Assembly: GCA_035499005.1 (NCBI GenBank)
Contig: DATJZQ010000158.1
Coordinates: 3,364 to 67,363 of the forward strand
Reading direction: 5' to 3'
Origin: Burkholderiales bacterium
Lineage (GTDB): Bacteria; Pseudomonadota; Gammaproteobacteria; Burkholderiales; SHXO01
Length of the DNA: 64,000 bases
Under the pieces are notes generated by a model, which was given only the letters and a program-made list of their open reading frames with translations, was not told the origin of the DNA and ran no database searches. Shown here piece by piece: positions 1 to 64,000 of this stretch. Position 1 is the first letter of the stretch. Each line of letters starts with the position of its first letter. Both the position numbers and the translations under genes were made by a program.

Positions 1-3000
1 CAGGGTGAACTCCTGGCGCTCGAGAGCCACGCGCAGCGCTGTTTCCAGAGTGTGCCGCTCGACCGCCCGCACGTTCATCTCGGGCGAGAAGAACTGGTAG
101 TTGTTCCGGCCTTTTTCCTTGGCGTGGTACATCGCCGTGTCGGCGTTTTTCATCAGAGCGCGGTCGTCTTCCGCATCCAGCGGGAAAATGCTGATGCCGA
201 TCGAGCACGAAGTGTTGAGCGTGTGGCCGGCAACCTCGCAAGGCCGCGCCAGCGCCTTGATGATCTTGCCCGCGACCTGCGCGGCATCCTCGGCCTGCTG
301 CAGTCCCTCCAGGGTGACGACAAACTCGTCGCCGCCCAGGCGCGACAGGGTGTCCCCCTTGCGGATGCAGGTCTGCATGCGGCTCGCCACTTCCTTCAGC
401 AGCAGATCTCCCACCTGATGCCCGAGCGAGTCGTTGATGTTCTTGAAGCGGTCCAGGTCGACGAACAGCAGCGCCAGCGATTGCCCCGTGCGCCGCGCCG
501 CGACGATGCCTTGCTCCAGGCGGTCGTTGAACAGCACGCGGTTGGGCAGTTCGGTCAACGGGTCGCGGGTGGCGAGATAGCTGATGCGTGCTTCCGCCGT
601 CTTGCGGTCGGTGATGTCACGCCCGGTGCCACGCTGTCCGATGCGCCGGCCGGCGGCGTCCAGGATGCCGACGGCGTTGACCAGGATCCAGCGCGTCTCG
701 CCCTGCCGGTTGACGATCATGTGATCGAGATCGTTGAACGATCCGTCCGGCCGCATGTTGTGGCGGATCCAGTCACGCACCCGCTCGGCTTCACCGGGCG
801 GCATGAAATCCGTCGGCACGCGTCCGATCAGCTCCTGGTCCGAGTAGCCCCACACGCTCTGCACCCGGCTGGAGACGTACGTCAGGTGGCCTTCCAGGTC
901 GGCCTCCCAGACGTACTCGCCGGCCGCGGCCGCGAAGTCGCGGAAGCGCGTCTCGCTTTCGCGCAGCGCTGCCTCCGCCGCCTGCCGCGCCTGCTCGCGC
1001 TGAAAGTTGTCGAGCGCGAAGGACAGGTTCATCGTCAGCTTGTCGAGCAGCGAGACCAGCTCATCGTCGAAGAACCCGGTCTGATCCGCGTACAGCTCGA
1101 GCGTGCCGACCACTTTGCCCTGGCAGCGCAGCAGACACGTGGCCATGGAGCGGATGTTGAGATCGGCCAGGACGTCGCGCCAGGGGGCCGTGCGCGGCTC
1201 GGCCGACACGTCGTTGCACACCACGTTCACCCCGCTGCGCAGGGCGTGCCCCGAAATCCCTTGCCCTTCCGCCTTGCCCGGATCGGTCGAGGCGATAAAG
1301 CGCTTGGCGTGCCCCTTGTCATCTCCGGCGGAGGCAACTGTTTCCACCAATCCAGTCTTGAAATCGATCAGCGCGATGCTGACGAAGACGAAATGGACGT
1401 ACGCCACCGCGACGCGGCAGATCGCGCCGAACAGCTCTTCGGAGTTGCGGCTGTGCACGATGGCGCCGTTGGCTTCGCTCATCGCCGCATACATGTCTTT
1501 CAGGCGTGCGATGCGTTGGCGCGCCAGCCGGCGGTCGGTGATGTCGGCCGCCGTGCCGCGGTAGCCGCTGAAGCGGCCCTGCGCGTCGAACATCGGTTCC
1601 CCGCGCACCACTGCATAGCGCCCGCTGCGGCGGTCGCGGAACACCAGATCCCTGAATGGCAGGTGCGCGGCCAGCGCGAGGCGATGCTGCTCGCGTGCCT
1701 CCGGCGACTCCCACTCGATATCGAGGTCGAATCGCGTCTTGCCGATCAATTCCTCCGGCGGCGTGATGGTCTTGCCGGACGTGCCAGCGGAAAAGAACCT
1801 GAAGCGCAGCTCCGCGTCCTGCTCCCAGTACCAATCGGCCGACAGCTCGGTCAGGCTGCGGAAGCGTTGCTCGCTCGCGCGCAGCCGTTCCTCCGCGGCG
1901 TGCCGCTCGGTGACGTCGATCAGCACCAGCACCACCACGCGGCTGCCGTCGGGGCGCGTCAGCGCTGACTTGCGCACTAGCATCCAACGAACATCGTCGC
2001 CGATCGTGTAGGGACGCTCGTATTCGACGAGCACGGCACCGGACAGCGCCTGATCGTCGGTCTCCTGGTAGTACGCGGCGTCCTGCTCGGCGAAAAAGTC
2101 GTAGTCGGTTTTACCCAGGATCTGCTCGACCGGGTTGCGGAAGAAGTCGCAGAACGAGGCGTTCGCGGCGATGTAACGGTGGTGCTCGTCCTTCACCAGA
2201 ACCGGGGTCGGGATGGCATCGATCAGCGCATCGAGAAAGCGCTTGGCCTCGGCGATTTCCGCCACCACGCTCACGCGCTCCTGCGCGAGACTGCTCAGCA
2301 GCAGCGTGGCGAGCGATGAGACGATACCGTAGGTCTGCAGCGCAGTCAGGCCGTCCTGCATCGCGGCCGACGCGAACGGCCCTGTACCGAGCAACGTTGC
2401 GCCCGCCGCAACCGCGAAAGTGAGCAGGTTCAGCGCTGTGACCCACGCGAGTGGCAGGTGCATGGCGGTAAGCAACGCCAGGCTGAGGTACACGTAGGCG
2501 CCACCGCTGCCAGAGGGCAGCGCAAATACACTCGCTCCGACCACCAGCTGCGGCAGCACGAGCAGGAGCCGCCTGGGTGCGAAACGCAGCCGGATGCTCC
2601 CGCTTGTCCAGGACAGCAGCACGGGGGTCAGCAGCAGCACACCCAGCGCATCGCCTCCCCACGCGGTGCCCCAGGCTGCGATCCAGCCATGCCAGTATTC
2701 GAGGTGGCCCCAGTGAGCGCCGGTCGCGCTGCAGGTGGCCGCGATGATCGAGCTCAGGAAGGCGCCCACGCAGATGAGCGACAGGACGTGGCGCGGGTGC
2801 TCCAGCGCCCGGGAGAAGCGGAGTTTGTGCTGCAATACCCAGGCGCCAGTCAGCGCCGAGAGCGTGCCGCCGAGGGCGAACAGCAGGCACACCGCTGTGC
2901 TCGCGCCCGCGCCGTACTGAACCGCGAAAGCACCGATTGCAATCGCTGGTGCCAGACGCAAGCCGCCGAGCAGCAGGGCGGCAAGCCCCAGCCCGGCCGG

Positions 3001-3147
3001 GAGCCAGACGAAACTCGTGTGCGCGGCCTGCAGACTGGCCCGCGCGATCAGGAAATAGGCCGCGGCCACAAGCAGCAGCCATCCGGCATCCCTCAGCAGC
3101 GGGCGGTGCGATGCAGGGAGTGCGGTTTCGCCTCGGACAGCGTGCAT
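1..3147 (-). CDS. Membrane-anchored c-di-GMP turnover sensor: MASE1-like polytopic domain + PAS/GAF/PAS modules + GGDEF + start of EAL (C-terminus cut by left window edge)
   Basis: Absent from the ORF track because the frame never closes inside the window. Hand translation of the minus strand from ATG (complement of 3145-3147) reads MHAVRGETALPASHRPLLRDAGWLLLVAAAYFLIARASLQ... with a hydrophobic polytopic N-terminus. It contains ...LSRLGGDEFVV... (complement of ~318-339) and ends ...MYHAKEKGRNNYQFFSPEMNVRAVERHTLETALRVALERQEFTL at position 1 (GGDEF-to-EAL junction). Start, GGDEF motif and end are all in the same frame, and no minus-strand ORF of that frame is listed in 1-3147. The plus-strand 638-aa ORF 52..1968 is its antisense shadow. 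Confidence 0.85.
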   Translation of the reverse strand, partial: MHAVRGETALPASHRPLLRDAGWLLLVAAAYFLIARASLQAAHTSFVWLPAGLGLAALLLGGLRLAPAIAIGAFAVQYGAGASTAVCLLFALGGTLSALTGAWVLQHKLRFSRALEHPRHVLSLICVGAFLSSIIAATCSATGAHWGHLEYWHGWIAAWGTAWGGDALGVLLLTPVLLSWTSGSIRLRFAPRRLLLVLPQLVVGASVFALPSGSGGAYVYLSLALLTAMHLPLAWVTALNLLTFAVAAGATLLGTGPFASAAMQDGLTALQTYGIVSSLATLLLSSLAQERVSVVAEIAEAKRFLDALIDAIPTPVLVKDEHHRYIAANASFCDFFRNPVEQILGKTDYDFFAEQDAAYYQETDDQALSGAVLVEYERPYTIGDDVRWMLVRKSALTRPDGSRVVVLVLIDVTERHAAEERLRASEQRFRSLTELSADWYWEQDAELRFRFFSAGTSGKTITPPEELIGKTRFDLDIEWESPEAREQHRLALAAHLPFRDLVFRDRRSGRYAVVRGEPMFDAQGRFSGYRGTAADITDRRLARQRIARLKDMYAAMSEANGAIVHSRNSEELFGAICRVAVAYVHFVFVSIALIDFKTGLVETVASAGDDKGHAKRFIASTDPGKAEGQGISGHALRSGVNVVCNDVSAEPRTAPWRDVLADLNIRSMATCLLRCQGKVVGTLELYADQTGFFDDELVSLLDKLTMNLSFALDNFQREQARQAAEAALRESETRFRDFAAAAGEYVWEADLEGHLTYVSSRVQSVWGYSDQELIGRVPTDFMPPGEAERVRDWIRHNMRPDGSFNDLDHMIVNRQGETRWILVNAVGILDAAGRRIGQRGTGRDITDRKTAEARISYLATRDPLTELPNRVLFNDRLEQGIVAARRTGQSLALLFVDLDRFKNINDSLGHQVGDLLLKEVASRMQTCIRKGDTLSRLGGDEFVVTLEGLQQAEDAAQVAGKIIKALARPCEVAGHTLNTSCSIGISIFPLDAEDDRALMKNADTAMYHAKEKGRNNYQFFSPEMNVRAVERHTLETALRVALERQEFTL

Positions 3148-3190
3148 CGCGCGGGAAGCGTGGCGGTGCAGGCTAGGCCGATCGGCCCCG

Positions 3191-5005
3191 CTAGACCGCG
3201 CGTCGTTCACCGGAGGCGGGCGGCGCGACCTTCATGACCTCTTCCACCGAGGTCATTCCGGCCACGATCTTCAGTGCACCACTCACGCGCAGCGGCTTCA
3301 TGCCGTCGCGGATCGCCTGGTCGCGCACTTTGTTGAGGTCGGTTTGCGGGCCGATCAAGCCGCGCTGGGAGCGCGTGAGCGTCATCATTTCGTAGATACC
3401 GATGCGTCCCATGTAGCCGGTCATGCGGCACTCCAGGCAGCCCTTGGCCAAGTTCACGCGCCCCGGGAGCGGCACCTGCCACGGATGCGTGAGCGATTTC
3501 CAGCTCTCCTCGTCGACCGTGCCCGGCTCCCTGCAGTGCGGGCACAACGTGCGCACCAGCCGTTGGGCCAGCACGCCGAGCAAAGTCGAGTGCAGCAGGA
3601 ACGGCTCGACGCCGATGTCCAGCAGTCGCGTCACTGCTGAGGGCGCGTCGTTGGTGTGCAGGGTGGACAGCACGAGGTGACCGGTGAGCGCCGCCTGCAC
3701 GGCCATGTCGGCGGTTTCCGTGTCGCGGATCTCGCCCACCATGATGATGTCCGGGTCCTGACGCATCAGCGTACGCACGCCGCTCGCGAAGTCGAGTCCG
3801 ATGCCCGACTGCACCTGCATCTGGTTGAACTGAGGCTCCACCATTTCGATCGGATCCTCGATCGTGCAGACGTTTACGTCGGGGCTGGCGAGCTGCTTGA
3901 GCGTGGAATACAAAGTGGTGGTCTTGCCCGAGCCGGTCGGGCCGGTCACCAGGATCACGCCATGCGGGCGGCCGACGAGCTGGTTCCAGCGCTTCTTGTC
4001 GTCGTCGGAAAAGCCGAGCTCGGTGAAGTCCTTGACCAGGACCTCGGGGTTGAAAATGCGCATCACGAGCTTCTCGCCGAAGGCGGTAGGCATGGTGGAC
4101 AGGCGCAGCTCCACCTCGTCGCCATCTGGGGTGCGCGTCTTGATGCGACCGTCCTGCGGGCGGCGCTTTTCGACCACGTCCATGCGCCCCAGGATTTTGA
4201 TGCGGCTGGTCATCGCACCCAGCACCGGCGTGGGAATCTGGTAGACCTGATGCAGCACGCCGTCGATGCGGAAGCGCACATTGCCCGCTTCGCGCCGCGG
4301 CTCCAGGTGGATGTCGCTCGCGCGCTGGTCGAATGCGTACTGCAGCAGCCAATCCACGATGCTGACGACGTGACGGTCGTTGGCATCCAGCTTGCCGCTC
4401 TGGCCGAGCTGCACCAGCTGCTCGAAATTGGCGATGTCGCTGATGACGCCCTGGCTCTGCTGCGAGGCGCCGTGCACCGAGCGCGCCAGGTTGTAGAACT
4501 CGATCTGGTAGTTGGCGATGTCCTGGGGATTGGCCAGCACGCGCTTGATCGCGAGGCGCAGGATCTGCGCGAGCTCCGTCTCCCATTCGCGCACATAGGG
4601 CTCGGACGTCGCGATCACGACTTCCTTGGCGGTGACCTGCACGGGCAGAATGCGGAAGCGCGCCGCGTAAGCATTGGACATCACCTTGGTCACGGCCGCG
4701 AAGTCGATCTTGAACGGGTCGATGTGCATGTAAGGAAGATCGACCTTGGCGGCGAGCCACTCGCTCAGCGCATCGAGGCTCAGCAGGTGCTTGGGCTTGC
4801 GCGGGTCTTTCCATTTCTGCTCGGCAATGACGATCAGGGGATGAGCATCCCCCTTGCGCAGCGCTTTCGTGGCGAGCAGGGCGTCCGCGGCCTCGCGGGT
4901 GGCGAGCTGATCGGCGACCAGGTCGCGCAGGATCTCATCGAGCGTCAGCCTGCGATCAGGTTGCCGTTGCGGGGCGGCGGCGCGGGCTGTTGTTGGGGCG
5001 GCCAT
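3191..5005 (-). CDS. GspE/PilB-family secretion/pilus ATPase (type II/IV secretion NTPase), orphan
   Basis: ORF 3191..5230. Walker A GPTGSGKTTT, Asp box IIMVGEIRD, His box LSTLHTND, C-terminal CPHC...CLEC tetracysteine, T2SSE_N-like N-domain (DLPYMHIDPFKIDF...FRILPV). Start moved to Met76 (complement of 5003-5005, MAAPTTARAAAPQRQ...) because the upstream 75 codons are Arg/Ser/Pro-rich and unlike the family. Confidence 0.9.
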   Translation of the reverse strand: MAAPTTARAAAPQRQPDRRLTLDEILRDLVADQLATREAADALLATKALRKGDAHPLIVIAEQKWKDPRKPKHLLSLDALSEWLAAKVDLPYMHIDPFKIDFAAVTKVMSNAYAARFRILPVQVTAKEVVIATSEPYVREWETELAQILRLAIKRVLANPQDIANYQIEFYNLARSVHGASQQSQGVISDIANFEQLVQLGQSGKLDANDRHVVSIVDWLLQYAFDQRASDIHLEPRREAGNVRFRIDGVLHQVYQIPTPVLGAMTSRIKILGRMDVVEKRRPQDGRIKTRTPDGDEVELRLSTMPTAFGEKLVMRIFNPEVLVKDFTELGFSDDDKKRWNQLVGRPHGVILVTGPTGSGKTTTLYSTLKQLASPDVNVCTIEDPIEMVEPQFNQMQVQSGIGLDFASGVRTLMRQDPDIIMVGEIRDTETADMAVQAALTGHLVLSTLHTNDAPSAVTRLLDIGVEPFLLHSTLLGVLAQRLVRTLCPHCREPGTVDEESWKSLTHPWQVPLPGRVNLAKGCLECRMTGYMGRIGIYEMMTLTRSQRGLIGPQTDLNKVRDQAIRDGMKPLRVSGALKIVAGMTSVEEVMKVAPPASGERRAV

Positions 5006-5281
5006 CTGGCGGGTCGCGGTTCGGGTTGGGGCTCCGAGCGTCGGACGAAGCGAATTCCATTCCAACGGCAGGGCAGGGCACTGCGTCCGATGGTGTGCGC
5101 CGCTCCTCATGAGCGACGGGCGCCATTTCGACGAGGTTCTCGCACTGCGGCAGGCTCGCTCGGGATCGCGCGCGAACCGCGGGAGCGCGCTCAACACCTT
5201 GTGCTGCAACACAAAAGATGGCGCGCCCAAGCCGTGTAACGCGTGCGGTGCTGGGGAGCGGCCTGCGCAGAACCGCCCGGA

Positions 5282-5848
5282 TCAGGGGCGAGTCGGCGCC
5301 TGATGCCGCGGCCGACCTGACGCTTCGATCGTCCCGATGTGGAAGCCGAACTTCCCGGTTGCGCGGTCGCTGAGGTAGTGGTTGAGGGTGTTGCGCACGG
5401 TCGCAAAGGCCAGCTGCTCCCAGGGGATGTCGGCCTCTTCGAACAGGCGTGCCTCGAGCGTCTCGGCACCGGCGCCGATCTGGGCGTCGAGCAGCCGCCC
5501 GCGGAACAGCAGATACACCTGATCGATGTGGGGCAGGTTGTAGAGCGAGAACAGCGCGGCGATCTCGACGCGCGCGTTGGCTTCCTCCAAAGTCTCGCGT
5601 TGCGCCCCCTCGGCCGTGGTTTCGCCCTTCTCCAGAAAGCCGGCCGGGACCGTCCACAGGCCGTGGCGCGGCTCAATCGCGCGCCGGCACAGCAAGATGC
5701 GGCCCTCCCACTCTGCCACACAGCCCACGATCATCCGCGGGTTCTCGTAGTGGATCGCGTGGCAGCTGTCGCACACCCAGCGCGGCAAGGTGTCGCCGTC
5801 CGGTACGCGCCGGGCGACGGGTGCTGCGCAGTTGCTGCAGAAGTTCAA
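5282..5848 (-). CDS. NUDIX hydrolase with N-terminal C4 zinc ribbon
   Basis: ORF 188 aa. CSNC...CDSC zinc ribbon, then Nudix box GFLEKGETTAEGAQRETLEEANA (GX5EX7REUXEEXGU pattern). Confidence 0.85.
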   Translation of the reverse strand: MNFCSNCAAPVARRVPDGDTLPRWVCDSCHAIHYENPRMIVGCVAEWEGRILLCRRAIEPRHGLWTVPAGFLEKGETTAEGAQRETLEEANARVEIAALFSLYNLPHIDQVYLLFRGRLLDAQIGAGAETLEARLFEEADIPWEQLAFATVRNTLNHYLSDRATGKFGFHIGTIEASGRPRHQAPTRP

Positions 5849-5879
5849 AACGAGAACTATCGCGTTGAGGCAGGTTCTG

Positions 5880-6314
5880 TCAGCGCGGCTTGAGATTGCG
5901 GATGTAGACGACGATCTGCTTGATCTGGTCGTCGGTGAACACTCCGCCGAAAGCCGCCATGCGTCCGGGCTTGCCGAACTTGATGCGCTCGAAGATCTGC
6001 TCGTCGGTCTTCTCGGTGCCCATCAGCTGAGGCCCTTTGCCTGCCCTGCGCCCGCCGTCCTCGTGACAGAAGCCGCAGATGTTGCTGAACGCACCGTGAG
6101 CGCTGAACTCCGGCGCCTTCGCCGGCTCAGACTGGTCCGCGGTCTTGGTCTGCGCTGGCTGGCCAGCGTCTTTGGGTGTCTCGTAGCGCGTCATCGGTGT
6201 CGCGGGCTTGGTGTCGTCGGCCGCGGCGCTACAAGCCGCGAGAGCGAGGCACACTGCCGTCGCGGACACGGCGTGGTGGACCGCACTACGCGCTGCCGCC
6301 TGCAGACTCGTCAT
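5880..6314 (-). CDS. Class I c-type cytochrome, probable lipoprotein; likely electron acceptor of the adjacent PQQ dehydrogenase
   Basis: ORF 144 aa. Lipobox-like LALAAC after a signal sequence, single heme motif CGFCH, distal Met in GKPGRMAAF. Lies 93 nt downstream of the PQQ dehydrogenase on the same strand. Confidence 0.8.
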   Translation of the reverse strand: MTSLQAAARSAVHHAVSATAVCLALAACSAAADDTKPATPMTRYETPKDAGQPAQTKTADQSEPAKAPEFSAHGAFSNICGFCHEDGGRRAGKGPQLMGTEKTDEQIFERIKFGKPGRMAAFGGVFTDDQIKQIVVYIRNLKPR

Positions 6315-6407
6315 CTCGAATCTCCTCTGAAGCGATATTTTATCCCACCATAAAAAAGAGGCGGGGAAGATTCCCCGCCTCCGATGTGCAGCGCGTTTGC
6401 GGCGAAA

Positions 6408-8147
6408 TTACGGCAGCGCAAACACTTTGAGGACGCCGGCGTCCTTCGGATAGCTCGCGTACGGTTCGCCGAACCATTCGCCGTAGCCATCGCCGACCAG
6501 GCTGCCCCACCCGGTTACCACCGCAATGTACTGCTTGCCCTTCGCGGTGTACGTGATGATGCCGCCGTTGTGGCCCATGCCGTTCTGGTGACCCCACAGC
6601 AGCTTACCGTTGCTCGCGTCGTAGGCGCGCAGTACTCCATCCGCGCCCGGCACGAACAGCAGGTTGCCGCCGGTGGTGAGCAGGCTGGCGTGCGGCGGTA
6701 CGTCATAGTGGATGCTGAACGCGACCTTGCCGGTGATCGGATCGCGCCCATCGACGTGGCCGTACATGCGCTCTTCGCCCTTGGCCGGCACGAACTTGAA
6801 GTCCGCGCCGATGTTGAGTTGCGCCATCGGCTCCAGCACCGGGGTGGTCTTCACCACCTCGAGGTCGATACACCACTCGTAGCCGACGCGGTAGAACAGC
6901 TTGGTCTTCGGATTGTAGGAACCCGAGTTCCAGCTCAAACCGCCGGCGATGGCCGGGCACAGGTTCTCGTGCTTGCCCTCGCGCAGGTCGCGGCGTCCCA
7001 CCAGCGTGCCGTCGTCCTTGATGGTCTGAACGAAGTTGATGTTCTTGACGAACGGCCAGACCTTCTGCGGGTTGGCGTTGCGGTCGTACACGAACACGAA
7101 GCCGCCCTTGTTCGGGTGGACCACGTACTTCTTGCCGCCCTGGTCGATGAACATGAACTCGCCCATCGCGCTGTCGAAGTCCCACGCGTCATGCGGCAGC
7201 TCCTGCCAATAGCCCTTGAGCTTGCCGGTGTCGGGATCGAGCAGCACGACCGAGGTGGTGTACAGGTTCACGCCGGGCCGCGGGCCGTTGTTCTGCCAGT
7301 CGGGACCGGCCCAGTCGTACAGAGGTGCCGGGTTGCCGGTTCCCCACCACACGGAGTTGGTCTCTGGATCGTACGAGCCCGCCATCCAGCCGCCCCCGCC
7401 GCCCGTCTTCCACGAGTCGCCGCCCCAGGTGTTGCGCGAATCCCCGTTGTCCTCATTGCCACCCACCGTGAAGAACTGCCACACCTGCTGGCCGCTCTTG
7501 GCGTCGACGCCGAAGATGGGACCGCGATAGGGCCACTCGCCGCCCTGGGCGCCGATGATCACCTTGTCCTTGACCACCAGCGGAGCGCCGGTGAAGCCCA
7601 CAGTCAGCTTCTCGGAGTTGATCAGCTTCGTTTCCCAGTTGAGCTTGCCGGTCTTCGCGTCGACCGCGACCAGCTTGCCGTCCAGGGTGCCCATGTAGAT
7701 GTTGCCGTAACCCGCTGCGATGCCGCGGTTATAGGGCGAGTGGGTCTGCTTGGCGACCAGATCTTCGTTGAGCTTCTGCTTGTAGGTCCACAGCATCTGC
7801 CCGGTCGCCCCGTCCAGCGCGTAGAGCTGGTTGTACGAGCTCGTGTAGTAGACCACGCCGTCGATGGCCAGGGGGAAGCTCTGCAGCCCACGATAGGCGC
7901 GCGAGGCGACGTGCGACCAGGCCTCCTGCAGCCGTCCCACGTTCGCGGTGTTGATCTGATCGAGCGCGCTGTAATGCCACGACTTGTAGGTGCCGTGATA
8001 CATCATCCAGTTGCCCGGCTCGCCCGCCGCATTCAACAGACGATCGTAAGTCACGTCGGCGGCACCGGCCTGCGCTGCGACGCAGGCGAACGCCGCTGCC
8101 GCAACGGCCTTGACGCCGCCGGCAACCTGGTTCTTCCATCGTTTCAT
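6408..8147 (-). CDS. PQQ-dependent dehydrogenase, methanol/ethanol family (8-bladed propeller quinoprotein)
   Basis: ORF 579 aa with signal peptide. Family blocks GAQGGEWPYRGP, TWGGDSWKTGGGGGWMAGSYDPETNSVWWGTGNPAP, LPHDAWDFDS, TTGGNLLFVPGADGVLRAYDASNGKLLW. See findings for DxD and missing Cys-Cys. Confidence 0.92.
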   Translation of the reverse strand: MKRWKNQVAGGVKAVAAAAFACVAAQAGAADVTYDRLLNAAGEPGNWMMYHGTYKSWHYSALDQINTANVGRLQEAWSHVASRAYRGLQSFPLAIDGVVYYTSSYNQLYALDGATGQMLWTYKQKLNEDLVAKQTHSPYNRGIAAGYGNIYMGTLDGKLVAVDAKTGKLNWETKLINSEKLTVGFTGAPLVVKDKVIIGAQGGEWPYRGPIFGVDAKSGQQVWQFFTVGGNEDNGDSRNTWGGDSWKTGGGGGWMAGSYDPETNSVWWGTGNPAPLYDWAGPDWQNNGPRPGVNLYTTSVVLLDPDTGKLKGYWQELPHDAWDFDSAMGEFMFIDQGGKKYVVHPNKGGFVFVYDRNANPQKVWPFVKNINFVQTIKDDGTLVGRRDLREGKHENLCPAIAGGLSWNSGSYNPKTKLFYRVGYEWCIDLEVVKTTPVLEPMAQLNIGADFKFVPAKGEERMYGHVDGRDPITGKVAFSIHYDVPPHASLLTTGGNLLFVPGADGVLRAYDASNGKLLWGHQNGMGHNGGIITYTAKGKQYIAVVTGWGSLVGDGYGEWFGEPYASYPKDAGVLKVFALP

Positions 8148-8376
8148 AAGTCTCTCCCGATATTGAGTCTTCGCACGACAACTGAAATCACTTTTTGTTC
8201 AACTCGGGACTTGCCGTCGGCGCCTTCGGTTTTATGGTTTTGTGCTGCAGGAAAGTGCGCTGCGGAAAATCCGGACGAGACTCTAGTCCCAGTCGCACTC
8301 CTTTGCAAGCGAAGTCGTCGAAGCGGGAGAACCACGCTGTTCTTGGGTCGTCGCACGCCGGCGTTTTCATAGGACA

Positions 8377-8850
8377 ATGAGCGCCTTGACCGTCAGTTTT
8401 CAAGCAAGGCTAAGCGCGTTGGCAACCATCCGAGTCACCCCGGTGCTCGCTCTGGACGAGCGCGATCTGCAGGAGACCTTCGTGCGTTCGCCCGGACCGG
8501 GTGGACAGAACGTCAATAAGGTTTCCACCGCGGTGCAGCTGCGCTTCGCGCTGGAACAGAGCGCGGACCTGACGGCGGAGGTTCGGCGCAGGCTCCGCGC
8601 GTTGGCAGGCCGGCGCGTCACGGCGGACGGATGGCTCGTCATCGAGGCTAACCGCTTCCGCAGCCAGGCGCGCAACCGGGAAGACGCGCGCGCCAGGCTG
8701 GTCGAGCTCGTACGCAAGGCTGCGCACCCGCCCAAGCCGCGTCGCCCCACCCGGCCCAGCGTGGCATCCAAGGAGCGCCGGCTGCGGGACAAGCGCGCCC
8801 GCGCTCGCACCAAGTTGGCGCGCGGACGGAGTGCTCTGGATCAGGGCTAG
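8377..8850 (+). CDS. arfB: Alternative ribosome-rescue factor ArfB (peptidyl-tRNA hydrolase, GGQ family)
   Basis: ORF 157 aa. GPGGQNVNKVSTAVQLRF GGQ motif plus basic C-terminal tail RRPTRPSVASKERRLRDKRARARTK. True start may be the in-frame TTG at 8419 (MATIRVTPV...). Confidence 0.85.
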   Translation: MSALTVSFQARLSALATIRVTPVLALDERDLQETFVRSPGPGGQNVNKVSTAVQLRFALEQSADLTAEVRRRLRALAGRRVTADGWLVIEANRFRSQARNREDARARLVELVRKAAHPPKPRRPTRPSVASKERRLRDKRARARTKLARGRSALDQG

Positions 8851-8884
8851 AACCCGCGTTGCAGCAGCTGTGCTACGCACCGCT

Positions 8885-9370
8885 TCATCGGTGCTCGGGG
8901 AGAATGCGCTGAAGCAAGGCGACCAGCGTCTCGCGCTCCGCGGCAGTCAGATTGCTGACCAGGCGCTTCTCATGGCGCGCGACCCGCTGTTTCAGCCTCT
9001 TCAAAAGTGCCGTGCCGGCGGCCGTCAGCGAAATACCGTTCACACGGCGATCCTCGACTGAGGCGCGGCGCGCCACCAGCCCGCGCGCCTCGAGCTTGTC
9101 CAGCGCCGGCACCAGGCTGGAGCGGTCGAGGCGGGCCGCGTTTGCCAGCTCGGTCTGCTTCAGGCCCGGATTGGCTTCGATGATGACCAGCATGCCGAAC
9201 AGGCCCGGGCTCATATCGAGCTCACCCATCGCCGCGGCGAAATCGTCGAAGATGGCGCGCTGCGCCAGGCGCAGATGGTAGCCGAGCAAACCCGGCAGCA
9301 GGCCGAGCTTGGCGCCCCCGGCGGCAGAGGCCGCGAGCGGACGAGCTTTGCGCCTAGGCGTTTCCGACAT
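8885..9370 (-). CDS. MarR-family transcriptional regulator
   Basis: ORF 161 aa. Winged-helix pattern typical of MarR (LKQTELANAARLDRSSLVPALDKLEARGLVARRASVEDRRVNGISLTAAG). Divergent from the catabolic operon starting at 9477. Confidence 0.85.
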   Translation of the reverse strand: MSETPRRKARPLAASAAGGAKLGLLPGLLGYHLRLAQRAIFDDFAAAMGELDMSPGLFGMLVIIEANPGLKQTELANAARLDRSSLVPALDKLEARGLVARRASVEDRRVNGISLTAAGTALLKRLKQRVARHEKRLVSNLTAAERETLVALLQRILPEHR

Positions 9371-9382
9371 CCGGTGTTTTGT

Positions 9383-9412
9383 TTGACATCCAACAATTGG
9401 AGGTGTTACTTT
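9383..9412 (+). promoter_or_regulatory. Candidate sigma-70 promoter (TTGACA-N18-TACTTT) with embedded palindrome TCCAA-N3-TTGGA (9389-9401), possible MarR operator
   Basis: Read directly in the 106-bp marR/reductase divergent spacer. Perfect -35 hexamer at 9383-9388, weak -10 at 9407-9412, 13-bp inverted repeat between them. Confidence 0.35.
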
Positions 9413-9476
9413 GTTTCATCCTAGCGGAAATCGCCGCCGCTGACTATCGTGTCTTCCTGATCACCCTCGCAGCGCC

Positions 9477-10535
9477 ATGACTTGGACCATCACCCTGGCC
9501 GGCGATCCGCAGAGCGCACCAGCGGAGGATGGCGAAACCGTGCTGGACGCGCTGCTGCGCCACGGCGTAGGGTTCGCTTACAGCTGCCAGTCGGGCAACT
9601 GCGGCACCTGCAAGTGCGAATACGTCGCGGGCGACATCCTGGAGCTCGAGTACTCGGAGCATGCGCTGTCAGCGGCCGAGCGCAGCCGCGGTGTGATCCT
9701 CGCCTGCCGGACGCAGGTGTGGGGCGACGTCGAGATCCGCCGCCTCACGGCCGAGGACTTCGTGATGCATCCCTCGCGAGTGATGCAATGCAGGGTGGCG
9801 GAGATGAGCTTCGCAACGCACGATGTGCTGCGGCTGCGGCTCGCGATCGAGTCGGGCGGTCCTTACACGTTTTCCGCCGGACAGTTCGCCAAGCTCGAGT
9901 TCGGCTTCGCCCCGAATGTCCCGCGCGACTATTCAATGGCCAATCGGCCGGACGATGCGATGCTGGAGTTTCACATCCGCTGCATGGCCGGCGGGGTGAG
10001 CAGCCATCTTCCGGCGCAGCTCAGGGTGGGCGATCCGGTGCGCGTCTCAGGTCCGTTCGGCACGTCGTATCTGCGCGAACAGCACCCCGGACCGCTGATC
10101 GCCGTCGCGGGCGGCACCGGCCTCGCCCCGATCCGCTCCATCATCGCCGCCGCGCTCGCCAAGGGTATGGTGCAGCCGCTTCACCTCTACTTCGGCGTGC
10201 GCGCAGAGCGCGACGTGTATGGCGAGGCGGAATTGCGCGCATGGCAGGCCCAGCATCCGCAGCTGAAAGCGCACGTGGTGCTGTCCGATCAGCCGCAGCC
10301 CGGTGACGTGCACGAGACCGCCGCCACTCCGGCGCGGCGCTACGGCCTGGTGACGGACGCTGTGCGCGGTGATTTCGCCAGCTTTGCCGGGTTTCAGGCC
10401 TATCTCGCCGGGCCGCCGGCGATGGTGGACGCCGCCACGGAGCTGCTGCGCGCGGGCGGGATTGCGGCGCGCGACATCCACGCGGACGCCTTCTACAGAG
10501 CCATCGACCAGACAGCGTCGGGGGCGGTGGCATGA
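9477..10535 (+). CDS. Ferredoxin-NAD(P)H oxidoreductase: N-terminal plant-type [2Fe-2S] + FNR-like FAD/NAD domains (oxygenase reductase component)
   Basis: ORF 352 aa. CQSGNCGTCKC...ILACR cluster motif, RDYSMAN flavin motif, AVAGGTGLAPIRS NAD(P)-binding motif. Domain order as in NagAa/phenol-hydroxylase-type reductases, opposite to PaaE. Confidence 0.88.
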   Translation: MTWTITLAGDPQSAPAEDGETVLDALLRHGVGFAYSCQSGNCGTCKCEYVAGDILELEYSEHALSAAERSRGVILACRTQVWGDVEIRRLTAEDFVMHPSRVMQCRVAEMSFATHDVLRLRLAIESGGPYTFSAGQFAKLEFGFAPNVPRDYSMANRPDDAMLEFHIRCMAGGVSSHLPAQLRVGDPVRVSGPFGTSYLREQHPGPLIAVAGGTGLAPIRSIIAAALAKGMVQPLHLYFGVRAERDVYGEAELRAWQAQHPQLKAHVVLSDQPQPGDVHETAATPARRYGLVTDAVRGDFASFAGFQAYLAGPPAMVDAATELLRAGGIAARDIHADAFYRAIDQTASGAVA

Positions 10536-11464
10536 GCCGTCCGTTCAGCCTCGAAGGGCAAGTCGCTATCGTGAGCGGGGGCGCGCGCGGCATCGGCTAC
10601 GCCGTCGCGCAAGAGCTGCTCCGGCTCGGCGCGCGCGTGACACTCGTCGATCCGGGCGTCTCGATAGCAGGCGAGGAGGCCGATGCCGACAGCGTGCAAA
10701 CTGCCGCTGCCGCCCTGGGGGCCAACGCGTTGGCTGTGCCTGAAGACATCGCCGCGCCGGGAGCGGCGCAGACGGCGGTGCAGCTGACGCTCGAGCGCTT
10801 CGGCGCGCTGGACATCGTGATCAACAATGCGGCCATTCTGCGCGACGGCTTCATCTTCAAGTCGCAGCGCAGCGATTGGGAGCGCGTCATCCAGACCAAC
10901 CTCACCGGCGCGTGGGCCTTGCTCGCCGCAGCGACGCCGGTCCTGCGCGATGCAGTGAAGAGCGGCCGCGCGCCAGGGCGGATCGTCAACATGACTTCGA
11001 CCGCTGGACTGTACGGCAACTACGCTCAGTCAGCTTATGCGGCGGCAAAGGCGGGTCTGGTCGGGCTCACACGCGCTGTAGCGCTGGACATGGCGCGCTC
11101 CAAGGTGAACTGCAACGCCGTTGCGCCGTTTGCCGCCACGCGCGTGACCGAGTCCATCGCGCCGGCCAACCCGGCGCAACAGGCATACAAGGAGCGCGCG
11201 CTGAAAATCCCGGCCGGCCATGCCGCGCGCCTGGTCGGGTGGCTCTGCTCGCCGGGCTGCGATGTCACCGGCCAGATCTTCGGAGTGCGCGGGCGCGAGG
11301 TGTTTCTGTTTTCCCAGCCGCGGCCCGCAGTACGCGTGCTGACCGCGCCATTGGCGGACCTGACGCCGGAGTCACTTGACGCCGCCATCAGCATCGCGGT
11401 GCAGGATCAGCTGGTCGAGCTCACCTCCGACCTCGAAGCATTCGACAGCGAACCCATCCTCTAG
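10532..11464 (+). CDS. SDR-family oxidoreductase (hydroxyacyl-CoA-dehydrogenase-like, with C-terminal extension)
   Basis: ORF 310 aa. VSGGARGIG cofactor motif, NNAAI, catalytic S...YAAAK. ATGA start/stop overlap with the reductase gene. Confidence 0.85.
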   Translation: MSRPFSLEGQVAIVSGGARGIGYAVAQELLRLGARVTLVDPGVSIAGEEADADSVQTAAAALGANALAVPEDIAAPGAAQTAVQLTLERFGALDIVINNAAILRDGFIFKSQRSDWERVIQTNLTGAWALLAAATPVLRDAVKSGRAPGRIVNMTSTAGLYGNYAQSAYAAAKAGLVGLTRAVALDMARSKVNCNAVAPFAATRVTESIAPANPAQQAYKERALKIPAGHAARLVGWLCSPGCDVTGQIFGVRGREVFLFSQPRPAVRVLTAPLADLTPESLDAAISIAVQDQLVELTSDLEAFDSEPIL

Positions 11465-11466
11465 CT

Positions 11467-12195
11467 ATGGAGCGCAAGATGTCCACCACGGAAGCCACGC
11501 AAATCCAGATCCCCGAGGTGAAGACGGCGGCCGAGCTGGCCCAGCAGCCGGAGGAGTATCGCACCGCCGTGCAGAAGATCGTCATCAGCCACGCGGTCAA
11601 CGAGCTGTACGGCGCGCAGGTGTTCGACGAGCCGGCCATCAAGCTCGCACCGACTCCCTACGCCAAGTGGCTGACCTGCCGGGTGGCGATGGAGGAGTAT
11701 CATCATCACGTCCGCTTCAAGGCCTTGGCGGACGAGATCGGCGTCGAGCCGGAGCGCATGGATCCGCAGCACAAGCGCCCGCTGTCGATTTTCAGCTTCG
11801 CGCTCAGGACCTGGCCGGAATTCTGCGTGATCAAAGCCATCGCGGACTATGCCGAGATCCTGCAGGTGGAGGATCTGCTCCACTGCAGCTTCCATCCGCT
11901 GCGCAATCTGGCACGCATTACCATGCCGGAGGAGAAGTTCCACGCCAAGTTCGGCAAGGACTTCTGCCTGGACTTGATCCAGCGCGGCAGCGCCGCCGAG
12001 GTCCAGGACGCCATCGACCGCTACTTCCCGATCACGCCCGGTTTTTTCGGAGGCAGCCAGTCCAAGAACAACGAGATCTACCGCAAGTGGAAACTGAAGC
12101 AGCGCAGCAACGAGGAAATGCGGCAGGATTTCCTGACCCGCGTTACCGAGCTGGTTGAACGCGACTTCGGCTTGAAGCTCCCCGCGGTGAACTGA
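11467..12195 (+). CDS. Ferritin-like di-iron oxygenase subunit, PaaA-like (phenylacetyl-CoA epoxidase catalytic-subunit family), minimal 242-aa form
   Basis: ORF 242 aa. E...ExxH...D/E...ExxH ligand pattern visible (NELYG, MEEYHHH, ADYAE, PEEKFH). Block-wise resemblance to E. coli PaaA as I recall it (YRKTLIRQIGQHAHSEIVG / QDEAGH / KEESFHQRQG / DAINRFWWP). Start 2 nt after the SDR stop. Confidence 0.7.
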
Positions 12196-12227
12196 GCTGG
12201 AGCCGATTTGAACGACAGGAGGAGAAC

Positions 12228-13268
12228 ATGACACGAGCGGCCACGGACATCCGCGTGGAGCGCGACGCCTACTATCAGCGCATCGCGCAGGCTAATCTGA
12301 CGCCGCTGTGGGAGGTGATGTCCGCGCTGGTGCCTGAGCAGCCGCGCTCCCCGTGTGTGCCGGCCATCTGGCGCTATCAACAGGTGCGCCCCTGGCTGAT
12401 GGAATCGGGCCGGCTGATCTCGGCCAAGGAAGCCGTTCGGCGCGTGCTGATCCTGAAGAATCCCGGCCTGTCAGGCGCCTCGGCGATCACTCAGTCGCTC
12501 TTTGCCGGACTGCAGCTGATCTTGCCGGGCGAAGTTGCTCCCAGCCACCGCCACACGCAGTCGGCGCTGCGCTTGATCGTCGAAGGCAGTGGCGCGTTCA
12601 CCGCGGTCGAAGGCGAGCGCATCACGATGCACCCGGGCGATTTCATCATCACACCGGCATGGACCTGGCACGACCACGGCAATCCCGGCAGCGAGCCCGT
12701 GGTCTGGCTGGACGGCCTGGACATTCCGCTCGTGCGCTTTCTGGAGGCGGGTTTCCAGGAAAACTATCCGCAGGACTCGCAGCCGGTGGCGCGCCCTGAG
12801 GGCGATGCGCTGGCACGCTACGGCGCCAATCTGCTGCCGGTCGACTACCGGCCGCGCGGTCTTGCATCGCCCGTCTTCGCCTACCCCTATGGGCGGACGC
12901 GCGAGACGCTGGAGCAGCTGCGCTGCAACGGGAAGCCGCATGCGGTGCACGGCTACAAGATGCAGTTCATCAACCCGGCGAGCGGTAGTTACCCGATGCC
13001 CAGCATCGGCGCGTTCGTGCAGCTTCTGCCGGCAGGTTTTCGCGGCGGCGCCTGCCGCTGCACGGACGGGACCGTGTTCCACTGCATCGAGGGTGGGGGC
13101 AGCGTGAGCGTCGGCAGCGAGCGCCTCACGTTCTCTGCACGCGATACGTTCGTGGTTCCCGCGTGGTGTACCCATCGACTCGACGCCGACGGCGAGACGG
13201 TGCTGTTCAGCTTCTCAGATCGCCCGGTGCAGCAGGCGCTCGGACTGTGGCGCGAGGAGCTGAGCTGA
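12228..13268 (+). CDS. Gentisate 1,2-dioxygenase (bicupin)
   Basis: ORF 346 aa. Hallmark block [69 protein letters not shown] upstream. Confidence 0.92.
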
Positions 13269-13319
13269 AGAATTCGCGCCGTTGCAGTTTCCCAACCTTT
13301 TTCCTGGAACCCAGCACCG

Positions 13320-14012
13320 ATGACAAACGCCTTCGTCGTTGACGCGCACCAAACGCCGTCGGTTCCCGTTGCCGGCCAAAAAGGCCGCTTCCCGGTGCAT
13401 CGCATCTACTGCGTCGGGCGCAACTACGCCGCGCACGCGCGCGAGATGGGGAAGGACCCCGAGCGTGAGCCGCCGTTCTTTTTCCTGAAGCCCGCCGACG
13501 CAGTGGTCCCCGAAGGCGGCGAGGTCCACTACCCGCCGGGCACTTCCAACCTGCATCACGAGATCGAACTGGTGGTTGCGCTGCACCGCGGCGGGTTCCA
13601 GATTCCCGCGGCGCGGGCGCTGGACCACGTCTACGGCTACGCGGTCGGCTTGGACATGACGCGCCGGGACCTGCAGTTCCAGGCGCGCGACATGGGACGT
13701 CCATGGGATTTCGGCAAGGCCTTCGACGAGTCGGCGCCGATCACCACCATCTACCCCGTTGCCAGCCACGGGCATCATTTGGCGGGCGCCATTACGCTCT
13801 CGGTCAACGGCGAGCTGCGTCAGCAGGGCGACTTGAAGGACATGATCTGGAACGTTCCGGACACGCTGGCGTTTCTGTCCAATTACTACCGCCTCCAGGC
13901 TGGTGACTTGATCTTCACCGGAACGCCTGCGGGGGTGGGTGCTGTGGTGCGCGGGGACAAGCTGGTGGGCAAGGTCGAGGGTCTCGCCGAGCTCCACGTC
14001 ACCATCATCTGA
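13320..14012 (+). CDS. FAH-family hydrolase, probable fumarylpyruvate hydrolase
   Basis: ORF 230 aa. FAH C-terminal fold motifs (CVGRNYAAHAREMG, HHEIELVVAL, DLIFTGTPAGVG). Sits downstream of gentisate dioxygenase. Confidence 0.85.
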   Translation: MTNAFVVDAHQTPSVPVAGQKGRFPVHRIYCVGRNYAAHAREMGKDPEREPPFFFLKPADAVVPEGGEVHYPPGTSNLHHEIELVVALHRGGFQIPAARALDHVYGYAVGLDMTRRDLQFQARDMGRPWDFGKAFDESAPITTIYPVASHGHHLAGAITLSVNGELRQQGDLKDMIWNVPDTLAFLSNYYRLQAGDLIFTGTPAGVGAVVRGDKLVGKVEGLAELHVTII

Positions 14013-14021
14013 ATCGGCGTC

Positions 14022-14924
14022 GTGGACGCGCGCAAGACCTGGCTCGAAGTCGCGCTCAACGGTCCGTGGGGCCGCGCACGCCAGCCAGGGATCCCGGTGA
14101 GCGTGCGGGACATCGTGGACCAGGCCGCAGCGTGCGTGCGTGCCGGGGCGGCGATCGTGCACGTGCACGCCTACGACGAGTCGAGCGGCGCACCGCGGGA
14201 AAGCGCGGCCGCCTACGCCGCCATCATCGAGGGCATCCGGCGACATGTGGACGCGATCGTCTATCCGACCGTGTCAATTCCCGGCATGGCACACTCGCCC
14301 GTGGACGAAACGCCGCCGCAGCGCTTCGCGGTGCACGAGGAGCTCGCGCAACGCGGCCTGCTGGAGTGGGCGGCGGTCGACCCTGGTTCGCTCAACATCG
14401 CCTCGTACGATGATCTGCGCCAGGACCGCGATGGATTCGTGTACCGCAATCCCGAGCAACATCTGCGCTACGCGCTCGGCCTTGCGGCTCGTTATCGTTT
14501 TCATCCAAGCTACGCGATCTACGAGCCGGGCTTTCTGCGGCTGGGGGCGTCGTTGCACTGGCGCTGCGCCTGTCCGGCTCCCATCTACCGCTTCATGTTT
14601 TCCACGGACTACACCTTTGGGTTCCCCGCCGATGACTACGGTCTCACGGCCTATCTCAAGCTCATGGACCAGGTGGCGCCGGGCGCCAGGTGGATGGTGG
14701 CCGGTCTGGGCGTCGACATCCGGCAACTCGTGCCGCGCGCGGTAGCGGAGGGCGGACACGTCCGCGTGGGTCTGGAGGACGCGTCGCTCGGTTGCGCCCA
14801 GACGAACGTCGAACTGGTGGAGGCGGCCGCTCGCATGATCAATGCCTGTGGCGGCGAGCTGGCGACTGCGGTCGAGGTGCGCGCCGAGCTGCGCGCGGCG
14901 GAGAGGGGCGAGGCGCAGCTATAA
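14022..14924 (+). CDS. Beta-keto acid cleavage enzyme (BKACE / 3-keto-5-aminohexanoate cleavage enzyme family, DUF849)
   Basis: ORF 300 aa, GTG start. Family-like N-terminus WLEVALNG and HVHAYD, VRVGLED blocks as I recall for Kce-type TIM barrels. Confidence 0.75.
   Translation: MDARKTWLEVALNGPWGRARQPGIPVSVRDIVDQAAACVRAGAAIVHVHAYDESSGAPRESAAAYAAIIEGIRRHVDAIVYPTVSIPGMAHSPVDETPPQRFAVHEELAQRGLLEWAAVDPGSLNIASYDDLRQDRDGFVYRNPEQHLRYALGLAARYRFHPSYAIYEPGFLRLGASLHWRCACPAPIYRFMFSTDYTFGFPADDYGLTAYLKLMDQVAPGARWMVAGLGVDIRQLVPRAVAEGGHVRVGLEDASLGCAQTNVELVEAAARMINACGGELATAVEVRAELRAAERGEAQL
14919..14924 (+). promoter_or_regulatory. Perfect TATAAT hexamer 29 nt upstream of the pdxA-family start (candidate -10 box; overlaps BKACE stop codon)
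   Basis: Exact hexamer read in sequence. No convincing -35. Confidence 0.25.
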
Positions 14925-14952
14925 TCGCAGCGATCAGCGATCGGCAAACTTC

Positions 14953-15954
14953 ATGACCTCACCACCCAGAATCGGCATCACGATGGGCGACCCCTCCGGA
15001 GTCGGGCCCGAGATCATCGTCAAGGCGCTGGCGGAGATGTCGCCTGAGCAGCGTTCTGCGTCGGCGGTAGTCGGTGATCTCGATTTCCTCAAGCGCGCAG
15101 AACGCTTGGTGGGTGCGGGCCTCACGTATGCTGAGGCGCCTGAGAGCGCGCGCAACGGCGTCGTTCCGGTGTTCCATGTGCCCAGTCGCGGCTCCGGTCA
15201 GATCCGTGACGGCGAGATCACTGCGGCGGGCGGCGAGGCGGCTTACCAATACGTGGTGAAGGCGGTGGAGCTGGCCCTGGCCGGGACGATCGGGGTGATC
15301 GTCACGGCGCCACTGAACAAAGGTGCGATGCATGCGGCCGGCCACCATTTCGACGGTCACACAGAGCTGCTTGCGCATCTGACCGGCGCCAAGTCGTCCT
15401 TCATGCTGCTCGCGTCGAGCAAGATGTCGGTGGTACACGTATCGACTCACGTCAGCCTGCGGACCGCGACCCAGCGCGCGACGACTGAGCGCGTGCTTGC
15501 CACCATCCGCGCTGGCAGCGACCATTTCAACGCACTCGGCTACGCGCACCCGCGCATCGCCGTGGCCGGACTGAACCCGCATTGCGGCGAAGGCGGCATC
15601 TTCGGCAACGAAGAGATCGACCACATCAATCATGCGGTCGAGCTCGCGCGCCAGCAGGGCATGGACGTCAAGGGCCCGATTTCCGGCGACACCGTGTTCT
15701 ACCGCGCGCTCAAGGGCGAATTCGATCTGGTGGTTGCGCAGTACCACGACCAGGGTCACATCCCGAGCAAGCTCATCGCCTTCGACGAAACCGTGAATGT
15801 CAGCCTCGGACTCCCCATCCGGCGCACGTCGGTCGATCACGGCACCGCATTCGACATCGCGTGGAAAGGCAAAGCCAACCACGTCAACATGCGCGCCGCC
15901 GTGGCTTATGCGCGCATGATGGCCGAGCGCCTGCCCGCGAGCGCGGTGGCCTGA
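14953..15954 (+). CDS. PdxA-family NAD-dependent 4-phospho-hydroxyacid dehydrogenase (PdxA2-like)
   Basis: ORF 14842..15954 trimmed to ATG 14953 (MTSPPRIGITMGDPSGVGPEI...). Family blocks TAPLNK, GHTELLA, HVSTHVSL, AGLNPHCGEGG, YHDQGHIP, RTSVDHGTAFD. Confidence 0.88.
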   Translation: MTSPPRIGITMGDPSGVGPEIIVKALAEMSPEQRSASAVVGDLDFLKRAERLVGAGLTYAEAPESARNGVVPVFHVPSRGSGQIRDGEITAAGGEAAYQYVVKAVELALAGTIGVIVTAPLNKGAMHAAGHHFDGHTELLAHLTGAKSSFMLLASSKMSVVHVSTHVSLRTATQRATTERVLATIRAGSDHFNALGYAHPRIAVAGLNPHCGEGGIFGNEEIDHINHAVELARQQGMDVKGPISGDTVFYRALKGEFDLVVAQYHDQGHIPSKLIAFDETVNVSLGLPIRRTSVDHGTAFDIAWKGKANHVNMRAAVAYARMMAERLPASAVA

Positions 15955-15972
15955 CGGCTGTCGGCCGGCGCG

Positions 15973-17169
15973 ATGGCGGCTGTTCCACGACTCACCATCG
16001 TCGCGGACGATCTCACCGGAGCGATGGATGCCGCCGCGCCGCTCGCGGAGCGCGGCCTGGCGACATGGGTCGTAGCCGACGCCGAGCGCAACGCGTCGCA
16101 GACGCTTCCACCGGCACAGGTGGTGTCCATCAACGCGGCGAGTCGGCATCTACCCAAAGAAGATGCCGCCCAGCGCGTGCGCGCGTTGTCATCCAGGTTG
16201 CTCGATCCCGGCTGCGAGATCCTGATCAAAAAGATCGATTCGACGCTGCGCGGCAACGCGGTGGCGGAAACCCTGGCCCTGTTGGAGGCGAGCGGGCGCG
16301 CCGCGGCGGTCGTGGCGCCTGCGTTTCCGCGACAGGGGCGCACGCTCGTCGCGGGTGTGGTGCACGTCCACGGCGTGCCCCTTGCGCATACCGAGCTCGC
16401 ACGCGATACGCTGTCGCCCCCGCCGGCCGAGCCGTTGCACCTGCTGTTCCGCTCCGCGGCTCCGCAAGACGAAGTGCGTCTGGTCGCACGAGGCGCATCC
16501 GTCGCTTTGTCGCGAGTCGGCCGACGGCAGATCCTCGTGGTCGACGCTGCCAGCGACGACGACCTGCGCAGTACGGTGCGTTCGCTGAGCAGCCAGTTGA
16601 GCGACACCTTGCTGGTGGGCTCGGCGGGGATTTCGGAGGCTGTGGCGCACACTTGCTTCGAGGCGCCCCGGGAGGCACTCGCCGCGCCCGCGGTTAGAGA
16701 GCAAATGGTGTTTGTGGTCGGTTCGCGCACGGAGCAAAGCGCGCAACAGGTGCGCGCACTGATCGAGTCCGGCCGGGCGAGGCTGATCGCTGCACCGGCG
16801 GGCTGCGTAGATCTCTCCGCTGCGCTGGGTGCGCCCGAAGCGCTGCTCGTGATCAAGGCGGAGCCCGGCAGCGGGGCAGACCACACGGATGCCGCGGAGG
16901 TTGCCTGTCGTCTGGCGGACGCGGCGGGGACGCTGATCGAGCGCCAACCGATCGCGGCCCTGGTCGTGACGGGCGGCGACACAGCCTTCGCTGTGCTGCG
17001 GCGTCTGGGCCAGACTACAGTGCAGGTGATGGGTAACCTGCTGCCCGGAATCCCGTTCAGCCGTATTCGATTCGGCATGCGGGAGCTGTGGCTTGTGACG
17101 AAAGCGGGCGGGTTTGGCGCGCGAGACACGTTGGCGACCATCGCGCAGCGGTTGCACGGCGCAGCCTGA
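15973..17169 (+). CDS. Four-carbon acid-sugar kinase family protein (DUF1537; threonate/erythronate/3-oxo-tetronate kinase-like)
   Basis: ORF 398 aa. N-terminal IVADDLTGAMD and KIDSTLRGN blocks and C-terminal VTGGDTA...KAGGFG block typical of DUF1537. Adjacent to its usual PdxA2 partner. Confidence 0.82.
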   Translation: MAAVPRLTIVADDLTGAMDAAAPLAERGLATWVVADAERNASQTLPPAQVVSINAASRHLPKEDAAQRVRALSSRLLDPGCEILIKKIDSTLRGNAVAETLALLEASGRAAAVVAPAFPRQGRTLVAGVVHVHGVPLAHTELARDTLSPPPAEPLHLLFRSAAPQDEVRLVARGASVALSRVGRRQILVVDAASDDDLRSTVRSLSSQLSDTLLVGSAGISEAVAHTCFEAPREALAAPAVREQMVFVVGSRTEQSAQQVRALIESGRARLIAAPAGCVDLSAALGAPEALLVIKAEPGSGADHTDAAEVACRLADAAGTLIERQPIAALVVTGGDTAFAVLRRLGQTTVQVMGNLLPGIPFSRIRFGMRELWLVTKAGGFGARDTLATIAQRLHGAA

Positions 17170-17273
17170 GAACCTCAACGGCCGAAACGGTCTCCAACCG
17201 ACACGACAACCCGTCGGAAGATAGCGGCGACCATGTGTCGGAACCAGCGCAGCTCGCGTGACCCTGCGCAGGC

Positions 17274-17870
17274 ATGACGTGGCGGGAGAGCGAAGGCGTG
17301 AGCGCAAACCGTTGGCACCACTTGCTGGCCCGCGTGGCCGCGGTCGCGATCGTGCTCGCAACGGCCGATGCCGCGTGCGAAGATCGAGTCAGCGTCGAGG
17401 CGCACCGCGAGGGCGAAGCGGTGATTGTCGAAGCGCGCGCCGCGCTGCACGTGGATCTGGCAATCGCGTGGGAGGTGCTCACCGGCTACGACCGGTACCC
17501 GCAGTTCATCCCCGATCTCACCTCCAGCCGCGTGTTGAGCCGCTCGGGCAGCGACGTGGTCGTCGAGCAGAAAGGGCAGCTCGCATTCCTGGTATTTCGC
17601 CTCCCGCTGGAGGTGACTATGAACGTCAGCGAGCGGCCCCGCACCGGCATCAGCTCGCGCGCGATCGGGGGCACTTTTCGGGAGATGACCGGGAGCTACG
17701 AGCTGGCGCAGGCGGGCGAAGACTTGCAGCTCACTTACAGCGGCCGCATGGTGCCGCGCTTCGGGTTGCTCTCGCTCATGGGGACCGCAGCCGTGAAGGC
17801 CGCCGTCGAAAAGCAGTTCGGTGCCCTGGTGCGGGAGATGCAGATCCGCGCTGCCGTGCCGGAAAAGTAA
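17274..17870 (+). CDS. SRPBCC-superfamily (polyketide cyclase/dehydrase-like) protein with N-terminal signal/anchor
   Basis: ORF 198 aa. YDRYPQFIPDL motif characteristic of this fold family. Hydrophobic N-terminal segment LLARVAAVAIVLATADAA. Confidence 0.65.
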   Translation: MTWRESEGVSANRWHHLLARVAAVAIVLATADAACEDRVSVEAHREGEAVIVEARAALHVDLAIAWEVLTGYDRYPQFIPDLTSSRVLSRSGSDVVVEQKGQLAFLVFRLPLEVTMNVSERPRTGISSRAIGGTFREMTGSYELAQAGEDLQLTYSGRMVPRFGLLSLMGTAAVKAAVEKQFGALVREMQIRAAVPEK

Positions 17871-17984
17871 GCCCCGCACTCGAACGTATTGACGGATGCG
17901 TAGTGCCTGGACCCTCAGGCGGCCCGGGGATAGCACATCGGTAGAATGGGCAATTCGCCCCCGTTTCGCACCAGAAGGCCTGGC

Positions 17985-19403
17985 ATGACGTCCGTTCCAT
18001 CTGCGTTCTTGCACCCTGCGAGCGTCGCTTTGGTCGGTGCGGGCGATCGGCTCACGAGCTCCGGAGGAGCCGTGCTGCGCAACCTGGAGCGTTCCGGGTT
18101 TCGAGGCCGCGTCGTCCCCGTGAACCCGAAGGGTGGTCAGCTGTTCGGGCTGCCAGTGGCGCGCTCGCTTGCCGCCGTGTCGCCGCCCTGTGAGCTCACG
18201 GTGATCGTGGTTCGACCGGACGCGATCATGGACGTTGCCCGCGAAGCGGCCGCGAGCGGACACCGCAATCTGCTGATCCTGCCCGGTGGATTCGCCGAAG
18301 GCGGTCAAGAGGCCAAGGCGCGCGACCGTGAGCTGCGCGCGTTGTCTGTGGAGCACGAGCTCATAGTTGGCGGGCCGAACTGCGCCGGGACCATCAACCT
18401 GCTCGATGCGTCAGCGCCGTTCGCCGCCACCTTTCTGCGCGATCTGCCGCGCGGAGGCGGTGTGGCGCTGGTGTCGCAGTCGGGCGCTATCGCGGAGGAG
18501 GTGATCGCCTCCAGCCACCGCCTCGGTATCCCGCTCGGCGCGGTGATTTCGGTGGGCAATGCCATGCACCTCGGGTTGACCGAATACCTCGACGAGCTCG
18601 GTGCGGATTCTGCCTGCAGAGCTATCCTGCTGTACGCGGAATCGTTCGGCGATGTACCGCAGTTTCGCGATATCGCGCGGCGCGTCAGCATGCGCAAACC
18701 GGTCGTCGCGCTGGTAGGCGGGCGCACCGCGCCCGGTCGCCGCGCCGCGTTTCGGCACACCGGCTCCCAGGCGCCCGCCAGCGACGAAGCCGACGCTTTC
18801 TGCGCGGAATGCGGCATGGTGAGGGCAACCAATCTGCGTCGGCTCATGCTCGCTGGAAAAGCATTCGGCGTCCATCCGGGCGGCATCGGGCGGCGCGTAT
18901 TGGTGCTATCCAACTCGGGGGGCCCGGGCGTGCTGTGCACCGATCAGACGGCGCTCGAAGGCCTGGAGCTCCCGGATCTGCCTGCGGCGCTCGCTACCCG
19001 ACTGCGCGGCTCACTTCCGCCGGAAGCGGCCGTGGCCAATCCGCTCGATCTGCTCGCGGACGCGCGCGACGACCGGTTCGCAGACACACTGACGGCCGTG
19101 CTGGAGCACGGTGCAAGCTTCGATGCCATATTGATGATCCACGTCGTTCCCTTCATGGTCGATGGCGGTGCGGTCGTCAGCCGGCTCGCCGCGCTATGCC
19201 GCGGCGCCGCCCTTCCGGTCCTGCACACGATGATGGGCACGCTGGAGCACAGGGCGGAATGGATGGCGGCGATGGAGGCGGCCGGTGTGCCGATGTTCGA
19301 CAGCGCGGAGGACATGGCCGAGGCAGCGGGGCTCCTCGCGCGCTACCGCGCCTTGCGAGACGACCTGAAGGCAGACGTGTCGCGGTCGGGTGAAGCACAG
19401 TGA
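17985..19403 (+). CDS. CoA-binding, ADP-forming acyl-CoA synthetase alpha-like protein (no ATP-grasp domain)
   Basis: ORF 17946..19403. Start placed at second Met (MTSVPSAFLHPASVALVGAG...). CoA-binding Rossmann block VPVNPKG, succinyl-CoA-ligase-like GPNCAGTINL and SQSGA blocks, then a third flavodoxin-like domain (VLSNSGGPGVL). No ATP-grasp signature seen. Confidence 0.75.
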   Translation: MTSVPSAFLHPASVALVGAGDRLTSSGGAVLRNLERSGFRGRVVPVNPKGGQLFGLPVARSLAAVSPPCELTVIVVRPDAIMDVAREAAASGHRNLLILPGGFAEGGQEAKARDRELRALSVEHELIVGGPNCAGTINLLDASAPFAATFLRDLPRGGGVALVSQSGAIAEEVIASSHRLGIPLGAVISVGNAMHLGLTEYLDELGADSACRAILLYAESFGDVPQFRDIARRVSMRKPVVALVGGRTAPGRRAAFRHTGSQAPASDEADAFCAECGMVRATNLRRLMLAGKAFGVHPGGIGRRVLVLSNSGGPGVLCTDQTALEGLELPDLPAALATRLRGSLPPEAAVANPLDLLADARDDRFADTLTAVLEHGASFDAILMIHVVPFMVDGGAVVSRLAALCRGAALPVLHTMMGTLEHRAEWMAAMEAAGVPMFDSAEDMAEAAGLLARYRALRDDLKADVSRSGEAQ

Positions 19404-19429
19404 GATCGAGCGCAGCGGAGGAGATGAAG

Positions 19430-20074
19430 ATGAGACTGTTCGGTTATTGGCGCAGCTCTGCGGCTTACCGGGTGCGCATCGCGCTCGCGCTCAAAGGGCT
19501 CACGTACGAGCACGTGGGCGTCCATCTGGCACGAGGCGAACAGCACCTGCCCGATTTTGCAGCCGTCAATCCGCAGCAGCTGGTACCTGCGTTGCAGGAC
19601 GGTGAGCATCTGCTGTTTCAGTCCCTCGCCATCATCGAGTACCTGGAGGAAACACACCCGCAGCCGCGGCTGTTGCCGACCGATGCGGCCGAGCGCGCCC
19701 GGGTGCGCTCGCTCGCGCAGATCGTGGCCTGCGAGATTCATCCTCTGAACAATCTCAGAGTCCTCAGCTACCTCACCGGCCAGCTCGCCGTTTCCGAGGA
19801 GCAGAAATTGACCTGGTACCGGCATTGGGTGACGACCGGGTTCGCCGCGTTCGAGGAGCGCCTGGGGCGCGAACCGTGGACCGGCCGCTTCTGCCACCGC
19901 GACGCGCCGGGGTTGGCCGACATTGCGCTGGCGCCGCAGATTGCTAATGCCCGGCGCTTCAAGGTTGATTTGACGCCCTTCCCGGTCATTCGCCGCATCA
20001 CCGACGAGTGCATGAAACTCGAGGCGTTTCAGAAGGCGGCGCCAGAGCACCAGCCGGATGCGGACAGGAGCTAG
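19430..20074 (+). CDS. maiA: Maleylpyruvate/maleylacetoacetate isomerase (GST zeta class)
   Basis: ORF 19400..20074 trimmed to ATG 19430, 6 nt after GGAGGAG. MRLFGYWRSSAAYRVRIALALKGL...VNPQQLVPAL...QSLAIIEYLEETHP are zeta-GST hallmarks. Confidence 0.88.
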   Translation: MRLFGYWRSSAAYRVRIALALKGLTYEHVGVHLARGEQHLPDFAAVNPQQLVPALQDGEHLLFQSLAIIEYLEETHPQPRLLPTDAAERARVRSLAQIVACEIHPLNNLRVLSYLTGQLAVSEEQKLTWYRHWVTTGFAAFEERLGREPWTGRFCHRDAPGLADIALAPQIANARRFKVDLTPFPVIRRITDECMKLEAFQKAAPEHQPDADRS

Positions 20075-20270
20075 CCGTGACCGTCCGGTGGCACCAGCGC
20101 GCCCCTTGGCAATTCCGATCGCGGTACAGGGACCGCGCTTTCTTTGTGGGTGCGGGCTAGCATAGAATCCAATTCGGTCCGAGGCACTGCTGCTGGCGAA
20201 ATAGCGGCGGCAGTACCCGCCTCGTCGGTTGCAACGCAAAACTGTGAAATCCTTTCCCGAAGGAATGTGT

Positions 20271-20585
20271 ATGTCGATTCGGAAACTTGTCCTCAGCGGG
20301 CCGGCCGTGCTGATCGCGCTGGCTGCTGGCCTGTGTGCAGCGAGCGCCCGCGCAGACGGTGATCCGGCCCCAACCTACCAGCGCGAGCGAGCGGCGCTGA
20401 GGTTCAAGGGCTGCCACTGGACCGACGAGATGGGGAAATACGTCTACGAGTGCATCAAGAAGAACGACGGAATGAATGCGCACTGGTGCTACGATGAAAG
20501 CCTCGAAGTGTTTTGCCCGGCGCAGGTCGAGGCCGCCAAGAAGCCGGAAAGCGGCAGCGAACCGGGGGCAAAACCGGAAAATTGA
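20271..20585 (+). CDS. Hypothetical small secreted protein, four Cys
   Basis: ORF 20229..20585 trimmed to ATG 20271 (AGGAA RBS at 20261). Signal peptide MSIRKLVLSGPAVLIALAAGLCAASARA. No family recognised. Confidence 0.5.
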   Translation: MSIRKLVLSGPAVLIALAAGLCAASARADGDPAPTYQRERAALRFKGCHWTDEMGKYVYECIKKNDGMNAHWCYDESLEVFCPAQVEAAKKPESGSEPGAKPEN

Positions 20586-20810
20586 GCTTGCGCTGCGGCT
20601 GCGTGTTTCCGGACGCGAGGACACCAACAGCGCAGCGGCCTGGCGTATACTCACGAGTAGCTTTAGTCGATGTCGCGTTCCGGTTGGGGAGGCCGCCGCA
20701 GTGGGGCGGAGCGCAGCCGGCGACGTCGTCGCTACCCTAACAGCCTGCAGCGAACATGCGGCATAGAGCCTTGCTGATCGACGCACGCGGCGCACAGGGG
20801 AGGAGACCGC

Positions 20811-21320
20811 GTGTCCCAGCCACCTGAGCAGCCGATGAGCACGCGCGACATCCCCGTGCGCCTCGCGCGGGCGGATGACGCTCAGGAGATCGCACTGATG
20901 GCGCGCGATCTCATCGAGACCGGGCTGGGCTGGTCCTGGACCCGTGCGCGAGTAAGCAAGAGCATCGCCAATCGCGACACCCTGTCGATCGTGATGTGCC
21001 GCGGCACGCGGCTGGTGGGCTTTGCCGTCATGTTCTTCGGCGACGAGCACGCGCACCTCAACCTGCTCGCGGTGCGCCCCGAATTCCAGCGCCTCGGCCT
21101 GGGCACGCGCATGATCCGATGGCTGGAGGAGTCGGCGCACGCCGCCGGCATCCGCGCGATTCATCTGGAAGTGAGGGCGCGCAACCAGCAGGCGCGGCGC
21201 TTCTATCGCCGCCTTGGGTTCCTGGAGATGGCGCTGTTGCCCAAGTACTACCGCGGTGTCGAAGCCGCCGTGTGGATGGCGCGCGACCTGCAAACCACCT
21301 CGCGCAAGCGCGTGGCCTAG
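20811..21320 (+). CDS. GNAT-family N-acetyltransferase (RimI-like)
   Basis: ORF 169 aa, GTG start 5 nt after GGAGGAG. Acetyl-CoA motif LAVRPEFQRLGLGTRMI and ARRFYRRLGF. Confidence 0.85.
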   Translation: MSQPPEQPMSTRDIPVRLARADDAQEIALMARDLIETGLGWSWTRARVSKSIANRDTLSIVMCRGTRLVGFAVMFFGDEHAHLNLLAVRPEFQRLGLGTRMIRWLEESAHAAGIRAIHLEVRARNQQARRFYRRLGFLEMALLPKYYRGVEAAVWMARDLQTTSRKRVA

Positions 21321-21395
21321 CCGGCCAAACGCTGCCCCCGCCGTTTCGATCTTCCCTCGTTTAAGGGCTGTCCTGCGCTCGCGCGTAGTGCCGCA

Positions 21396-22046
21396 TCACC
21401 GCGCGACGCGATTGCGATCGAACCACGCGGCCCACCATACCGCCAGCCATCCCGAGAGCGCGGTTATCGCCAGCACGGCCGTATTCGACGGGGGAGCGCC
21501 ACGCACGGCGCCCACGTACAGGAACGCCAGGAGCGCCAGAAAGCACCAAAAGCCCCAGCTGCCCGCTCGCGTCGCCGGTTTCGTCACGCTAACGTACAGT
21601 GCCACGCCCGTTACGAGCATCGCGATCTCCAGCGCGACCGTCGCGGCCACGTGATTCCATAGATCGAGGCCAAACTTGACGCCGACGCCGGGCGCAAGCG
21701 GCATGTCAGCGCGGTGGCTCACGAAATCCAGCAGCCAGTGGCTGGCGACCCCCAGCGCGATGGCTACAGTGCCTGCCCGGTAGCGCGACCTCCAATAGTA
21801 GAGGGCCGCGAGCAGCACTGCCCATGCAAGCGTCATCAGCAGGCTGTGCGACCAGGGGTAGGAGACAAACTCGAGCGGTGTAAATGCCGTGTCGCCGGGC
21901 GCGATGCGCACGACTTCCACGCCCGCCAGCACAAACAACGGCCAGATCAGGTCGGGGAACATCGGCGCGGCAAGCAGCCACCCAAGCGACGCGCGCGGCG
22001 CGAAACGCTTGGCGGCAAAGCCGACGGCAAAGTGGCCGACGAACAT
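21396..22046 (-). CDS. Polytopic membrane protein, putative metal-dependent hydrolase (YdjM/DUF457-like)
   Basis: ORF 21396..22541 trimmed to Met166 (complement of 22044-22046, MFVGHFAVGF...). The upstream part overlaps the DUF482 gene in another frame and is Arg/Pro-rich. Several TM helices, SHWLLDFVSH motif. Confidence 0.6.
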   Translation of the reverse strand: MFVGHFAVGFAAKRFAPRASLGWLLAAPMFPDLIWPLFVLAGVEVVRIAPGDTAFTPLEFVSYPWSHSLLMTLAWAVLLAALYYWRSRYRAGTVAIALGVASHWLLDFVSHRADMPLAPGVGVKFGLDLWNHVAATVALEIAMLVTGVALYVSVTKPATRAGSWGFWCFLALLAFLYVGAVRGAPPSNTAVLAITALSGWLAVWWAAWFDRNRVAR

Positions 22047-22051
22047 GAGCG

Positions 22052-23266
22052 CTAACCCGGGCGTTGCGGCACGGCCTTGAACGGAGTGTGCTCGGTTAGT
22101 TCGTCCAGGTAGAGGCCGACGCCGCGCGTCTCGCGCCCGAGAAACTCCTCCACCGCGCGCGAGAACTGCGGGTGCGCGAGCCAATGCCCTGAGTGCGTTG
22201 CCACCGGCAGGAAGCCGCGCGCAAGCTTGTGCTCGCCTTGCGCGCCACCCTCGAACACGCGGATGGCGCGGGCGATGCAAAACTCGATCGACTGGTAGTA
22301 GCAGGTCTCGAAGTGCAGGCCGGGCACGTACTGCGCTGCGCCCCAGTATCTTCCCCACAGCGTATGACCGTTGTGTACGTTGAGCGCAGCGGCGACCGGC
22401 TGGTTGTGGCTCGAGCCGAGGATGAGGAGCACGTTGTCCGGCAGCGCTTCGGCCAGGCGGCGGAAGAACGCGCGGTTGAGATAGGGTGTGGAATGATGCT
22501 GCCGATAGGTGCTCTTGTAGCACTGGGTAAAGAAATCCCAATGCGCTGGTGTTGCGTCCCGTCCGCTCAGGTGAACGAACTGAATGCCCGCCTCTCGCAC
22601 CCGGCGTCGCTCCTGTTTGATCTTCTTGCGCTTGTCATGGCTCATCGTGGACAGAAAGTCGTCGAAATCCCGGTAACCGGGGTTGAGCCAGTGGAACTGG
22701 ACACCCGTGCGCAGCATGAGGCCGGCCGCCTTCAACTCCTCTGCCTGCTGTGCCGGCGGGAACAGCAGGTGCAGTGAAGACGCGCGCAGCTCCTGCGCGA
22801 GACTCAGCGCCGCCTGTAGCAGCCGCTGGCGCAGCTCTCTTGTCGGCGCCAGCAGACGTGGCCCGGTTGCGGGTGTGAAGGGCACGGCGCACAACAGCTT
22901 GGGGTAATAGTCCAGGCCGTGCCGCTGATAGGCCTCGGCCCAGGCCCAGTCGAAGACATACTCTCCGTAGGAATGGGACTTCACGTAGAGCGGCATGGCG
23001 CCCGCGAGGTGCCCGTCGTCCCACAGGGTGATGAAGCGTGGTGACCAGCCGCGCTGGTCGCATGCACAGCCGGTTTCGTGCAAGGCATGCAGGAACGCGT
23101 GGCACAAGAACGGATTGTCGCCGGCCAGAGCGTCCCACCGCAGCGGATCGATGTCACCGAGCGAATCAAGGACGCGGACCCGCAGTCGATCAGCCACGGC
23201 GACCGGTTTCCTCACCGGGTTGGCAAGCGCCGCGATCCCGAGGGCGCACCGCGATGGTGCCGGCAT
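22052..23266 (-). CDS. FemAB-like GNAT-fold protein (DUF482 / PF04339-type)
   Basis: ORF 404 aa. Blocks NPFLCHAFLHALHETGC, YVFDWAWAEAY, YYPKLLCAVPFTP, FEGGAQGEHKLARGF recalled for this family. Possible later GTG start near 23197. Confidence 0.75.
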   Translation of the reverse strand: MPAPSRCALGIAALANPVRKPVAVADRLRVRVLDSLGDIDPLRWDALAGDNPFLCHAFLHALHETGCACDQRGWSPRFITLWDDGHLAGAMPLYVKSHSYGEYVFDWAWAEAYQRHGLDYYPKLLCAVPFTPATGPRLLAPTRELRQRLLQAALSLAQELRASSLHLLFPPAQQAEELKAAGLMLRTGVQFHWLNPGYRDFDDFLSTMSHDKRKKIKQERRRVREAGIQFVHLSGRDATPAHWDFFTQCYKSTYRQHHSTPYLNRAFFRRLAEALPDNVLLILGSSHNQPVAAALNVHNGHTLWGRYWGAAQYVPGLHFETCYYQSIEFCIARAIRVFEGGAQGEHKLARGFLPVATHSGHWLAHPQFSRAVEEFLGRETRGVGLYLDELTEHTPFKAVPQRPG

Positions 23267-23268
23267 AG

Positions 23269-23679
<411 letters not shown>

Positions 23680-23732
23680 AGGCTTGATCAGAGTTTCCCT
23701 AACGCGCGGTTGCGGCGCCCTCGCGTCTCGCA

Positions 23733-24344
23733 TCAGGCGAGGGTGTCGTCCCCATCGCTGTCCGCTGCACCCGCGTCGGTCTTGGCGCGGGTTGCCTGCA
23801 GCAACACCACCGCGGCCCCGGCACCGCCTTCGGCCGCCGATGCCTGACAGAACGCCAGCACTTCTCTGCGCTGGGCGAGCCAGCCGGCGACTTTGCGCTT
23901 GAGCACGGGTTCGCGCTTCCCCGCGCCAAGGCCTCTCCCGTGCACCACCAGCACGCAACGCAGCCCTCGTCTGCCGGCCTGGCCCAGGAATTGGACCAGC
24001 AGCCCGCGCGCCTCGTCCACGCGCGCTCCGTGCAGGTCCAGCTGATCCTGCCTGGCCCAGTAGCCGCTGCGCAGCTTGCGCAGCACCTGCCGGGACACGC
24101 CCGGCCGGGCAAACGACAGGGCGTCGCCCGATTCCAGCTCGAGGTCTGCTTCGCCGGGCTCGCTGACGCTGTCCTGGAGGACGCGGCGGTCGTCTTCCAG
24201 ACGCTGAAGAGGAAGCGGAGCGCGCGCCTTCGGCGAGTGCACGACGCGCCCCCGGTCGGGGAGCGGTTGCACATCTTGCACAGCGTCGAGGAACTCGCGG
24301 GCCGGGTCGGGCGCAGTCTCATATCTGCCGCGGCGCCTCGTCAT
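23733..24344 (-). CDS. Smr-domain protein (SmrA/MutS2-related endonuclease domain)
   Basis: ORF 23733..24653 trimmed to Met104 (complement of 24342-24344). The extension overlaps trxB. C-terminal LDLHGARVDEARGLL...VVHGRGLG Smr motif. Confidence 0.8.
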   Translation of the reverse strand: MTRRRGRYETAPDPAREFLDAVQDVQPLPDRGRVVHSPKARAPLPLQRLEDDRRVLQDSVSEPGEADLELESGDALSFARPGVSRQVLRKLRSGYWARQDQLDLHGARVDEARGLLVQFLGQAGRRGLRCVLVVHGRGLGAGKREPVLKRKVAGWLAQRREVLAFCQASAAEGGAGAAVVLLQATRAKTDAGAADSDGDDTLA

Positions 24345-24357
24345 CTCGGCTCCATGA

Positions 24358-25425
<1,068 letters not shown>

Positions 25426-25473
25426 TCACCGATCGTCTGCTTGCGCGTCCGAGGTTGTCCCCGATCCGGGTCG

Positions 25474-25479
25474 TATAAT
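25474..25479 (+). promoter_or_regulatory. Perfect TATAAT hexamer 32 nt upstream of the preferred ftsK start (candidate -10 box)
   Basis: Exact hexamer in the trxB/ftsK divergent spacer. It overlaps the earlier in-frame ATG at 25478, which argues for the ATG at 25511 as start. Confidence 0.3.
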
Positions 25480-25510
25480 GCGGCATGCTCCCGATGCATT
25501 TTTCCCGACA

Positions 25511-27808
25511 ATGTTCCTCCGATCCCGCGCTGACGCGGTGAAGCGCAAGCCGTGGCCTCCGCGGCTGGCGGCCCTGGCGCGGGAGGCGTGGTGGCTGGTG
25601 CTGCTGCTCGGCGCGCTTTATCTCGCCCTTGTCCTCGTTACCTATGACAAATCCGACCCGGGCTGGTCGCTCAGCACGGGCGGCGAGCACGTTCACAACG
25701 CGGGGGGACGGTTTGGCGCCTGGCTGGCCGATGTGCTTCTGTCGTTGTTCGGGTTGTCGGCCTACTGGTGCATCGTGCTTCTGCTGTTCGCAATCCTGTG
25801 GGGTTATCGGCGATTGGATGCTCGCGCGCCGGGCGATCGCCGCTCTCTTCTGATTGCGGGCCTGGGCTTCTTGTCGCTGCTGCTCGCGAGCGCCAGCCTG
25901 GAGGCGATGCGACTGCATGCCTTGCACGCGCAACTGCCGCTCACGCCGGGCGGCGTGCTCGGCACGAGCGTAGCCCACTTGTTCTCGCGTTGGTTCGGTC
26001 ACACCGGCGGCGCTCTGACATTGCTGTTCATCGGCGGCATCGGGTTGTCGCTGTTCAGCGGTTTGTCCTGGCTCGACGTGTCGGAGAAGCTGGGCGAGTG
26101 GATCGAGCGCGTCTGGTCGGCTGCGCTCGTGCGCTGGGACGCGGCGCGCGACCGCAAACTGGGCGAGCGGGCAGCTTACCGCCGCGAAGAGATGGTGGAG
26201 GAGGACAAACGCAAGCTCGACGAGCACGAGCCCATCCGTATCGAGCAGGTTCAGCTGGAGATCCCCAGATCGGCGCGCGTCGCGCGCGAGAAACAGAAGC
26301 CCCTGTTCGAAGACTTGCCCGATTCCCCGCTGCCGCCGCTGCACCTGCTGGAAGAATCCAGAGGGGATGTCCAGATCCTTTCCGCGGACACGTTGGAGTA
26401 CACCTCCCGGCTGATCGAAAAGAAGCTGCTCGACTTTGGCATCGAGGTGAGGGTGGTCGCGGCTCAGCCCGGGCCGGTCATCACGCGCTACGAGATCGAG
26501 CCGGCGGTGGGCGTGAAAGGCAGCCAGATCGTCAACCTGGTGAAGGATCTCGCCCGCGCGCTGTCGGTTGTGAGCATCCGCGTGGTCGAGACCATCCCGA
26601 ACAAGTCGTACATGGGCCTCGAGATACCCAATCCCAAGCGTCAGGTCGTGCGGCTGTCGGAGATTCTGAGCTCGCAGGTATACGCCGATCTCGCATCGCC
26701 GCTCACCCTCGCGCTGGGTAAGGACATCGCCGGCAAGCCTGTCGTCGCCGATCTTGCGCGCATGCCGCACCTGCTGGTGGCAGGGACGACGGGCTCGGGC
26801 AAGTCGGTGGCCATCAACGCCATGATCCTGAGCCTGCTGTTCAAGGCCACGCCGAACGAAGTGCGCCTGATCCTGGTCGATCCCAAGATGCTGGAGCTGT
26901 CGGCCTATGAGGGCATTCCGCACCTGCTTGCCCCCGTCGTGACCGACATGAAGCAGGCGGCGCAGGCGCTGGGCTGGTGCGTCGGCGAGATGGAGCGCCG
27001 CTACCGCCTCATGTCGGCCGTGGGCGTTCGACACCTGGCGGGCTTCAACCAGAAGGTCAAGGACGCGGAGAAGGCCGGTCAGGTGCTGGTCGATCCGCTT
27101 GCTGTGCCGGCTCCCGGCGACGGGCAGATGGCGCCAGCGCCCCTGAAGGAGCTGCCCCTGGTGGTGGTGGTGATCGACGAGCTCGCCGATCTGATGATGG
27201 TGGTGGGCAAGAAAGTCGAGGAGTTGATCGCCCGTCTGGCGCAGAAGGCGCGAGCCGCCGGCATCCATCTGCTTCTGGCCACGCAGCGCCCGTCGGTGGA
27301 CGTCATCACCGGCCTGATCAAAGCCAACATACCGACACGCATCGCATTCCAGGTGTCGAGCAAGGTGGACTCGCGCACCATCCTGGACCAGATGGGAGCA
27401 GAGTCACTGCTCGGCCAGGGTGACATGCTGTACCTTCCACCAGGAACCGGCCACCCGCAGCGCGTGCATGGCGCGTTCGTCGGCGACGAGGAGGTGCACA
27501 ATGTCGTGCAGTATCTCAAGTTGCGCGCGCAGCCTCAGTACATCGAAGGCATTCTGGACAATCCCGACGAGCTCGAAGGTGAGCTCGAGGGGCTGGACCA
27601 GGCGGACGCAGAATCCGACCCGCTCTACGACCAGGCCGTCGAAATCGTGTTGAGATCACGGCGCGCCTCCATCTCGCTGGTGCAACGTCATCTTCGCATC
27701 GGTTACAACCGTGCCGCCCGGCTGATCGAGCAGATGGAGCGCGCCGGCCTGGTATCGGCCATGGCGACCAACGGCAACCGGGAGGTCCTGGTGCAGGGCA
27801 AGGAATGA
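25511..27808 (+). CDS. ftsK: DNA translocase FtsK
   Basis: ORF 25298..27808 trimmed to [15 protein letters not shown]... Four N-terminal TM helices, Walker [36 protein letters not shown]-terminal gamma winged helix ([25 protein letters not shown]). Confidence 0.93.
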
Positions 27809-28497
27809 GAGTGAAGCGCGAGAGCGAAGGGCAAAGGCAGGAAGTGAGGAGGGACGCAGCGGCGATCGTTATCCGTCGTTCGGTTGCGTCGCTTGCGACG
27901 GTCGCCACGCTTCTCCTCGCCGCTGGCGCCTCCGCCGCCGGCAGCATCGAGAAACTCAAAGCGTTCACGCAGCAGACGCAGTCGGCGAGGGCGAGCTTCA
28001 CTCAGATCGTGCGCGACAAGGACGGCGCCACAGCACAGACCGCCAGCGGCAGGCTCGTTTTCGCGCGGCCGGGAAAGTTCCGCTGGGAGTACGACAAACC
28101 CTATCAGCAGACCATCGTGGGCGACGGCGAGAAGCTGTGGGTCTACGACAAGGACCTCAACCAGGTCACAGTCAAGAATCTGAGCGGTGCGCTGGGCAGC
28201 AGCCCGGCTGCGTTGCTCGCAGGGAGCAACGACATCGAGCAGTACTACAACCTGGACGCCAAAGGCGCCCGTGGAGGCCTCGACTGGCTGGAAGCGTATC
28301 CGCGCGATGCCGACAACATGTTCAGCAAAGTGCGCATGGGTTTCAAGGGCAACACGCTCGACACGATGGAGCTGTACGACCACATGGGCCAGACCACCGT
28401 GATCCGCTTTGCCAAGCTCGAGCGCAATCCAAAGCTTGCCGCAAGCCTGTTCACCTTCACCCCGCCAGCTGGGGCGGATGTGATCGAGGACCAGTGA
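27805..28497 (+). CDS. lolA: Outer-membrane lipoprotein carrier protein LolA
   Basis: ORF 230 aa. ATGA overlap with ftsK stop. [17 protein letters not shown]...[14 protein letters not shown]...[15 protein letters not shown] family blocks. Confidence 0.9.
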
Positions 28498-28529
28498 CAG
28501 CGCTGCTGCTCCCAATCGCCCGCTCTTGA

Positions 28530-29873
28530 GTGGGATCTGTCGTGAAGACCGAACCCGCCGCACCCGATCTCTTCCCTGCACCTCAGCCGCAAGCGCCGTT
28601 GGCCGAAGCCATGCGCCCGCAGCGGCTGCAGGACGTGGTGGGGCAAACGCACCTGCTGGGCGAGGGTCGGCCGCTCGCCGTCGCAGCGCGCGCAGGCAAG
28701 CTGCATTCCATGATCCTGTGGGGGCCGCCCGGGGTAGGTAAGACCACCCTCGCGCGCTTGATGGCACGAGCGTGCGACGCGCAATTCATCGCGCTGTCGG
28801 CGGTGTTGTCGGGTGTCAAAGACATCCGCGACGCCGTGGAGCGTGCGCGCAACACGCTGCGCGACAGCGGCCGGCCCACGATCCTGTTCGTCGACGAAGT
28901 GCACCGTTTCAACAAGGCGCAGCAGGATGCGTTCCTTCCTTTCGTCGAGCAGGGCTTGTTCACGTTCATCGGCGCGACCACCGAGAATCCGTCCTTCGAA
29001 GTGAACAGCGCGCTGCTGTCGCGGGCGGCGGTCTACGTGCTTCAGCCACTGAGCGAAGACGAGCTGGCTGTCCTGTTCGAGCGGGCGCGCACCGGCCCTC
29101 TGGGTGGATTGATCTTTTCCGACGATGCCCGCGCGCTGCTGATCGGCTTCGCCGATGGCGATGCGCGGCGTTTATTCAACATGCTGGAGCAGACGGCCGA
29201 CGCGGCGCGCGGAGTGGGACGCAACGAGGCGGACGCGGACTACGTGCGCCAGACGCTCGCTTCCAAGTTGCGCCAGTTCGACAAAGGCGGCGACGCCTTC
29301 TACGATCAGATCTCGGCGCTGCACAAAGCCGTGCGAGGCTCGGCGCCGGATGCTGCTTTGTACTGGCTGTGCCGCATGCTGGACGGAGGGGCAGACCCGC
29401 TGTACATCGGGCGGCGCCTGGTCCGGATGGCGGCCGAGGACATCGGCCTCGCCGATCCGCGTGCGCTGCGCCTGGCTCTCGATGCCTGCGAGACCTACGA
29501 GCGGCTGGGCACGCCAGAGGGAGAGCTGGCGCTCGCGGAGGCCGCCATTTACCTCGCCTGCGCAGCGAAGAGCAACGCACTATACAACGCCTACAACCAG
29601 GCCCGCGCGTTTGTATCGGAAGACGGCTCGCGCCCGGTTCCCATCCATCTTCGCAACGCACCGACCAGGCTGATGAAGGAGCTAGGCTACGGGCGCGAGT
29701 ATCGCTACGCGCACGATGAGCCGGAAGCGTACGCGGCGGGTGAAGACTACCTCCCGGAGGGAATGGGGGACGTGAGATTCTACGCTCCCACCACGCGCGG
29801 GCTGGAGGGCAAGATCAGCGAGAGGCTCGCGCACCTTCGCGACCTCGACCGGCAGGCGCGGAAGAAACCTTAG
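28530..29873 (+). CDS. rarA: Replication-associated recombination protein A (AAA+ ATPase)
   Basis: ORF 447 aa. LWGPPGVGKTTLARL, ILFVDEVHRFNKAQQD, MgsA C-terminal block DAFYDQISALHKAVRGS...ALYWLCRML. Confidence 0.93.
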   Translation: MGSVVKTEPAAPDLFPAPQPQAPLAEAMRPQRLQDVVGQTHLLGEGRPLAVAARAGKLHSMILWGPPGVGKTTLARLMARACDAQFIALSAVLSGVKDIRDAVERARNTLRDSGRPTILFVDEVHRFNKAQQDAFLPFVEQGLFTFIGATTENPSFEVNSALLSRAAVYVLQPLSEDELAVLFERARTGPLGGLIFSDDARALLIGFADGDARRLFNMLEQTADAARGVGRNEADADYVRQTLASKLRQFDKGGDAFYDQISALHKAVRGSAPDAALYWLCRMLDGGADPLYIGRRLVRMAAEDIGLADPRALRLALDACETYERLGTPEGELALAEAAIYLACAAKSNALYNAYNQARAFVSEDGSRPVPIHLRNAPTRLMKELGYGREYRYAHDEPEAYAAGEDYLPEGMGDVRFYAPTTRGLEGKISERLAHLRDLDRQARKKP

Positions 29874-31181
<1,308 letters not shown>

Positions 31182-31195
31182 AGCTCGGCGGCGCG

Positions 31196-32665
31196 CTATT
31201 TGAGCGCGCGAACGTTGGCGCCGGGACCGCGCAGGCCGCCCTGGTCTGCCGGCCGCGGCTCGTCGGCATCTGCGCGCGCGCCCCCGTTGCCTGCCAGCGC
31301 CGTGTACAGGCTCGGGGAATGCGGCTCCTCGAAACGCGCGAGGATGTCGAAGTAGTTGCGGATGTTCTCCGTCAGCGACAGCGCCTCTCCGCCGCGGCAG
31401 AAGCCGCGCTTCACCGTGCTGTAGTACTCGTACCGCGCCAGCAGCGGCAGCACTTTCTTGACGTCCAGCCACAGGTCCGGGTTGCCGCCACGCCGCTGAG
31501 TGAGAATGCGCGCATCTTCCAGATGTCCAAGGCCGATGTTGTACGCGGCGAGCGCGAGCCAGGTGCGGTCAGGCTCGGTGATGCGGCTCGGCAGCGACTC
31601 CTTCAGCTCCTGTAAATACAGTGCCCCGGCGACGATGCTCTGACTCGGATCGAGCCGATCGGTGAGCTGCATGCGATCAGCGGTATCGGAGGTGAGCATC
31701 ATCAGGCCGCGTACGCCCGTGGGCGAGGTCGCGAGCGGGTCCCAATGCGACTCCTGGAAGCCGAGCGCTGCGATCAGCCGCCAGTCGATGCCGGTCTGCT
31801 CCTGTGCCTGCTTGAACATGCTGCGGAAGTGCGGTAACAGGCTCTGTCGAAGCTCCAGGAAGTTCGCGATATCCAGCCGGTTCAGGCGATTGACGTGACC
31901 GTAATAGCGCTCCAGGACTTGCTTGAGCGTACCGTCGTAGCTGATGCGCATGAAGAATTCCTGCGCGCGCTTGTACAGCTCGGGATCGCCTTCCCGGGGG
32001 AAGGCCCAGGCCAGGGGCTGCTGATCGCCGACGGAGAAAGCGCGCCCGAGGTTGGGGTAGAAGTTTCGCCCCACATCGAGCACCGTGGAATCGGTGATCA
32101 CATAGTCCACTTTGCCCTCCGACAGCCGACTGAGCAGCCCCTCGCTGTCATTCTCGGCCACCTCGGTCCAGGTGAGTCCCGGGCTGTGCTTTCTAAGCTG
32201 TTTCAGACGCTCCGACACGCCGGAGCCTCTCACCACTTCGATGCGCTTGCCAACGACATCACGCAGATCGCGCGGCGCTGGGTTGTCGGTGTTGTAGGCG
32301 AGCACGGGCTGCACGAGCTGGTAAGCGGGCCCAAAGCGAAAATCATTAAGTCTAACTGGCGTGATGGCGACGCCGGCGGCGGCGAAGTGCGCGCGCTGCT
32401 CGCTCAGCGCCGGCAGCAGCTGATAGAACGGCTGACGGTCGAGGTAGCGTACCTTCACGCCGAGCTCGCGCGCGAACATCTCGACCAGGTCGTACTCGAG
32501 TCCGGCGTAGCGGCCTTGCGCATCGATGTATCGGGTGGTGGCGGAATTGCGCGTGAGCACCACCAGCTCGCCGGTCTGGTCGAGCGGCGGCACGGGATGC
32601 TGTGCCACGACCCCGGGGTCGCACAGTACCGGCAACATCACCAGCGCGGAGTAGACATTGCGCAT
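31196..32665 (-). CDS. mltF: Membrane-bound lytic murein transglycosylase F
   Basis: ORF 489 aa. N-terminal periplasmic-binding-protein-like domain plus C-terminal SLT domain (LIAALGFQESHWDPLATSPTGVRGLMMLT, AAYNIGLGH). Confidence 0.88.
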   Translation of the reverse strand: MRNVYSALVMLPVLCDPGVVAQHPVPPLDQTGELVVLTRNSATTRYIDAQGRYAGLEYDLVEMFARELGVKVRYLDRQPFYQLLPALSEQRAHFAAAGVAITPVRLNDFRFGPAYQLVQPVLAYNTDNPAPRDLRDVVGKRIEVVRGSGVSERLKQLRKHSPGLTWTEVAENDSEGLLSRLSEGKVDYVITDSTVLDVGRNFYPNLGRAFSVGDQQPLAWAFPREGDPELYKRAQEFFMRISYDGTLKQVLERYYGHVNRLNRLDIANFLELRQSLLPHFRSMFKQAQEQTGIDWRLIAALGFQESHWDPLATSPTGVRGLMMLTSDTADRMQLTDRLDPSQSIVAGALYLQELKESLPSRITEPDRTWLALAAYNIGLGHLEDARILTQRRGGNPDLWLDVKKVLPLLARYEYYSTVKRGFCRGGEALSLTENIRNYFDILARFEEPHSPSLYTALAGNGGARADADEPRPADQGGLRGPGANVRALK

Positions 32666-32809
32666 GCTTACACCGTAGCCGCGTCGCTCAAGAGCTTACT
32701 GAGAAGCAAGAAGAAGGCCGCCGCAATTTCATGTTTTTCCGCACTTTGACCGACGTTGGATCGTGCTCACCGGAGATGGGTTCACTTGCATGTAAAATAG
32801 CGCGCGACA

Positions 32810-32901
<92 letters not shown>

Positions 32902-33271
32902 AGCGCAGCTGCCTGCTGCGGCTTGGTTGTCCGTGTCGGCTGCCTGAGTCGCGCGCCGTCCAGTGTGTCAACGCTAGCCTACACTGGATTGGGGCCGCTT
33001 TCGACATTGCAATCCAGTTTGGCGGAAAAAACTTAAGCCGGAGTTAAGCGCATCCATTGACGTTTCGCTTCGACACTCGTATGCAGCTGCTTGAAGCAGC
33101 AGCATTTGCAGTCACCCTCCGCTCAGCATTGTTGAACTCGCGGCGCCGTTTGAGAACAATAGTGAGAGCAGGTCAACTGCACCTGAGGCGATTTCGGAGG
33201 ACAACGAGGTGGCCGCTGCGCGAGGCCCCGTCCATACCCAACAGGCCTCAAGCATCGACGGAGGTGATTTC

Positions 33272-34381
33272 ATGGCTTCTCTTCTCGATCTTGCTCGCCA
33301 TGGCCAATCAGTGTGGCTCGACTTCATCGACCGCAATCTGGTGGCCCGCGGCGGCTTGCAGCGCCTGGTGGACAGCGGCATCACCGGCGTAACCACCAAT
33401 CCGTCGATCTTCAACAAAGCGATCGGCGGCGGTTCCGACTATGACGAAGGCATACGAGAGCAGATCGAGCGCAACCCTGAGATCGAGCCCGCGCAGCTGT
33501 GCGAAGCCTTGATGGTGGCGGACGTGCAGGCGGCCGCGGACGTGCTGCGGCCGGTCTACGACCGCACGCAGGGGCGCGACGGTTACGTGAGCCTCGAGGT
33601 GCCTCCGGATCTGGCCTACGACGTCGAGCGTACGGTGGCCAGCGCCGGGCGGTTGTGGGCATCTGTGGGACGCCCGAACGCGATGATCAAAGTGCCGGGA
33701 ACGACGCAAGGCGTGCAGGCATTCGAGCGCCTGATCGCCTCCGGGATCAACGTCAACGTCACCCTGCTGTTCGGCGTGGCGCGCTATGAGGAGGTGGTGC
33801 GCGCGTGGGCTCGCGGCCTGTCGCAAAGCGCTCGGCCGCGCGACATCGCGTCGGTTGCCTCATTTTTCGTGAGCCGCGTGGACACCAAGGTGGACCGACG
33901 CCTCGACGCAATCGGCGGTGCCGAGGCCGCACGCCTGCGCGGGCACATCGCTGTGGGCAACGCCAAGGCGGCCTACCAGCGTTTCAAGGCCCTGCTGAAC
34001 GAGCCCGACATCGCCGCACAACTAAAACGCGGCGCCCGGCCCCAGAGACCGCTGTGGGCCAGCACCAGCACCAAGGACCCGAGTTACAGCGATGTGCTGT
34101 ACGTGGAATCTTTGATCGGCCCCGACACCGTCAACACGCTGCCGCCGGAGACGCTCGACGCTTTTCTCTACCACGGTGAAGCAAGCTATTCGCTGGAAAA
34201 CGACACCGATGTCGCCCAGCGCGAGCTGCACGCGCTCGAAACGCTCGGCATCGATCTGCACGCCATTACGCGGGAGCTGGAAGGCGAGGGCGTGAAGAGC
34301 TTCCAGGCATCCTGGGACGATCTGCTGGGCGCGCTCGAGCGGAAGCGCTTCGCGGTGGCGAAGGATTTCGCCGGTCCCTGA
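33272..34381 (+). CDS. tal: Transaldolase
   Basis: ORF 33209..34381 trimmed to ATG 33272 (GGAGGTGA RBS). QSVWLDFIDR...GVTTNPSIF...MIKVPGT family blocks. Confidence 0.9.
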   Translation: MASLLDLARHGQSVWLDFIDRNLVARGGLQRLVDSGITGVTTNPSIFNKAIGGGSDYDEGIREQIERNPEIEPAQLCEALMVADVQAAADVLRPVYDRTQGRDGYVSLEVPPDLAYDVERTVASAGRLWASVGRPNAMIKVPGTTQGVQAFERLIASGINVNVTLLFGVARYEEVVRAWARGLSQSARPRDIASVASFFVSRVDTKVDRRLDAIGGAEAARLRGHIAVGNAKAAYQRFKALLNEPDIAAQLKRGARPQRPLWASTSTKDPSYSDVLYVESLIGPDTVNTLPPETLDAFLYHGEASYSLENDTDVAQRELHALETLGIDLHAITRELEGEGVKSFQASWDDLLGALERKRFAVAKDFAGP

Positions 34382-34396
34382 GGCGCCTGCCTCCGG

Positions 34397-34402
34397 TATA
34401 AT
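34397..34402 (+). promoter_or_regulatory. Perfect TATAAT hexamer 22 nt upstream of ccmA (candidate -10 box of the ccm operon)
   Basis: Exact hexamer in the 43-nt tal/ccmA spacer. Poor -35. Confidence 0.3.
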
Positions 34403-34424
34403 TTGCCACTTTTTGCGGGGCGTG

Positions 34425-35045
34425 ATGCTCGACGCGGCGTCTCTGGAATGCGTGCGAGGCCAACGCCGCCTGTTTCATCGCCTGTCGTTCAATCTTCCTT
34501 CCGGCCACGTGCTGTGGGTGCTGGGGCCTAACGGAAGCGGCAAGACCAGCCTCATCCGGATGTTGTGCGGATTGCTGCGGCCGGATGCGGGTGAGGTGCG
34601 CTGGAGGGGCGAGGAGGTACGGGCCTCGGGCGACAGCTTCCATGCGGACCTGCTCTATCTGGGTCACGCGCCGGCGGTGAAGGGCGATCTCACCAGCCTC
34701 GAGAACGTGCGTTTCGGGCTGGCGCAAACCGGGCTTGGCGCCGATGCGCACGAAGCCGAGGCGGCGCTGAACGAGTTCGGTCTGGCGGGACGCGAACGGC
34801 TGCTCGCCCGCTTCCTGTCGGCCGGGCAGCAGCGGCGCGTCGGCCTGAGCCGCTTAGCGCTCGGGAGGTCAAAGCCGTTGTGGATCCTGGACGAGCCGTT
34901 CACGGCGCTCGACTCCCAGGCCGTGGAGCTGGTTCAGTCCCATCTGACGCGGCACGTGATGGGCGGCGGGACTGTCGTGCTGGCGAGCCATCACGACATC
35001 GGTTTTGCAGGAACCCCGGTGCAGCGGCTGCAGCTCGGCGCATGA
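34425..35045 (+). CDS. ccmA: Heme exporter ATP-binding protein CcmA
   Basis: ORF 34413..35045. Walker A GPNGSGKTS, signature LSAGQQRR, Walker B LWILDEP. ATG 34425 preferred over TTG 34413. Confidence 0.92.
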   Translation: MLDAASLECVRGQRRLFHRLSFNLPSGHVLWVLGPNGSGKTSLIRMLCGLLRPDAGEVRWRGEEVRASGDSFHADLLYLGHAPAVKGDLTSLENVRFGLAQTGLGADAHEAEAALNEFGLAGRERLLARFLSAGQQRRVGLSRLALGRSKPLWILDEPFTALDSQAVELVQSHLTRHVMGGGTVVLASHHDIGFAGTPVQRLQLGA

Positions 35046-35725
35046 AACCGCTCGCTTTGGCGCCGATGCTCGCGTCGGTGGTTCGGCGCGATCTCACGCT
35101 GGCACTGAGGCGGCGCTCGGATGCGCTCACGACATTCTTCTTTTTCGTCATCGTGGTCAGCTTGTTTCCCCTTGGCATCAGCCCAGAGCCAAGTATCCTG
35201 CGGGTCATCGCCCCCGGCGTAGTCTGGGTTGCGGCGCTGCTCGCCTCAATGTTGGCGCTACTGCGCCTGTTCGCGCCGGACTTCGACGACGGCACGCTGG
35301 AGCAGCTCGCGCTTAGCCCGCAGCCCTTGGTTCTGCTGGTGAGCGCGAAGGTGCTGGCGCATTGGCTGGTGACTGGCCTGCCGCTGGTATTGATCGCGCC
35401 TCTGCTCGGCCTGCAGTTCCAGCTTCCCGCGAGCGCGCTTGGCAACATGACGCTGTCCCTGCTTCTCGGCACCCCTTGCTTGAGCTTGATTGGTGCGATC
35501 GGCGCAGCGCTGACGTTGGGGGTGCGCGGTGCCGGCGCACTGCTGGCACTCCTGGTGCTGCCGCTGTATATCCCGGTGCTGATCTTCGGGGCGGCGGCGG
35601 TTTCGGCCAGCACCGAGGGCATGCCGGCAGGCGGGCATCTGTCCGTGCTGGGAGCGTTGCTGCTGCTCGCCATCGTGTTCGGTCCAGTCGCATCGGCGGC
35701 TGCGGTGCGCATCGCTCTGGGATAG
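35042..35725 (+). CDS. ccmB: Heme exporter membrane protein CcmB
   Basis: In-frame part of ORF 34880..35725 from ATG 35042 (ATGA overlap with ccmA stop). Six TM segments, LFAPDFDDGTLEQL block. Confidence 0.9.
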   Translation: MKPLALAPMLASVVRRDLTLALRRRSDALTTFFFFVIVVSLFPLGISPEPSILRVIAPGVVWVAALLASMLALLRLFAPDFDDGTLEQLALSPQPLVLLVSAKVLAHWLVTGLPLVLIAPLLGLQFQLPASALGNMTLSLLLGTPCLSLIGAIGAALTLGVRGAGALLALLVLPLYIPVLIFGAAAVSASTEGMPAGGHLSVLGALLLLAIVFGPVASAAAVRIALG

Positions 35726-35732
35726 GCCCGAC

Positions 35733-36473
35733 ATGGCGCTCAACTGGTGGAAATACGCCGCGCCGCAAACGTTTTATCCGCTGGCCGGCCGACTTGCGCC
35801 GTGGTTCCTTGCGCTCGCTGCAGCGCTGGCTGCGGCGGGCCTTTACATCGGTTTGTTCGCGGCTCCGACCGACTTCCAGCAAGGCGAGTCGTACCGGATC
35901 ATCTTCGTGCATGTGCCCGCGGCCTGGATGTCCATGTTCATGTATGTGGTGATGGCGTCATGGTGTGCAGTCGGGTTGGCGCTGGGCACCCGTCTGTCAT
36001 TCATCATGGCGCTCGCGATCGCGCCCACCGGCGCGATGTTCACCTTCATCGCACTGTGGAGCGGCTCGCTGTGGGGTAAGCCGACTTGGGGCACCTGGTG
36101 GGTGTGGGACGCGCGCCTCACTTCGGAGCTGATTCTGCTGTTCCTGTACATCGGCTTCATGGCGTTGCATGCCGCGATCGACGACGTGCGGCGCGCCGAC
36201 CGCGCTGCGGCGCTGCTCGCCCTGGTCGGGGTGGTCAACGTGCCCATCATCTATTTCTCGGTGAAGTGGTGGAACACGCTTCATCAGGGCGCCTCGGTGA
36301 GCCTGACACGCGCACCCTCCATGGCTGCGACCATGCTCGTTGGAATGCTGATCATGGCGCTCGCCGCGTGGATGTACGCGATCGCTGCGAGCCTCTATCG
36401 GGTGCGCAGCATCATCCTCGAGCGTGAGGCGCATGCGGACTGGGTGCGGCAACTGCCCGAGGCGAACGCATGA
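35733..36473 (+). CDS. ccmC: Heme exporter protein CcmC
   Basis: ORF 246 aa. [18 protein letters not shown] tryptophan-rich (WGxxWxWD-type) motif. Confidence 0.93.
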
Positions 36474-36649
36474 GCTGGGACAGCCCCCAGGCTTTCTTCG
36501 CGATGGGCGGGTACGCCGCGTATGTCTGGGGGTCGTACGGGCTCGCCGCCGTGTGCATCGCCGTGGAGTTGTGGCTCCTACGTCGACGTCGACGAACTCT
36601 GCTCCGGGCTCTCGGTCGTACGGGCGGGAGGAGGGACGGACCCGCATGA
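36470..36649 (+). CDS. ccmD: Heme exporter protein CcmD (59 aa)
   Basis: Not in the ORF track (below size cut-off). Hand translation gives [59 protein letters not shown]. Single TM followed by basic tail. ATGA overlaps with ccmC stop and ccmE start. Confidence 0.85.
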
Positions 36650-37116
36650 GGCCGAGGCACAAACGACTGGCATTGATCGGTGTTGGGCTGGCGGCCCTCG
36701 GCGCCGCCGCCGCCTTGATCCTCAACGCGTTTCAGAGCAATCTCGTGTTTTTTTTCAGCCCTTCGCAGGTGGCGGCCCACGAGGCGCCACAGGGGCGCAG
36801 CTTTCGCATCGGTGGCCTGGTGCAACCGGGCAGCGTGCAGCGTGAGGTTAACGGGGTCGGCGTGCGCTTCGTCGTCACCGACACCGCGCATGACATTGCT
36901 GTCGTCTACAGCGGGATGCTGCCCGACTTGTTCAAGGAGGGAAAGGGCGTGGTGGCGCTGGGGCAGCTCGGTGGCGACGGCGTGTTCCGCGCGCAGGAGG
37001 TGTTGGCTAAGCACGACGAGAACTACATGCCGCCGGAGGCAGCGGATGCGGTGGAGAAGGCCCGGCGCGCAGCCCTCACCTCGCAGAAGACCTTGATCGT
37101 TCCGTCAAGGAAGTAA
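36646..37116 (+). CDS. ccmE: Cytochrome c-type biogenesis heme chaperone CcmE
   Basis: In-frame part of ORF 36424..37116 from ATG 36646. FRIGGLV, heme-binding [10 protein letters not shown] (HxxxY). Confidence 0.93.
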
Positions 37117-37141
37117 ACACGCACATAGAGATGAAACACCC

Positions 37142-39142
37142 ATGATCCCGGAGCTCGGACACTTCGCCCTCATCGTGGCGCTGTGCATCGCGTGCGTGCA
37201 GGCATCGATCCCGCTGCTTGGCGCACAGCGCGGCGACGCCGCCTGGATGGCCCTGGCGCGGCCAGCGGCGCAGGGTCAGCTCGTGTTCGTCGTGATCGCC
37301 TTTGCGTGCTTGGCGTGGTCGTTCGTCAGCAACGACTTCTCGGTGCTCAACGTCGCGTCGAACTCGAATTCTCACCTGCCCCTGCGCTACCGTTTCGCCG
37401 CCACGTGGGGCAGCCACGAGGGCTCGCTGCTGCTTTGGGTGCTCATGCTGAACCTGTGGATGACAGCGGTCAGCGTGTTCAGCCGGCATCTGCCCGACGC
37501 GATGACGGCCAGGATACTTTCTGTAATGGCTGCGATCAGCGTCGGCTTCCTGCTGTTCTTGCTGTTCACTTCGAATCCCTTTGAGCGCTTGCTGCCGCCG
37601 GCTCCCGACGGGCGCGACTTGAACCCGCTGCTGCAGGATCCGGGCATGGTCATTCACCCGCCCATGCTCTACATGGGATACGTGGGCTTCTCGGTGGCGT
37701 TTGCCTTTGCCATTGCCGCGCTCATCGGCGGACAGCTGGATGCTGCCTGGGCCCGCTGGTCGCGCCCCTGGACCACGCTGGCGTGGGCCTTCCTCACGGT
37801 GGGCATTGCGTTGGGCAGCGGCTGGGCCTACTACGTACTCGGCTGGGGCGGCTGGTGGTTCTGGGATCCCGTCGAGAACGCGTCGTTCATGCCATGGCTG
37901 GTGGGGACGGCTCTGATGCACTCGCTCGCGGTGACCGAAAAGCGCGGCGGCTTCAAGCTGTGGACGGTGCTGCTCGCGATCGTTGCGTTCTCGCTGAGCC
38001 TGCTCGGCACATTTCTCGTGCGCTCGGGGGTACTCACCTCGGTGCACGCTTTTGCCACCGACCCCAAGCGTGGCATCTTCATTCTGGCGTTTCTGGCGCT
38101 GGTGATCGGGGCCTCGCTGCTGCTGTTTGCGTGGCGCGCGCCGAGGGTCGGCCTGGGCGGTGCCTTCGGCCTGCTGTCGCGCGAGTCGGCGCTGTTGGTC
38201 AACAACGTGCTGCTCGTGGTTGCGGCGGCGGCCGTGCTGCTCGGGACGCTGTACCCGCTGTTCCACGAGGTCCTCGGTTACGGCAAGCTCTCGGTCGGCC
38301 TGCCGTGGTTCGAGGTCACTTTCCCTATCGCGATGGTGCCCGCGGTGCTGGTGATGGGAATCGGCCCGCTTCTACGCTGGAAGGAAGATCAACCGAGCGC
38401 GCTGGCGAGGCGCCTTAGATGGGCCTTTGCCGCGTCGATAGTGATCGCGGTCCTGGTGCCGGTGGCGATGGGCGGGTGGTCGAACTGGGTCGCGGTCGGC
38501 GTCTTCCTCGCGGCCTGGGTGGCCGCGACAAGCTGCGTGAATCTCGCCCACCGTGTCGCGCAAGCGCGCGCTTCCGGCGTGGAGTCTCCGAGCGCGGCTA
38601 TCCGACGGCTCCCGCGCGGCTACTGGGGCATGCTGGCCGCTCACCTCGGCGTGTGCGTCTTCATCGTCGGCGTGACGCTGGTGCGTGGTTACGAGGCGCA
38701 GAAGGATGTTCGCATGACGCCGGGCGATACGGTCGCGGTCGGCGGTTATCAGTTTCGTCTCGAGGGACTCAGGGATGTGCACGGACCTAATTACGAAGCG
38801 ACGCGTGGCATTTTCAACGTGACCAGAGGCGGCCGGCCGGTCGCAACGCTGTATCCGGAGAAGCGCTTCTTCACGGTGCAGCAGATGCCCGTCACCGATG
38901 CGGCGATCGATAGCGGTGTCACGCGCGACCTGTACGTCTCGCTCGGCGAGCCGCTGCAGGACGGGGCGTGGACCGTGCGCGTGCAGTACAAGCCGTTCGT
39001 CGACTGGATCTGGGGCGGGGCCTTCTTGATGGCGCTGGGCGGGTTGATCGCCGTTACGGACCGTCGCTACCGGTTGGCTCGCCGCGAACGGAATGTGTCG
39101 GTGGGCGCCGGCGCAGAGCCTGCGGCGCAAGGCGCGCGATGA
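37142..39142 (+). CDS. ccmF: Cytochrome c-type biogenesis heme lyase subunit CcmF
   Basis: ORF 666 aa. Polytopic, WGGWWFWDPVENASFMPWL tryptophan-rich motif. Confidence 0.95.
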   Translation: MIPELGHFALIVALCIACVQASIPLLGAQRGDAAWMALARPAAQGQLVFVVIAFACLAWSFVSNDFSVLNVASNSNSHLPLRYRFAATWGSHEGSLLLWVLMLNLWMTAVSVFSRHLPDAMTARILSVMAAISVGFLLFLLFTSNPFERLLPPAPDGRDLNPLLQDPGMVIHPPMLYMGYVGFSVAFAFAIAALIGGQLDAAWARWSRPWTTLAWAFLTVGIALGSGWAYYVLGWGGWWFWDPVENASFMPWLVGTALMHSLAVTEKRGGFKLWTVLLAIVAFSLSLLGTFLVRSGVLTSVHAFATDPKRGIFILAFLALVIGASLLLFAWRAPRVGLGGAFGLLSRESALLVNNVLLVVAAAAVLLGTLYPLFHEVLGYGKLSVGLPWFEVTFPIAMVPAVLVMGIGPLLRWKEDQPSALARRLRWAFAASIVIAVLVPVAMGGWSNWVAVGVFLAAWVAATSCVNLAHRVAQARASGVESPSAAIRRLPRGYWGMLAAHLGVCVFIVGVTLVRGYEAQKDVRMTPGDTVAVGGYQFRLEGLRDVHGPNYEATRGIFNVTRGGRPVATLYPEKRFFTVQQMPVTDAAIDSGVTRDLYVSLGEPLQDGAWTVRVQYKPFVDWIWGGAFLMALGGLIAVTDRRYRLARRERNVSVGAGAEPAAQGAR

Positions 39143-39672
39143 AAAGCCTGCGCTTCATACTCCCGCTGCTTCTGTTCCTGGTCCTCCTGGTATTTCTCTG
39201 GGTCGGCCTCTCGCTCGATCCGCGCGAGGTCCCGTCGCCGCTGGTCGGGAAGGCGGCCCCGGCTTTCCGCCTGGCGCGCCTGGACGACCCTGCGAAGTCC
39301 GTGGCGGACGGCGATCTGCGCGGTCAGGTGTGGCTGCTCAACGTGTGGGCGTCCTGGTGTGTGTCATGTGTCGAAGAGCACCCGGTGCTGGTGGAGTTGT
39401 CCAAGCAAGGCCTCGTACCGATCTATGGCCTCAACTACAAGGACAATCGGCCGGCGGCGCAGGCATGGCTCGCGCGCAACGGCAACCCGTACACGCTTTC
39501 GGTGAGCGATCCCGACGGCAAGGTCGGCATCGACTATGGTGTGTACGGCGTGCCCGAAACCTACGTCATCGACAAGAGCGGCGTCATCCGCTTCAAGCAG
39601 ATCGGACCGGTCACGCTCAAGGTGCTCGGCCAGCGCATTCTCCCGCTGGTGAAACGGCTGCAGGCGTCGTGA
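39139..39672 (+). CDS. ccmG: Thiol:disulfide interchange protein CcmG/DsbE
   Basis: In-frame part of ORF 38968..39672 from ATG 39139 (ATGA overlap with ccmF). N-terminal anchor, active site WASWCVSC, GVYGVPETY. Confidence 0.92.
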   Translation: MKSLRFILPLLLFLVLLVFLWVGLSLDPREVPSPLVGKAAPAFRLARLDDPAKSVADGDLRGQVWLLNVWASWCVSCVEEHPVLVELSKQGLVPIYGLNYKDNRPAAQAWLARNGNPYTLSVSDPDGKVGIDYGVYGVPETYVIDKSGVIRFKQIGPVTLKVLGQRILPLVKRLQAS

Positions 39673-40142
39673 TCCGGGGACTGCTCGCTGCTCTGCTGTG
39701 TTTGGTTCCAGCGCTGGCGGCCGCCAACGAAGCGCCGCCGGCGGCGGAGGACCCGGTGCTCGAGCAACGCCTCGCGCGCCTTACGCAGGAGCTGCGCTGT
39801 CTGGTGTGCCAGAACGAGAGCCTGGCGGACTCTCACGCCGATCTCGCTGCCGATCTGCGCAACCAGATGCGCGAACAGATGCGGGCCGGCCGGAGCGATG
39901 AGCAGATCAAGGCATGGCTCACCGAGCGCTATGGCGACTTCGTGCTCTACCGCACGCCACTCAAGGCCACCACCGCGGTGTTGTGGTTTGGGCCTGCCGT
40001 GCTGCTCATTGGCGGGTTGGGTGGTCTGGTGGTGTACCTGACCCGCCGGCGTGGGCGCGTCACCGCGCGCACGCTGACAGCGTCGGAACACGCGCGGGCC
40101 CAGGCCTTGCTCCAGGCCGACGAGCCTCCGGGCCCCGCCTGA
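39669..40142 (+). CDS. ccmH: Cytochrome c-type biogenesis protein CcmH (NrfF-like)
   Basis: In-frame part of ORF 39093..40142 from GTG 39669 (GTGA overlap with ccmG stop). Signal peptide, LRCLVCQNESLADS motif, C-terminal TM. Confidence 0.88.
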   Translation: MIRGLLAALLCLVPALAAANEAPPAAEDPVLEQRLARLTQELRCLVCQNESLADSHADLAADLRNQMREQMRAGRSDEQIKAWLTERYGDFVLYRTPLKATTAVLWFGPAVLLIGGLGGLVVYLTRRRGRVTARTLTASEHARAQALLQADEPPGPA

Positions 40143-40181
40143 GGCGTGGTGCCGCGAGCCGGGGCGCCAGCCGCGCTGCGC

Positions 40182-40187
40182 TATAAT
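40182..40187 (+). promoter_or_regulatory. Perfect TATAAT hexamer 62 nt upstream of ccmI (candidate internal -10 box)
   Basis: Exact hexamer in the 107-nt ccmH/ccmI spacer, flanked by GCGC...GCGC and followed by CTTTTTC. Confidence 0.25.
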
Positions 40188-40249
40188 TCGCGCCTTTTTC
40201 GTGCCATTTTCGAGCAACGCAAGCTGCCTCGCCACGTGGGCAGCCGATC

Positions 40250-41479
40250 ATGACCTGGTTTGCACTCGTCGCAATCGCCCTGGCGGGCGCTGCCGTGCTG
40301 TTCCTGGTGGTTCCGTTGCTGCGGCCCCGGCGTGTTTCTGCGGCGTCACAGCGCGGGGCGAACATTTCGATTTTCCGGGACCAGGCCGGGGAGCTGGAGC
40401 GCGACCTTCACAGCGGCGCGCTCGGTGCCGCACAGTTCTCTCAAGCGCGAGCCGAGTTGGAGCAGCGCTTGCTCGACGAACTGCCAGGCACTGCACAGAC
40501 CGTTCCCACCGACGTGCGCACTGCGCGCCGTGCGGCATGGATGGTCGCCGTCGGTCTGCCCGTCTGCGCCGCTCTGCTGTATCTGTATCTGGGCAACCCG
40601 GCGGCGCTTACGGCGCCCAAGCGCGGCGCGCCCGAAGCGCCATCGATCACGGCCGAGCAGTTCCGCGACATGACGGAGAAGCTCGCATCACGGCTGGAAA
40701 AGCAGCCCAACGACCCTGTGGGCTGGATGATGCTCGGGCGCGCCTACAAAGCGTTGGAGCGCTACACAGACGCTGTCCACGCGCTGCAGCAGGCGGAGAA
40801 GCTGGAACCGCGCAACGCCGATATTCTCGTGGAGTACGCCGAGGCTCTGGCGCTGGAGCGTGGCCGTACTCTCGAAGGCGAACCCACGCGCTTGCTGGAG
40901 CGTGCGTTGCAGATTGCGCCCGATAACGAGAAGGCACTGACCTTGGCCGGTGCCGCCGCTTTCGGGCGCAACGATTACGCAGGCGCTGTACGCTATTGGC
41001 AGCGGCTGGTAGCCAAGCTGCCGGCGGACTCCGAGCTGGCGCACGCGCTGTCCACTGGAATCGCGGAAGCCAAAGCGCGCTCCGCGGGAAGAGCGCCGGC
41101 GGCACCGAGCACGGCGCAGCGCGAGGCCGGCGCATCTAGAACCGTGCGTGGGACCGTACGGCTGTCGCCTGCCCTTGCCACACGAGTTTCCCCTGAAGAC
41201 GCGCTGTTCGTCTTTGCGCGCGCGGCCGAAGGCCCAAAGATGCCGCTCGCGGTGCTCAAACGACGGGTGAAGGATTTGCCGCTCGCCTTCGAGCTGAACG
41301 ACAGCATGGCGATGACGCCAGGCCTCGAGCTCTCTTCCTTCCCTCGCGTGGTCGTCGGCGCCCGCATCTCCAAATCCGGCAGCGCGCTAGCGCAGGCGGG
41401 TGACCTGCAGGGCCAGAGTCAGGTGGTCGCGCCCGGCGCGAAAGGCGTGCTCGTCACGATCGACAGCGCCAGTCCATGA
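40250..41479 (+). CDS. ccmI: Cytochrome c-type biogenesis TPR protein CcmI
   Basis: ORF 409 aa. N-terminal TM pair, TPR repeats (GWMMLGRAYKALERYTDAVHALQQAEKLEP...). Last gene of ccm order. Confidence 0.85.
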   Translation: MTWFALVAIALAGAAVLFLVVPLLRPRRVSAASQRGANISIFRDQAGELERDLHSGALGAAQFSQARAELEQRLLDELPGTAQTVPTDVRTARRAAWMVAVGLPVCAALLYLYLGNPAALTAPKRGAPEAPSITAEQFRDMTEKLASRLEKQPNDPVGWMMLGRAYKALERYTDAVHALQQAEKLEPRNADILVEYAEALALERGRTLEGEPTRLLERALQIAPDNEKALTLAGAAAFGRNDYAGAVRYWQRLVAKLPADSELAHALSTGIAEAKARSAGRAPAAPSTAQREAGASRTVRGTVRLSPALATRVSPEDALFVFARAAEGPKMPLAVLKRRVKDLPLAFELNDSMAMTPGLELSSFPRVVVGARISKSGSALAQAGDLQGQSQVVAPGAKGVLVTIDSASP

Positions 41480-42519
41480 CGCCGCGGATGATCCGAGCCG
41501 CTTCACGCTTTGCGGTGTGCCTGGCCCTGGCGCTGTGTTGGGTTGTCAGCGCTGGCGCCCAGACCGCCGAGGACGGCGCCCGGCTTCGGCCCGAGATCGA
41601 GAAGTTCATCGCCTACATGGCGCAGACGCACGCCTTCAACCCGCGTGAGCTGCGTGTGCTGTTCGCCAAGGTGCAGCCCAGCCAGGACGTGACGCGGGCG
41701 ATGAGCTCACCGTCCACGGCAAAGCCGTGGTACGAGTTCAAGCCCCTGTTCGTGGATCAGGCGCGCATCAACGGTGGCGTCAAGTTCTGGAACGAGAACG
41801 CAGAGGTACTGACTCAGGCGCGGATGGAGTTCGGGGTGCCGGAAGCGATCGTGGTCGCGTTGCTCGGCGTCGAGACGCGCTATGGCCGCAACGCCGGCGG
41901 CTTCCGCGTGCTGGACACGCTCTCCACGCTGGCGTTCGACTGGCCTTCGCGGCGCGATTTTTTTCGTGGCCAGCTCGAGCAGTTCCTGCTGCTCGCGCGC
42001 GAGCAAGGCTGGGATCCGCTCGCGATCAAGGGATCGTTCGCGGGGGCGTTGGGCATGCCGCAATTTCTGCCCGGAAGCTACCGCAAGTACGCGATCGACT
42101 ACGATCGCGACGGACGTATCGATCTGTGGCGCAACCCAGCGGACGTGATCGGGAGCGTAGCAAGCTACCTCAAGGAGTTCGGCTGGAAGGACGGGGAACC
42201 CGTCGTGGCGCCAGCCCGGGTCGCCACACCCGAGTGGCAGGCGCTGCTCGACCTCGGGCTCAAGCCCTCGCTCACGCTCGAGCAGTGGAAGGTGCGCGGC
42301 GTGGACAGCTTGCAGGAGCTGCCGACCGCGTTGTCGGCCTGCCTGTTTTCCATCGATCTGGCGGGCGGAGCCGAGTTCTGGTTCGGATTCGACAACTTTT
42401 ACGCGCTGCTGCAATACAACCGCAGCCGCAATTACGCCATGGCGATCGTCGAGCTGGCGCGCGAGATCGCCCTAGAGCGCGACAGGCTGGCGCGGGCTGC
42501 GGTGCCGCATGTAGAGTGA
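41476..42519 (+). CDS. mltB: Lytic murein transglycosylase B
   Basis: ORF 347 aa. LGVETRYGRNAG, GALGMPQFLPGSYRKYAIDYDRDGRIDLW blocks. ATGA overlap with ccmI stop. Confidence 0.9.
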   Translation: MTPRMIRAASRFAVCLALALCWVVSAGAQTAEDGARLRPEIEKFIAYMAQTHAFNPRELRVLFAKVQPSQDVTRAMSSPSTAKPWYEFKPLFVDQARINGGVKFWNENAEVLTQARMEFGVPEAIVVALLGVETRYGRNAGGFRVLDTLSTLAFDWPSRRDFFRGQLEQFLLLAREQGWDPLAIKGSFAGALGMPQFLPGSYRKYAIDYDRDGRIDLWRNPADVIGSVASYLKEFGWKDGEPVVAPARVATPEWQALLDLGLKPSLTLEQWKVRGVDSLQELPTALSACLFSIDLAGGAEFWFGFDNFYALLQYNRSRNYAMAIVELAREIALERDRLARAAVPHVE

Positions 42520-42563
42520 ACGTTGGCGGTACGCCGAGCGTCGCGCCCAGCAGCGTGCGCAGC

Positions 42564-43298
42564 TCAGTTCATCAGGCTGGCGGCGCCGCAGTTGTCCGAG
42601 CCGTTGGCTTCGATCCAGGCCGCTGCGGCGGAATCCGAGTCGGTGCAGCCGTTCGGCGTCCCGCCGATCGGCGGAGCCGCTCCGGCGGCCGCGTAGGTCG
42701 AAAATCGCACCTTGCCGCTGCCCGGCAGACCGTCGTCGGTCTTGCGGTCGACCTCCGCGAGCACCACCGCCGGCACGTAGTTTCCAGTCTTGATGTTGTT
42801 GCGCGAGACGGCGTTCCCGCTGTAACCCCAGATGTTGTCCGTCACCACCTCCATATAGCCTCCGAACACGCTGCTTGGCGTGTTGTCGGGGGCGGGCGTT
42901 GTCGTAGCGGGGCTCGCCATCCGGTACTGACCGTTGATGAAGCCGGCGCTGCTCAGGTGCTGCCAGGCCAGAATTTCCTCGTGCAGCGCGCCGCCGGTGC
43001 CCCGCTCGATGCGGCCGTTACCGTTCCCGTTCAAACAGGGGGAAGGCCCGCAGTCGATGTTCGTGCTGGCGTTGGGGTAGTCGCCCGGGAGCCCCCGGAA
43101 GCGGTCTTGAAAGGCCAGGAACGCAGACTCGGCGGCGCCCTGCTGCGCGATGATGTCGCGAACGCGCGCGTTCTGCACAAGCTCGCGCCCTTGGAGAACG
43201 ACCTGGACGAGCAGTCCGAGCATGACCAGGACGACCGCCGCCTCCACCAGGGTGAGTCCGTGATTGGCTGAAGGACGAAGGGAACGACGGGGATGCAT
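42564..43298 (-). CDS. Prepilin-type N-terminal cleavage/methylation-domain protein, large type IV pilin-like (244 aa)
   Basis: ORF 42564..43415 trimmed to ATG (complement of 43296-43298), 5 nt after GGGAGGAG. Leader MHPRRSLRPSANHG followed by LTLVEAAVVLVMLGLLVQVVL (Glu at +5). C-terminal Cys pair CTDSDSAAAAWIEANGSDNC resembling a pilin D-region. Confidence 0.8.
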   Translation of the reverse strand: MHPRRSLRPSANHGLTLVEAAVVLVMLGLLVQVVLQGRELVQNARVRDIIAQQGAAESAFLAFQDRFRGLPGDYPNASTNIDCGPSPCLNGNGNGRIERGTGGALHEEILAWQHLSSAGFINGQYRMASPATTTPAPDNTPSSVFGGYMEVVTDNIWGYSGNAVSRNNIKTGNYVPAVVLAEVDRKTDDGLPGSGKVRFSTYAAAGAAPPIGGTPNGCTDSDSAAAAWIEANGSDNCGAASLMN

Positions 43299-43410
43299 CG
43301 AGGCTCCTCCCATTGGTCTCCATGTTTGTCGCCGGGCATCCGTGCCCGCGGCGCCCTGTTTGAATTTTTCAGGGGGGCACACGGCCCCATGGCGCCTGAT
43401 TTCGTCCCCA

Positions 43411-43426
43411 GGCAACTGTCGTGCCT
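43411..43426 (-). promoter_or_regulatory. Sigma-54 (RpoN) promoter, near-consensus -24/-12 element
   Basis: Minus strand reads A-GGCACG-ACAG-TTGC-C versus consensus TGGCACG-N4-TTGCW, with correct GG/GC spacing. Lies ~113 nt upstream of the pilin-like ATG. Confidence 0.65.
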
Positions 43427-43809
43427 AACGCACGGTGCGCCCTGGCGTACCCAAGCGGGGGCCCGGGATTGCATCGCGACGGTAGAGTGTTTCGTCGCGA
43501 GCGGCAGTTTCCACAGTCAGCTCGACGCAGGTGGAACCGGCTAACCGATTGAATATAGACGCTTTGAGCTCGCCCACGCCATGCTTGGCGCAACCGACGT
43601 CTTCGGCAGCTGCAGGCGGTGCCGCCGGGCGGGTCAGGGCGGCGTCTGGAGATTCGGGAACTGCCCCTGTAAACGGAGGTGACACTTGGCCGATCAGCGG
43701 CATGCGCAGGTCGGCGTGAGGCGGGGCATCGCGGTCGAATTCTGAGATGCGCGGCCTCGATCCTTGCGGGACCAGGCGGCGATCTGGCGCGCGGGGGGCC
43801 GCCCGCTAC

Positions 43810-44250
43810 CTAGGAACCGACGCTTCGTTGTACGTGCGGCACCCGCTGCGCGCCCAGTTTCATCTCGTGCGACGCGCTTGCCCAGGCGTGCACGCGGGGC
43901 GTTCCGGCGGGCAGCCATCCTCGGCGCGCGATGCGCATCAGGGAAATGACGTTAAACAGCGCGACCACGCAGACGAGCGACGCGAGCGCCTGCGCTATGC
44001 TGACGGTGAGCGCAGCCGACTCAGTGTCCGCCAAAGCCAAGCTCGACAGCGTCTGCGCCGACCTGACACCGGTCTGCGCTGCGTTGTTGCCTTGACTCAA
44101 CATCGCAACGCGCTGCTGCAGCGCTGCGTAGTCCGCTTGCATGCGCTCGGAGCCGTGCTGGAGCTGAATCGACAGCCACAGCAGTGCGATCGAGATCGCA
44201 AACAGTATCGCGGGGACGATGCCGAGAGAGATGAGGTCACGCCTGGACAT
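43810..44250 (-). CDS. Hypothetical membrane protein (two predicted TM helices flanking a Gln/Ala-rich helical segment)
   Basis: ORF 146 aa. TM1 LISLGIVPAILFAISIALLWLSI, TM2 ALASLVCVVALFNVISLMRI. No family recognised. Confidence 0.5.
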   Translation of the reverse strand: MSRRDLISLGIVPAILFAISIALLWLSIQLQHGSERMQADYAALQQRVAMLSQGNNAAQTGVRSAQTLSSLALADTESAALTVSIAQALASLVCVVALFNVISLMRIARRGWLPAGTPRVHAWASASHEMKLGAQRVPHVQRSVGS

Positions 44251-44342
44251 GTTTTTGTGTGAGCTCCGACCTGCGGTTTGGATCAGCAGCGCCCGGTGCA
44301 GCCGCCCGGGAGGCGCAGACCGCGCAGCGGTACGCGATGTTC

Positions 44343-44666
44343 TCAGTTTCCCGGGACGAGCTGGTCCAGGGCGGGCGAATCAACCAGTTCCTGCTCCGCG
44401 CGATAGGCCAGGTCGACCAGAACGCTGGCTTCATCACCGGTGAGCACCAGCGGGTCGCCGTTCAGCGGCACGCGGATCGCGGTGTGCTGCGCCAAGTACT
44501 GGTAGACCTCCGAGCGGAACTCGAACGGTATCGACGTGACGTACACGCGATGCGCACCCGAGGGCACGACGCTGACTCGAACCGACGTGGGGGCGATGCC
44601 GCACGTGATCTCCGCCAGCTTCCTGAGGGCCATGCGCACCGTTACGCTCGTGACAGTGATGCTCAT
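44343..44666 (-). CDS. Hypothetical protein (107 aa)
   Basis: ORF 44343..44678. Start placed at the third Met (MSITVTSVTV...), 6 nt after GGAG. No family recognised. Confidence 0.45.
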   Translation of the reverse strand: MSITVTSVTVRMALRKLAEITCGIAPTSVRVSVVPSGAHRVYVTSIPFEFRSEVYQYLAQHTAIRVPLNGDPLVLTGDEASVLVDLAYRAEQELVDSPALDQLVPGN

Positions 44667-44857
44667 CTCATGCTCCATTGCTCAGCGTTCTGTCGGAGCT
44701 AAGCAAGGGCTTTGCCCGCGCGCCGCACATTGACATTTTCGCAGCAATTGAATGCGGCGCCGCGTGTGTGCCTGCGCGCAGCACGGCCCGCCGTGACTCG
44801 CAGGCACGCGGCGACTCGAGAGCTGCGCTCAAGATTGTTTGTGCGTGCCGTCGCGTT

Positions 44858-47425
44858 TCAGTCGAGCAACTTGCGCAACCGGTAGATGAGCTCGAGCGCC
44901 TGTCGCGGAGTAATCGCGTCGGGATCGGCCTGGCGCAGCTCGTACAATGCCGTTTGCAACGCTGCTGTGGAGGCGTCCGCCGGCGCCGGGGGCCGCTGGA
45001 ACAAGTCCGCCTGCGGACCGTGCGTTTCGTCGCGCGTCTCGAGCTCCGATAGACGCTTCCTCGCTGCGCGTATCACCACAGGAGGCACACCTGCAAGTTG
45101 CGCAACCTGCAGACCATAGCTTTGCGATGCCGGCCCGGCTTCGACGCTGTGCAAGAACACGATGTGGTCCTTGTGCTCGACGGCATCGAGATGCACGTTC
45201 GCGATCTCGCGATACTCCTGGGCTAGCTGCGTCAACTCGAAATAGTGCGTGGCGAACAGCGTGTACGCCTGAGTTTTTTCGGTGAGGTGACGTGCGATAG
45301 CCCAGGCGAGCGCCAGCCCGTCGAAAGTCGAAGTACCCCGACCTACCTCGTCCATCAGCACCAGACTGCTGCGGCTGGCGTTGTGCAGAATGTTAGCCGT
45401 TTCGGTCATCTCCACCATGAACGTAGAGCGCCCCAGCGCCAATTCGTCCGCTGCGCCGATGCGAGTGAAGATGGCGTCGATCGGCCCCAGCCGCGCTGCT
45501 TTGGCGGGCACGAAGCAGCCGCAGTAGGCGAGCAGCACGATCAGCGCGGTCTGACGCATGTACGTGCTCTTGCCGCCCATGTTGGGACCGGTGATGAGCA
45601 GCAGCTTGCGAGACAGCGACAGCCGCAGATCGTTGGGGACGAAGCTCGCGACCTGCTGCTCCACCACTGGGTGGCGGCCCGCCTCGATCTCGATCGTGTC
45701 CTCGTCGGCAAAAGAGGGCCGCGTGTAGCCCAGCGCCAGGGCGCGCTCAGCGAAGGTCGCTAACAGATCGAGCTCAGCCAGCGCTGCCGCAAGCGGCAGC
45801 AGAACCGGTATGGCCTGCGCGAGCTGGTCGAGCAGGCGCTCGTAAAGCAGTTTCTCGCGCGCGACGGCGCGCTCCTGCGCTGACAAGGCTTTGTCTTCGA
45901 AGGCCTTCAACTCCGGCGTGATGAAGCGCTCTGCGTTCTTGAGCGTCTGGCGGCGCCGATAGTCGTGCGGAGCTTTGTCGGCATTGGATCGCGTGAGCTC
46001 GATGTAAAACCCGTGCACGCGGTTGTACTCGACTCTCAAGTTGGGGATACCGGTGCGCGCCCGTTCCCGGCGTTCCAGCTCCAGAAGAAACGCGCCGCAG
46101 TTGTTCTGGATCGCGCGCAGCTCATCGAGCTCGGCATCGTAGCCGTCGGCGATGACGCCGCCTTCGCGCACCGTTGCGCTCGGCTCGGGGCGGATGGCGC
46201 GGGCGAGCAAATCTGCCAGCTCGGGATGCGGCGCGGCATGCCGCGACAGTTCGGTCAGGCGCGGGCTCGAGGGCTCCGAGAAGCTTGCCTGGAGCTCGGG
46301 TAGCAGCTGCAGCGTGGCGTGCAATCCGGTGAGGTCGCGGGGACGGGCGCTTCGCAGTGCGATGCGTGCTGTGATGCGTTCCACGTCGGCTGCTCGCTTC
46401 AACAGGGTGCGCACCGTTTCGAACGGACCCGCTCCGCTCGGTCCAGCCAGTACCTGCACTGCGTCGAGTCTCGCATCCACCGAAGGTCGATCCCGCAATG
46501 GATGATGCAGGACATGGCGCAGGAGGCGGCTGCCCATGCTGCTCGTGCACGTGTCGAGCAACGAGAGCAGGGTTGGCGCAGCCTCCCCGCGCAAAGTCTC
46601 GCTGATTTCGAGGTTGCGGCGGGTCACAGCGTCCAGGCGCAGGAAGTCCGACTGATGCTCAACTCGCAGGGAGCACACATGCGGCAGCGCGCCCCCTTGC
46701 GTGGTGCGGCAGTAGTCGAGGAGCGCCCCGGCAGCGCCGAGCGCTGGCCCCAGAGTCTCGCAGCCGAAGGCGCCCAGGTCGCGCGTCCCAAACTGCCGGC
46801 TGAGATTGCGCACCGCGGAGTCGCGATCGAAGGCCCACGCTGGCAGCCGTCGCTGCGGAACCTCGAGGCCAGGAGGCAGCAGATCATCGCTGCCCTCGGG
46901 CAACAGAATCTCGGCCGGGCCGAGGCGCTCCAGCTCCGACGCCAAGTTGTCAGGCAGGGTTTCGAGCACGCGAAAGTCGCCAGAAGCGAGGCTCAGCCAG
47001 GCGATGCCGACTACCTGCTGCCCGGGAGCGATCGCGAGCAGAGCGTTCTCGCGCTTCTCGTCCAGCAGAGCGGCGTCGCTGAGCGTACCCGGGGTGATGA
47101 TGCGGGTGACCTGCCGTTCGATCGGTCCTTTGGACGTGGCCGGATCGCCGACCTGCTCGCAGATCGCGACCGACTCGCCGATCTTGAGCAGCCGCGCCAC
47201 GTATTGATCGACGGAATGGACCGGGACGCCCGCCATCTTGACCGGTGCGCCAGCGGACGCGCCACGCTGAGTGAGAGTGATGTCGAGGAGCCGCGACGCG
47301 CGCTCCGCGTCATCGTAGAACAGCTCGTAGAAGTCGCCCATGCGATACAGCAGCAGAGTATCCGGATGCTGCGCCTTGATGCGCAGGTACTGCTGCATCA
47401 TGGGCGTGTGATCTGCCTGGTTCAT
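44858..47425 (-). CDS. mutS: DNA mismatch repair protein MutS
   Basis: ORF 855 aa. [30 protein letters not shown], Walker [24 protein letters not shown]-terminal dimerisation region. Confidence 0.96.
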
Positions 47426-47677
47426 CGGCGCATTTCTAATCCGGCATTCAACTGCGGTCTGTGCGAGCGCGGCTCGCGCGATCGGCGCGGGCGTAGGGAG
47501 TGGTTCGAAAACGCCGCTAGACTACCATCGAGCTAAGGGGCCTGCGGCGTAGGGAACGCGATCCTGCGTTGACCTGAGACGGGCGTCTCAGTACAGTCTG
47601 ACGGTGAAGCGGTGGGTCGGGCGCTGGCCGCCTGCAGTTGCAGCGTTGCAGCGACAGCCTTTGCTTGAGGGACCAGC

Positions 47678-48553
47678 ATGCCAAGAATCGCACGCAGCCA
47701 GATCCTGGAAAAATTCCGCGGCATGGTGGAGCGCGGCGAACCGATCATCGGCGGTGGTGCCGGCACGGGGCTGTCGGCGAAGTGCGAGGAGGCCGGAGGC
47801 ATCGACCTGATCGTGATCTACAATTCAGGCCGCTATCGCATGGCGGGGCGCGGGTCGCTGGCCGGCATGATGGCATACGGCAACGCCAATCAGATCGTGC
47901 TGGAGATGGCGGCCGAAGTGCTCCCGGTGGTAAGGAGGACCCCCGTCCTGGCAGGGGTCAACGGCACCGATCCATTCATGTTGCTTGAACCGTTCCTGCG
48001 TCAGCTGATCGAGCTCGGATTCTCCGGCGTGCAGAATTTCCCGACGGTCGGCCTCATCGACGGGAAGTTTCGCGCCAATCTGGAAGAAACCGGCATGGGC
48101 TACGGTCCCGAAGTAGACCTGATCCGCAAAGCGCACGCCATGGACCTGCTCACCACGCCCTATGTATTCAGTGCCGAAGACGCACAGGCGATGGCGGCAG
48201 CGGGCGCCGATATCATCGTGTGCCACCTGGGTCTCACTACCGGCGGATCAATCGGCGCTGATACCGCCTTCAAGCTGGACGAGTGCGTCGAGCTGATCGA
48301 GAATTGGGCACAGGCCGCGCTGCGTGTGCGCCGGGACGTGATCGTTCTGTGTCATGGCGGCCCCGTCGCCACGCCGGAAGACGCTTCGTTCGTGCTGGCC
48401 AACTGTGAGGATTGCCATGGCTTCTACGGGGCCAGCAGCATGGAGCGCCTGCCGGCGGAAGCCGCGCTAACCGAACAGACGCGGCGCTTCAAAGCCATTA
48501 CAGCCAGACGCACCCCGGGTAACGCCCGTGCAACGCGGGCGGGCCTAAAATAG
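47678..48553 (+). CDS. Phosphoenolpyruvate-hydrolase-like TIM-barrel protein (PF09370-type 'TIM-barrel signal transduction' family)
   Basis: ORF 291 aa. [80 protein letters not shown] blocks as recalled for this family. Confidence 0.8.
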
Positions 48554-48620
48554 GCGCCGAATCGCGCGCAAGCGCACGGATCGGCATCGACCGGATCGCA
48601 CTCATCGCGGGGATTGCTCC

Positions 48621-49061
48621 ATGGTCAAAGTCTACGTCTCAAGCGTCATAGACGCGCCGGTCGAGCGGGTATGGGCCCATATCCGCGATTTCAACGGCCT
48701 GCCGAGGTGGGTGCCGGCGGTAGCGGACAGCCGCATCGAAGGAGGCGTCGCGGCCGATAAAGTCGGCTGCGTTCGTAACTTCAACCTGCACGACGGCGGC
48801 AACCTCCGTGAGCAGTTGCTCGCGCTGTCCGACTGCGATTACAGCGTCACGTACAACATCCTCGTCTCGCCGATGGGTGTGCAGAATTATGTGGCGACTC
48901 TGAAGCTGACGCCCGTAACCGACGGCGGACGTACCTTCGTGCAGTGGACCGCCGAATTCGATTGCGAGACTGGGCGCGAGCGTGAGCTCTCCGATGACAT
49001 CGGCAACGGTGTGTTCCAGGCTGCCTTCGACAATCTGAAGCGCCAACTCGATAGGACCTGA
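48621..49061 (+). CDS. SRPBCC-superfamily protein (Polyketide_cyc2-like)
   Basis: ORF 146 aa. VERVWAHIRDFNGLPRWVP block typical of the fold. Confidence 0.7.
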   Translation: MVKVYVSSVIDAPVERVWAHIRDFNGLPRWVPAVADSRIEGGVAADKVGCVRNFNLHDGGNLREQLLALSDCDYSVTYNILVSPMGVQNYVATLKLTPVTDGGRTFVQWTAEFDCETGRERELSDDIGNGVFQAAFDNLKRQLDRT

Positions 49062-49143
49062 GCGGGTTATTGCCCGATTGGCTGGACCCCTTCCGTCCTG
49101 AGGCGCGCCGCAGGGCAACCCGATGTCGTTCCTCACCGACGGC

Positions 49144-49159
49144 TGGCATGGAACGTGCA
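49144..49159 (+). promoter_or_regulatory. Sigma-54-like -24/-12 element (TGGCAT-GGAAC-GTGCA)
   Basis: Correct GG-N10-GC spacing, two mismatches to TGGCACG-N4-TTGCW. Lies ~110 nt upstream of the histidine-kinase start. A GATAAT/TAATAT sigma-70-like box follows at ~49168-49176, so the assignment is ambiguous. Confidence 0.4.
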
Positions 49160-49267
49160 TTTTGCCGATAATATTTCACAAGTTCGACGCGGGCGATCGG
49201 CGAAAGCAGCAGAGGGGATCGACGCTCGGACGGCGCAACCAACAAATCACCTGACTCGGCGTCCACC

Positions 49268-51076
49268 ATGATTGGTCAAGTGCTGCGGACGCTCCTGGCG
49301 CTGCTGCTGGTAGGCGTGCTCGCCTACCTGTACGTGATGAGTCAGGGGGGCGACCTCAAGCGTCAGACTCAGATCGTCACCGATCTTCGCAGCCTCAAGG
49401 AGATCGACAGCCGCTGGAACCGAGATCTCGCCACTGCACGCAGCGACACATTGGCTACCGAGCCTCGCTCGCGCGAACCGGCGGTCAGGCTGCAGCCTTT
49501 GCTGGGCGATATCGCGGTAGAAACGGCTGCCCTCAACAATCGCGCCCTGGCTACCGGGGTCGAGAGCCTGCGCAGTGCGTTCCTGGAAAAGCAGAAGCGC
49601 GTCGACCAGTTCGAGCAGGCAAACGCTGATCTGCGCGCGGCGGTCAAGGATCTGCTGAATCAGCTGTCTGGCGTTCGCCAGACGGTCGCCCGATTGGCAG
49701 AGGCCGATGCCAAGCAGCGGCAGAAGCTGTCGGCCCTGGACGGGCAGCTGGTGGCGTTGAACGCCGAGCTTTTGCGCCTCTATGTACAACCGGACGACGG
49801 TGCGCGAAAGGCGGTCGAAACGGCCGCCAGCACCCTCGCTGAAGCGGCGCCGCAATACCCCGAAGCCATCCGTACTCCGCTCTCGGGCCTGGTCCCCGCC
49901 GTTGGCGCGCTGCTTAAGCAAGAGCCCGCAGTCACGCAGCTTGGCGAGCAAATCGCGTTGCTGCCCACCTCCCCGCGCATCACATCTCTCAACGACGCCT
50001 ACGATCGAGAGTTCCAGGCCATCGCCGATCAGAAGGAACAGTTTCGCGTCTATCTGGTGTTCTATTCCGCGGCTCTGCTGGTTTTCCTGGCCTATGTCGT
50101 GTACCAGTTGCGCCAGAGCTACGGCAAGATCAACCAGGCCAACGAGGCCCTGAAGGCGGCCAACGAGAATCTCGAGCACAAGGTGCAGGATCGGACGAAG
50201 GAGCTGTCCGAGGCGCTCAAGCACCTGAAGGAATCGGAGCTGATGCTGGTCCAGTCCGAGAAGATGTCTTCGCTCGGTCAGATGGTGGCCGGCATCGCCC
50301 ACGAGATCAACACGCCGCTCGCGTATGTGAAAGCCAGTCTAGCCTCGGTCAAGGAGAGGCTGCCCCAAGTCGAGGGCGTGGTGGCCGAGTGCACGAAACT
50401 GTTAGCCATGCTCGAGCGCGGCGACGTGCCGGATGCGGAGCTTTCGGCGCAATTCACCCGCGTGTCCACGCTGTCCTCCAAGTTCCGCGCCGAATCCGAG
50501 GCTGGCGATCTGCTCCATCTCACCAGCGATGGGCTGCACGGCATCGACCAGATCGCGGAGATCGTCATCAACCTGAAGAACTTCAGCCGCCTGGACCGCA
50601 GCAAGCTGCAGCGCTTCAACCTCAACGAAGGCATCGAGAGCACGTTGGTGATCGCCCGCAACATGATCAAGCACAAGACGGTGCACAAGCAGCTGCGGGA
50701 GATTCCGCTGGTGGAATGCTCGCCATCGCAGATCAATCAGGTGTTCCTCAACCTCGTGACCAATGCAGCACAGGCGACGGATGAGACATCCGGCGAGATC
50801 ACCGTTGCCAGTGCCATCGCCCCAGGCGGACAAGTGCGGGTGGACGTTTCGGACAACGGTCACGGTATTCCCGAGGCTATCCTGTCCAAAATCTTCGACC
50901 CGTTCTTCACGACCAAAGATGTGGGGCAGGGCACCGGGCTTGGCCTGTCCATCGCCTATAAGATCGTCCAGGAGCACGGCGGCCGCATCGAGGTCAAGTC
51001 GAGTGTGGGTCGCGGCACGACCTTCTCGGTATTCCTCCCGGTGAAGGCAGCGCAGCCGCAGGCGCTCGCGGCATGA
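49268..51076 (+). CDS. Sensor histidine kinase (TM - ~240-aa helical extracytoplasmic domain - TM - coiled coil - HisKA - HATPase_c)
   Basis: ORF 602 aa. TM1 [17 protein letters not shown]2 [22 protein letters not shown]-box [13 protein letters not shown] box [11 protein letters not shown] boxes DNGHGIP and GTGLGLS. Confidence 0.9.
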
Positions 51077-51107
51077 GTGCACCGATGGCTGGACCCGACC
51101 CGTTCGC

Positions 51108-53024
51108 ATGAACATTCCGGCCGTCATCGGGCGCTACGAGGTGCGTGGCCTGCTCGGAGAAGGCGGCATGGCGACCGTGCTGGAGGGCTGGGACCCAGTC
51201 CTGCATCGGACGCTGGCGATCAAGCTGGTAGACAAGACCAAGCTCGAACAGGAGACGAAGGACGAGGCGCTTAGCCGATTCAAACGCGAGGCGCAGGCGG
51301 CTGCGCGTTTGACCCACGCCAACGTGGTGCAAGTCTACGAGTACGGCGAGGAGGGTGACTTCTGCTTCATCGCCATGGAGCACGTCGCCGGCAAGCCACT
51401 GACGGCTTACCTGAGCGAGGGTCTCAAGTCCGAATTACAGCGGGTGCGCGACATCATTGGCCAGTTGCTGGATGCGCTGGCCTATTCTCATGCGCAGGGC
51501 GTCATCCACCGCGATATCAAACCGGGCAACCTGCTCGTCACGCGCGAGGGCAACATCAAAGTCACCGACTTTGGCATTGCGCGTATCGAGACCTCGAACG
51601 TAACTCAGCATGGCCACATGCTGGGCACGCCTAGCTACATGTCGCCGGAACAGTATCTTGGCGAAACGCCGGACGGCAGAGCCGACTTGTTTGCCGCGGG
51701 AGTTCTCCTGTACGAACTGCTCACCGGCGTCAAACCGTTTGCCGGCGAGAGCAGCGGGCAGATCATGAACAAGATCCTGTATGAGACGGCAGTGGATCCG
51801 TCCCGTCTCAACCCGCTCCTGCCGCCGGCGGTGGACTGGGTAGTGCAAAGGGCGCTGGCCAAGGCGCCCCAGGATCGCTTCGACAATGCCCGCGAATTCA
51901 GCGAGGCGCTGTTCAACGCCATCCCGGATCAGCTCGGCGACGAGGCGTCACCGCGTGCCAGCGCCGGGGCCCCCGCGTCGTCGCCCAGCGCGCCCGGCAT
52001 GCTCAGCAGCGCGCGCAAGCTGCGTTCGCTCGCGCGCAGCAGCGATGCAACGGTGCCAAGCGATGCGATTAGCGAGCTCTCGCCGCTCAACGAAGCGGTG
52101 ATGACTGTTCAGCGCGCTCGCATCCTGTTCGTGGACGACGAGGAGCGCATACTGACAGCGCTGAAGACGATCTTCCGCGGGCGATACCACGTTCTCACTG
52201 CAGCCAACGGCAAAGAGGCTCTGGACTTCATCAGCAAGTTCAAGATCCCGGTGATCGTGAGCGACCAGCGCATGCCGGGAATGCTCGGCGTCGAGCTGCT
52301 GCGTCGTGCGCGCGACATCTCGCCGGACAGCGTGCGCATCCTGCTGACCGGCTATTCCGACCTCGCCTCCATCGTGGGTTCCATCAATGACGGTGAGGTC
52401 TACCGCTTCATCAGCAAGCCCTGGGACAATCAGGAATTGCAGCAGGTGGTTGGCGAAGCGGTTGCGATCGGCCAGCAGCTGCTGGAGCGCAATCGACCCA
52501 GGCAGGCGCCTCCGCCCAAGATAGACGGGGCCATACTCCTGCTGGAGCAGAAGCCGGGGCTGCACGACGCGCTCGGCAAGCTGCTCGGATCGAGCTACGA
52601 GTTGGTGTGCGTGTCGGACATCGATCAGGCGCTGGCCGAGCTCGAGGCGCGCGAAATCGCTCTGTTCATCACCGACATCGACGCCGACTTCGACAACTAC
52701 CTGATCCTGTTCAATCTGCTCAAGCGCAAGTACCCACAGATTCTGGTCCTGGTCGTCACCAGCGCTTCAGACTCGGAGATGGTGATCCACCTTATCAACG
52801 AGGCGCAGATCTACCGCTTCCTGAACAAGCCCGTCAACCTCGGTCTGTTGCAGCAACACTTGAGCTCGGCTATCACGCGCTACGCGGAATATCAGAGCTC
52901 GCCCGAGCTCCTCGAGCGGCACAAGGTCAAAGACACCCCGAAGGCCGAAACGAGCTCGTTCGCCCAGGGGCTGCTCGAGCGGCTCAGATCGTTCAAGAAC
53001 CGCCTCGCAGCCGCCGGCCGGTAG
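51108..53024 (+). CDS. Hanks-type Ser/Thr protein kinase fused to two C-terminal receiver (REC) domains
   Basis: ORF 638 aa. GEGGMATV, AIK, HRDIKPGN, DFGIAR, SYMSPE (aa 7-270). REC1 aa ~338-455 (FVDDEE, VSDQRMPG, LLTGY, ISKPW). REC2 aa ~474-592 (LLLEQK, FITDID, VVTSA, LNKPV). Confidence 0.88.
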   Translation: MNIPAVIGRYEVRGLLGEGGMATVLEGWDPVLHRTLAIKLVDKTKLEQETKDEALSRFKREAQAAARLTHANVVQVYEYGEEGDFCFIAMEHVAGKPLTAYLSEGLKSELQRVRDIIGQLLDALAYSHAQGVIHRDIKPGNLLVTREGNIKVTDFGIARIETSNVTQHGHMLGTPSYMSPEQYLGETPDGRADLFAAGVLLYELLTGVKPFAGESSGQIMNKILYETAVDPSRLNPLLPPAVDWVVQRALAKAPQDRFDNAREFSEALFNAIPDQLGDEASPRASAGAPASSPSAPGMLSSARKLRSLARSSDATVPSDAISELSPLNEAVMTVQRARILFVDDEERILTALKTIFRGRYHVLTAANGKEALDFISKFKIPVIVSDQRMPGMLGVELLRRARDISPDSVRILLTGYSDLASIVGSINDGEVYRFISKPWDNQELQQVVGEAVAIGQQLLERNRPRQAPPPKIDGAILLLEQKPGLHDALGKLLGSSYELVCVSDIDQALAELEAREIALFITDIDADFDNYLILFNLLKRKYPQILVLVVTSASDSEMVIHLINEAQIYRFLNKPVNLGLLQQHLSSAITRYAEYQSSPELLERHKVKDTPKAETSSFAQGLLERLRSFKNRLAAAGR

Positions 53025-53053
53025 ATGGACCGTCTTTGGCGAGCGGGCAAAAC

Positions 53054-53878
53054 TTAGGCGCTGTGTTCGGTTGCGTTGCGCAGCTTCGCGGTGAGGTGGG
53101 GTCGAACCGCCTGCACCAGTTGCGCGAAGATCTTTGGGCTGCCGGCGACGAGGTTGCCGCTCTGCAAGAACTCCTGGTTGCCCTCGAGATCGCCCACTAG
53201 GCCACCGGCCTCGGTGATCATGAGGCAGCCGGCGGCCATGTCCCATGGAGCGAGCCCGATCTCCCAGAAGCCGTCCAGCCGGCCCGCGGCCACGTTGGCC
53301 AGATCGAGCGCGGCAGAACCGGCCCGGCGTACTCCCGCAGTCTTGGTCATGAGGTCCTTCAGCATCCCGCTGTACGCGTCGAGATGCTCGAACATGCGGA
53401 ACGGAAAGCCGGTCCCGATCAGCGCATCGATCAGCTTTTCACGGCGTGACACGCGCAGGCGTTTGTCGTTCAGGTACGCGCCGCGTCCGCGCGTGGCGGT
53501 GTACAGGTCGTTGCGGCACGGATCGTAGATGACGCCGTGCGTAATGACACCCTTGTGCAGCAGCGCAACGGACACGCTGTACTGCTGGAACCCGTGCAGG
53601 TAGTTGGTGGTTCCGTCGAGCGGATCGATGACCCATACATGCTCCGACTGGCCGGATGCACCGCTTTCTTCTGCTAGAATCGCGTGCCCCGGATAGGCCG
53701 TCTGCAGCGTCTCGATGATCACGGCCTCGGCCGCACGATCCACCTCCGACACCAGGTCGTTCAAGCTCTTGTGCCGCACCGTCAACGCGTCGAGGTCGCC
53801 CGCCGCCTGATTGATGATGCGGCCCGCCCGGCGCGCCGCTTTCACCGCGATGTTCACCATCGGATGCACCGTCGCCAT
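53054..53878 (-). CDS. suhB: Inositol monophosphatase family protein SuhB
   Basis: ORF 274 aa. [25 protein letters not shown] motifs. Confidence 0.92.
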
Positions 53879-53931
53879 CTCGCGTCTTCCTGCGCGTAAG
53901 CGCCGCTAGAACGAAGCGCGGATTCTACTCC

Positions 53932-54666
53932 ATGCTCGACGCGCCTCTTCTGGACCGTGTGCGCATCGTCCTGTGCGGCACCAGCCATCCGGGAAACATC
54001 GGCGCGAGCGCGCGCGCCATGAAGACCATGGGCCTGAGCTCGCTGTATCTGGTCAATCCACAGCGCTTCCCCGCGACCGAGGCCGTGGCAATGGCATCCA
54101 ATGCTGCGGACTTGCTGGAGCACGCCGTCGTTTGCGGCTCGCTCGACGAAGCTCTGACCGGGACCGTATTCGCGGCAGCCTGCACGGCGCGCAGCCGTGA
54201 CCTGCCTCACGCGGTGCTGACGCCTCGCGAAGCTGCTCCACGTCTGCTCCAAGAGAGCGCGGCCGGCGGGGTCGCCTTGGTATTCGGACCGGAAAAGACA
54301 GGCCTTACCAGCGGTGAAGTCAGCCGGTGCGGGGCAATTGCCATGATTCCGACCGATCCGCGCTGCGCGTCTCTCAATCTCGCTGCGGCTGTGCAGGTCT
54401 TCGCGTACGAGCTTTGGCAGGCAGCGCAGCTTCCCGAGAGTTCCCCGCAGGACGCCTATCAGGCCGCCAGCTACGAGGAGGTCGAGTTCTTCTTCAATCA
54501 CCTCGAGCAGACGCTCTACGACATCCGGTTCCTCGATCCAAGCCAGCCCAAGCGCCTGATGCGGCGACTGCGCCGGCTGTTTCAGCGGGCGCGCCTCGAA
54601 AAGGAAGAGGTGAACATCCTTCGCGGCATTCTGACCGCGGCCCAAAAGGCCAGATCCAATAGTTGA
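53932..54666 (+). CDS. trmJ: tRNA (cytidine/uridine-2'-O)-methyltransferase TrmJ (SpoU/TrmH class)
   Basis: ORF 244 aa. VRIVLCGTSHPGNIGASARAMKTMG, LVFGPEKTGLT, SLNLAAAVQVFAYE, ILRGILTA close to E. coli TrmJ as recalled. Confidence 0.9.
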   Translation: MLDAPLLDRVRIVLCGTSHPGNIGASARAMKTMGLSSLYLVNPQRFPATEAVAMASNAADLLEHAVVCGSLDEALTGTVFAAACTARSRDLPHAVLTPREAAPRLLQESAAGGVALVFGPEKTGLTSGEVSRCGAIAMIPTDPRCASLNLAAAVQVFAYELWQAAQLPESSPQDAYQAASYEEVEFFFNHLEQTLYDIRFLDPSQPKRLMRRLRRLFQRARLEKEEVNILRGILTAAQKARSNS

Positions 54667-54691
54667 CCTGGTTACTCGGTATTCTTAAAGT
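54663..54691 (+). promoter_or_regulatory. Candidate sigma-70 promoter TTGACC-N17-TAAAGT upstream of cysE
   Basis: Read in sequence. Overlaps trmJ stop codon. 33 nt upstream of cysE ATG. Confidence 0.35.
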
Positions 54692-54723
54692 GCTGTTTTC
54701 CTTGGAGAGCAGGGTGGACATTG

Positions 54724-55476
54724 ATGTTTGACCGGATCCGCGAGGACATCCGCTGCGTGTTCGAGCGCGACCCCGCGGCGCGCACCACCTGGGAGGTCAT
54801 CACCTGCTACCCGGGCTTTCACGCCCGTCTGCTGCACCGCTTCTCGCACCGGTTGTGGCGGTGGGATCTGAAGTGGCTTGGACGATTCGTCTCGCATCTC
54901 GCGCGCTGGCTCACGGGCATCGAGATCCATCCGGCCGCCGTGATCGGACGGCGCTTCTTCATCGACCATGGCATGGGCGTCGTCATTGGAGAAACCGCGG
55001 AGATTGGAGACGACGTCACGCTTTACCACGGCGTGACCCTGGGCGGGACGACCTGGCAGAAGGGGAAACGGCACCCAACATTGGGCAATGGAATCGTGGC
55101 TGGAGCGGGCGCCAAGCTCCTTGGCCCGATTCACGTTGGGGACGGGGCAAAGATCGGCTCGAACGCCGTGGTCGTGAGGGACGTGCCGGCGGGAGCAACG
55201 GCCGTTGGCATTCCGGCTCGGATCATCGACAACGGACGCGACGAGGCGCGCGCGCGGATGGCCGAGAGGATCGGCTTCCCCGCCTATGGGATCAGCGGGG
55301 AGGTGGGCGATCCTGTCGCGCAGGCGATTAACAGCCTTTTGGATCATGTAGTTACGATCGACCAGCGGATCGAGCAGATCCTCGAGCGCCTGCAGCGGGC
55401 CGGCATCGAGTGCCGCGAAGAACTAGAGAAATCCAAGGCGCTCGACCCCACTTATCTCAGTAGAATTGTTGACTGA
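54724..55476 (+). CDS. cysE: Serine O-acetyltransferase
   Basis: ORF 54721..55476 (ATG at 54724). [64 protein letters not shown] hexapeptide region. Confidence 0.93.
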
Positions 55477-55497
55477 AATGTTTGGGTATCATAAACT
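55469..55497 (+). promoter_or_regulatory. Candidate sigma-70 promoter TTGACT-N17-TAAACT of the iscR-suf operon
   Basis: Read in sequence. -35 overlaps cysE stop. -10 lies inside IscR-type box 1. Confidence 0.45.
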
Positions 55498-55519
55498 TGA
55501 CCGAAATGATCGGGTTTAT
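55491..55519. promoter_or_regulatory. IscR Type-1-like binding site (box 1)
   Basis: ATAAACTTGACCGAAATGATCGGGTTTAT with palindromic ends ATAAAC/GTTTAT. Reverse complement core CCCGATCATTTCGGTCAAG resembles the E. coli Type-1 motif ATAsyyGACTrwwwyAGTCrrsTAT as recalled. Confidence 0.55.
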
Positions 55520-55527
55520 GGATTTGG

Positions 55528-55550
55528 ATTGACCGAACTGATTTTCTTCC
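55528..55550. promoter_or_regulatory. Second IscR-like half-repeat (box 2)
   Basis: ATTGACCGAACTGATTTTCTTCC repeats the TTGACCGAA(A/C)TGAT core of box 1, 37 nt downstream and just before the iscR RBS. Confidence 0.4.
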
Positions 55551-55563
55551 CGAGGAGCTTGCC

Positions 55564-56043
55564 ATGCGACTAACCACCAAGGGACGCTTCGCAGTGACCG
55601 CCATGATGGATCTTGCGATGCAGGACGGAGAACGGCCGGTAACGCTTGCCGACATCTCCGACCGGCAAAAGATCTCGCTGTCCTACCTGGAACAGCTGTT
55701 CGGCAAGCTGCGCCGGCGCGCGCTGGTCACCAGCGTGCGCGGGCCTGGAGGCGGTTACCAACTGGCAAAGAGCGTGGGTGAGCTGTCTGTGGCCGAGATT
55801 ATCCGCGCGGTCGACGAGCCGATCGACGCTACCCAGTGCGGTGGCCGCGAGAATTGCAAGGACGAACGCAAATGCCTTACCCACGACCTGTGGGCGAGCC
55901 TCAACGAGAGGATCTTCGAGTACCTCAACTCGGTGACCCTGGGTCAGCTGGTCGACAAAGCGCGCGCGCAGGCGGGCGACAGCAAGGTGATGGAGCTGAA
56001 GGACCAGCGCGCGCGCCGCGATCAACCTGAACCCGTGCACTGA
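55564..56043 (+). CDS. iscR: Rrf2-family Fe-S cluster regulator IscR
   Basis: ORF 159 aa. MRLTTKGRFAVTAMMDLA, ISLSYLEQLF, VRGPGGGYQLA, cluster ligands CGGRENCKDERKCLTH (3 Cys + His). Confidence 0.9.
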   Translation: MRLTTKGRFAVTAMMDLAMQDGERPVTLADISDRQKISLSYLEQLFGKLRRRALVTSVRGPGGGYQLAKSVGELSVAEIIRAVDEPIDATQCGGRENCKDERKCLTHDLWASLNERIFEYLNSVTLGQLVDKARAQAGDSKVMELKDQRARRDQPEPVH

Positions 56044-56085
56044 TAAGTGCGGGCCACGGGTCCAATTCAAGACGGAGTGACAGCA

Positions 56086-56409
56086 GTGGCAATCAACCTG
56101 ACCGAAAGCGCGGCAAGGCAGATTCAAAGATCCTTGGCCAAACGCGGGAAAGGAGTTGGCCTGCGGTTGGGGGTGAAGGAGGTCGGCTGCTCCGGTCTCA
56201 CCTATACCTTCGACTACGCCGACGAGGTCGGCGCGAACGATGCGCTGTTCGAGGCGCACGATGCGAAGGTCGTGGTCGACAAGGAGATCCTGAAGTATCT
56301 GGACGGCTCGACGCTCGACTTCGCACGCGAGGGTCTCAAGGAAGCCTTCAAGTTCGACAACCCGAATGCCAAGAGCGAGTGCGGCTGCGGGGAAAGCTTC
56401 AGTGTGTGA
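56086..56409 (+). CDS. sufA: A-type Fe-S carrier (SufA/IscA/ErpA family)
   Basis: ORF 56047..56409 trimmed to GTG 56086 (GACGGAG RBS). GLRLGVKEVGCSGLTY and C-terminal CGCGESF. Confidence 0.85.
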   Translation: MAINLTESAARQIQRSLAKRGKGVGLRLGVKEVGCSGLTYTFDYADEVGANDALFEAHDAKVVVDKEILKYLDGSTLDFAREGLKEAFKFDNPNAKSECGCGESFSV

Positions 56410-56467
56410 ATCGATGACGGCGCAGGTGCGGTTGGCGCCGCGCCGCTATCACGGGTGAATCGGAGCC

Positions 56468-58683
<2,216 letters not shown>

Positions 58684-58688
58684 GAGCC

Positions 58689-59996
58689 ATGGACGCGCAG
58701 GCGGAGAGTTACCTGGAGCGGCTGCTGCCGGGGCAGGCAGGCGCGCCGGCAAGCTCGCCGTCCTGGTTGACCGAGCTCCGAGCGCGGGCGCTGGAGCGCG
58801 CCAACGCACTGAGGGTTCCCACCACGCGCGACGAAGACTGGCGCTTCACCGATCCTTCACCGCTGTACAAAGTCGTGCTGGAGGCACCCCGACAAGCTGC
58901 CCAAGTCGATGCGGGCGCGCTCGAGCCGTGGTTGATCCCCGAGGCGGCGAGCCGCCTGGTCTTTGTCGATGGCTCGTTTGCGCCCGGCCTTTCCTCGATA
59001 CGGCCGGAGAGCGGCGTGGTGGTCGCGCCGCTGGGTCGCACGCTGAGTGAGCGCGACGAGCGGGTGCAGGACGCACTCGCGCGCATTGTCTCCGGTACCG
59101 ACGAGGCTTTCAGCGCAGTGAACACCGCTTGGCTGCGGGACGGCGCGGTAGTCCTCGTGTCTCGCGAGCGGGACGCTCGCGATCCGATCCACCTGCTGTT
59201 TCTCAGCGTCAGCGAGCGCTCTGCGACATACCCACGCTCGCTGGTGGTTGCCGAGCGCGGCAGCTGTTGCACCGTGGTAGAGGACTATGTCTCTCTGCAT
59301 TCCGAAGTCGGTCTCACCAACGCGGTCAGCGAAATCCACGTCGGTGAAGGCGCCAGCGTTCGTCATGTCCGCTTGCAACGCGAGGGCACGGCCGCCTTCC
59401 ATATCGGCACCTGCGGCGTGCGCGTCGCGCGCGATGGCCGCTACCGCAGCGTGAGCATCGCATTGGGGGCGCGCCTCTCGCGCTACAACCTGCAGGTCGT
59501 GCAGGCCGGGGAAGGAACTGACTTCGACATCGACGGACTGGCGTTGATTTCGGGCCGTCAACTGGCGGATACACACAGCTTCGTGGATCACGCGTTGCCA
59601 CACGGGCGCAGCCGGCAGCTGCACAAGTGCGTCGTCGGCGATGCCGCTCATGCGGTGTTCAACGGCAAGATCCTGGTACGGCCCGGAGCGCAGCGGACCG
59701 ACTCGGCGCAGGAAAGCCGCAATCTGCTGCTGACCCAGCGGGCACAGGTGGATACCAAACCACAGCTGGAGATTTTCGCGGACGACGTGAAGTGCGGACA
59801 TGGCGCAACCGTTGGACAGCTCGATGCCGAGCAGGTCTTCTATCTGCGGAGCCGCGGTCTGTCCGAAAGCGCGGCACGCGATCTGTTGACCTTCGCTTTT
59901 GCGGCTCAAGTGGTCGAGCGCATTGCGCTGCCGTCCGTAGTCCGGCGCCTCGAGGACGCCATCGTTCGCCGTACGCAGAAGGAGAGCCGATCATGA
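58689..59996 (+). CDS. sufD: Fe-S cluster assembly protein SufD
   Basis: ORF 58680..59996 (ATG 58689 or GTG 58680). DEDWRFTD, beta-helix core, PQLEIFADDVKCGHGATVGQLD. Confidence 0.9.
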   Translation: MDAQAESYLERLLPGQAGAPASSPSWLTELRARALERANALRVPTTRDEDWRFTDPSPLYKVVLEAPRQAAQVDAGALEPWLIPEAASRLVFVDGSFAPGLSSIRPESGVVVAPLGRTLSERDERVQDALARIVSGTDEAFSAVNTAWLRDGAVVLVSRERDARDPIHLLFLSVSERSATYPRSLVVAERGSCCTVVEDYVSLHSEVGLTNAVSEIHVGEGASVRHVRLQREGTAAFHIGTCGVRVARDGRYRSVSIALGARLSRYNLQVVQAGEGTDFDIDGLALISGRQLADTHSFVDHALPHGRSRQLHKCVVGDAAHAVFNGKILVRPGAQRTDSAQESRNLLLTQRAQVDTKPQLEIFADDVKCGHGATVGQLDAEQVFYLRSRGLSESAARDLLTFAFAAQVVERIALPSVVRRLEDAIVRRTQKESRS

Positions 59997-61249
59997 ACAG
60001 CGCGGTCCTTGCTACAGTGGAACGCAGCACCGGGCTGGACGTGGCACGCCTGCGCTCCGACTTCCCCATACTGCGTCTGAAGGTGAACGGCAATCCCCTG
60101 GCTTATCTGGATAACGCGGCGAGCAGCCAGATGCCGCAGCGGGTCCTCGACCGGCTGATCCGCTACCAGACCCAGGAGCACTCCAACATCCACCGCGCGG
60201 TTCATTACCTGTCGGAGACCGCGACCGCGGCCTACGAAGGAGCGCGGAGCACGATCCAGAGATTTATCAACGCTCGCGAGGCACGCGAGGTCATCTACAC
60301 GCGCGGGACGACGGACGCGGTCAACCTGGTGATGCAGGGCTTCGGGCGCGCTTTCCTCGGGCGCGGTGACGAGATCATCCTGTCCCAGCTCGAGCACCAT
60401 TCCAACATCGTGCCGTGGCAGATGCTGCGCGACGAGAAAGGCTGCACGCTGCGCGTCGTGCCATGCAACGACGCCGGCGAACTGCTGCTCGACGAATACG
60501 CGGCGCTGTTCAACGAGCGCACCAGACTGGTGGCTGTGACCCACGTCTCCAACGCGCTCGGCACGGTGAATCCGATCAAACAGATGATCGCGCAAGCGCA
60601 CGCGCGCGGCGTACCGGTGCTGGTCGACGGCGCGCAGGCGGTACCGCATCTTGCCGTCGATGTGCAGGACTTGGATTGTGATTTCTACTGCTTCTCGGGC
60701 CACAAGATGTTCGGTCCAACCGGCATCGGGATCCTCTATGGCAAAGCGCATTGGCTCGAGAAGATGCAGCCATACCAGGGCGGTGGGGACATGATCCTGT
60801 CGGTGAGCTTCGAGCGTACCGTGTACAACAGCATCCCGCACAAGTTCGAGGCCGGCACGCCACCGATTGCCGCTGCGATCGGTCTGGGCGCCGCCGTGGA
60901 CTACTTGACGGACATCGGCATGCCGCACATCGCGGCCTGGGAACACGAGTTGCTGACCTACGCCACAGAGCAGGTCGAGGCGCTGCCCGGCGTGCGCATC
61001 GTCGGCACCGCCCAGGACAAGGCGTCCGTTCTGTCGTTCACGGTGGCGGGCGTCCACCCGCACGATGTCGGAACGCTGCTGAACGAGGACGGTGTGGCTG
61101 TGCGGACCGGGCACCACTGCGCACAGCCCGTCATGCAGCGCTTCGCGATTCCTGCGACGGCGCGCGCTTCATTCGCCTTCTACAACACGTTCCAGGAAGT
61201 CGATCAGCTGGTGGCCGGTATCAGGCGGGTGCAGGAGATTTTTTCCTGA
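59993..61249 (+). CDS. sufS: Cysteine desulfurase SufS (class II aminotransferase V)
   Basis: In-frame part of ORF 59627..61249 from ATG 59993 (ATGA overlap with sufD). YLDNAASSQ, THVSNALG, FSGHKMFGPTGIGILYG (PLP Lys), RTGHHCAQP (active Cys). Confidence 0.93.
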   Translation: MNSAVLATVERSTGLDVARLRSDFPILRLKVNGNPLAYLDNAASSQMPQRVLDRLIRYQTQEHSNIHRAVHYLSETATAAYEGARSTIQRFINAREAREVIYTRGTTDAVNLVMQGFGRAFLGRGDEIILSQLEHHSNIVPWQMLRDEKGCTLRVVPCNDAGELLLDEYAALFNERTRLVAVTHVSNALGTVNPIKQMIAQAHARGVPVLVDGAQAVPHLAVDVQDLDCDFYCFSGHKMFGPTGIGILYGKAHWLEKMQPYQGGGDMILSVSFERTVYNSIPHKFEAGTPPIAAAIGLGAAVDYLTDIGMPHIAAWEHELLTYATEQVEALPGVRIVGTAQDKASVLSFTVAGVHPHDVGTLLNEDGVAVRTGHHCAQPVMQRFAIPATARASFAFYNTFQEVDQLVAGIRRVQEIFS

Positions 61250-61267
61250 TCGGCCAGGGCACGTGCA

Positions 61268-61759
61268 ATGGACAGCAAGCAGCTGTACCAGGAGGTCGTC
61301 CTGGATCACAACAAAAAGCCGCGCAACTGGGGCAGCCTGGCTGATGCCACGCATCGCGCAGAGGGCTTGAACCCACTGTGCGGCGATCATATCTGGGTTG
61401 CTCTCAAGGTGCAGGACGGCTTGATCGAGAAAATCGCGTTCGAGGGCGAGAGTTGCGCGATCTGCAAAGCCTCGGCCTCGATGATGACCGCCAACGTCAA
61501 GGGCAAGCAGATCGAGCAGGCCGAGCGGCTGGTGCAGGAGTTCCGCGACATGGCTACCGGGCGTTTGAATCCTGCTACGCAGCCCAGCCAGCTGGGGCGT
61601 CTCGTGGTGTTCGCGGGAGTGAAGGATCTGCCTTCGCGTGTCAAGTGCGCCATCCTTCCCTGGCACACGCTGCACGCGGCGTTCCACGACCGGGGCACCA
61701 CGTCGACCGAAGGTGATGCAGATCCCATGGGCCTCTCCCCCGCCAGCGAGTCGGCCTAG
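61268..61759 (+). CDS. sufU: SufU-type (IscU/NifU-N-like) sulfur acceptor
   Basis: ORF 163 aa. HNKKPRNWG, NPLCGD, EGESCAICKASASMMT, RVKCAILPW resemble B. subtilis SufU blocks as recalled. Confidence 0.82.
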   Translation: MDSKQLYQEVVLDHNKKPRNWGSLADATHRAEGLNPLCGDHIWVALKVQDGLIEKIAFEGESCAICKASASMMTANVKGKQIEQAERLVQEFRDMATGRLNPATQPSQLGRLVVFAGVKDLPSRVKCAILPWHTLHAAFHDRGTTSTEGDADPMGLSPASESA

Positions 61760-61779
61760 CGCACTGGTACACGTCTTCC

Positions 61780-62364
61780 ATGCCCCGAATCGCTGAAATC
61801 GAATTCACACCCAACCCCAACGCCAGGAAATTCATCCTGCGGGAGCCGCTGACTTATGGCGTCACTCGTTCGTACGAGAACGCCGAGCAGGCCGCAGGGG
61901 ATGCGCTGGCCAAGGCGCTATTCGCCATTGCGCACGTGACCAACGTGTTCTACGTCGACCACTGGATCACCGTCACGCAGGATGGCAAGGCGCATTGGCC
62001 GGAGCTGCTGCGTGAGCTTGCCGTGCCGATCCGCGATGCGCCGTCCGCGCAGCAGCAGTCGGCGGAACTGATCGGCGGAAACTCCGACCAGCCGGACGGG
62101 GTCGCCGCCTTCGACGAGTCGAAGCTGTCGCCTGCCGACCGCGAGAAGCTCGAGGCGATCCAGCAGCTGCTGGACGAGCGGGTGCGCCCCTACCTTCAAG
62201 GCGACGGCGGTGATCTGTACGTGCTGGGGTTCGAGGACAACGTGCTGAAGGTTCACTATCAAGGCGCGTGCGGAAGCTGCCCGAGCTCGATCTCCGGAAC
62301 GCTGGCCGGAATAGAAGGCCTGGTGCAGGAGATCGATCCGCAGATCGAAGTGATCGCGGTCTAA
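61780..62364 (+). CDS. Nfu-type Fe-S scaffold/carrier (Nfu_N + NifU C-terminal CxxC domain)
   Basis: ORF 194 aa. FTPNPNARKF N-domain, VRPYLQGDGGDLYVLGFEDNVLKVHYQGACGSCPSS C-domain. Confidence 0.85.
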   Translation: MPRIAEIEFTPNPNARKFILREPLTYGVTRSYENAEQAAGDALAKALFAIAHVTNVFYVDHWITVTQDGKAHWPELLRELAVPIRDAPSAQQQSAELIGGNSDQPDGVAAFDESKLSPADREKLEAIQQLLDERVRPYLQGDGGDLYVLGFEDNVLKVHYQGACGSCPSSISGTLAGIEGLVQEIDPQIEVIAV

Positions 62365-62369
62365 GTCGC

Positions 62370-62693
62370 GTGAGTGACTGGATCAGCGTGTGCCGGGCAG
62401 AAGACCTGCCGCCCGGCGGTCACAGGCTGGTGGAGGCGGACGGCACGCAGATCGCGGTCTTCAACCTCGACGGACACTACTACGCCATTGAAGACGTGTG
62501 CACGCATGACGGGGGCGTGTTGACCGGTGGCGCCGTCGAAGGCGATCAGATCGTCTGCCCGCGCCACGGCGCGCGCTTCTCGATCAGAACCGGCGAAGCG
62601 CTCGCTCCGCCTGCATTCGAAGCCACAGCAGTGTTTCCGGTACGAATCCAGGACGGCCACGTACAGGTGCGCGACGACCGCTGGGAGCGTTGA
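62370..62693 (+). CDS. Rieske-type [2Fe-2S] ferredoxin (107 aa)
   Basis: In-frame part of ORF 62268..62693 from GTG 62370, 5 nt after the nfu stop. CTHDGG...CPRHGARF Rieske ligands. Confidence 0.8.
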   Translation: MSDWISVCRAEDLPPGGHRLVEADGTQIAVFNLDGHYYAIEDVCTHDGGVLTGGAVEGDQIVCPRHGARFSIRTGEALAPPAFEATAVFPVRIQDGHVQVRDDRWER

Positions 62694-62706
62694 GCGGCGC
62701 GCCGAG

Positions 62707-63096
62707 CTACTCCACCAGGCAGCTGTGGAAGGCTTTGCTGCGGATCGCTTTGTAGCGCATCCCCATGCTCTTTCCCTCCGAGCTGTCGCGCACGGCGGTG
62801 CCCCGCTCTCCTGCGATCTGCCCGGCGTCGGCGGCAGTGGACAGCTCAACGTACTCTTCGTACTGGAGCTCTCCGGCGATTGCGTCCAACGCGCAGGAGC
62901 ATTTGTACAACATCTCCTGACGGGATCGATCCGGATGCTCACGCGCGCAGCTCTCCACGAACAGCACGCGCTCAATGGTCGGGAAATCGTTGCTGGTCGC
63001 TGCGCGACTGCTCAGGGCCGAGGCCAACACGACTACCACGGCAGCCACGCCGGTTCGCGCGGCGTTCGTTATTCCAAGCGGACTCAGCCATTTCAT
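62707..63096 (-). CDS. Hypothetical secreted protein, four Cys (129 aa)
   Basis: ORF 129 aa. Signal-like VAAVVVVLASALSSRA. ATGA overlap with the upstream MoxJ-like gene. No family recognised. Confidence 0.5.
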   Translation of the reverse strand: MKWLSPLGITNAARTGVAAVVVVLASALSSRAATSNDFPTIERVLFVESCAREHPDRSRQEMLYKCSCALDAIAGELQYEEYVELSTAADAGQIAGERGTAVRDSSEGKSMGMRYKAIRSKAFHSCLVE

Positions 63097-63959
63097 GGCT
63101 TCAACCGTCCTTGCGCGTCCAGCAGTGGCACGCTGTAGGCGCGCAGGATCTGTTCGATGTCGCCTTCATGCGCGGCGAGGAGGTGCTCGATCTTCGCCTT
63201 CCATTCGCGCTCGCCGTAGCGCACGCCCATCGCGATGTCGTAGTCGAGCCGCACGGATGGTTCGGACGTCAGCGGAACCAGAATCAAGCGCGGTTCGCGC
63301 AAGCGCTGGGTGACGAAGCCGGCGATGGGTCCCCACACGATGGCGGCGTCGAGCTTGCCTGCCGCCAGATCCTTCTCGATGATCTCACTCGGGGAATAAT
63401 CGGGATCTGCGTTGAGCATGGGGTACGGTACGGCTTGCTCCAGCAGGCCGTGCTTCACCAGCCATTCGGATGCGGGCGAGCGGTCGAACACGCCGATCCT
63501 CAGTTCGGCTAGCTTGTTGGGCGGGAGTCGATCCAAGTCCTTGGCCGCGTGCACCCCCTCCAGCTTGCCGCCCTGCGGATAGATCAAGACATAGGTCGAG
63601 CGATAGTACGGCCGAGTCGGCCACACCTGCTCGTAGCCGGCGGGAACGCCTATCACCAGGTCGCAGCGATACTGCTCTCCCGGCAGCTTGAAGCGCAGCG
63701 TGTTGCGAATGAAGCCCATGCGCTGCGGGAAAGAAAAGTATTCGAGTTTCCAGCCGAGCTCGCGTGCCAACAGCTCGGCGATCTTGTTCTCGAATCCCTG
63801 TCCGGCCTCGTTCGAGAAGGGCAGATTGTTCGGGTCCTGGCACACACGCAGCACATCTTCCTGCGCCAGGGAAGGATTCGCCGCGGCCGTCGCTGCCAGC
63901 AGCGCAAGAGCGAGCGACGCTCGCCGGAGTGCCGCCGGCCCGGGACACGCCGGGATCAT
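63093..63959 (-). CDS. Quinoprotein-dehydrogenase-associated periplasmic binding protein (MoxJ/MxaJ/XoxJ family)
   Basis: ORF 288 aa. Signal peptide, LRVCQDPNNLPFSNEAGQGFENKIAELLAREL block and PBP type 2 fold pattern recalled for MoxJ-like proteins. Confidence 0.78.
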   Translation of the reverse strand: MIPACPGPAALRRASLALALLAATAAANPSLAQEDVLRVCQDPNNLPFSNEAGQGFENKIAELLARELGWKLEYFSFPQRMGFIRNTLRFKLPGEQYRCDLVIGVPAGYEQVWPTRPYYRSTYVLIYPQGGKLEGVHAAKDLDRLPPNKLAELRIGVFDRSPASEWLVKHGLLEQAVPYPMLNADPDYSPSEIIEKDLAAGKLDAAIVWGPIAGFVTQRLREPRLILVPLTSEPSVRLDYDIAMGVRYGEREWKAKIEHLLAAHEGDIEQILRAYSVPLLDAQGRLKP

Positions 63960-64000
63960 TTGAGCAGCTCTACCTTGGCGCGCGTTATTGCGCCGTCGGA
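63956..64000 (-). CDS. 3' end (last 14 codons) of an unidentified gene continuing beyond the right window edge
   Basis: Minus-strand frame ...SDGAITRAKVELLK-stop, with TGA overlapping the MoxJ-like ATG (ATGA). Identity cannot be determined from 14 residues. Confidence 0.35.
   Translation of the reverse strand, partial: SDGAITRAKVELLK

Follow-up and report, generated by a model that had tools for sequence, protein, structure and literature searches.

What the three minus-strand genes between mltB and mutS are, and whether they belong together, is the question raised by this locus of an uncultured soil Burkholderiales bacterium. The window, that is, the whole stretch of DNA analyzed, covers 64,000 nt of contig DATJZQ010000158.1. 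The three genes listed in the first-pass annotation (sm, tm and a prepilin gene) were all present as open reading frames, and both flanking products, MltB and MutS, exceeded the NCBIfam cut-offs. The genes are as follows.

41476..42519, plus strand: mltB, left flank, convergent with the pilin gene (TIGR02282, 341 bits versus a cut-off of 281)
42564..43298, minus strand: prepilin-like gene, 244 aa, with a 14-aa leader and the cleavage context G/LTLVE, supported by the ORF, homologues and purifying selection
43810..44250, minus strand: tm, a 146-aa inner-membrane protein (pI 11.4) with two TM segments
44343..44666, minus strand: sm, a soluble acidic protein of 107 aa with an almost invariant core (residues 1-86)
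44858..47425, minus strand: mutS, right flank (TIGR01070, 1098 bits)

The cassette comprises three genes and two promoters and interrupts the mltB-mutS junction. We compared the synteny of this junction among related genomes and found that the gap between the two genes was merely 56-182 bp in six related metagenome contigs (MltB 72-80% identical). These empty junctions indicate that the 2.3-kb segment is a real insertion, as the first-pass annotation had suspected, and that the junction is variable. The cassette was found in loci with an MltB identity of 90% or more (L094-96, L103, L117 and L124, and L003 at 93.9% nucleotide identity), and elsewhere the same junction holds different cargo. A mobile element was considered as the agent of insertion and rejected: no repeats were found flanking the cassette, no ORF between the mltB and mutS flanks fits an integrase or transposase, and the GC content of the cassette is the same as that of its surroundings. 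The GC3 values of the three genes (0.81-0.85) are likewise similar to the rest of the genome.

Wherever a close pilin orthologue (71-97% identity) was present, the order sm, tm, pilin was kept; these loci include wholly different neighbours and represent at least two unrelated genomic contexts. In one of them (L005, 5154 versus 5151) the stop codon of sm and the start codon of tm overlap, and in another (L009) the two codons are no more than 6 nt apart. Neither sm nor tm was detected by tblastn next to the intermediate (56-66% identical) or canonical pilin paralogues. In all three genes, substitutions relative to the orthologues fall mostly at third codon positions, which indicates that pilin, tm and sm are all coding and under purifying selection.

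We then considered what kind of pilin the cassette encodes. The start codon at 43298 is conserved among orthologues. The leader MHPRRSLRPSANHG has 14 residues, is basic and ends in Gly, followed by Leu+1 and Glu+5, just as originally read; the leader Gly is kept in loci with a recognizable motif, and Glu+5 is kept as well, with Asp in two homologues. The mature form has 230 aa and a pI of 4.7, and residues 11-41 are the sole hydrophobic segment of the protein. Four Cys residues occur at positions 83, 88, 218 and 237. The first two form the C-x4-C pair reported previously, whereas the C-terminal pair, given as C-x19-C, is actually C-x18-C (Cys 218/237). In an alignment of 25 homologues, C83 and C88 were invariant and C218 and C237 nearly so.

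A profile search against PDB sequences gave Neisseria PilE as the best solved relative, with a marginal, N-terminal match (residues 15-82, E 0.018) that aligns to PilE residues 1-69, i.e. along the entire alpha-1 helix; no type IVb pilin gave a sequence match in the PDB search. The AF2 model, based on a 25-sequence alignment, was poor (pLDDT 45.6), and just helix 17-67 was predicted with any confidence, so a pilin fold of the C-terminal 170 residues is putative. The pilin failed the curated N-methylation model PF07963 (15.6 bits, below the cut-off of 21.2) and had no match to TIGR02532. Canonical paralogues 40-53% identical to it passed the N-methylation models (24-26 bits versus 16.3), and it is 52.7% identical to one canonical paralogue that passes both TIGR02532 and PF07963.

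Type IVa pilins are defined by a leader of 5-7 aa, Phe+1 and a mature length of ~150 aa, and the corresponding values here are 14 aa, Leu and 230 aa. Of the type IVb features (a leader of 15-30 aa, a non-Phe+1 residue and a dedicated assembly operon), Leu+1 fits, the 14-aa leader is borderline and the operon is absent. The leader and the +1 residue therefore do look intermediate between the two classes, as had been proposed, but they do not mark a separate pilin class, since other family members carry classical IVa leaders. From the sequence comparisons, the 14-aa leader and Leu+1 are a derived state within a family of classical IVa leaders.

This family is large. We collected 601 pilin homologues at E <= 0.001, none of them functionally annotated and, so far, all from uncultured Burkholderiales; some JGI records label such homologues PulG. 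Canonical members have a type IVa leader (MKRQQG/FTLIE, 5-7 aa, Phe+1) and lie in a cluster with conserved synteny beside kefB and kdsD-lptCAB-rpoN, which holds two to four pilin-like genes and also encodes a multi-TM histidine kinase. In the MAG with the nearest relative of the window (L022), the canonical cluster is located on another contig. The cassette pilin shares with the canonical proteins 40-53% full-length identity, the same four Cys residues, the DRFRALPGDY and GNGNGR motifs and a sigma-54-type promoter, and judged on this similarity it is a diverged paralogue of this unannotated Burkholderiales pilin family. The canonical genes differ from the cassette copy in their 5-7-aa leaders, Phe+1, a promoter ~45 nt from the ATG and a fixed synteny without sm-tm. 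The cassette copy, in contrast, has the 14-aa leader, Leu+1, a 5' leader of ~100 nt, and an upstream dyad and IHF-like site, and unlike the canonical genes it moves between genomic sites.

The DNA upstream of the pilin and sm genes contains the following elements.

43305..43311, minus strand: pilin RBS GGGAGGA, 6 nt upstream of the ATG, read from the sequence
43299..43400, minus strand: pilin 5' untranslated leader, ~100 nt, with the conserved blocks AAAyTCAAA, a GCCGG...CCGGC hairpin and GGAGACC (alignments)
43411..43426, minus strand: pilin sigma-54-type promoter aGGCACGACAGTTGCc, with GG at -24 and GC at -12
43542..43554, minus strand: IHF-like site ATTCAATCGGTTA, between the dyad and the promoter, with one mismatch to WATCAANNNNTTR
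43688..43702, minus strand: candidate upstream activator site, dyad TGCCGCTGATCGGCC, ~275 nt upstream of the pilin promoter
44703..44716, minus strand: second sigma-54-type promoter core GGCAAAGCCCTTGC, with its 3' end 36 nt upstream of the sm ATG
44730..44750, minus strand: conserved block CAATTGCTGCGAAAATGTCAA, a candidate regulator-binding site just upstream of the sm promoter

The -24/-12 element of the pilin gene (GGCACGACAGTTGC; aGGCACgacagTTGCc) matches GG-N10-GC on the coding strand in a TGGCAC/TTGCW-like context. The block GGCAyrACAGTTGCCTG was invariant in seven orthologous loci with diverged surrounding DNA. Moreover, a strong sigma-54-type match was present within 170 nt upstream in 54 of 76 family loci, compared with an expectation of 6%, and no sigma-70-like promoter was found in the region. 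The sigma-54-type promoter proposed earlier for the pilin gene is thus borne out, as is the strong RBS, whose GGGAGG core is also invariant in the seven loci. The cassette does not form one sigma-54 unit but has two conserved promoters: a second invariant element before sm-tm had been missed. This element, gGGCAAagcccTTGCt, reads GGGCArAGCCCTTGCTTAG in all seven loci.

Upstream of the pilin promoter, the dyad is TGCCG-N5-CGGCA in the orthologues and is kept in the seven loci amid diverged DNA, and the block ATTCAAnnGnTTA at the IHF-like site is conserved in the same number of loci. We call ATTCAATCGGTTA IHF-like on the basis of WATCAANNNNTTR, which we take to be the IHF consensus. Similarly, the block CAATTGCTGCGAAAATGTCAA before the sm promoter is kept in seven loci with different upstream genes; this CAATTGCT-N6-AATGTCAA block, like the TGCCG-N5-CGGCA dyad, is candidate activator-binding DNA. 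Within the window alone, the sigma-54 core motif (4 seen versus 3.6 expected) was not above chance and the dyad pattern (13 matches versus 8.6 expected) was not significant, so the case rests on conservation. Copies of the dyad also occur inside the pilin and sm coding regions and are probably coding coincidences. An RNA element in the pilin 5' leader was considered and rejected: only 1 of 17 predicted pairs showed a compensatory change, for which reason we claim neither an RNA element nor an established structure, and no Rfam family matched the region.

The two companion genes had been described as matching nothing recognized, and indeed neither product scored above threshold in Pfam or NCBIfam. 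The start of sm (MSITV, giving the 107-aa form) coincides with the start conserved in orthologues, mean column identity in the orthologue alignment is 84%, and no hydrophobic segments were found in the protein. Its AF2 model (pLDDT 84.5) has the order alpha-beta-beta-alpha-beta-alpha; it had no Foldseek match to PDB structures at E <= 0.001, and a profile search with sm had no match among PDB sequences. The hydrophobic segments of tm span residues 4-32 and 78-109, separated by a conserved loop of ~50 aa and followed by a basic, variable tail (alignment). Its homologues form only 13 clusters, none of them named. Weak, sub-threshold matches to PspB, FtsL and DivIC were obtained; an assignment of tm to PspB (TIGR02976) was rejected at 16.2 bits versus an equivalog cut-off of 51.7, with only a TM segment and a helical stretch covered.

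The regulator and the assembly apparatus were sought next to the cassette and in the whole window. As stated in the first-pass annotation, the window holds no sigma-54 activator, and the GAFTGA motif is absent from all six frames; nor did the genes called next to the cassette in L001 include an activator. Prepilin peptidase, platform protein and secretin genes were likewise absent from the 64-kb window. The earlier statement that assembly genes are lacking nearby is correct for the immediate surroundings of the cassette, yet one component is encoded inside the window.

3191-5230: TfpB-type type IV pilus extension ATPase, 38 kb from the cassette

In Acinetobacter, TfpB and PilB act together on type IVa pili (PMC8213720). 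The orthologous loci examined gene by gene lack assembly genes next to the cassette, in agreement with the suggestion of an accessory pilin served by machinery elsewhere, and no dedicated assembly operon was present at any orthologous locus.

These results favor, with a probability of roughly 0.6, the explanation that the segment is an accessory sigma-54-dependent type IV pilin module with sm-tm as an accessory pair. We infer its operation as follows, assuming that a prepilin peptidase, a platform protein, a secretin and an activator are present in this genome. Transcription of the pilin gene would start at the sigma-54 promoter and would be RpoN dependent, needing an enhancer-binding activator encoded elsewhere, which probably binds the conserved dyad; the DNA would bend at the IHF-like site, so that the bound activator reaches the promoter. 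PilR-dependent pilA genes are controlled according to the same principle. After insertion into the inner membrane, the prepilin would be cleaved behind Gly14 by the cell's prepilin peptidase and polymerized by type IVa machinery encoded elsewhere. It could serve as an alternative major subunit or be incorporated into filaments of the canonical paralogues. The sm-tm genes would be transcribed from their own sigma-54 promoter and hence be switched on with, or parallel to, the pilin, and tm in the inner membrane and sm in the cytoplasm might tune production or use of the pilin. As suggested in the first-pass annotation, the two proteins may be regulators or chaperones.

Among the competing explanations, the one that deserves most weight is that the protein serves filaments built from the canonical paralogues as a minor pilin, a priming pilin or a cap and does not form filaments by itself. 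It is one of several paralogues per genome, two to four pilin-like genes are present in the canonical cluster already, and the cassette lacks machinery of its own beside it. However, the gene has an activator-type promoter of its own with an extended upstream region, and a strong RBS, as highly expressed major pilins typically do, and the full-length architecture and all four Cys residues of canonical members are kept; we therefore consider this role possible but doubtful.

The pilin might instead be a regulatory or decoy pilin that stays unassembled in the inner membrane, with a PilS-like kinase, or tm and sm, receiving its signal. PilS senses membrane pilin via the N-terminal helix, a multi-TM histidine kinase is encoded in the canonical cluster, and in the cassette a membrane protein and a cytoplasmic one accompany the pilin, all with promoters of one type. 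This idea appears improbable, because a large Cys-containing periplasmic domain conserved under purifying selection is more than a membrane signal needs, and the cassette has no linked gene for a kinase or regulator.

A GspG-like type II secretion pseudopilin is very improbable: the weak TIGR01710 match (E 9e-4, 19.3 bits) and the PulG name on some JGI homologue records point that way, but the score is far under the equivalog cut-off of 88.85, the match is limited to the shared N-terminal helix (40 residues), gsp genes are absent from every locus examined, the 230-aa mature size and terminal Cys pair are unlike GspG, and PilE is the best solved relative. Equally hard to believe is that the gene order reflects chance or decay, with sm-tm and the pilin as unrelated neighbours or remnants, as the solitary sm homologues elsewhere and the two separate promoters might suggest, given the same order in every close orthologue and the third-position-biased substitution in all three genes.

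The cassette belongs to a familiar kind of surface-filament gene and does not amount to a new type of system. That sigma-54 together with PilR drives major pilin genes via a GG-N10-GC promoter is well established (PMC7170775), and the cassette gene resembles such type IVa genes (Pseudomonas aeruginosa pilA, Xanthomonas oryzae pilAX and Neisseria pilE) in having this promoter with distant upstream sites (PMC7170775) and, in the protein, a basic leader, Gly-1, Glu+5, a hydrophobic alpha-1 and a C-terminal Cys pair, PilE being the best solved match over the alpha-1 helix. It differs in a mature protein ~80 aa longer with the extra invariant C-x4-C, in the 14-aa leader, Leu+1 and failure of the curated N-methylation models, and in adjoining two unknown companion genes and neither pilBCD nor pilSR. 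With the type IVb pilins TcpA and BfpA it shares a longer leader, a non-Phe+1 residue and a large mature protein, whereas its descent from a family with type IVa leaders, its position outside any dedicated tcp- or bfp-like assembly operon and the lack of a match to their PDB sequences set it apart.

Sigma-54-driven type IV pilins are thus textbook knowledge. Three features of this locus go beyond that: a large unstudied pilin family with ~230-aa mature proteins, an extra Cys pair and canonical copies beside the rpoN operon; a relocating offshoot with a changed leader and +1 residue, an acquired long regulatory region and, always, two unknown genes; and the sm family of small proteins with sigma-54 promoters and a confident predicted fold lacking a relative among solved structures.

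We further considered the more far-reaching possibility that sm-tm controls type IV filaments as a sigma-54-regulated module of a kind not known before. In this proposal, sm would represent a new cytoplasmic family of ~95-125 aa whose near-invariance comes from binding a conserved partner (for example the platform protein, a motor ATPase of the pilus or the enhancer-binding activator), and tm would make this binding depend on whether the cassette pilin is present in the membrane. PspA/B/C are sigma-54-controlled membrane and cytoplasm proteins that modulate a sigma-54 activator. CpiA of Acinetobacter baylyi is a small cytoplasmic inhibitor of the PilB motor (PMC8213720). Both serve as a working analogy only, in that the modulator is a small protein of the cytoplasm, with or without a small membrane partner; no sequence or fold relationship to sm-tm was found. 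We regard the proposal as rather unlikely. If sm and tm do control the use of the pilin, they would add a new layer of pilus regulation; if not, the cassette still offers a clean natural case of pilin paralogues diversifying and of an insertion hot spot at the mltB-mutS junction.

The wider distribution of sm bears on its proposed role. We found 60 remote sm representatives. Remote homologues mostly stand alone without any pilin gene, a pattern that weakens a pilin-specific role of sm. They carry TGGCAG/A-N5/6-TTGCT 47-52 nt upstream; sm belongs to a wider family of stand-alone sigma-54-promoter genes and is therefore no pilin-specific factor by descent. Where the upstream DNA was intact, the promoter TGGCAG-N5-CTTGCT preceded the remote sm homologue in every case (5/5 loci).

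Three minus-strand genes lie between mltB and mutS, as the first-pass annotation had described; all three were recovered as ORFs, and both flanking genes scored above the NCBIfam equivalog cut-offs.

Genes of the cassette and its flanks (sm and tm are working names)
41476-42519, plus strand: mltB, flank
42564-43298, minus strand: prepilin-like gene, 244 aa
43810-44250, minus strand: tm, 146 aa
44343-44666, minus strand: sm, 107 aa
44858-47425, minus strand: mutS, flank

The GC3 values of the three cassette ORFs (0.81-0.85) matched those of real genes in this genome, whose G+C content is 66%. Compared with their orthologues, the cassette genes differed at 43-60% of third codon positions, and at first and second positions by 7-23% for sm and the pilin and by 27-53% for tm. 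This bias of substitutions to the third position indicates that all three genes are translated and that purifying selection acts on them, strongly on sm and the pilin and less so on tm. Orthologue alignments placed the pilin start at the ATG at 43298, preceded by an invariant GGGAGG, and fixed the sm start at MSITV, in agreement with the start assumed previously.

We scanned metagenome contigs using MltB as the query and then mapped the neighbouring genes. The order ccmI-mltB-pilin-tm-sm-mutS, as in the window, was observed in contigs with MltB at least 90% identical (L094, L095, L096, L103, L117 and L124), among which L094 and L095 represent essentially the same genome as the window. The same three genes do not occupy this junction family-wide: the stop codons of mltB and mutS are only 56-182 bp apart in six contigs with MltB 72-80% identical (L098, L100, L101, L105, L106 and L111), and a 516-aa amidohydrolase-like gene is present instead in contig L099. 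Contigs L004 and L009 carry nitrile hydratase genes plus the cassette, and the window lineage carries the cassette alone. These empty and differently filled junctions show that the convergent mltB-mutS junction is a cargo hot spot and that the 2.3-kb segment at 42520-44857 is an acquired module, as the earlier suggestion of an insertion had anticipated. Moreover, contigs L001 and L005 contain the cassette genes, in unchanged order, between alcohol dehydrogenase and 2-hydroxyacid dehydrogenase genes, so the module has moved as a unit; the upstream flank at this second site is also common to contigs L006 and L007. We found no flanking repeats around the cassette, no mobility gene among its ORFs and no compositional shift relative to its surroundings. 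Gaps of 1.8-2.1 kb between mltB and mutS were also noted in L104, L112 and L113.

The prepilin has the leader MHPRRSLRPSANHG, Gly-1, Leu+1, Glu+5, a single hydrophobic segment and C83-x4-C88, all as first described, although the C-terminal pair (C218/C237) is C-x18-C and not C-x19-C. We obtained 601 homologues (E <= 0.001), whose named sources were Burkholderiales MAGs and which were annotated as 'hypothetical' or with generic pilin names. The 79 loci from a genome scan with the pilin all belonged to uncultured Burkholderiales or Betaproteobacteria, and several MAGs had two or three paralogues. C83 and C88 are invariant in the family alignment, C218 and C237 near-invariant, and the motifs DRFRALPGDY, GNGNGR, IKTGN and DDG are kept; this is a large pilin family, so far without study. 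The leader of most members is of the classical type IVa kind (e.g. MKRQQG/FTLIEIAIVLVIIG), and such members score above the TIGR02532 and PF07963 thresholds; the window pilin fails both models and is 40-53% identical to them over its full length. Since its relatives have type IVa leaders, the long leader and Leu+1, previously taken as intermediate between types IVa and IVb, are indeed present but arose within one clade and do not define an intermediate class of pilin. Searching PDB sequences with a profile gave the best matches to Neisseria PilE, with an alignment that starts at residue +1 and spans all of the alpha-1 helix (E 0.018); type IVb pilin and GspG structures were not recovered. The AF2 model of the window pilin was too poor for use, so that a pilin fold of its C-terminal 170 residues is putative.

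Relatives with the MKRQQG-type leader, here called canonical paralogues, occur in a conserved and essentially unannotated cluster (contig L082, positions 1-10732; also contigs L022, L025, L030, L058 and L066). The cluster includes 2-4 pilin-like genes, an ABC-2-like 259-aa membrane protein, unknown proteins of 241, 466 and 515 aa and, on the opposite strand, a multi-TM HATPase_c histidine kinase. Immediately after it come kefB and kdsD-kdsC-lptC-lptA-lptB-rpoN; the cluster may represent a pilus-related system not yet described. L022 is another contig of the MAG that contains L003, the nearest relative of the window (collinear, 93.9% nucleotide identity), and the cassette pilin is therefore an extra, dispersed copy. 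The paralogues with 56-66% identity to the cassette pilin are solitary, in varied contexts, and lack sm and tm beside them.

An RpoN-type promoter had been proposed before the pilin gene, and a second one, before sm, had been overlooked. We aligned seven orthologous loci and found the following conserved elements.

Conserved regulatory elements of the cassette
44716-44703, minus strand: core of the sm sigma-54-type promoter gGGCAAAGCCCTTGCt, 3' end 36 nt before the sm start
43702-43688, minus strand: dyad TGCCG-N5-CGGCA
43554-43542, minus strand: IHF-like ATTCAAnnnnTTA
43426-43411, minus strand: pilin sigma-54-type promoter aGGCACGACAGTTGCc, fitting the -24/-12 consensus
43299-43400, minus strand: pilin 5' leader of ~100 nt, with conserved AAAyTCAAA, GCCGG...CCGGC hairpin (variable loop) and GGAGACC

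In the window alone, the core GGCA-N6-TTGC occurred 4 times against 3.6 expected, which is no evidence by itself. GGCAyrACAGTTGCCTG is invariant in the seven pilin intergenic regions, which are otherwise largely unalignable, and the RBS is also conserved; the 5' leader showed almost no covariation. Activator-dependent sigma-54 promoters typically combine a dyad, a bend site and a -24/-12 element, as here. Across the whole family, a strong -24/-12 match falls no more than 170 nt before the leader in 54 of 76 loci, where the background rate predicts 6%, and in canonical members it is located ~45 nt from the ATG. We found no sigma-70-like promoter in the region. A PilR-type activator acting with sigma-54 is an established means of driving major pilin genes (PMC7170775). 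A search of the window for a GAFTGA-type activator came up empty, as had been stated. Two further dyad copies, with 0 and 1 mismatch, fall in the coding sequences of the pilin (42713-42727) and sm (44456-44470), so that 3 of the 13 window matches fall within 2.3 kb; these two are probably coding coincidences.

The sm -24/-12 element is invariant in all seven loci, as is the adjoining block CAATTGCTGCGAAAATGTCAA, despite a differing upstream gene. The sm protein is soluble and acidic (pI 5.2), and its residues 1-86 hardly vary across 25 homologues (mean column identity 84%), in comparisons where the adjacent tm is only 35-49% identical. That it resembles no known protein family was confirmed: no match was found in Pfam, NCBIfam or PDB sequences, and Foldseek with its confident AF2 model (pLDDT 84.5, pTM 0.75; alpha-beta-beta-alpha-beta-alpha) returned no solved structure with E < 0.2. 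An exhaustive HMMER search yielded 60 representatives, mostly of 90-125 aa. Genes for remote homologues of 93-109 aa are found singly at four loci, in unrelated settings: ahead of a gene for a PAS-rich signalling protein with PAS domains as its listed Pfam matches (L083), beside a Gly-zipper protein (L091), or beside a PilX-domain gene (L093), with GGDEF-EAL genes nearby in a related contig.

Promoter-motif regions of remote sm homologues
L083, 7930-8000
L086, 6085-6137
L091, 5945-6000
L093, 1355-1409

A near-perfect TGGCAG/A-N5/6-TTGCT was located 47-52 nt before the ATG in 5/5 independent loci with intact upstream DNA; at a sixth (L089/L090), sm sits directly downstream of a transposase gene, and the search gave no -24/-12 match. 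Thus, sm belongs to a family of small genes carrying sigma-54 promoters, one branch of which is fixed next to tm and the cassette pilin. We consider this almost invariant family, which resembles no known protein family, the most interesting part of the cassette.

The tm protein was seen in this cassette only (13 clusters) and has two TM segments, a conserved intervening loop of ~50 residues and a variable basic C-terminal tail. Matches to PspB, FtsL and DivIC were weak, all far below cut-offs and confined to a TM segment plus a helical stretch, and were rejected. The sm stop and tm start overlap or abut in some orthologues, indicating that sm-tm is an operon. The sm-tm pair might act in control or handling, a role suggested by its constant linkage, by the combination of a membrane with a cytoplasmic protein and by how little sm varies. 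CpiA, a small inhibitor of PilB, is an example of such small regulators (PMC8213720), although it has no homology to sm or tm.

The reported lack of assembly genes held beside the cassette in every locus examined, but the window does encode, 38 kb away, a TfpB-type extension ATPase.

Extension ATPase in the window
3191-5230, minus strand: TfpB-type ATPase (NF053534, 917 bits against a cut-off of 850), with T2SSE and MshEN domains

Type IVa pili of Acinetobacter baylyi use TfpB, besides PilB, as a second motor for extension (PMC8213720). The presence of this gene makes it likely that type IVa machinery which could handle the cassette pilin exists in the organism. The ATPase gene stands alone, with no pilC beside it in the window, immediately downstream of a MASE1-PAS-GAF-PAS-GGDEF diguanylate cyclase gene (1-3210, minus strand), a pairing that hints at possible c-di-GMP control of pilus extension.

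The lack of neighbouring assembly genes and the dispersed extra paralogue support the earlier proposal that this is an accessory pilin cassette whose machinery lies elsewhere. Less probably, the protein is a minor or priming pilin, one kept in the membrane for signalling, or a pseudopilin. In the most likely mechanism, it would serve as an alternative subunit to the canonical paralogues. An enhancer-binding activator encoded outside the window would occupy the dyad, and IHF-assisted looping would let it open the sigma-54 promoter, so that pilin mRNA with a long leader is made at a high level; the prepilin would then enter the inner membrane, be cut after Gly14 and be polymerised by machinery encoded elsewhere, and sm-tm would be turned on via their own sigma-54 promoter. 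A few kb past mutS, we also observed an unusual signalling pair, a DAHL-domain histidine kinase (49268-51076, plus strand) and, after it, a Ser/Thr protein kinase with a fused response-regulator receiver domain (51108-53024, plus strand).
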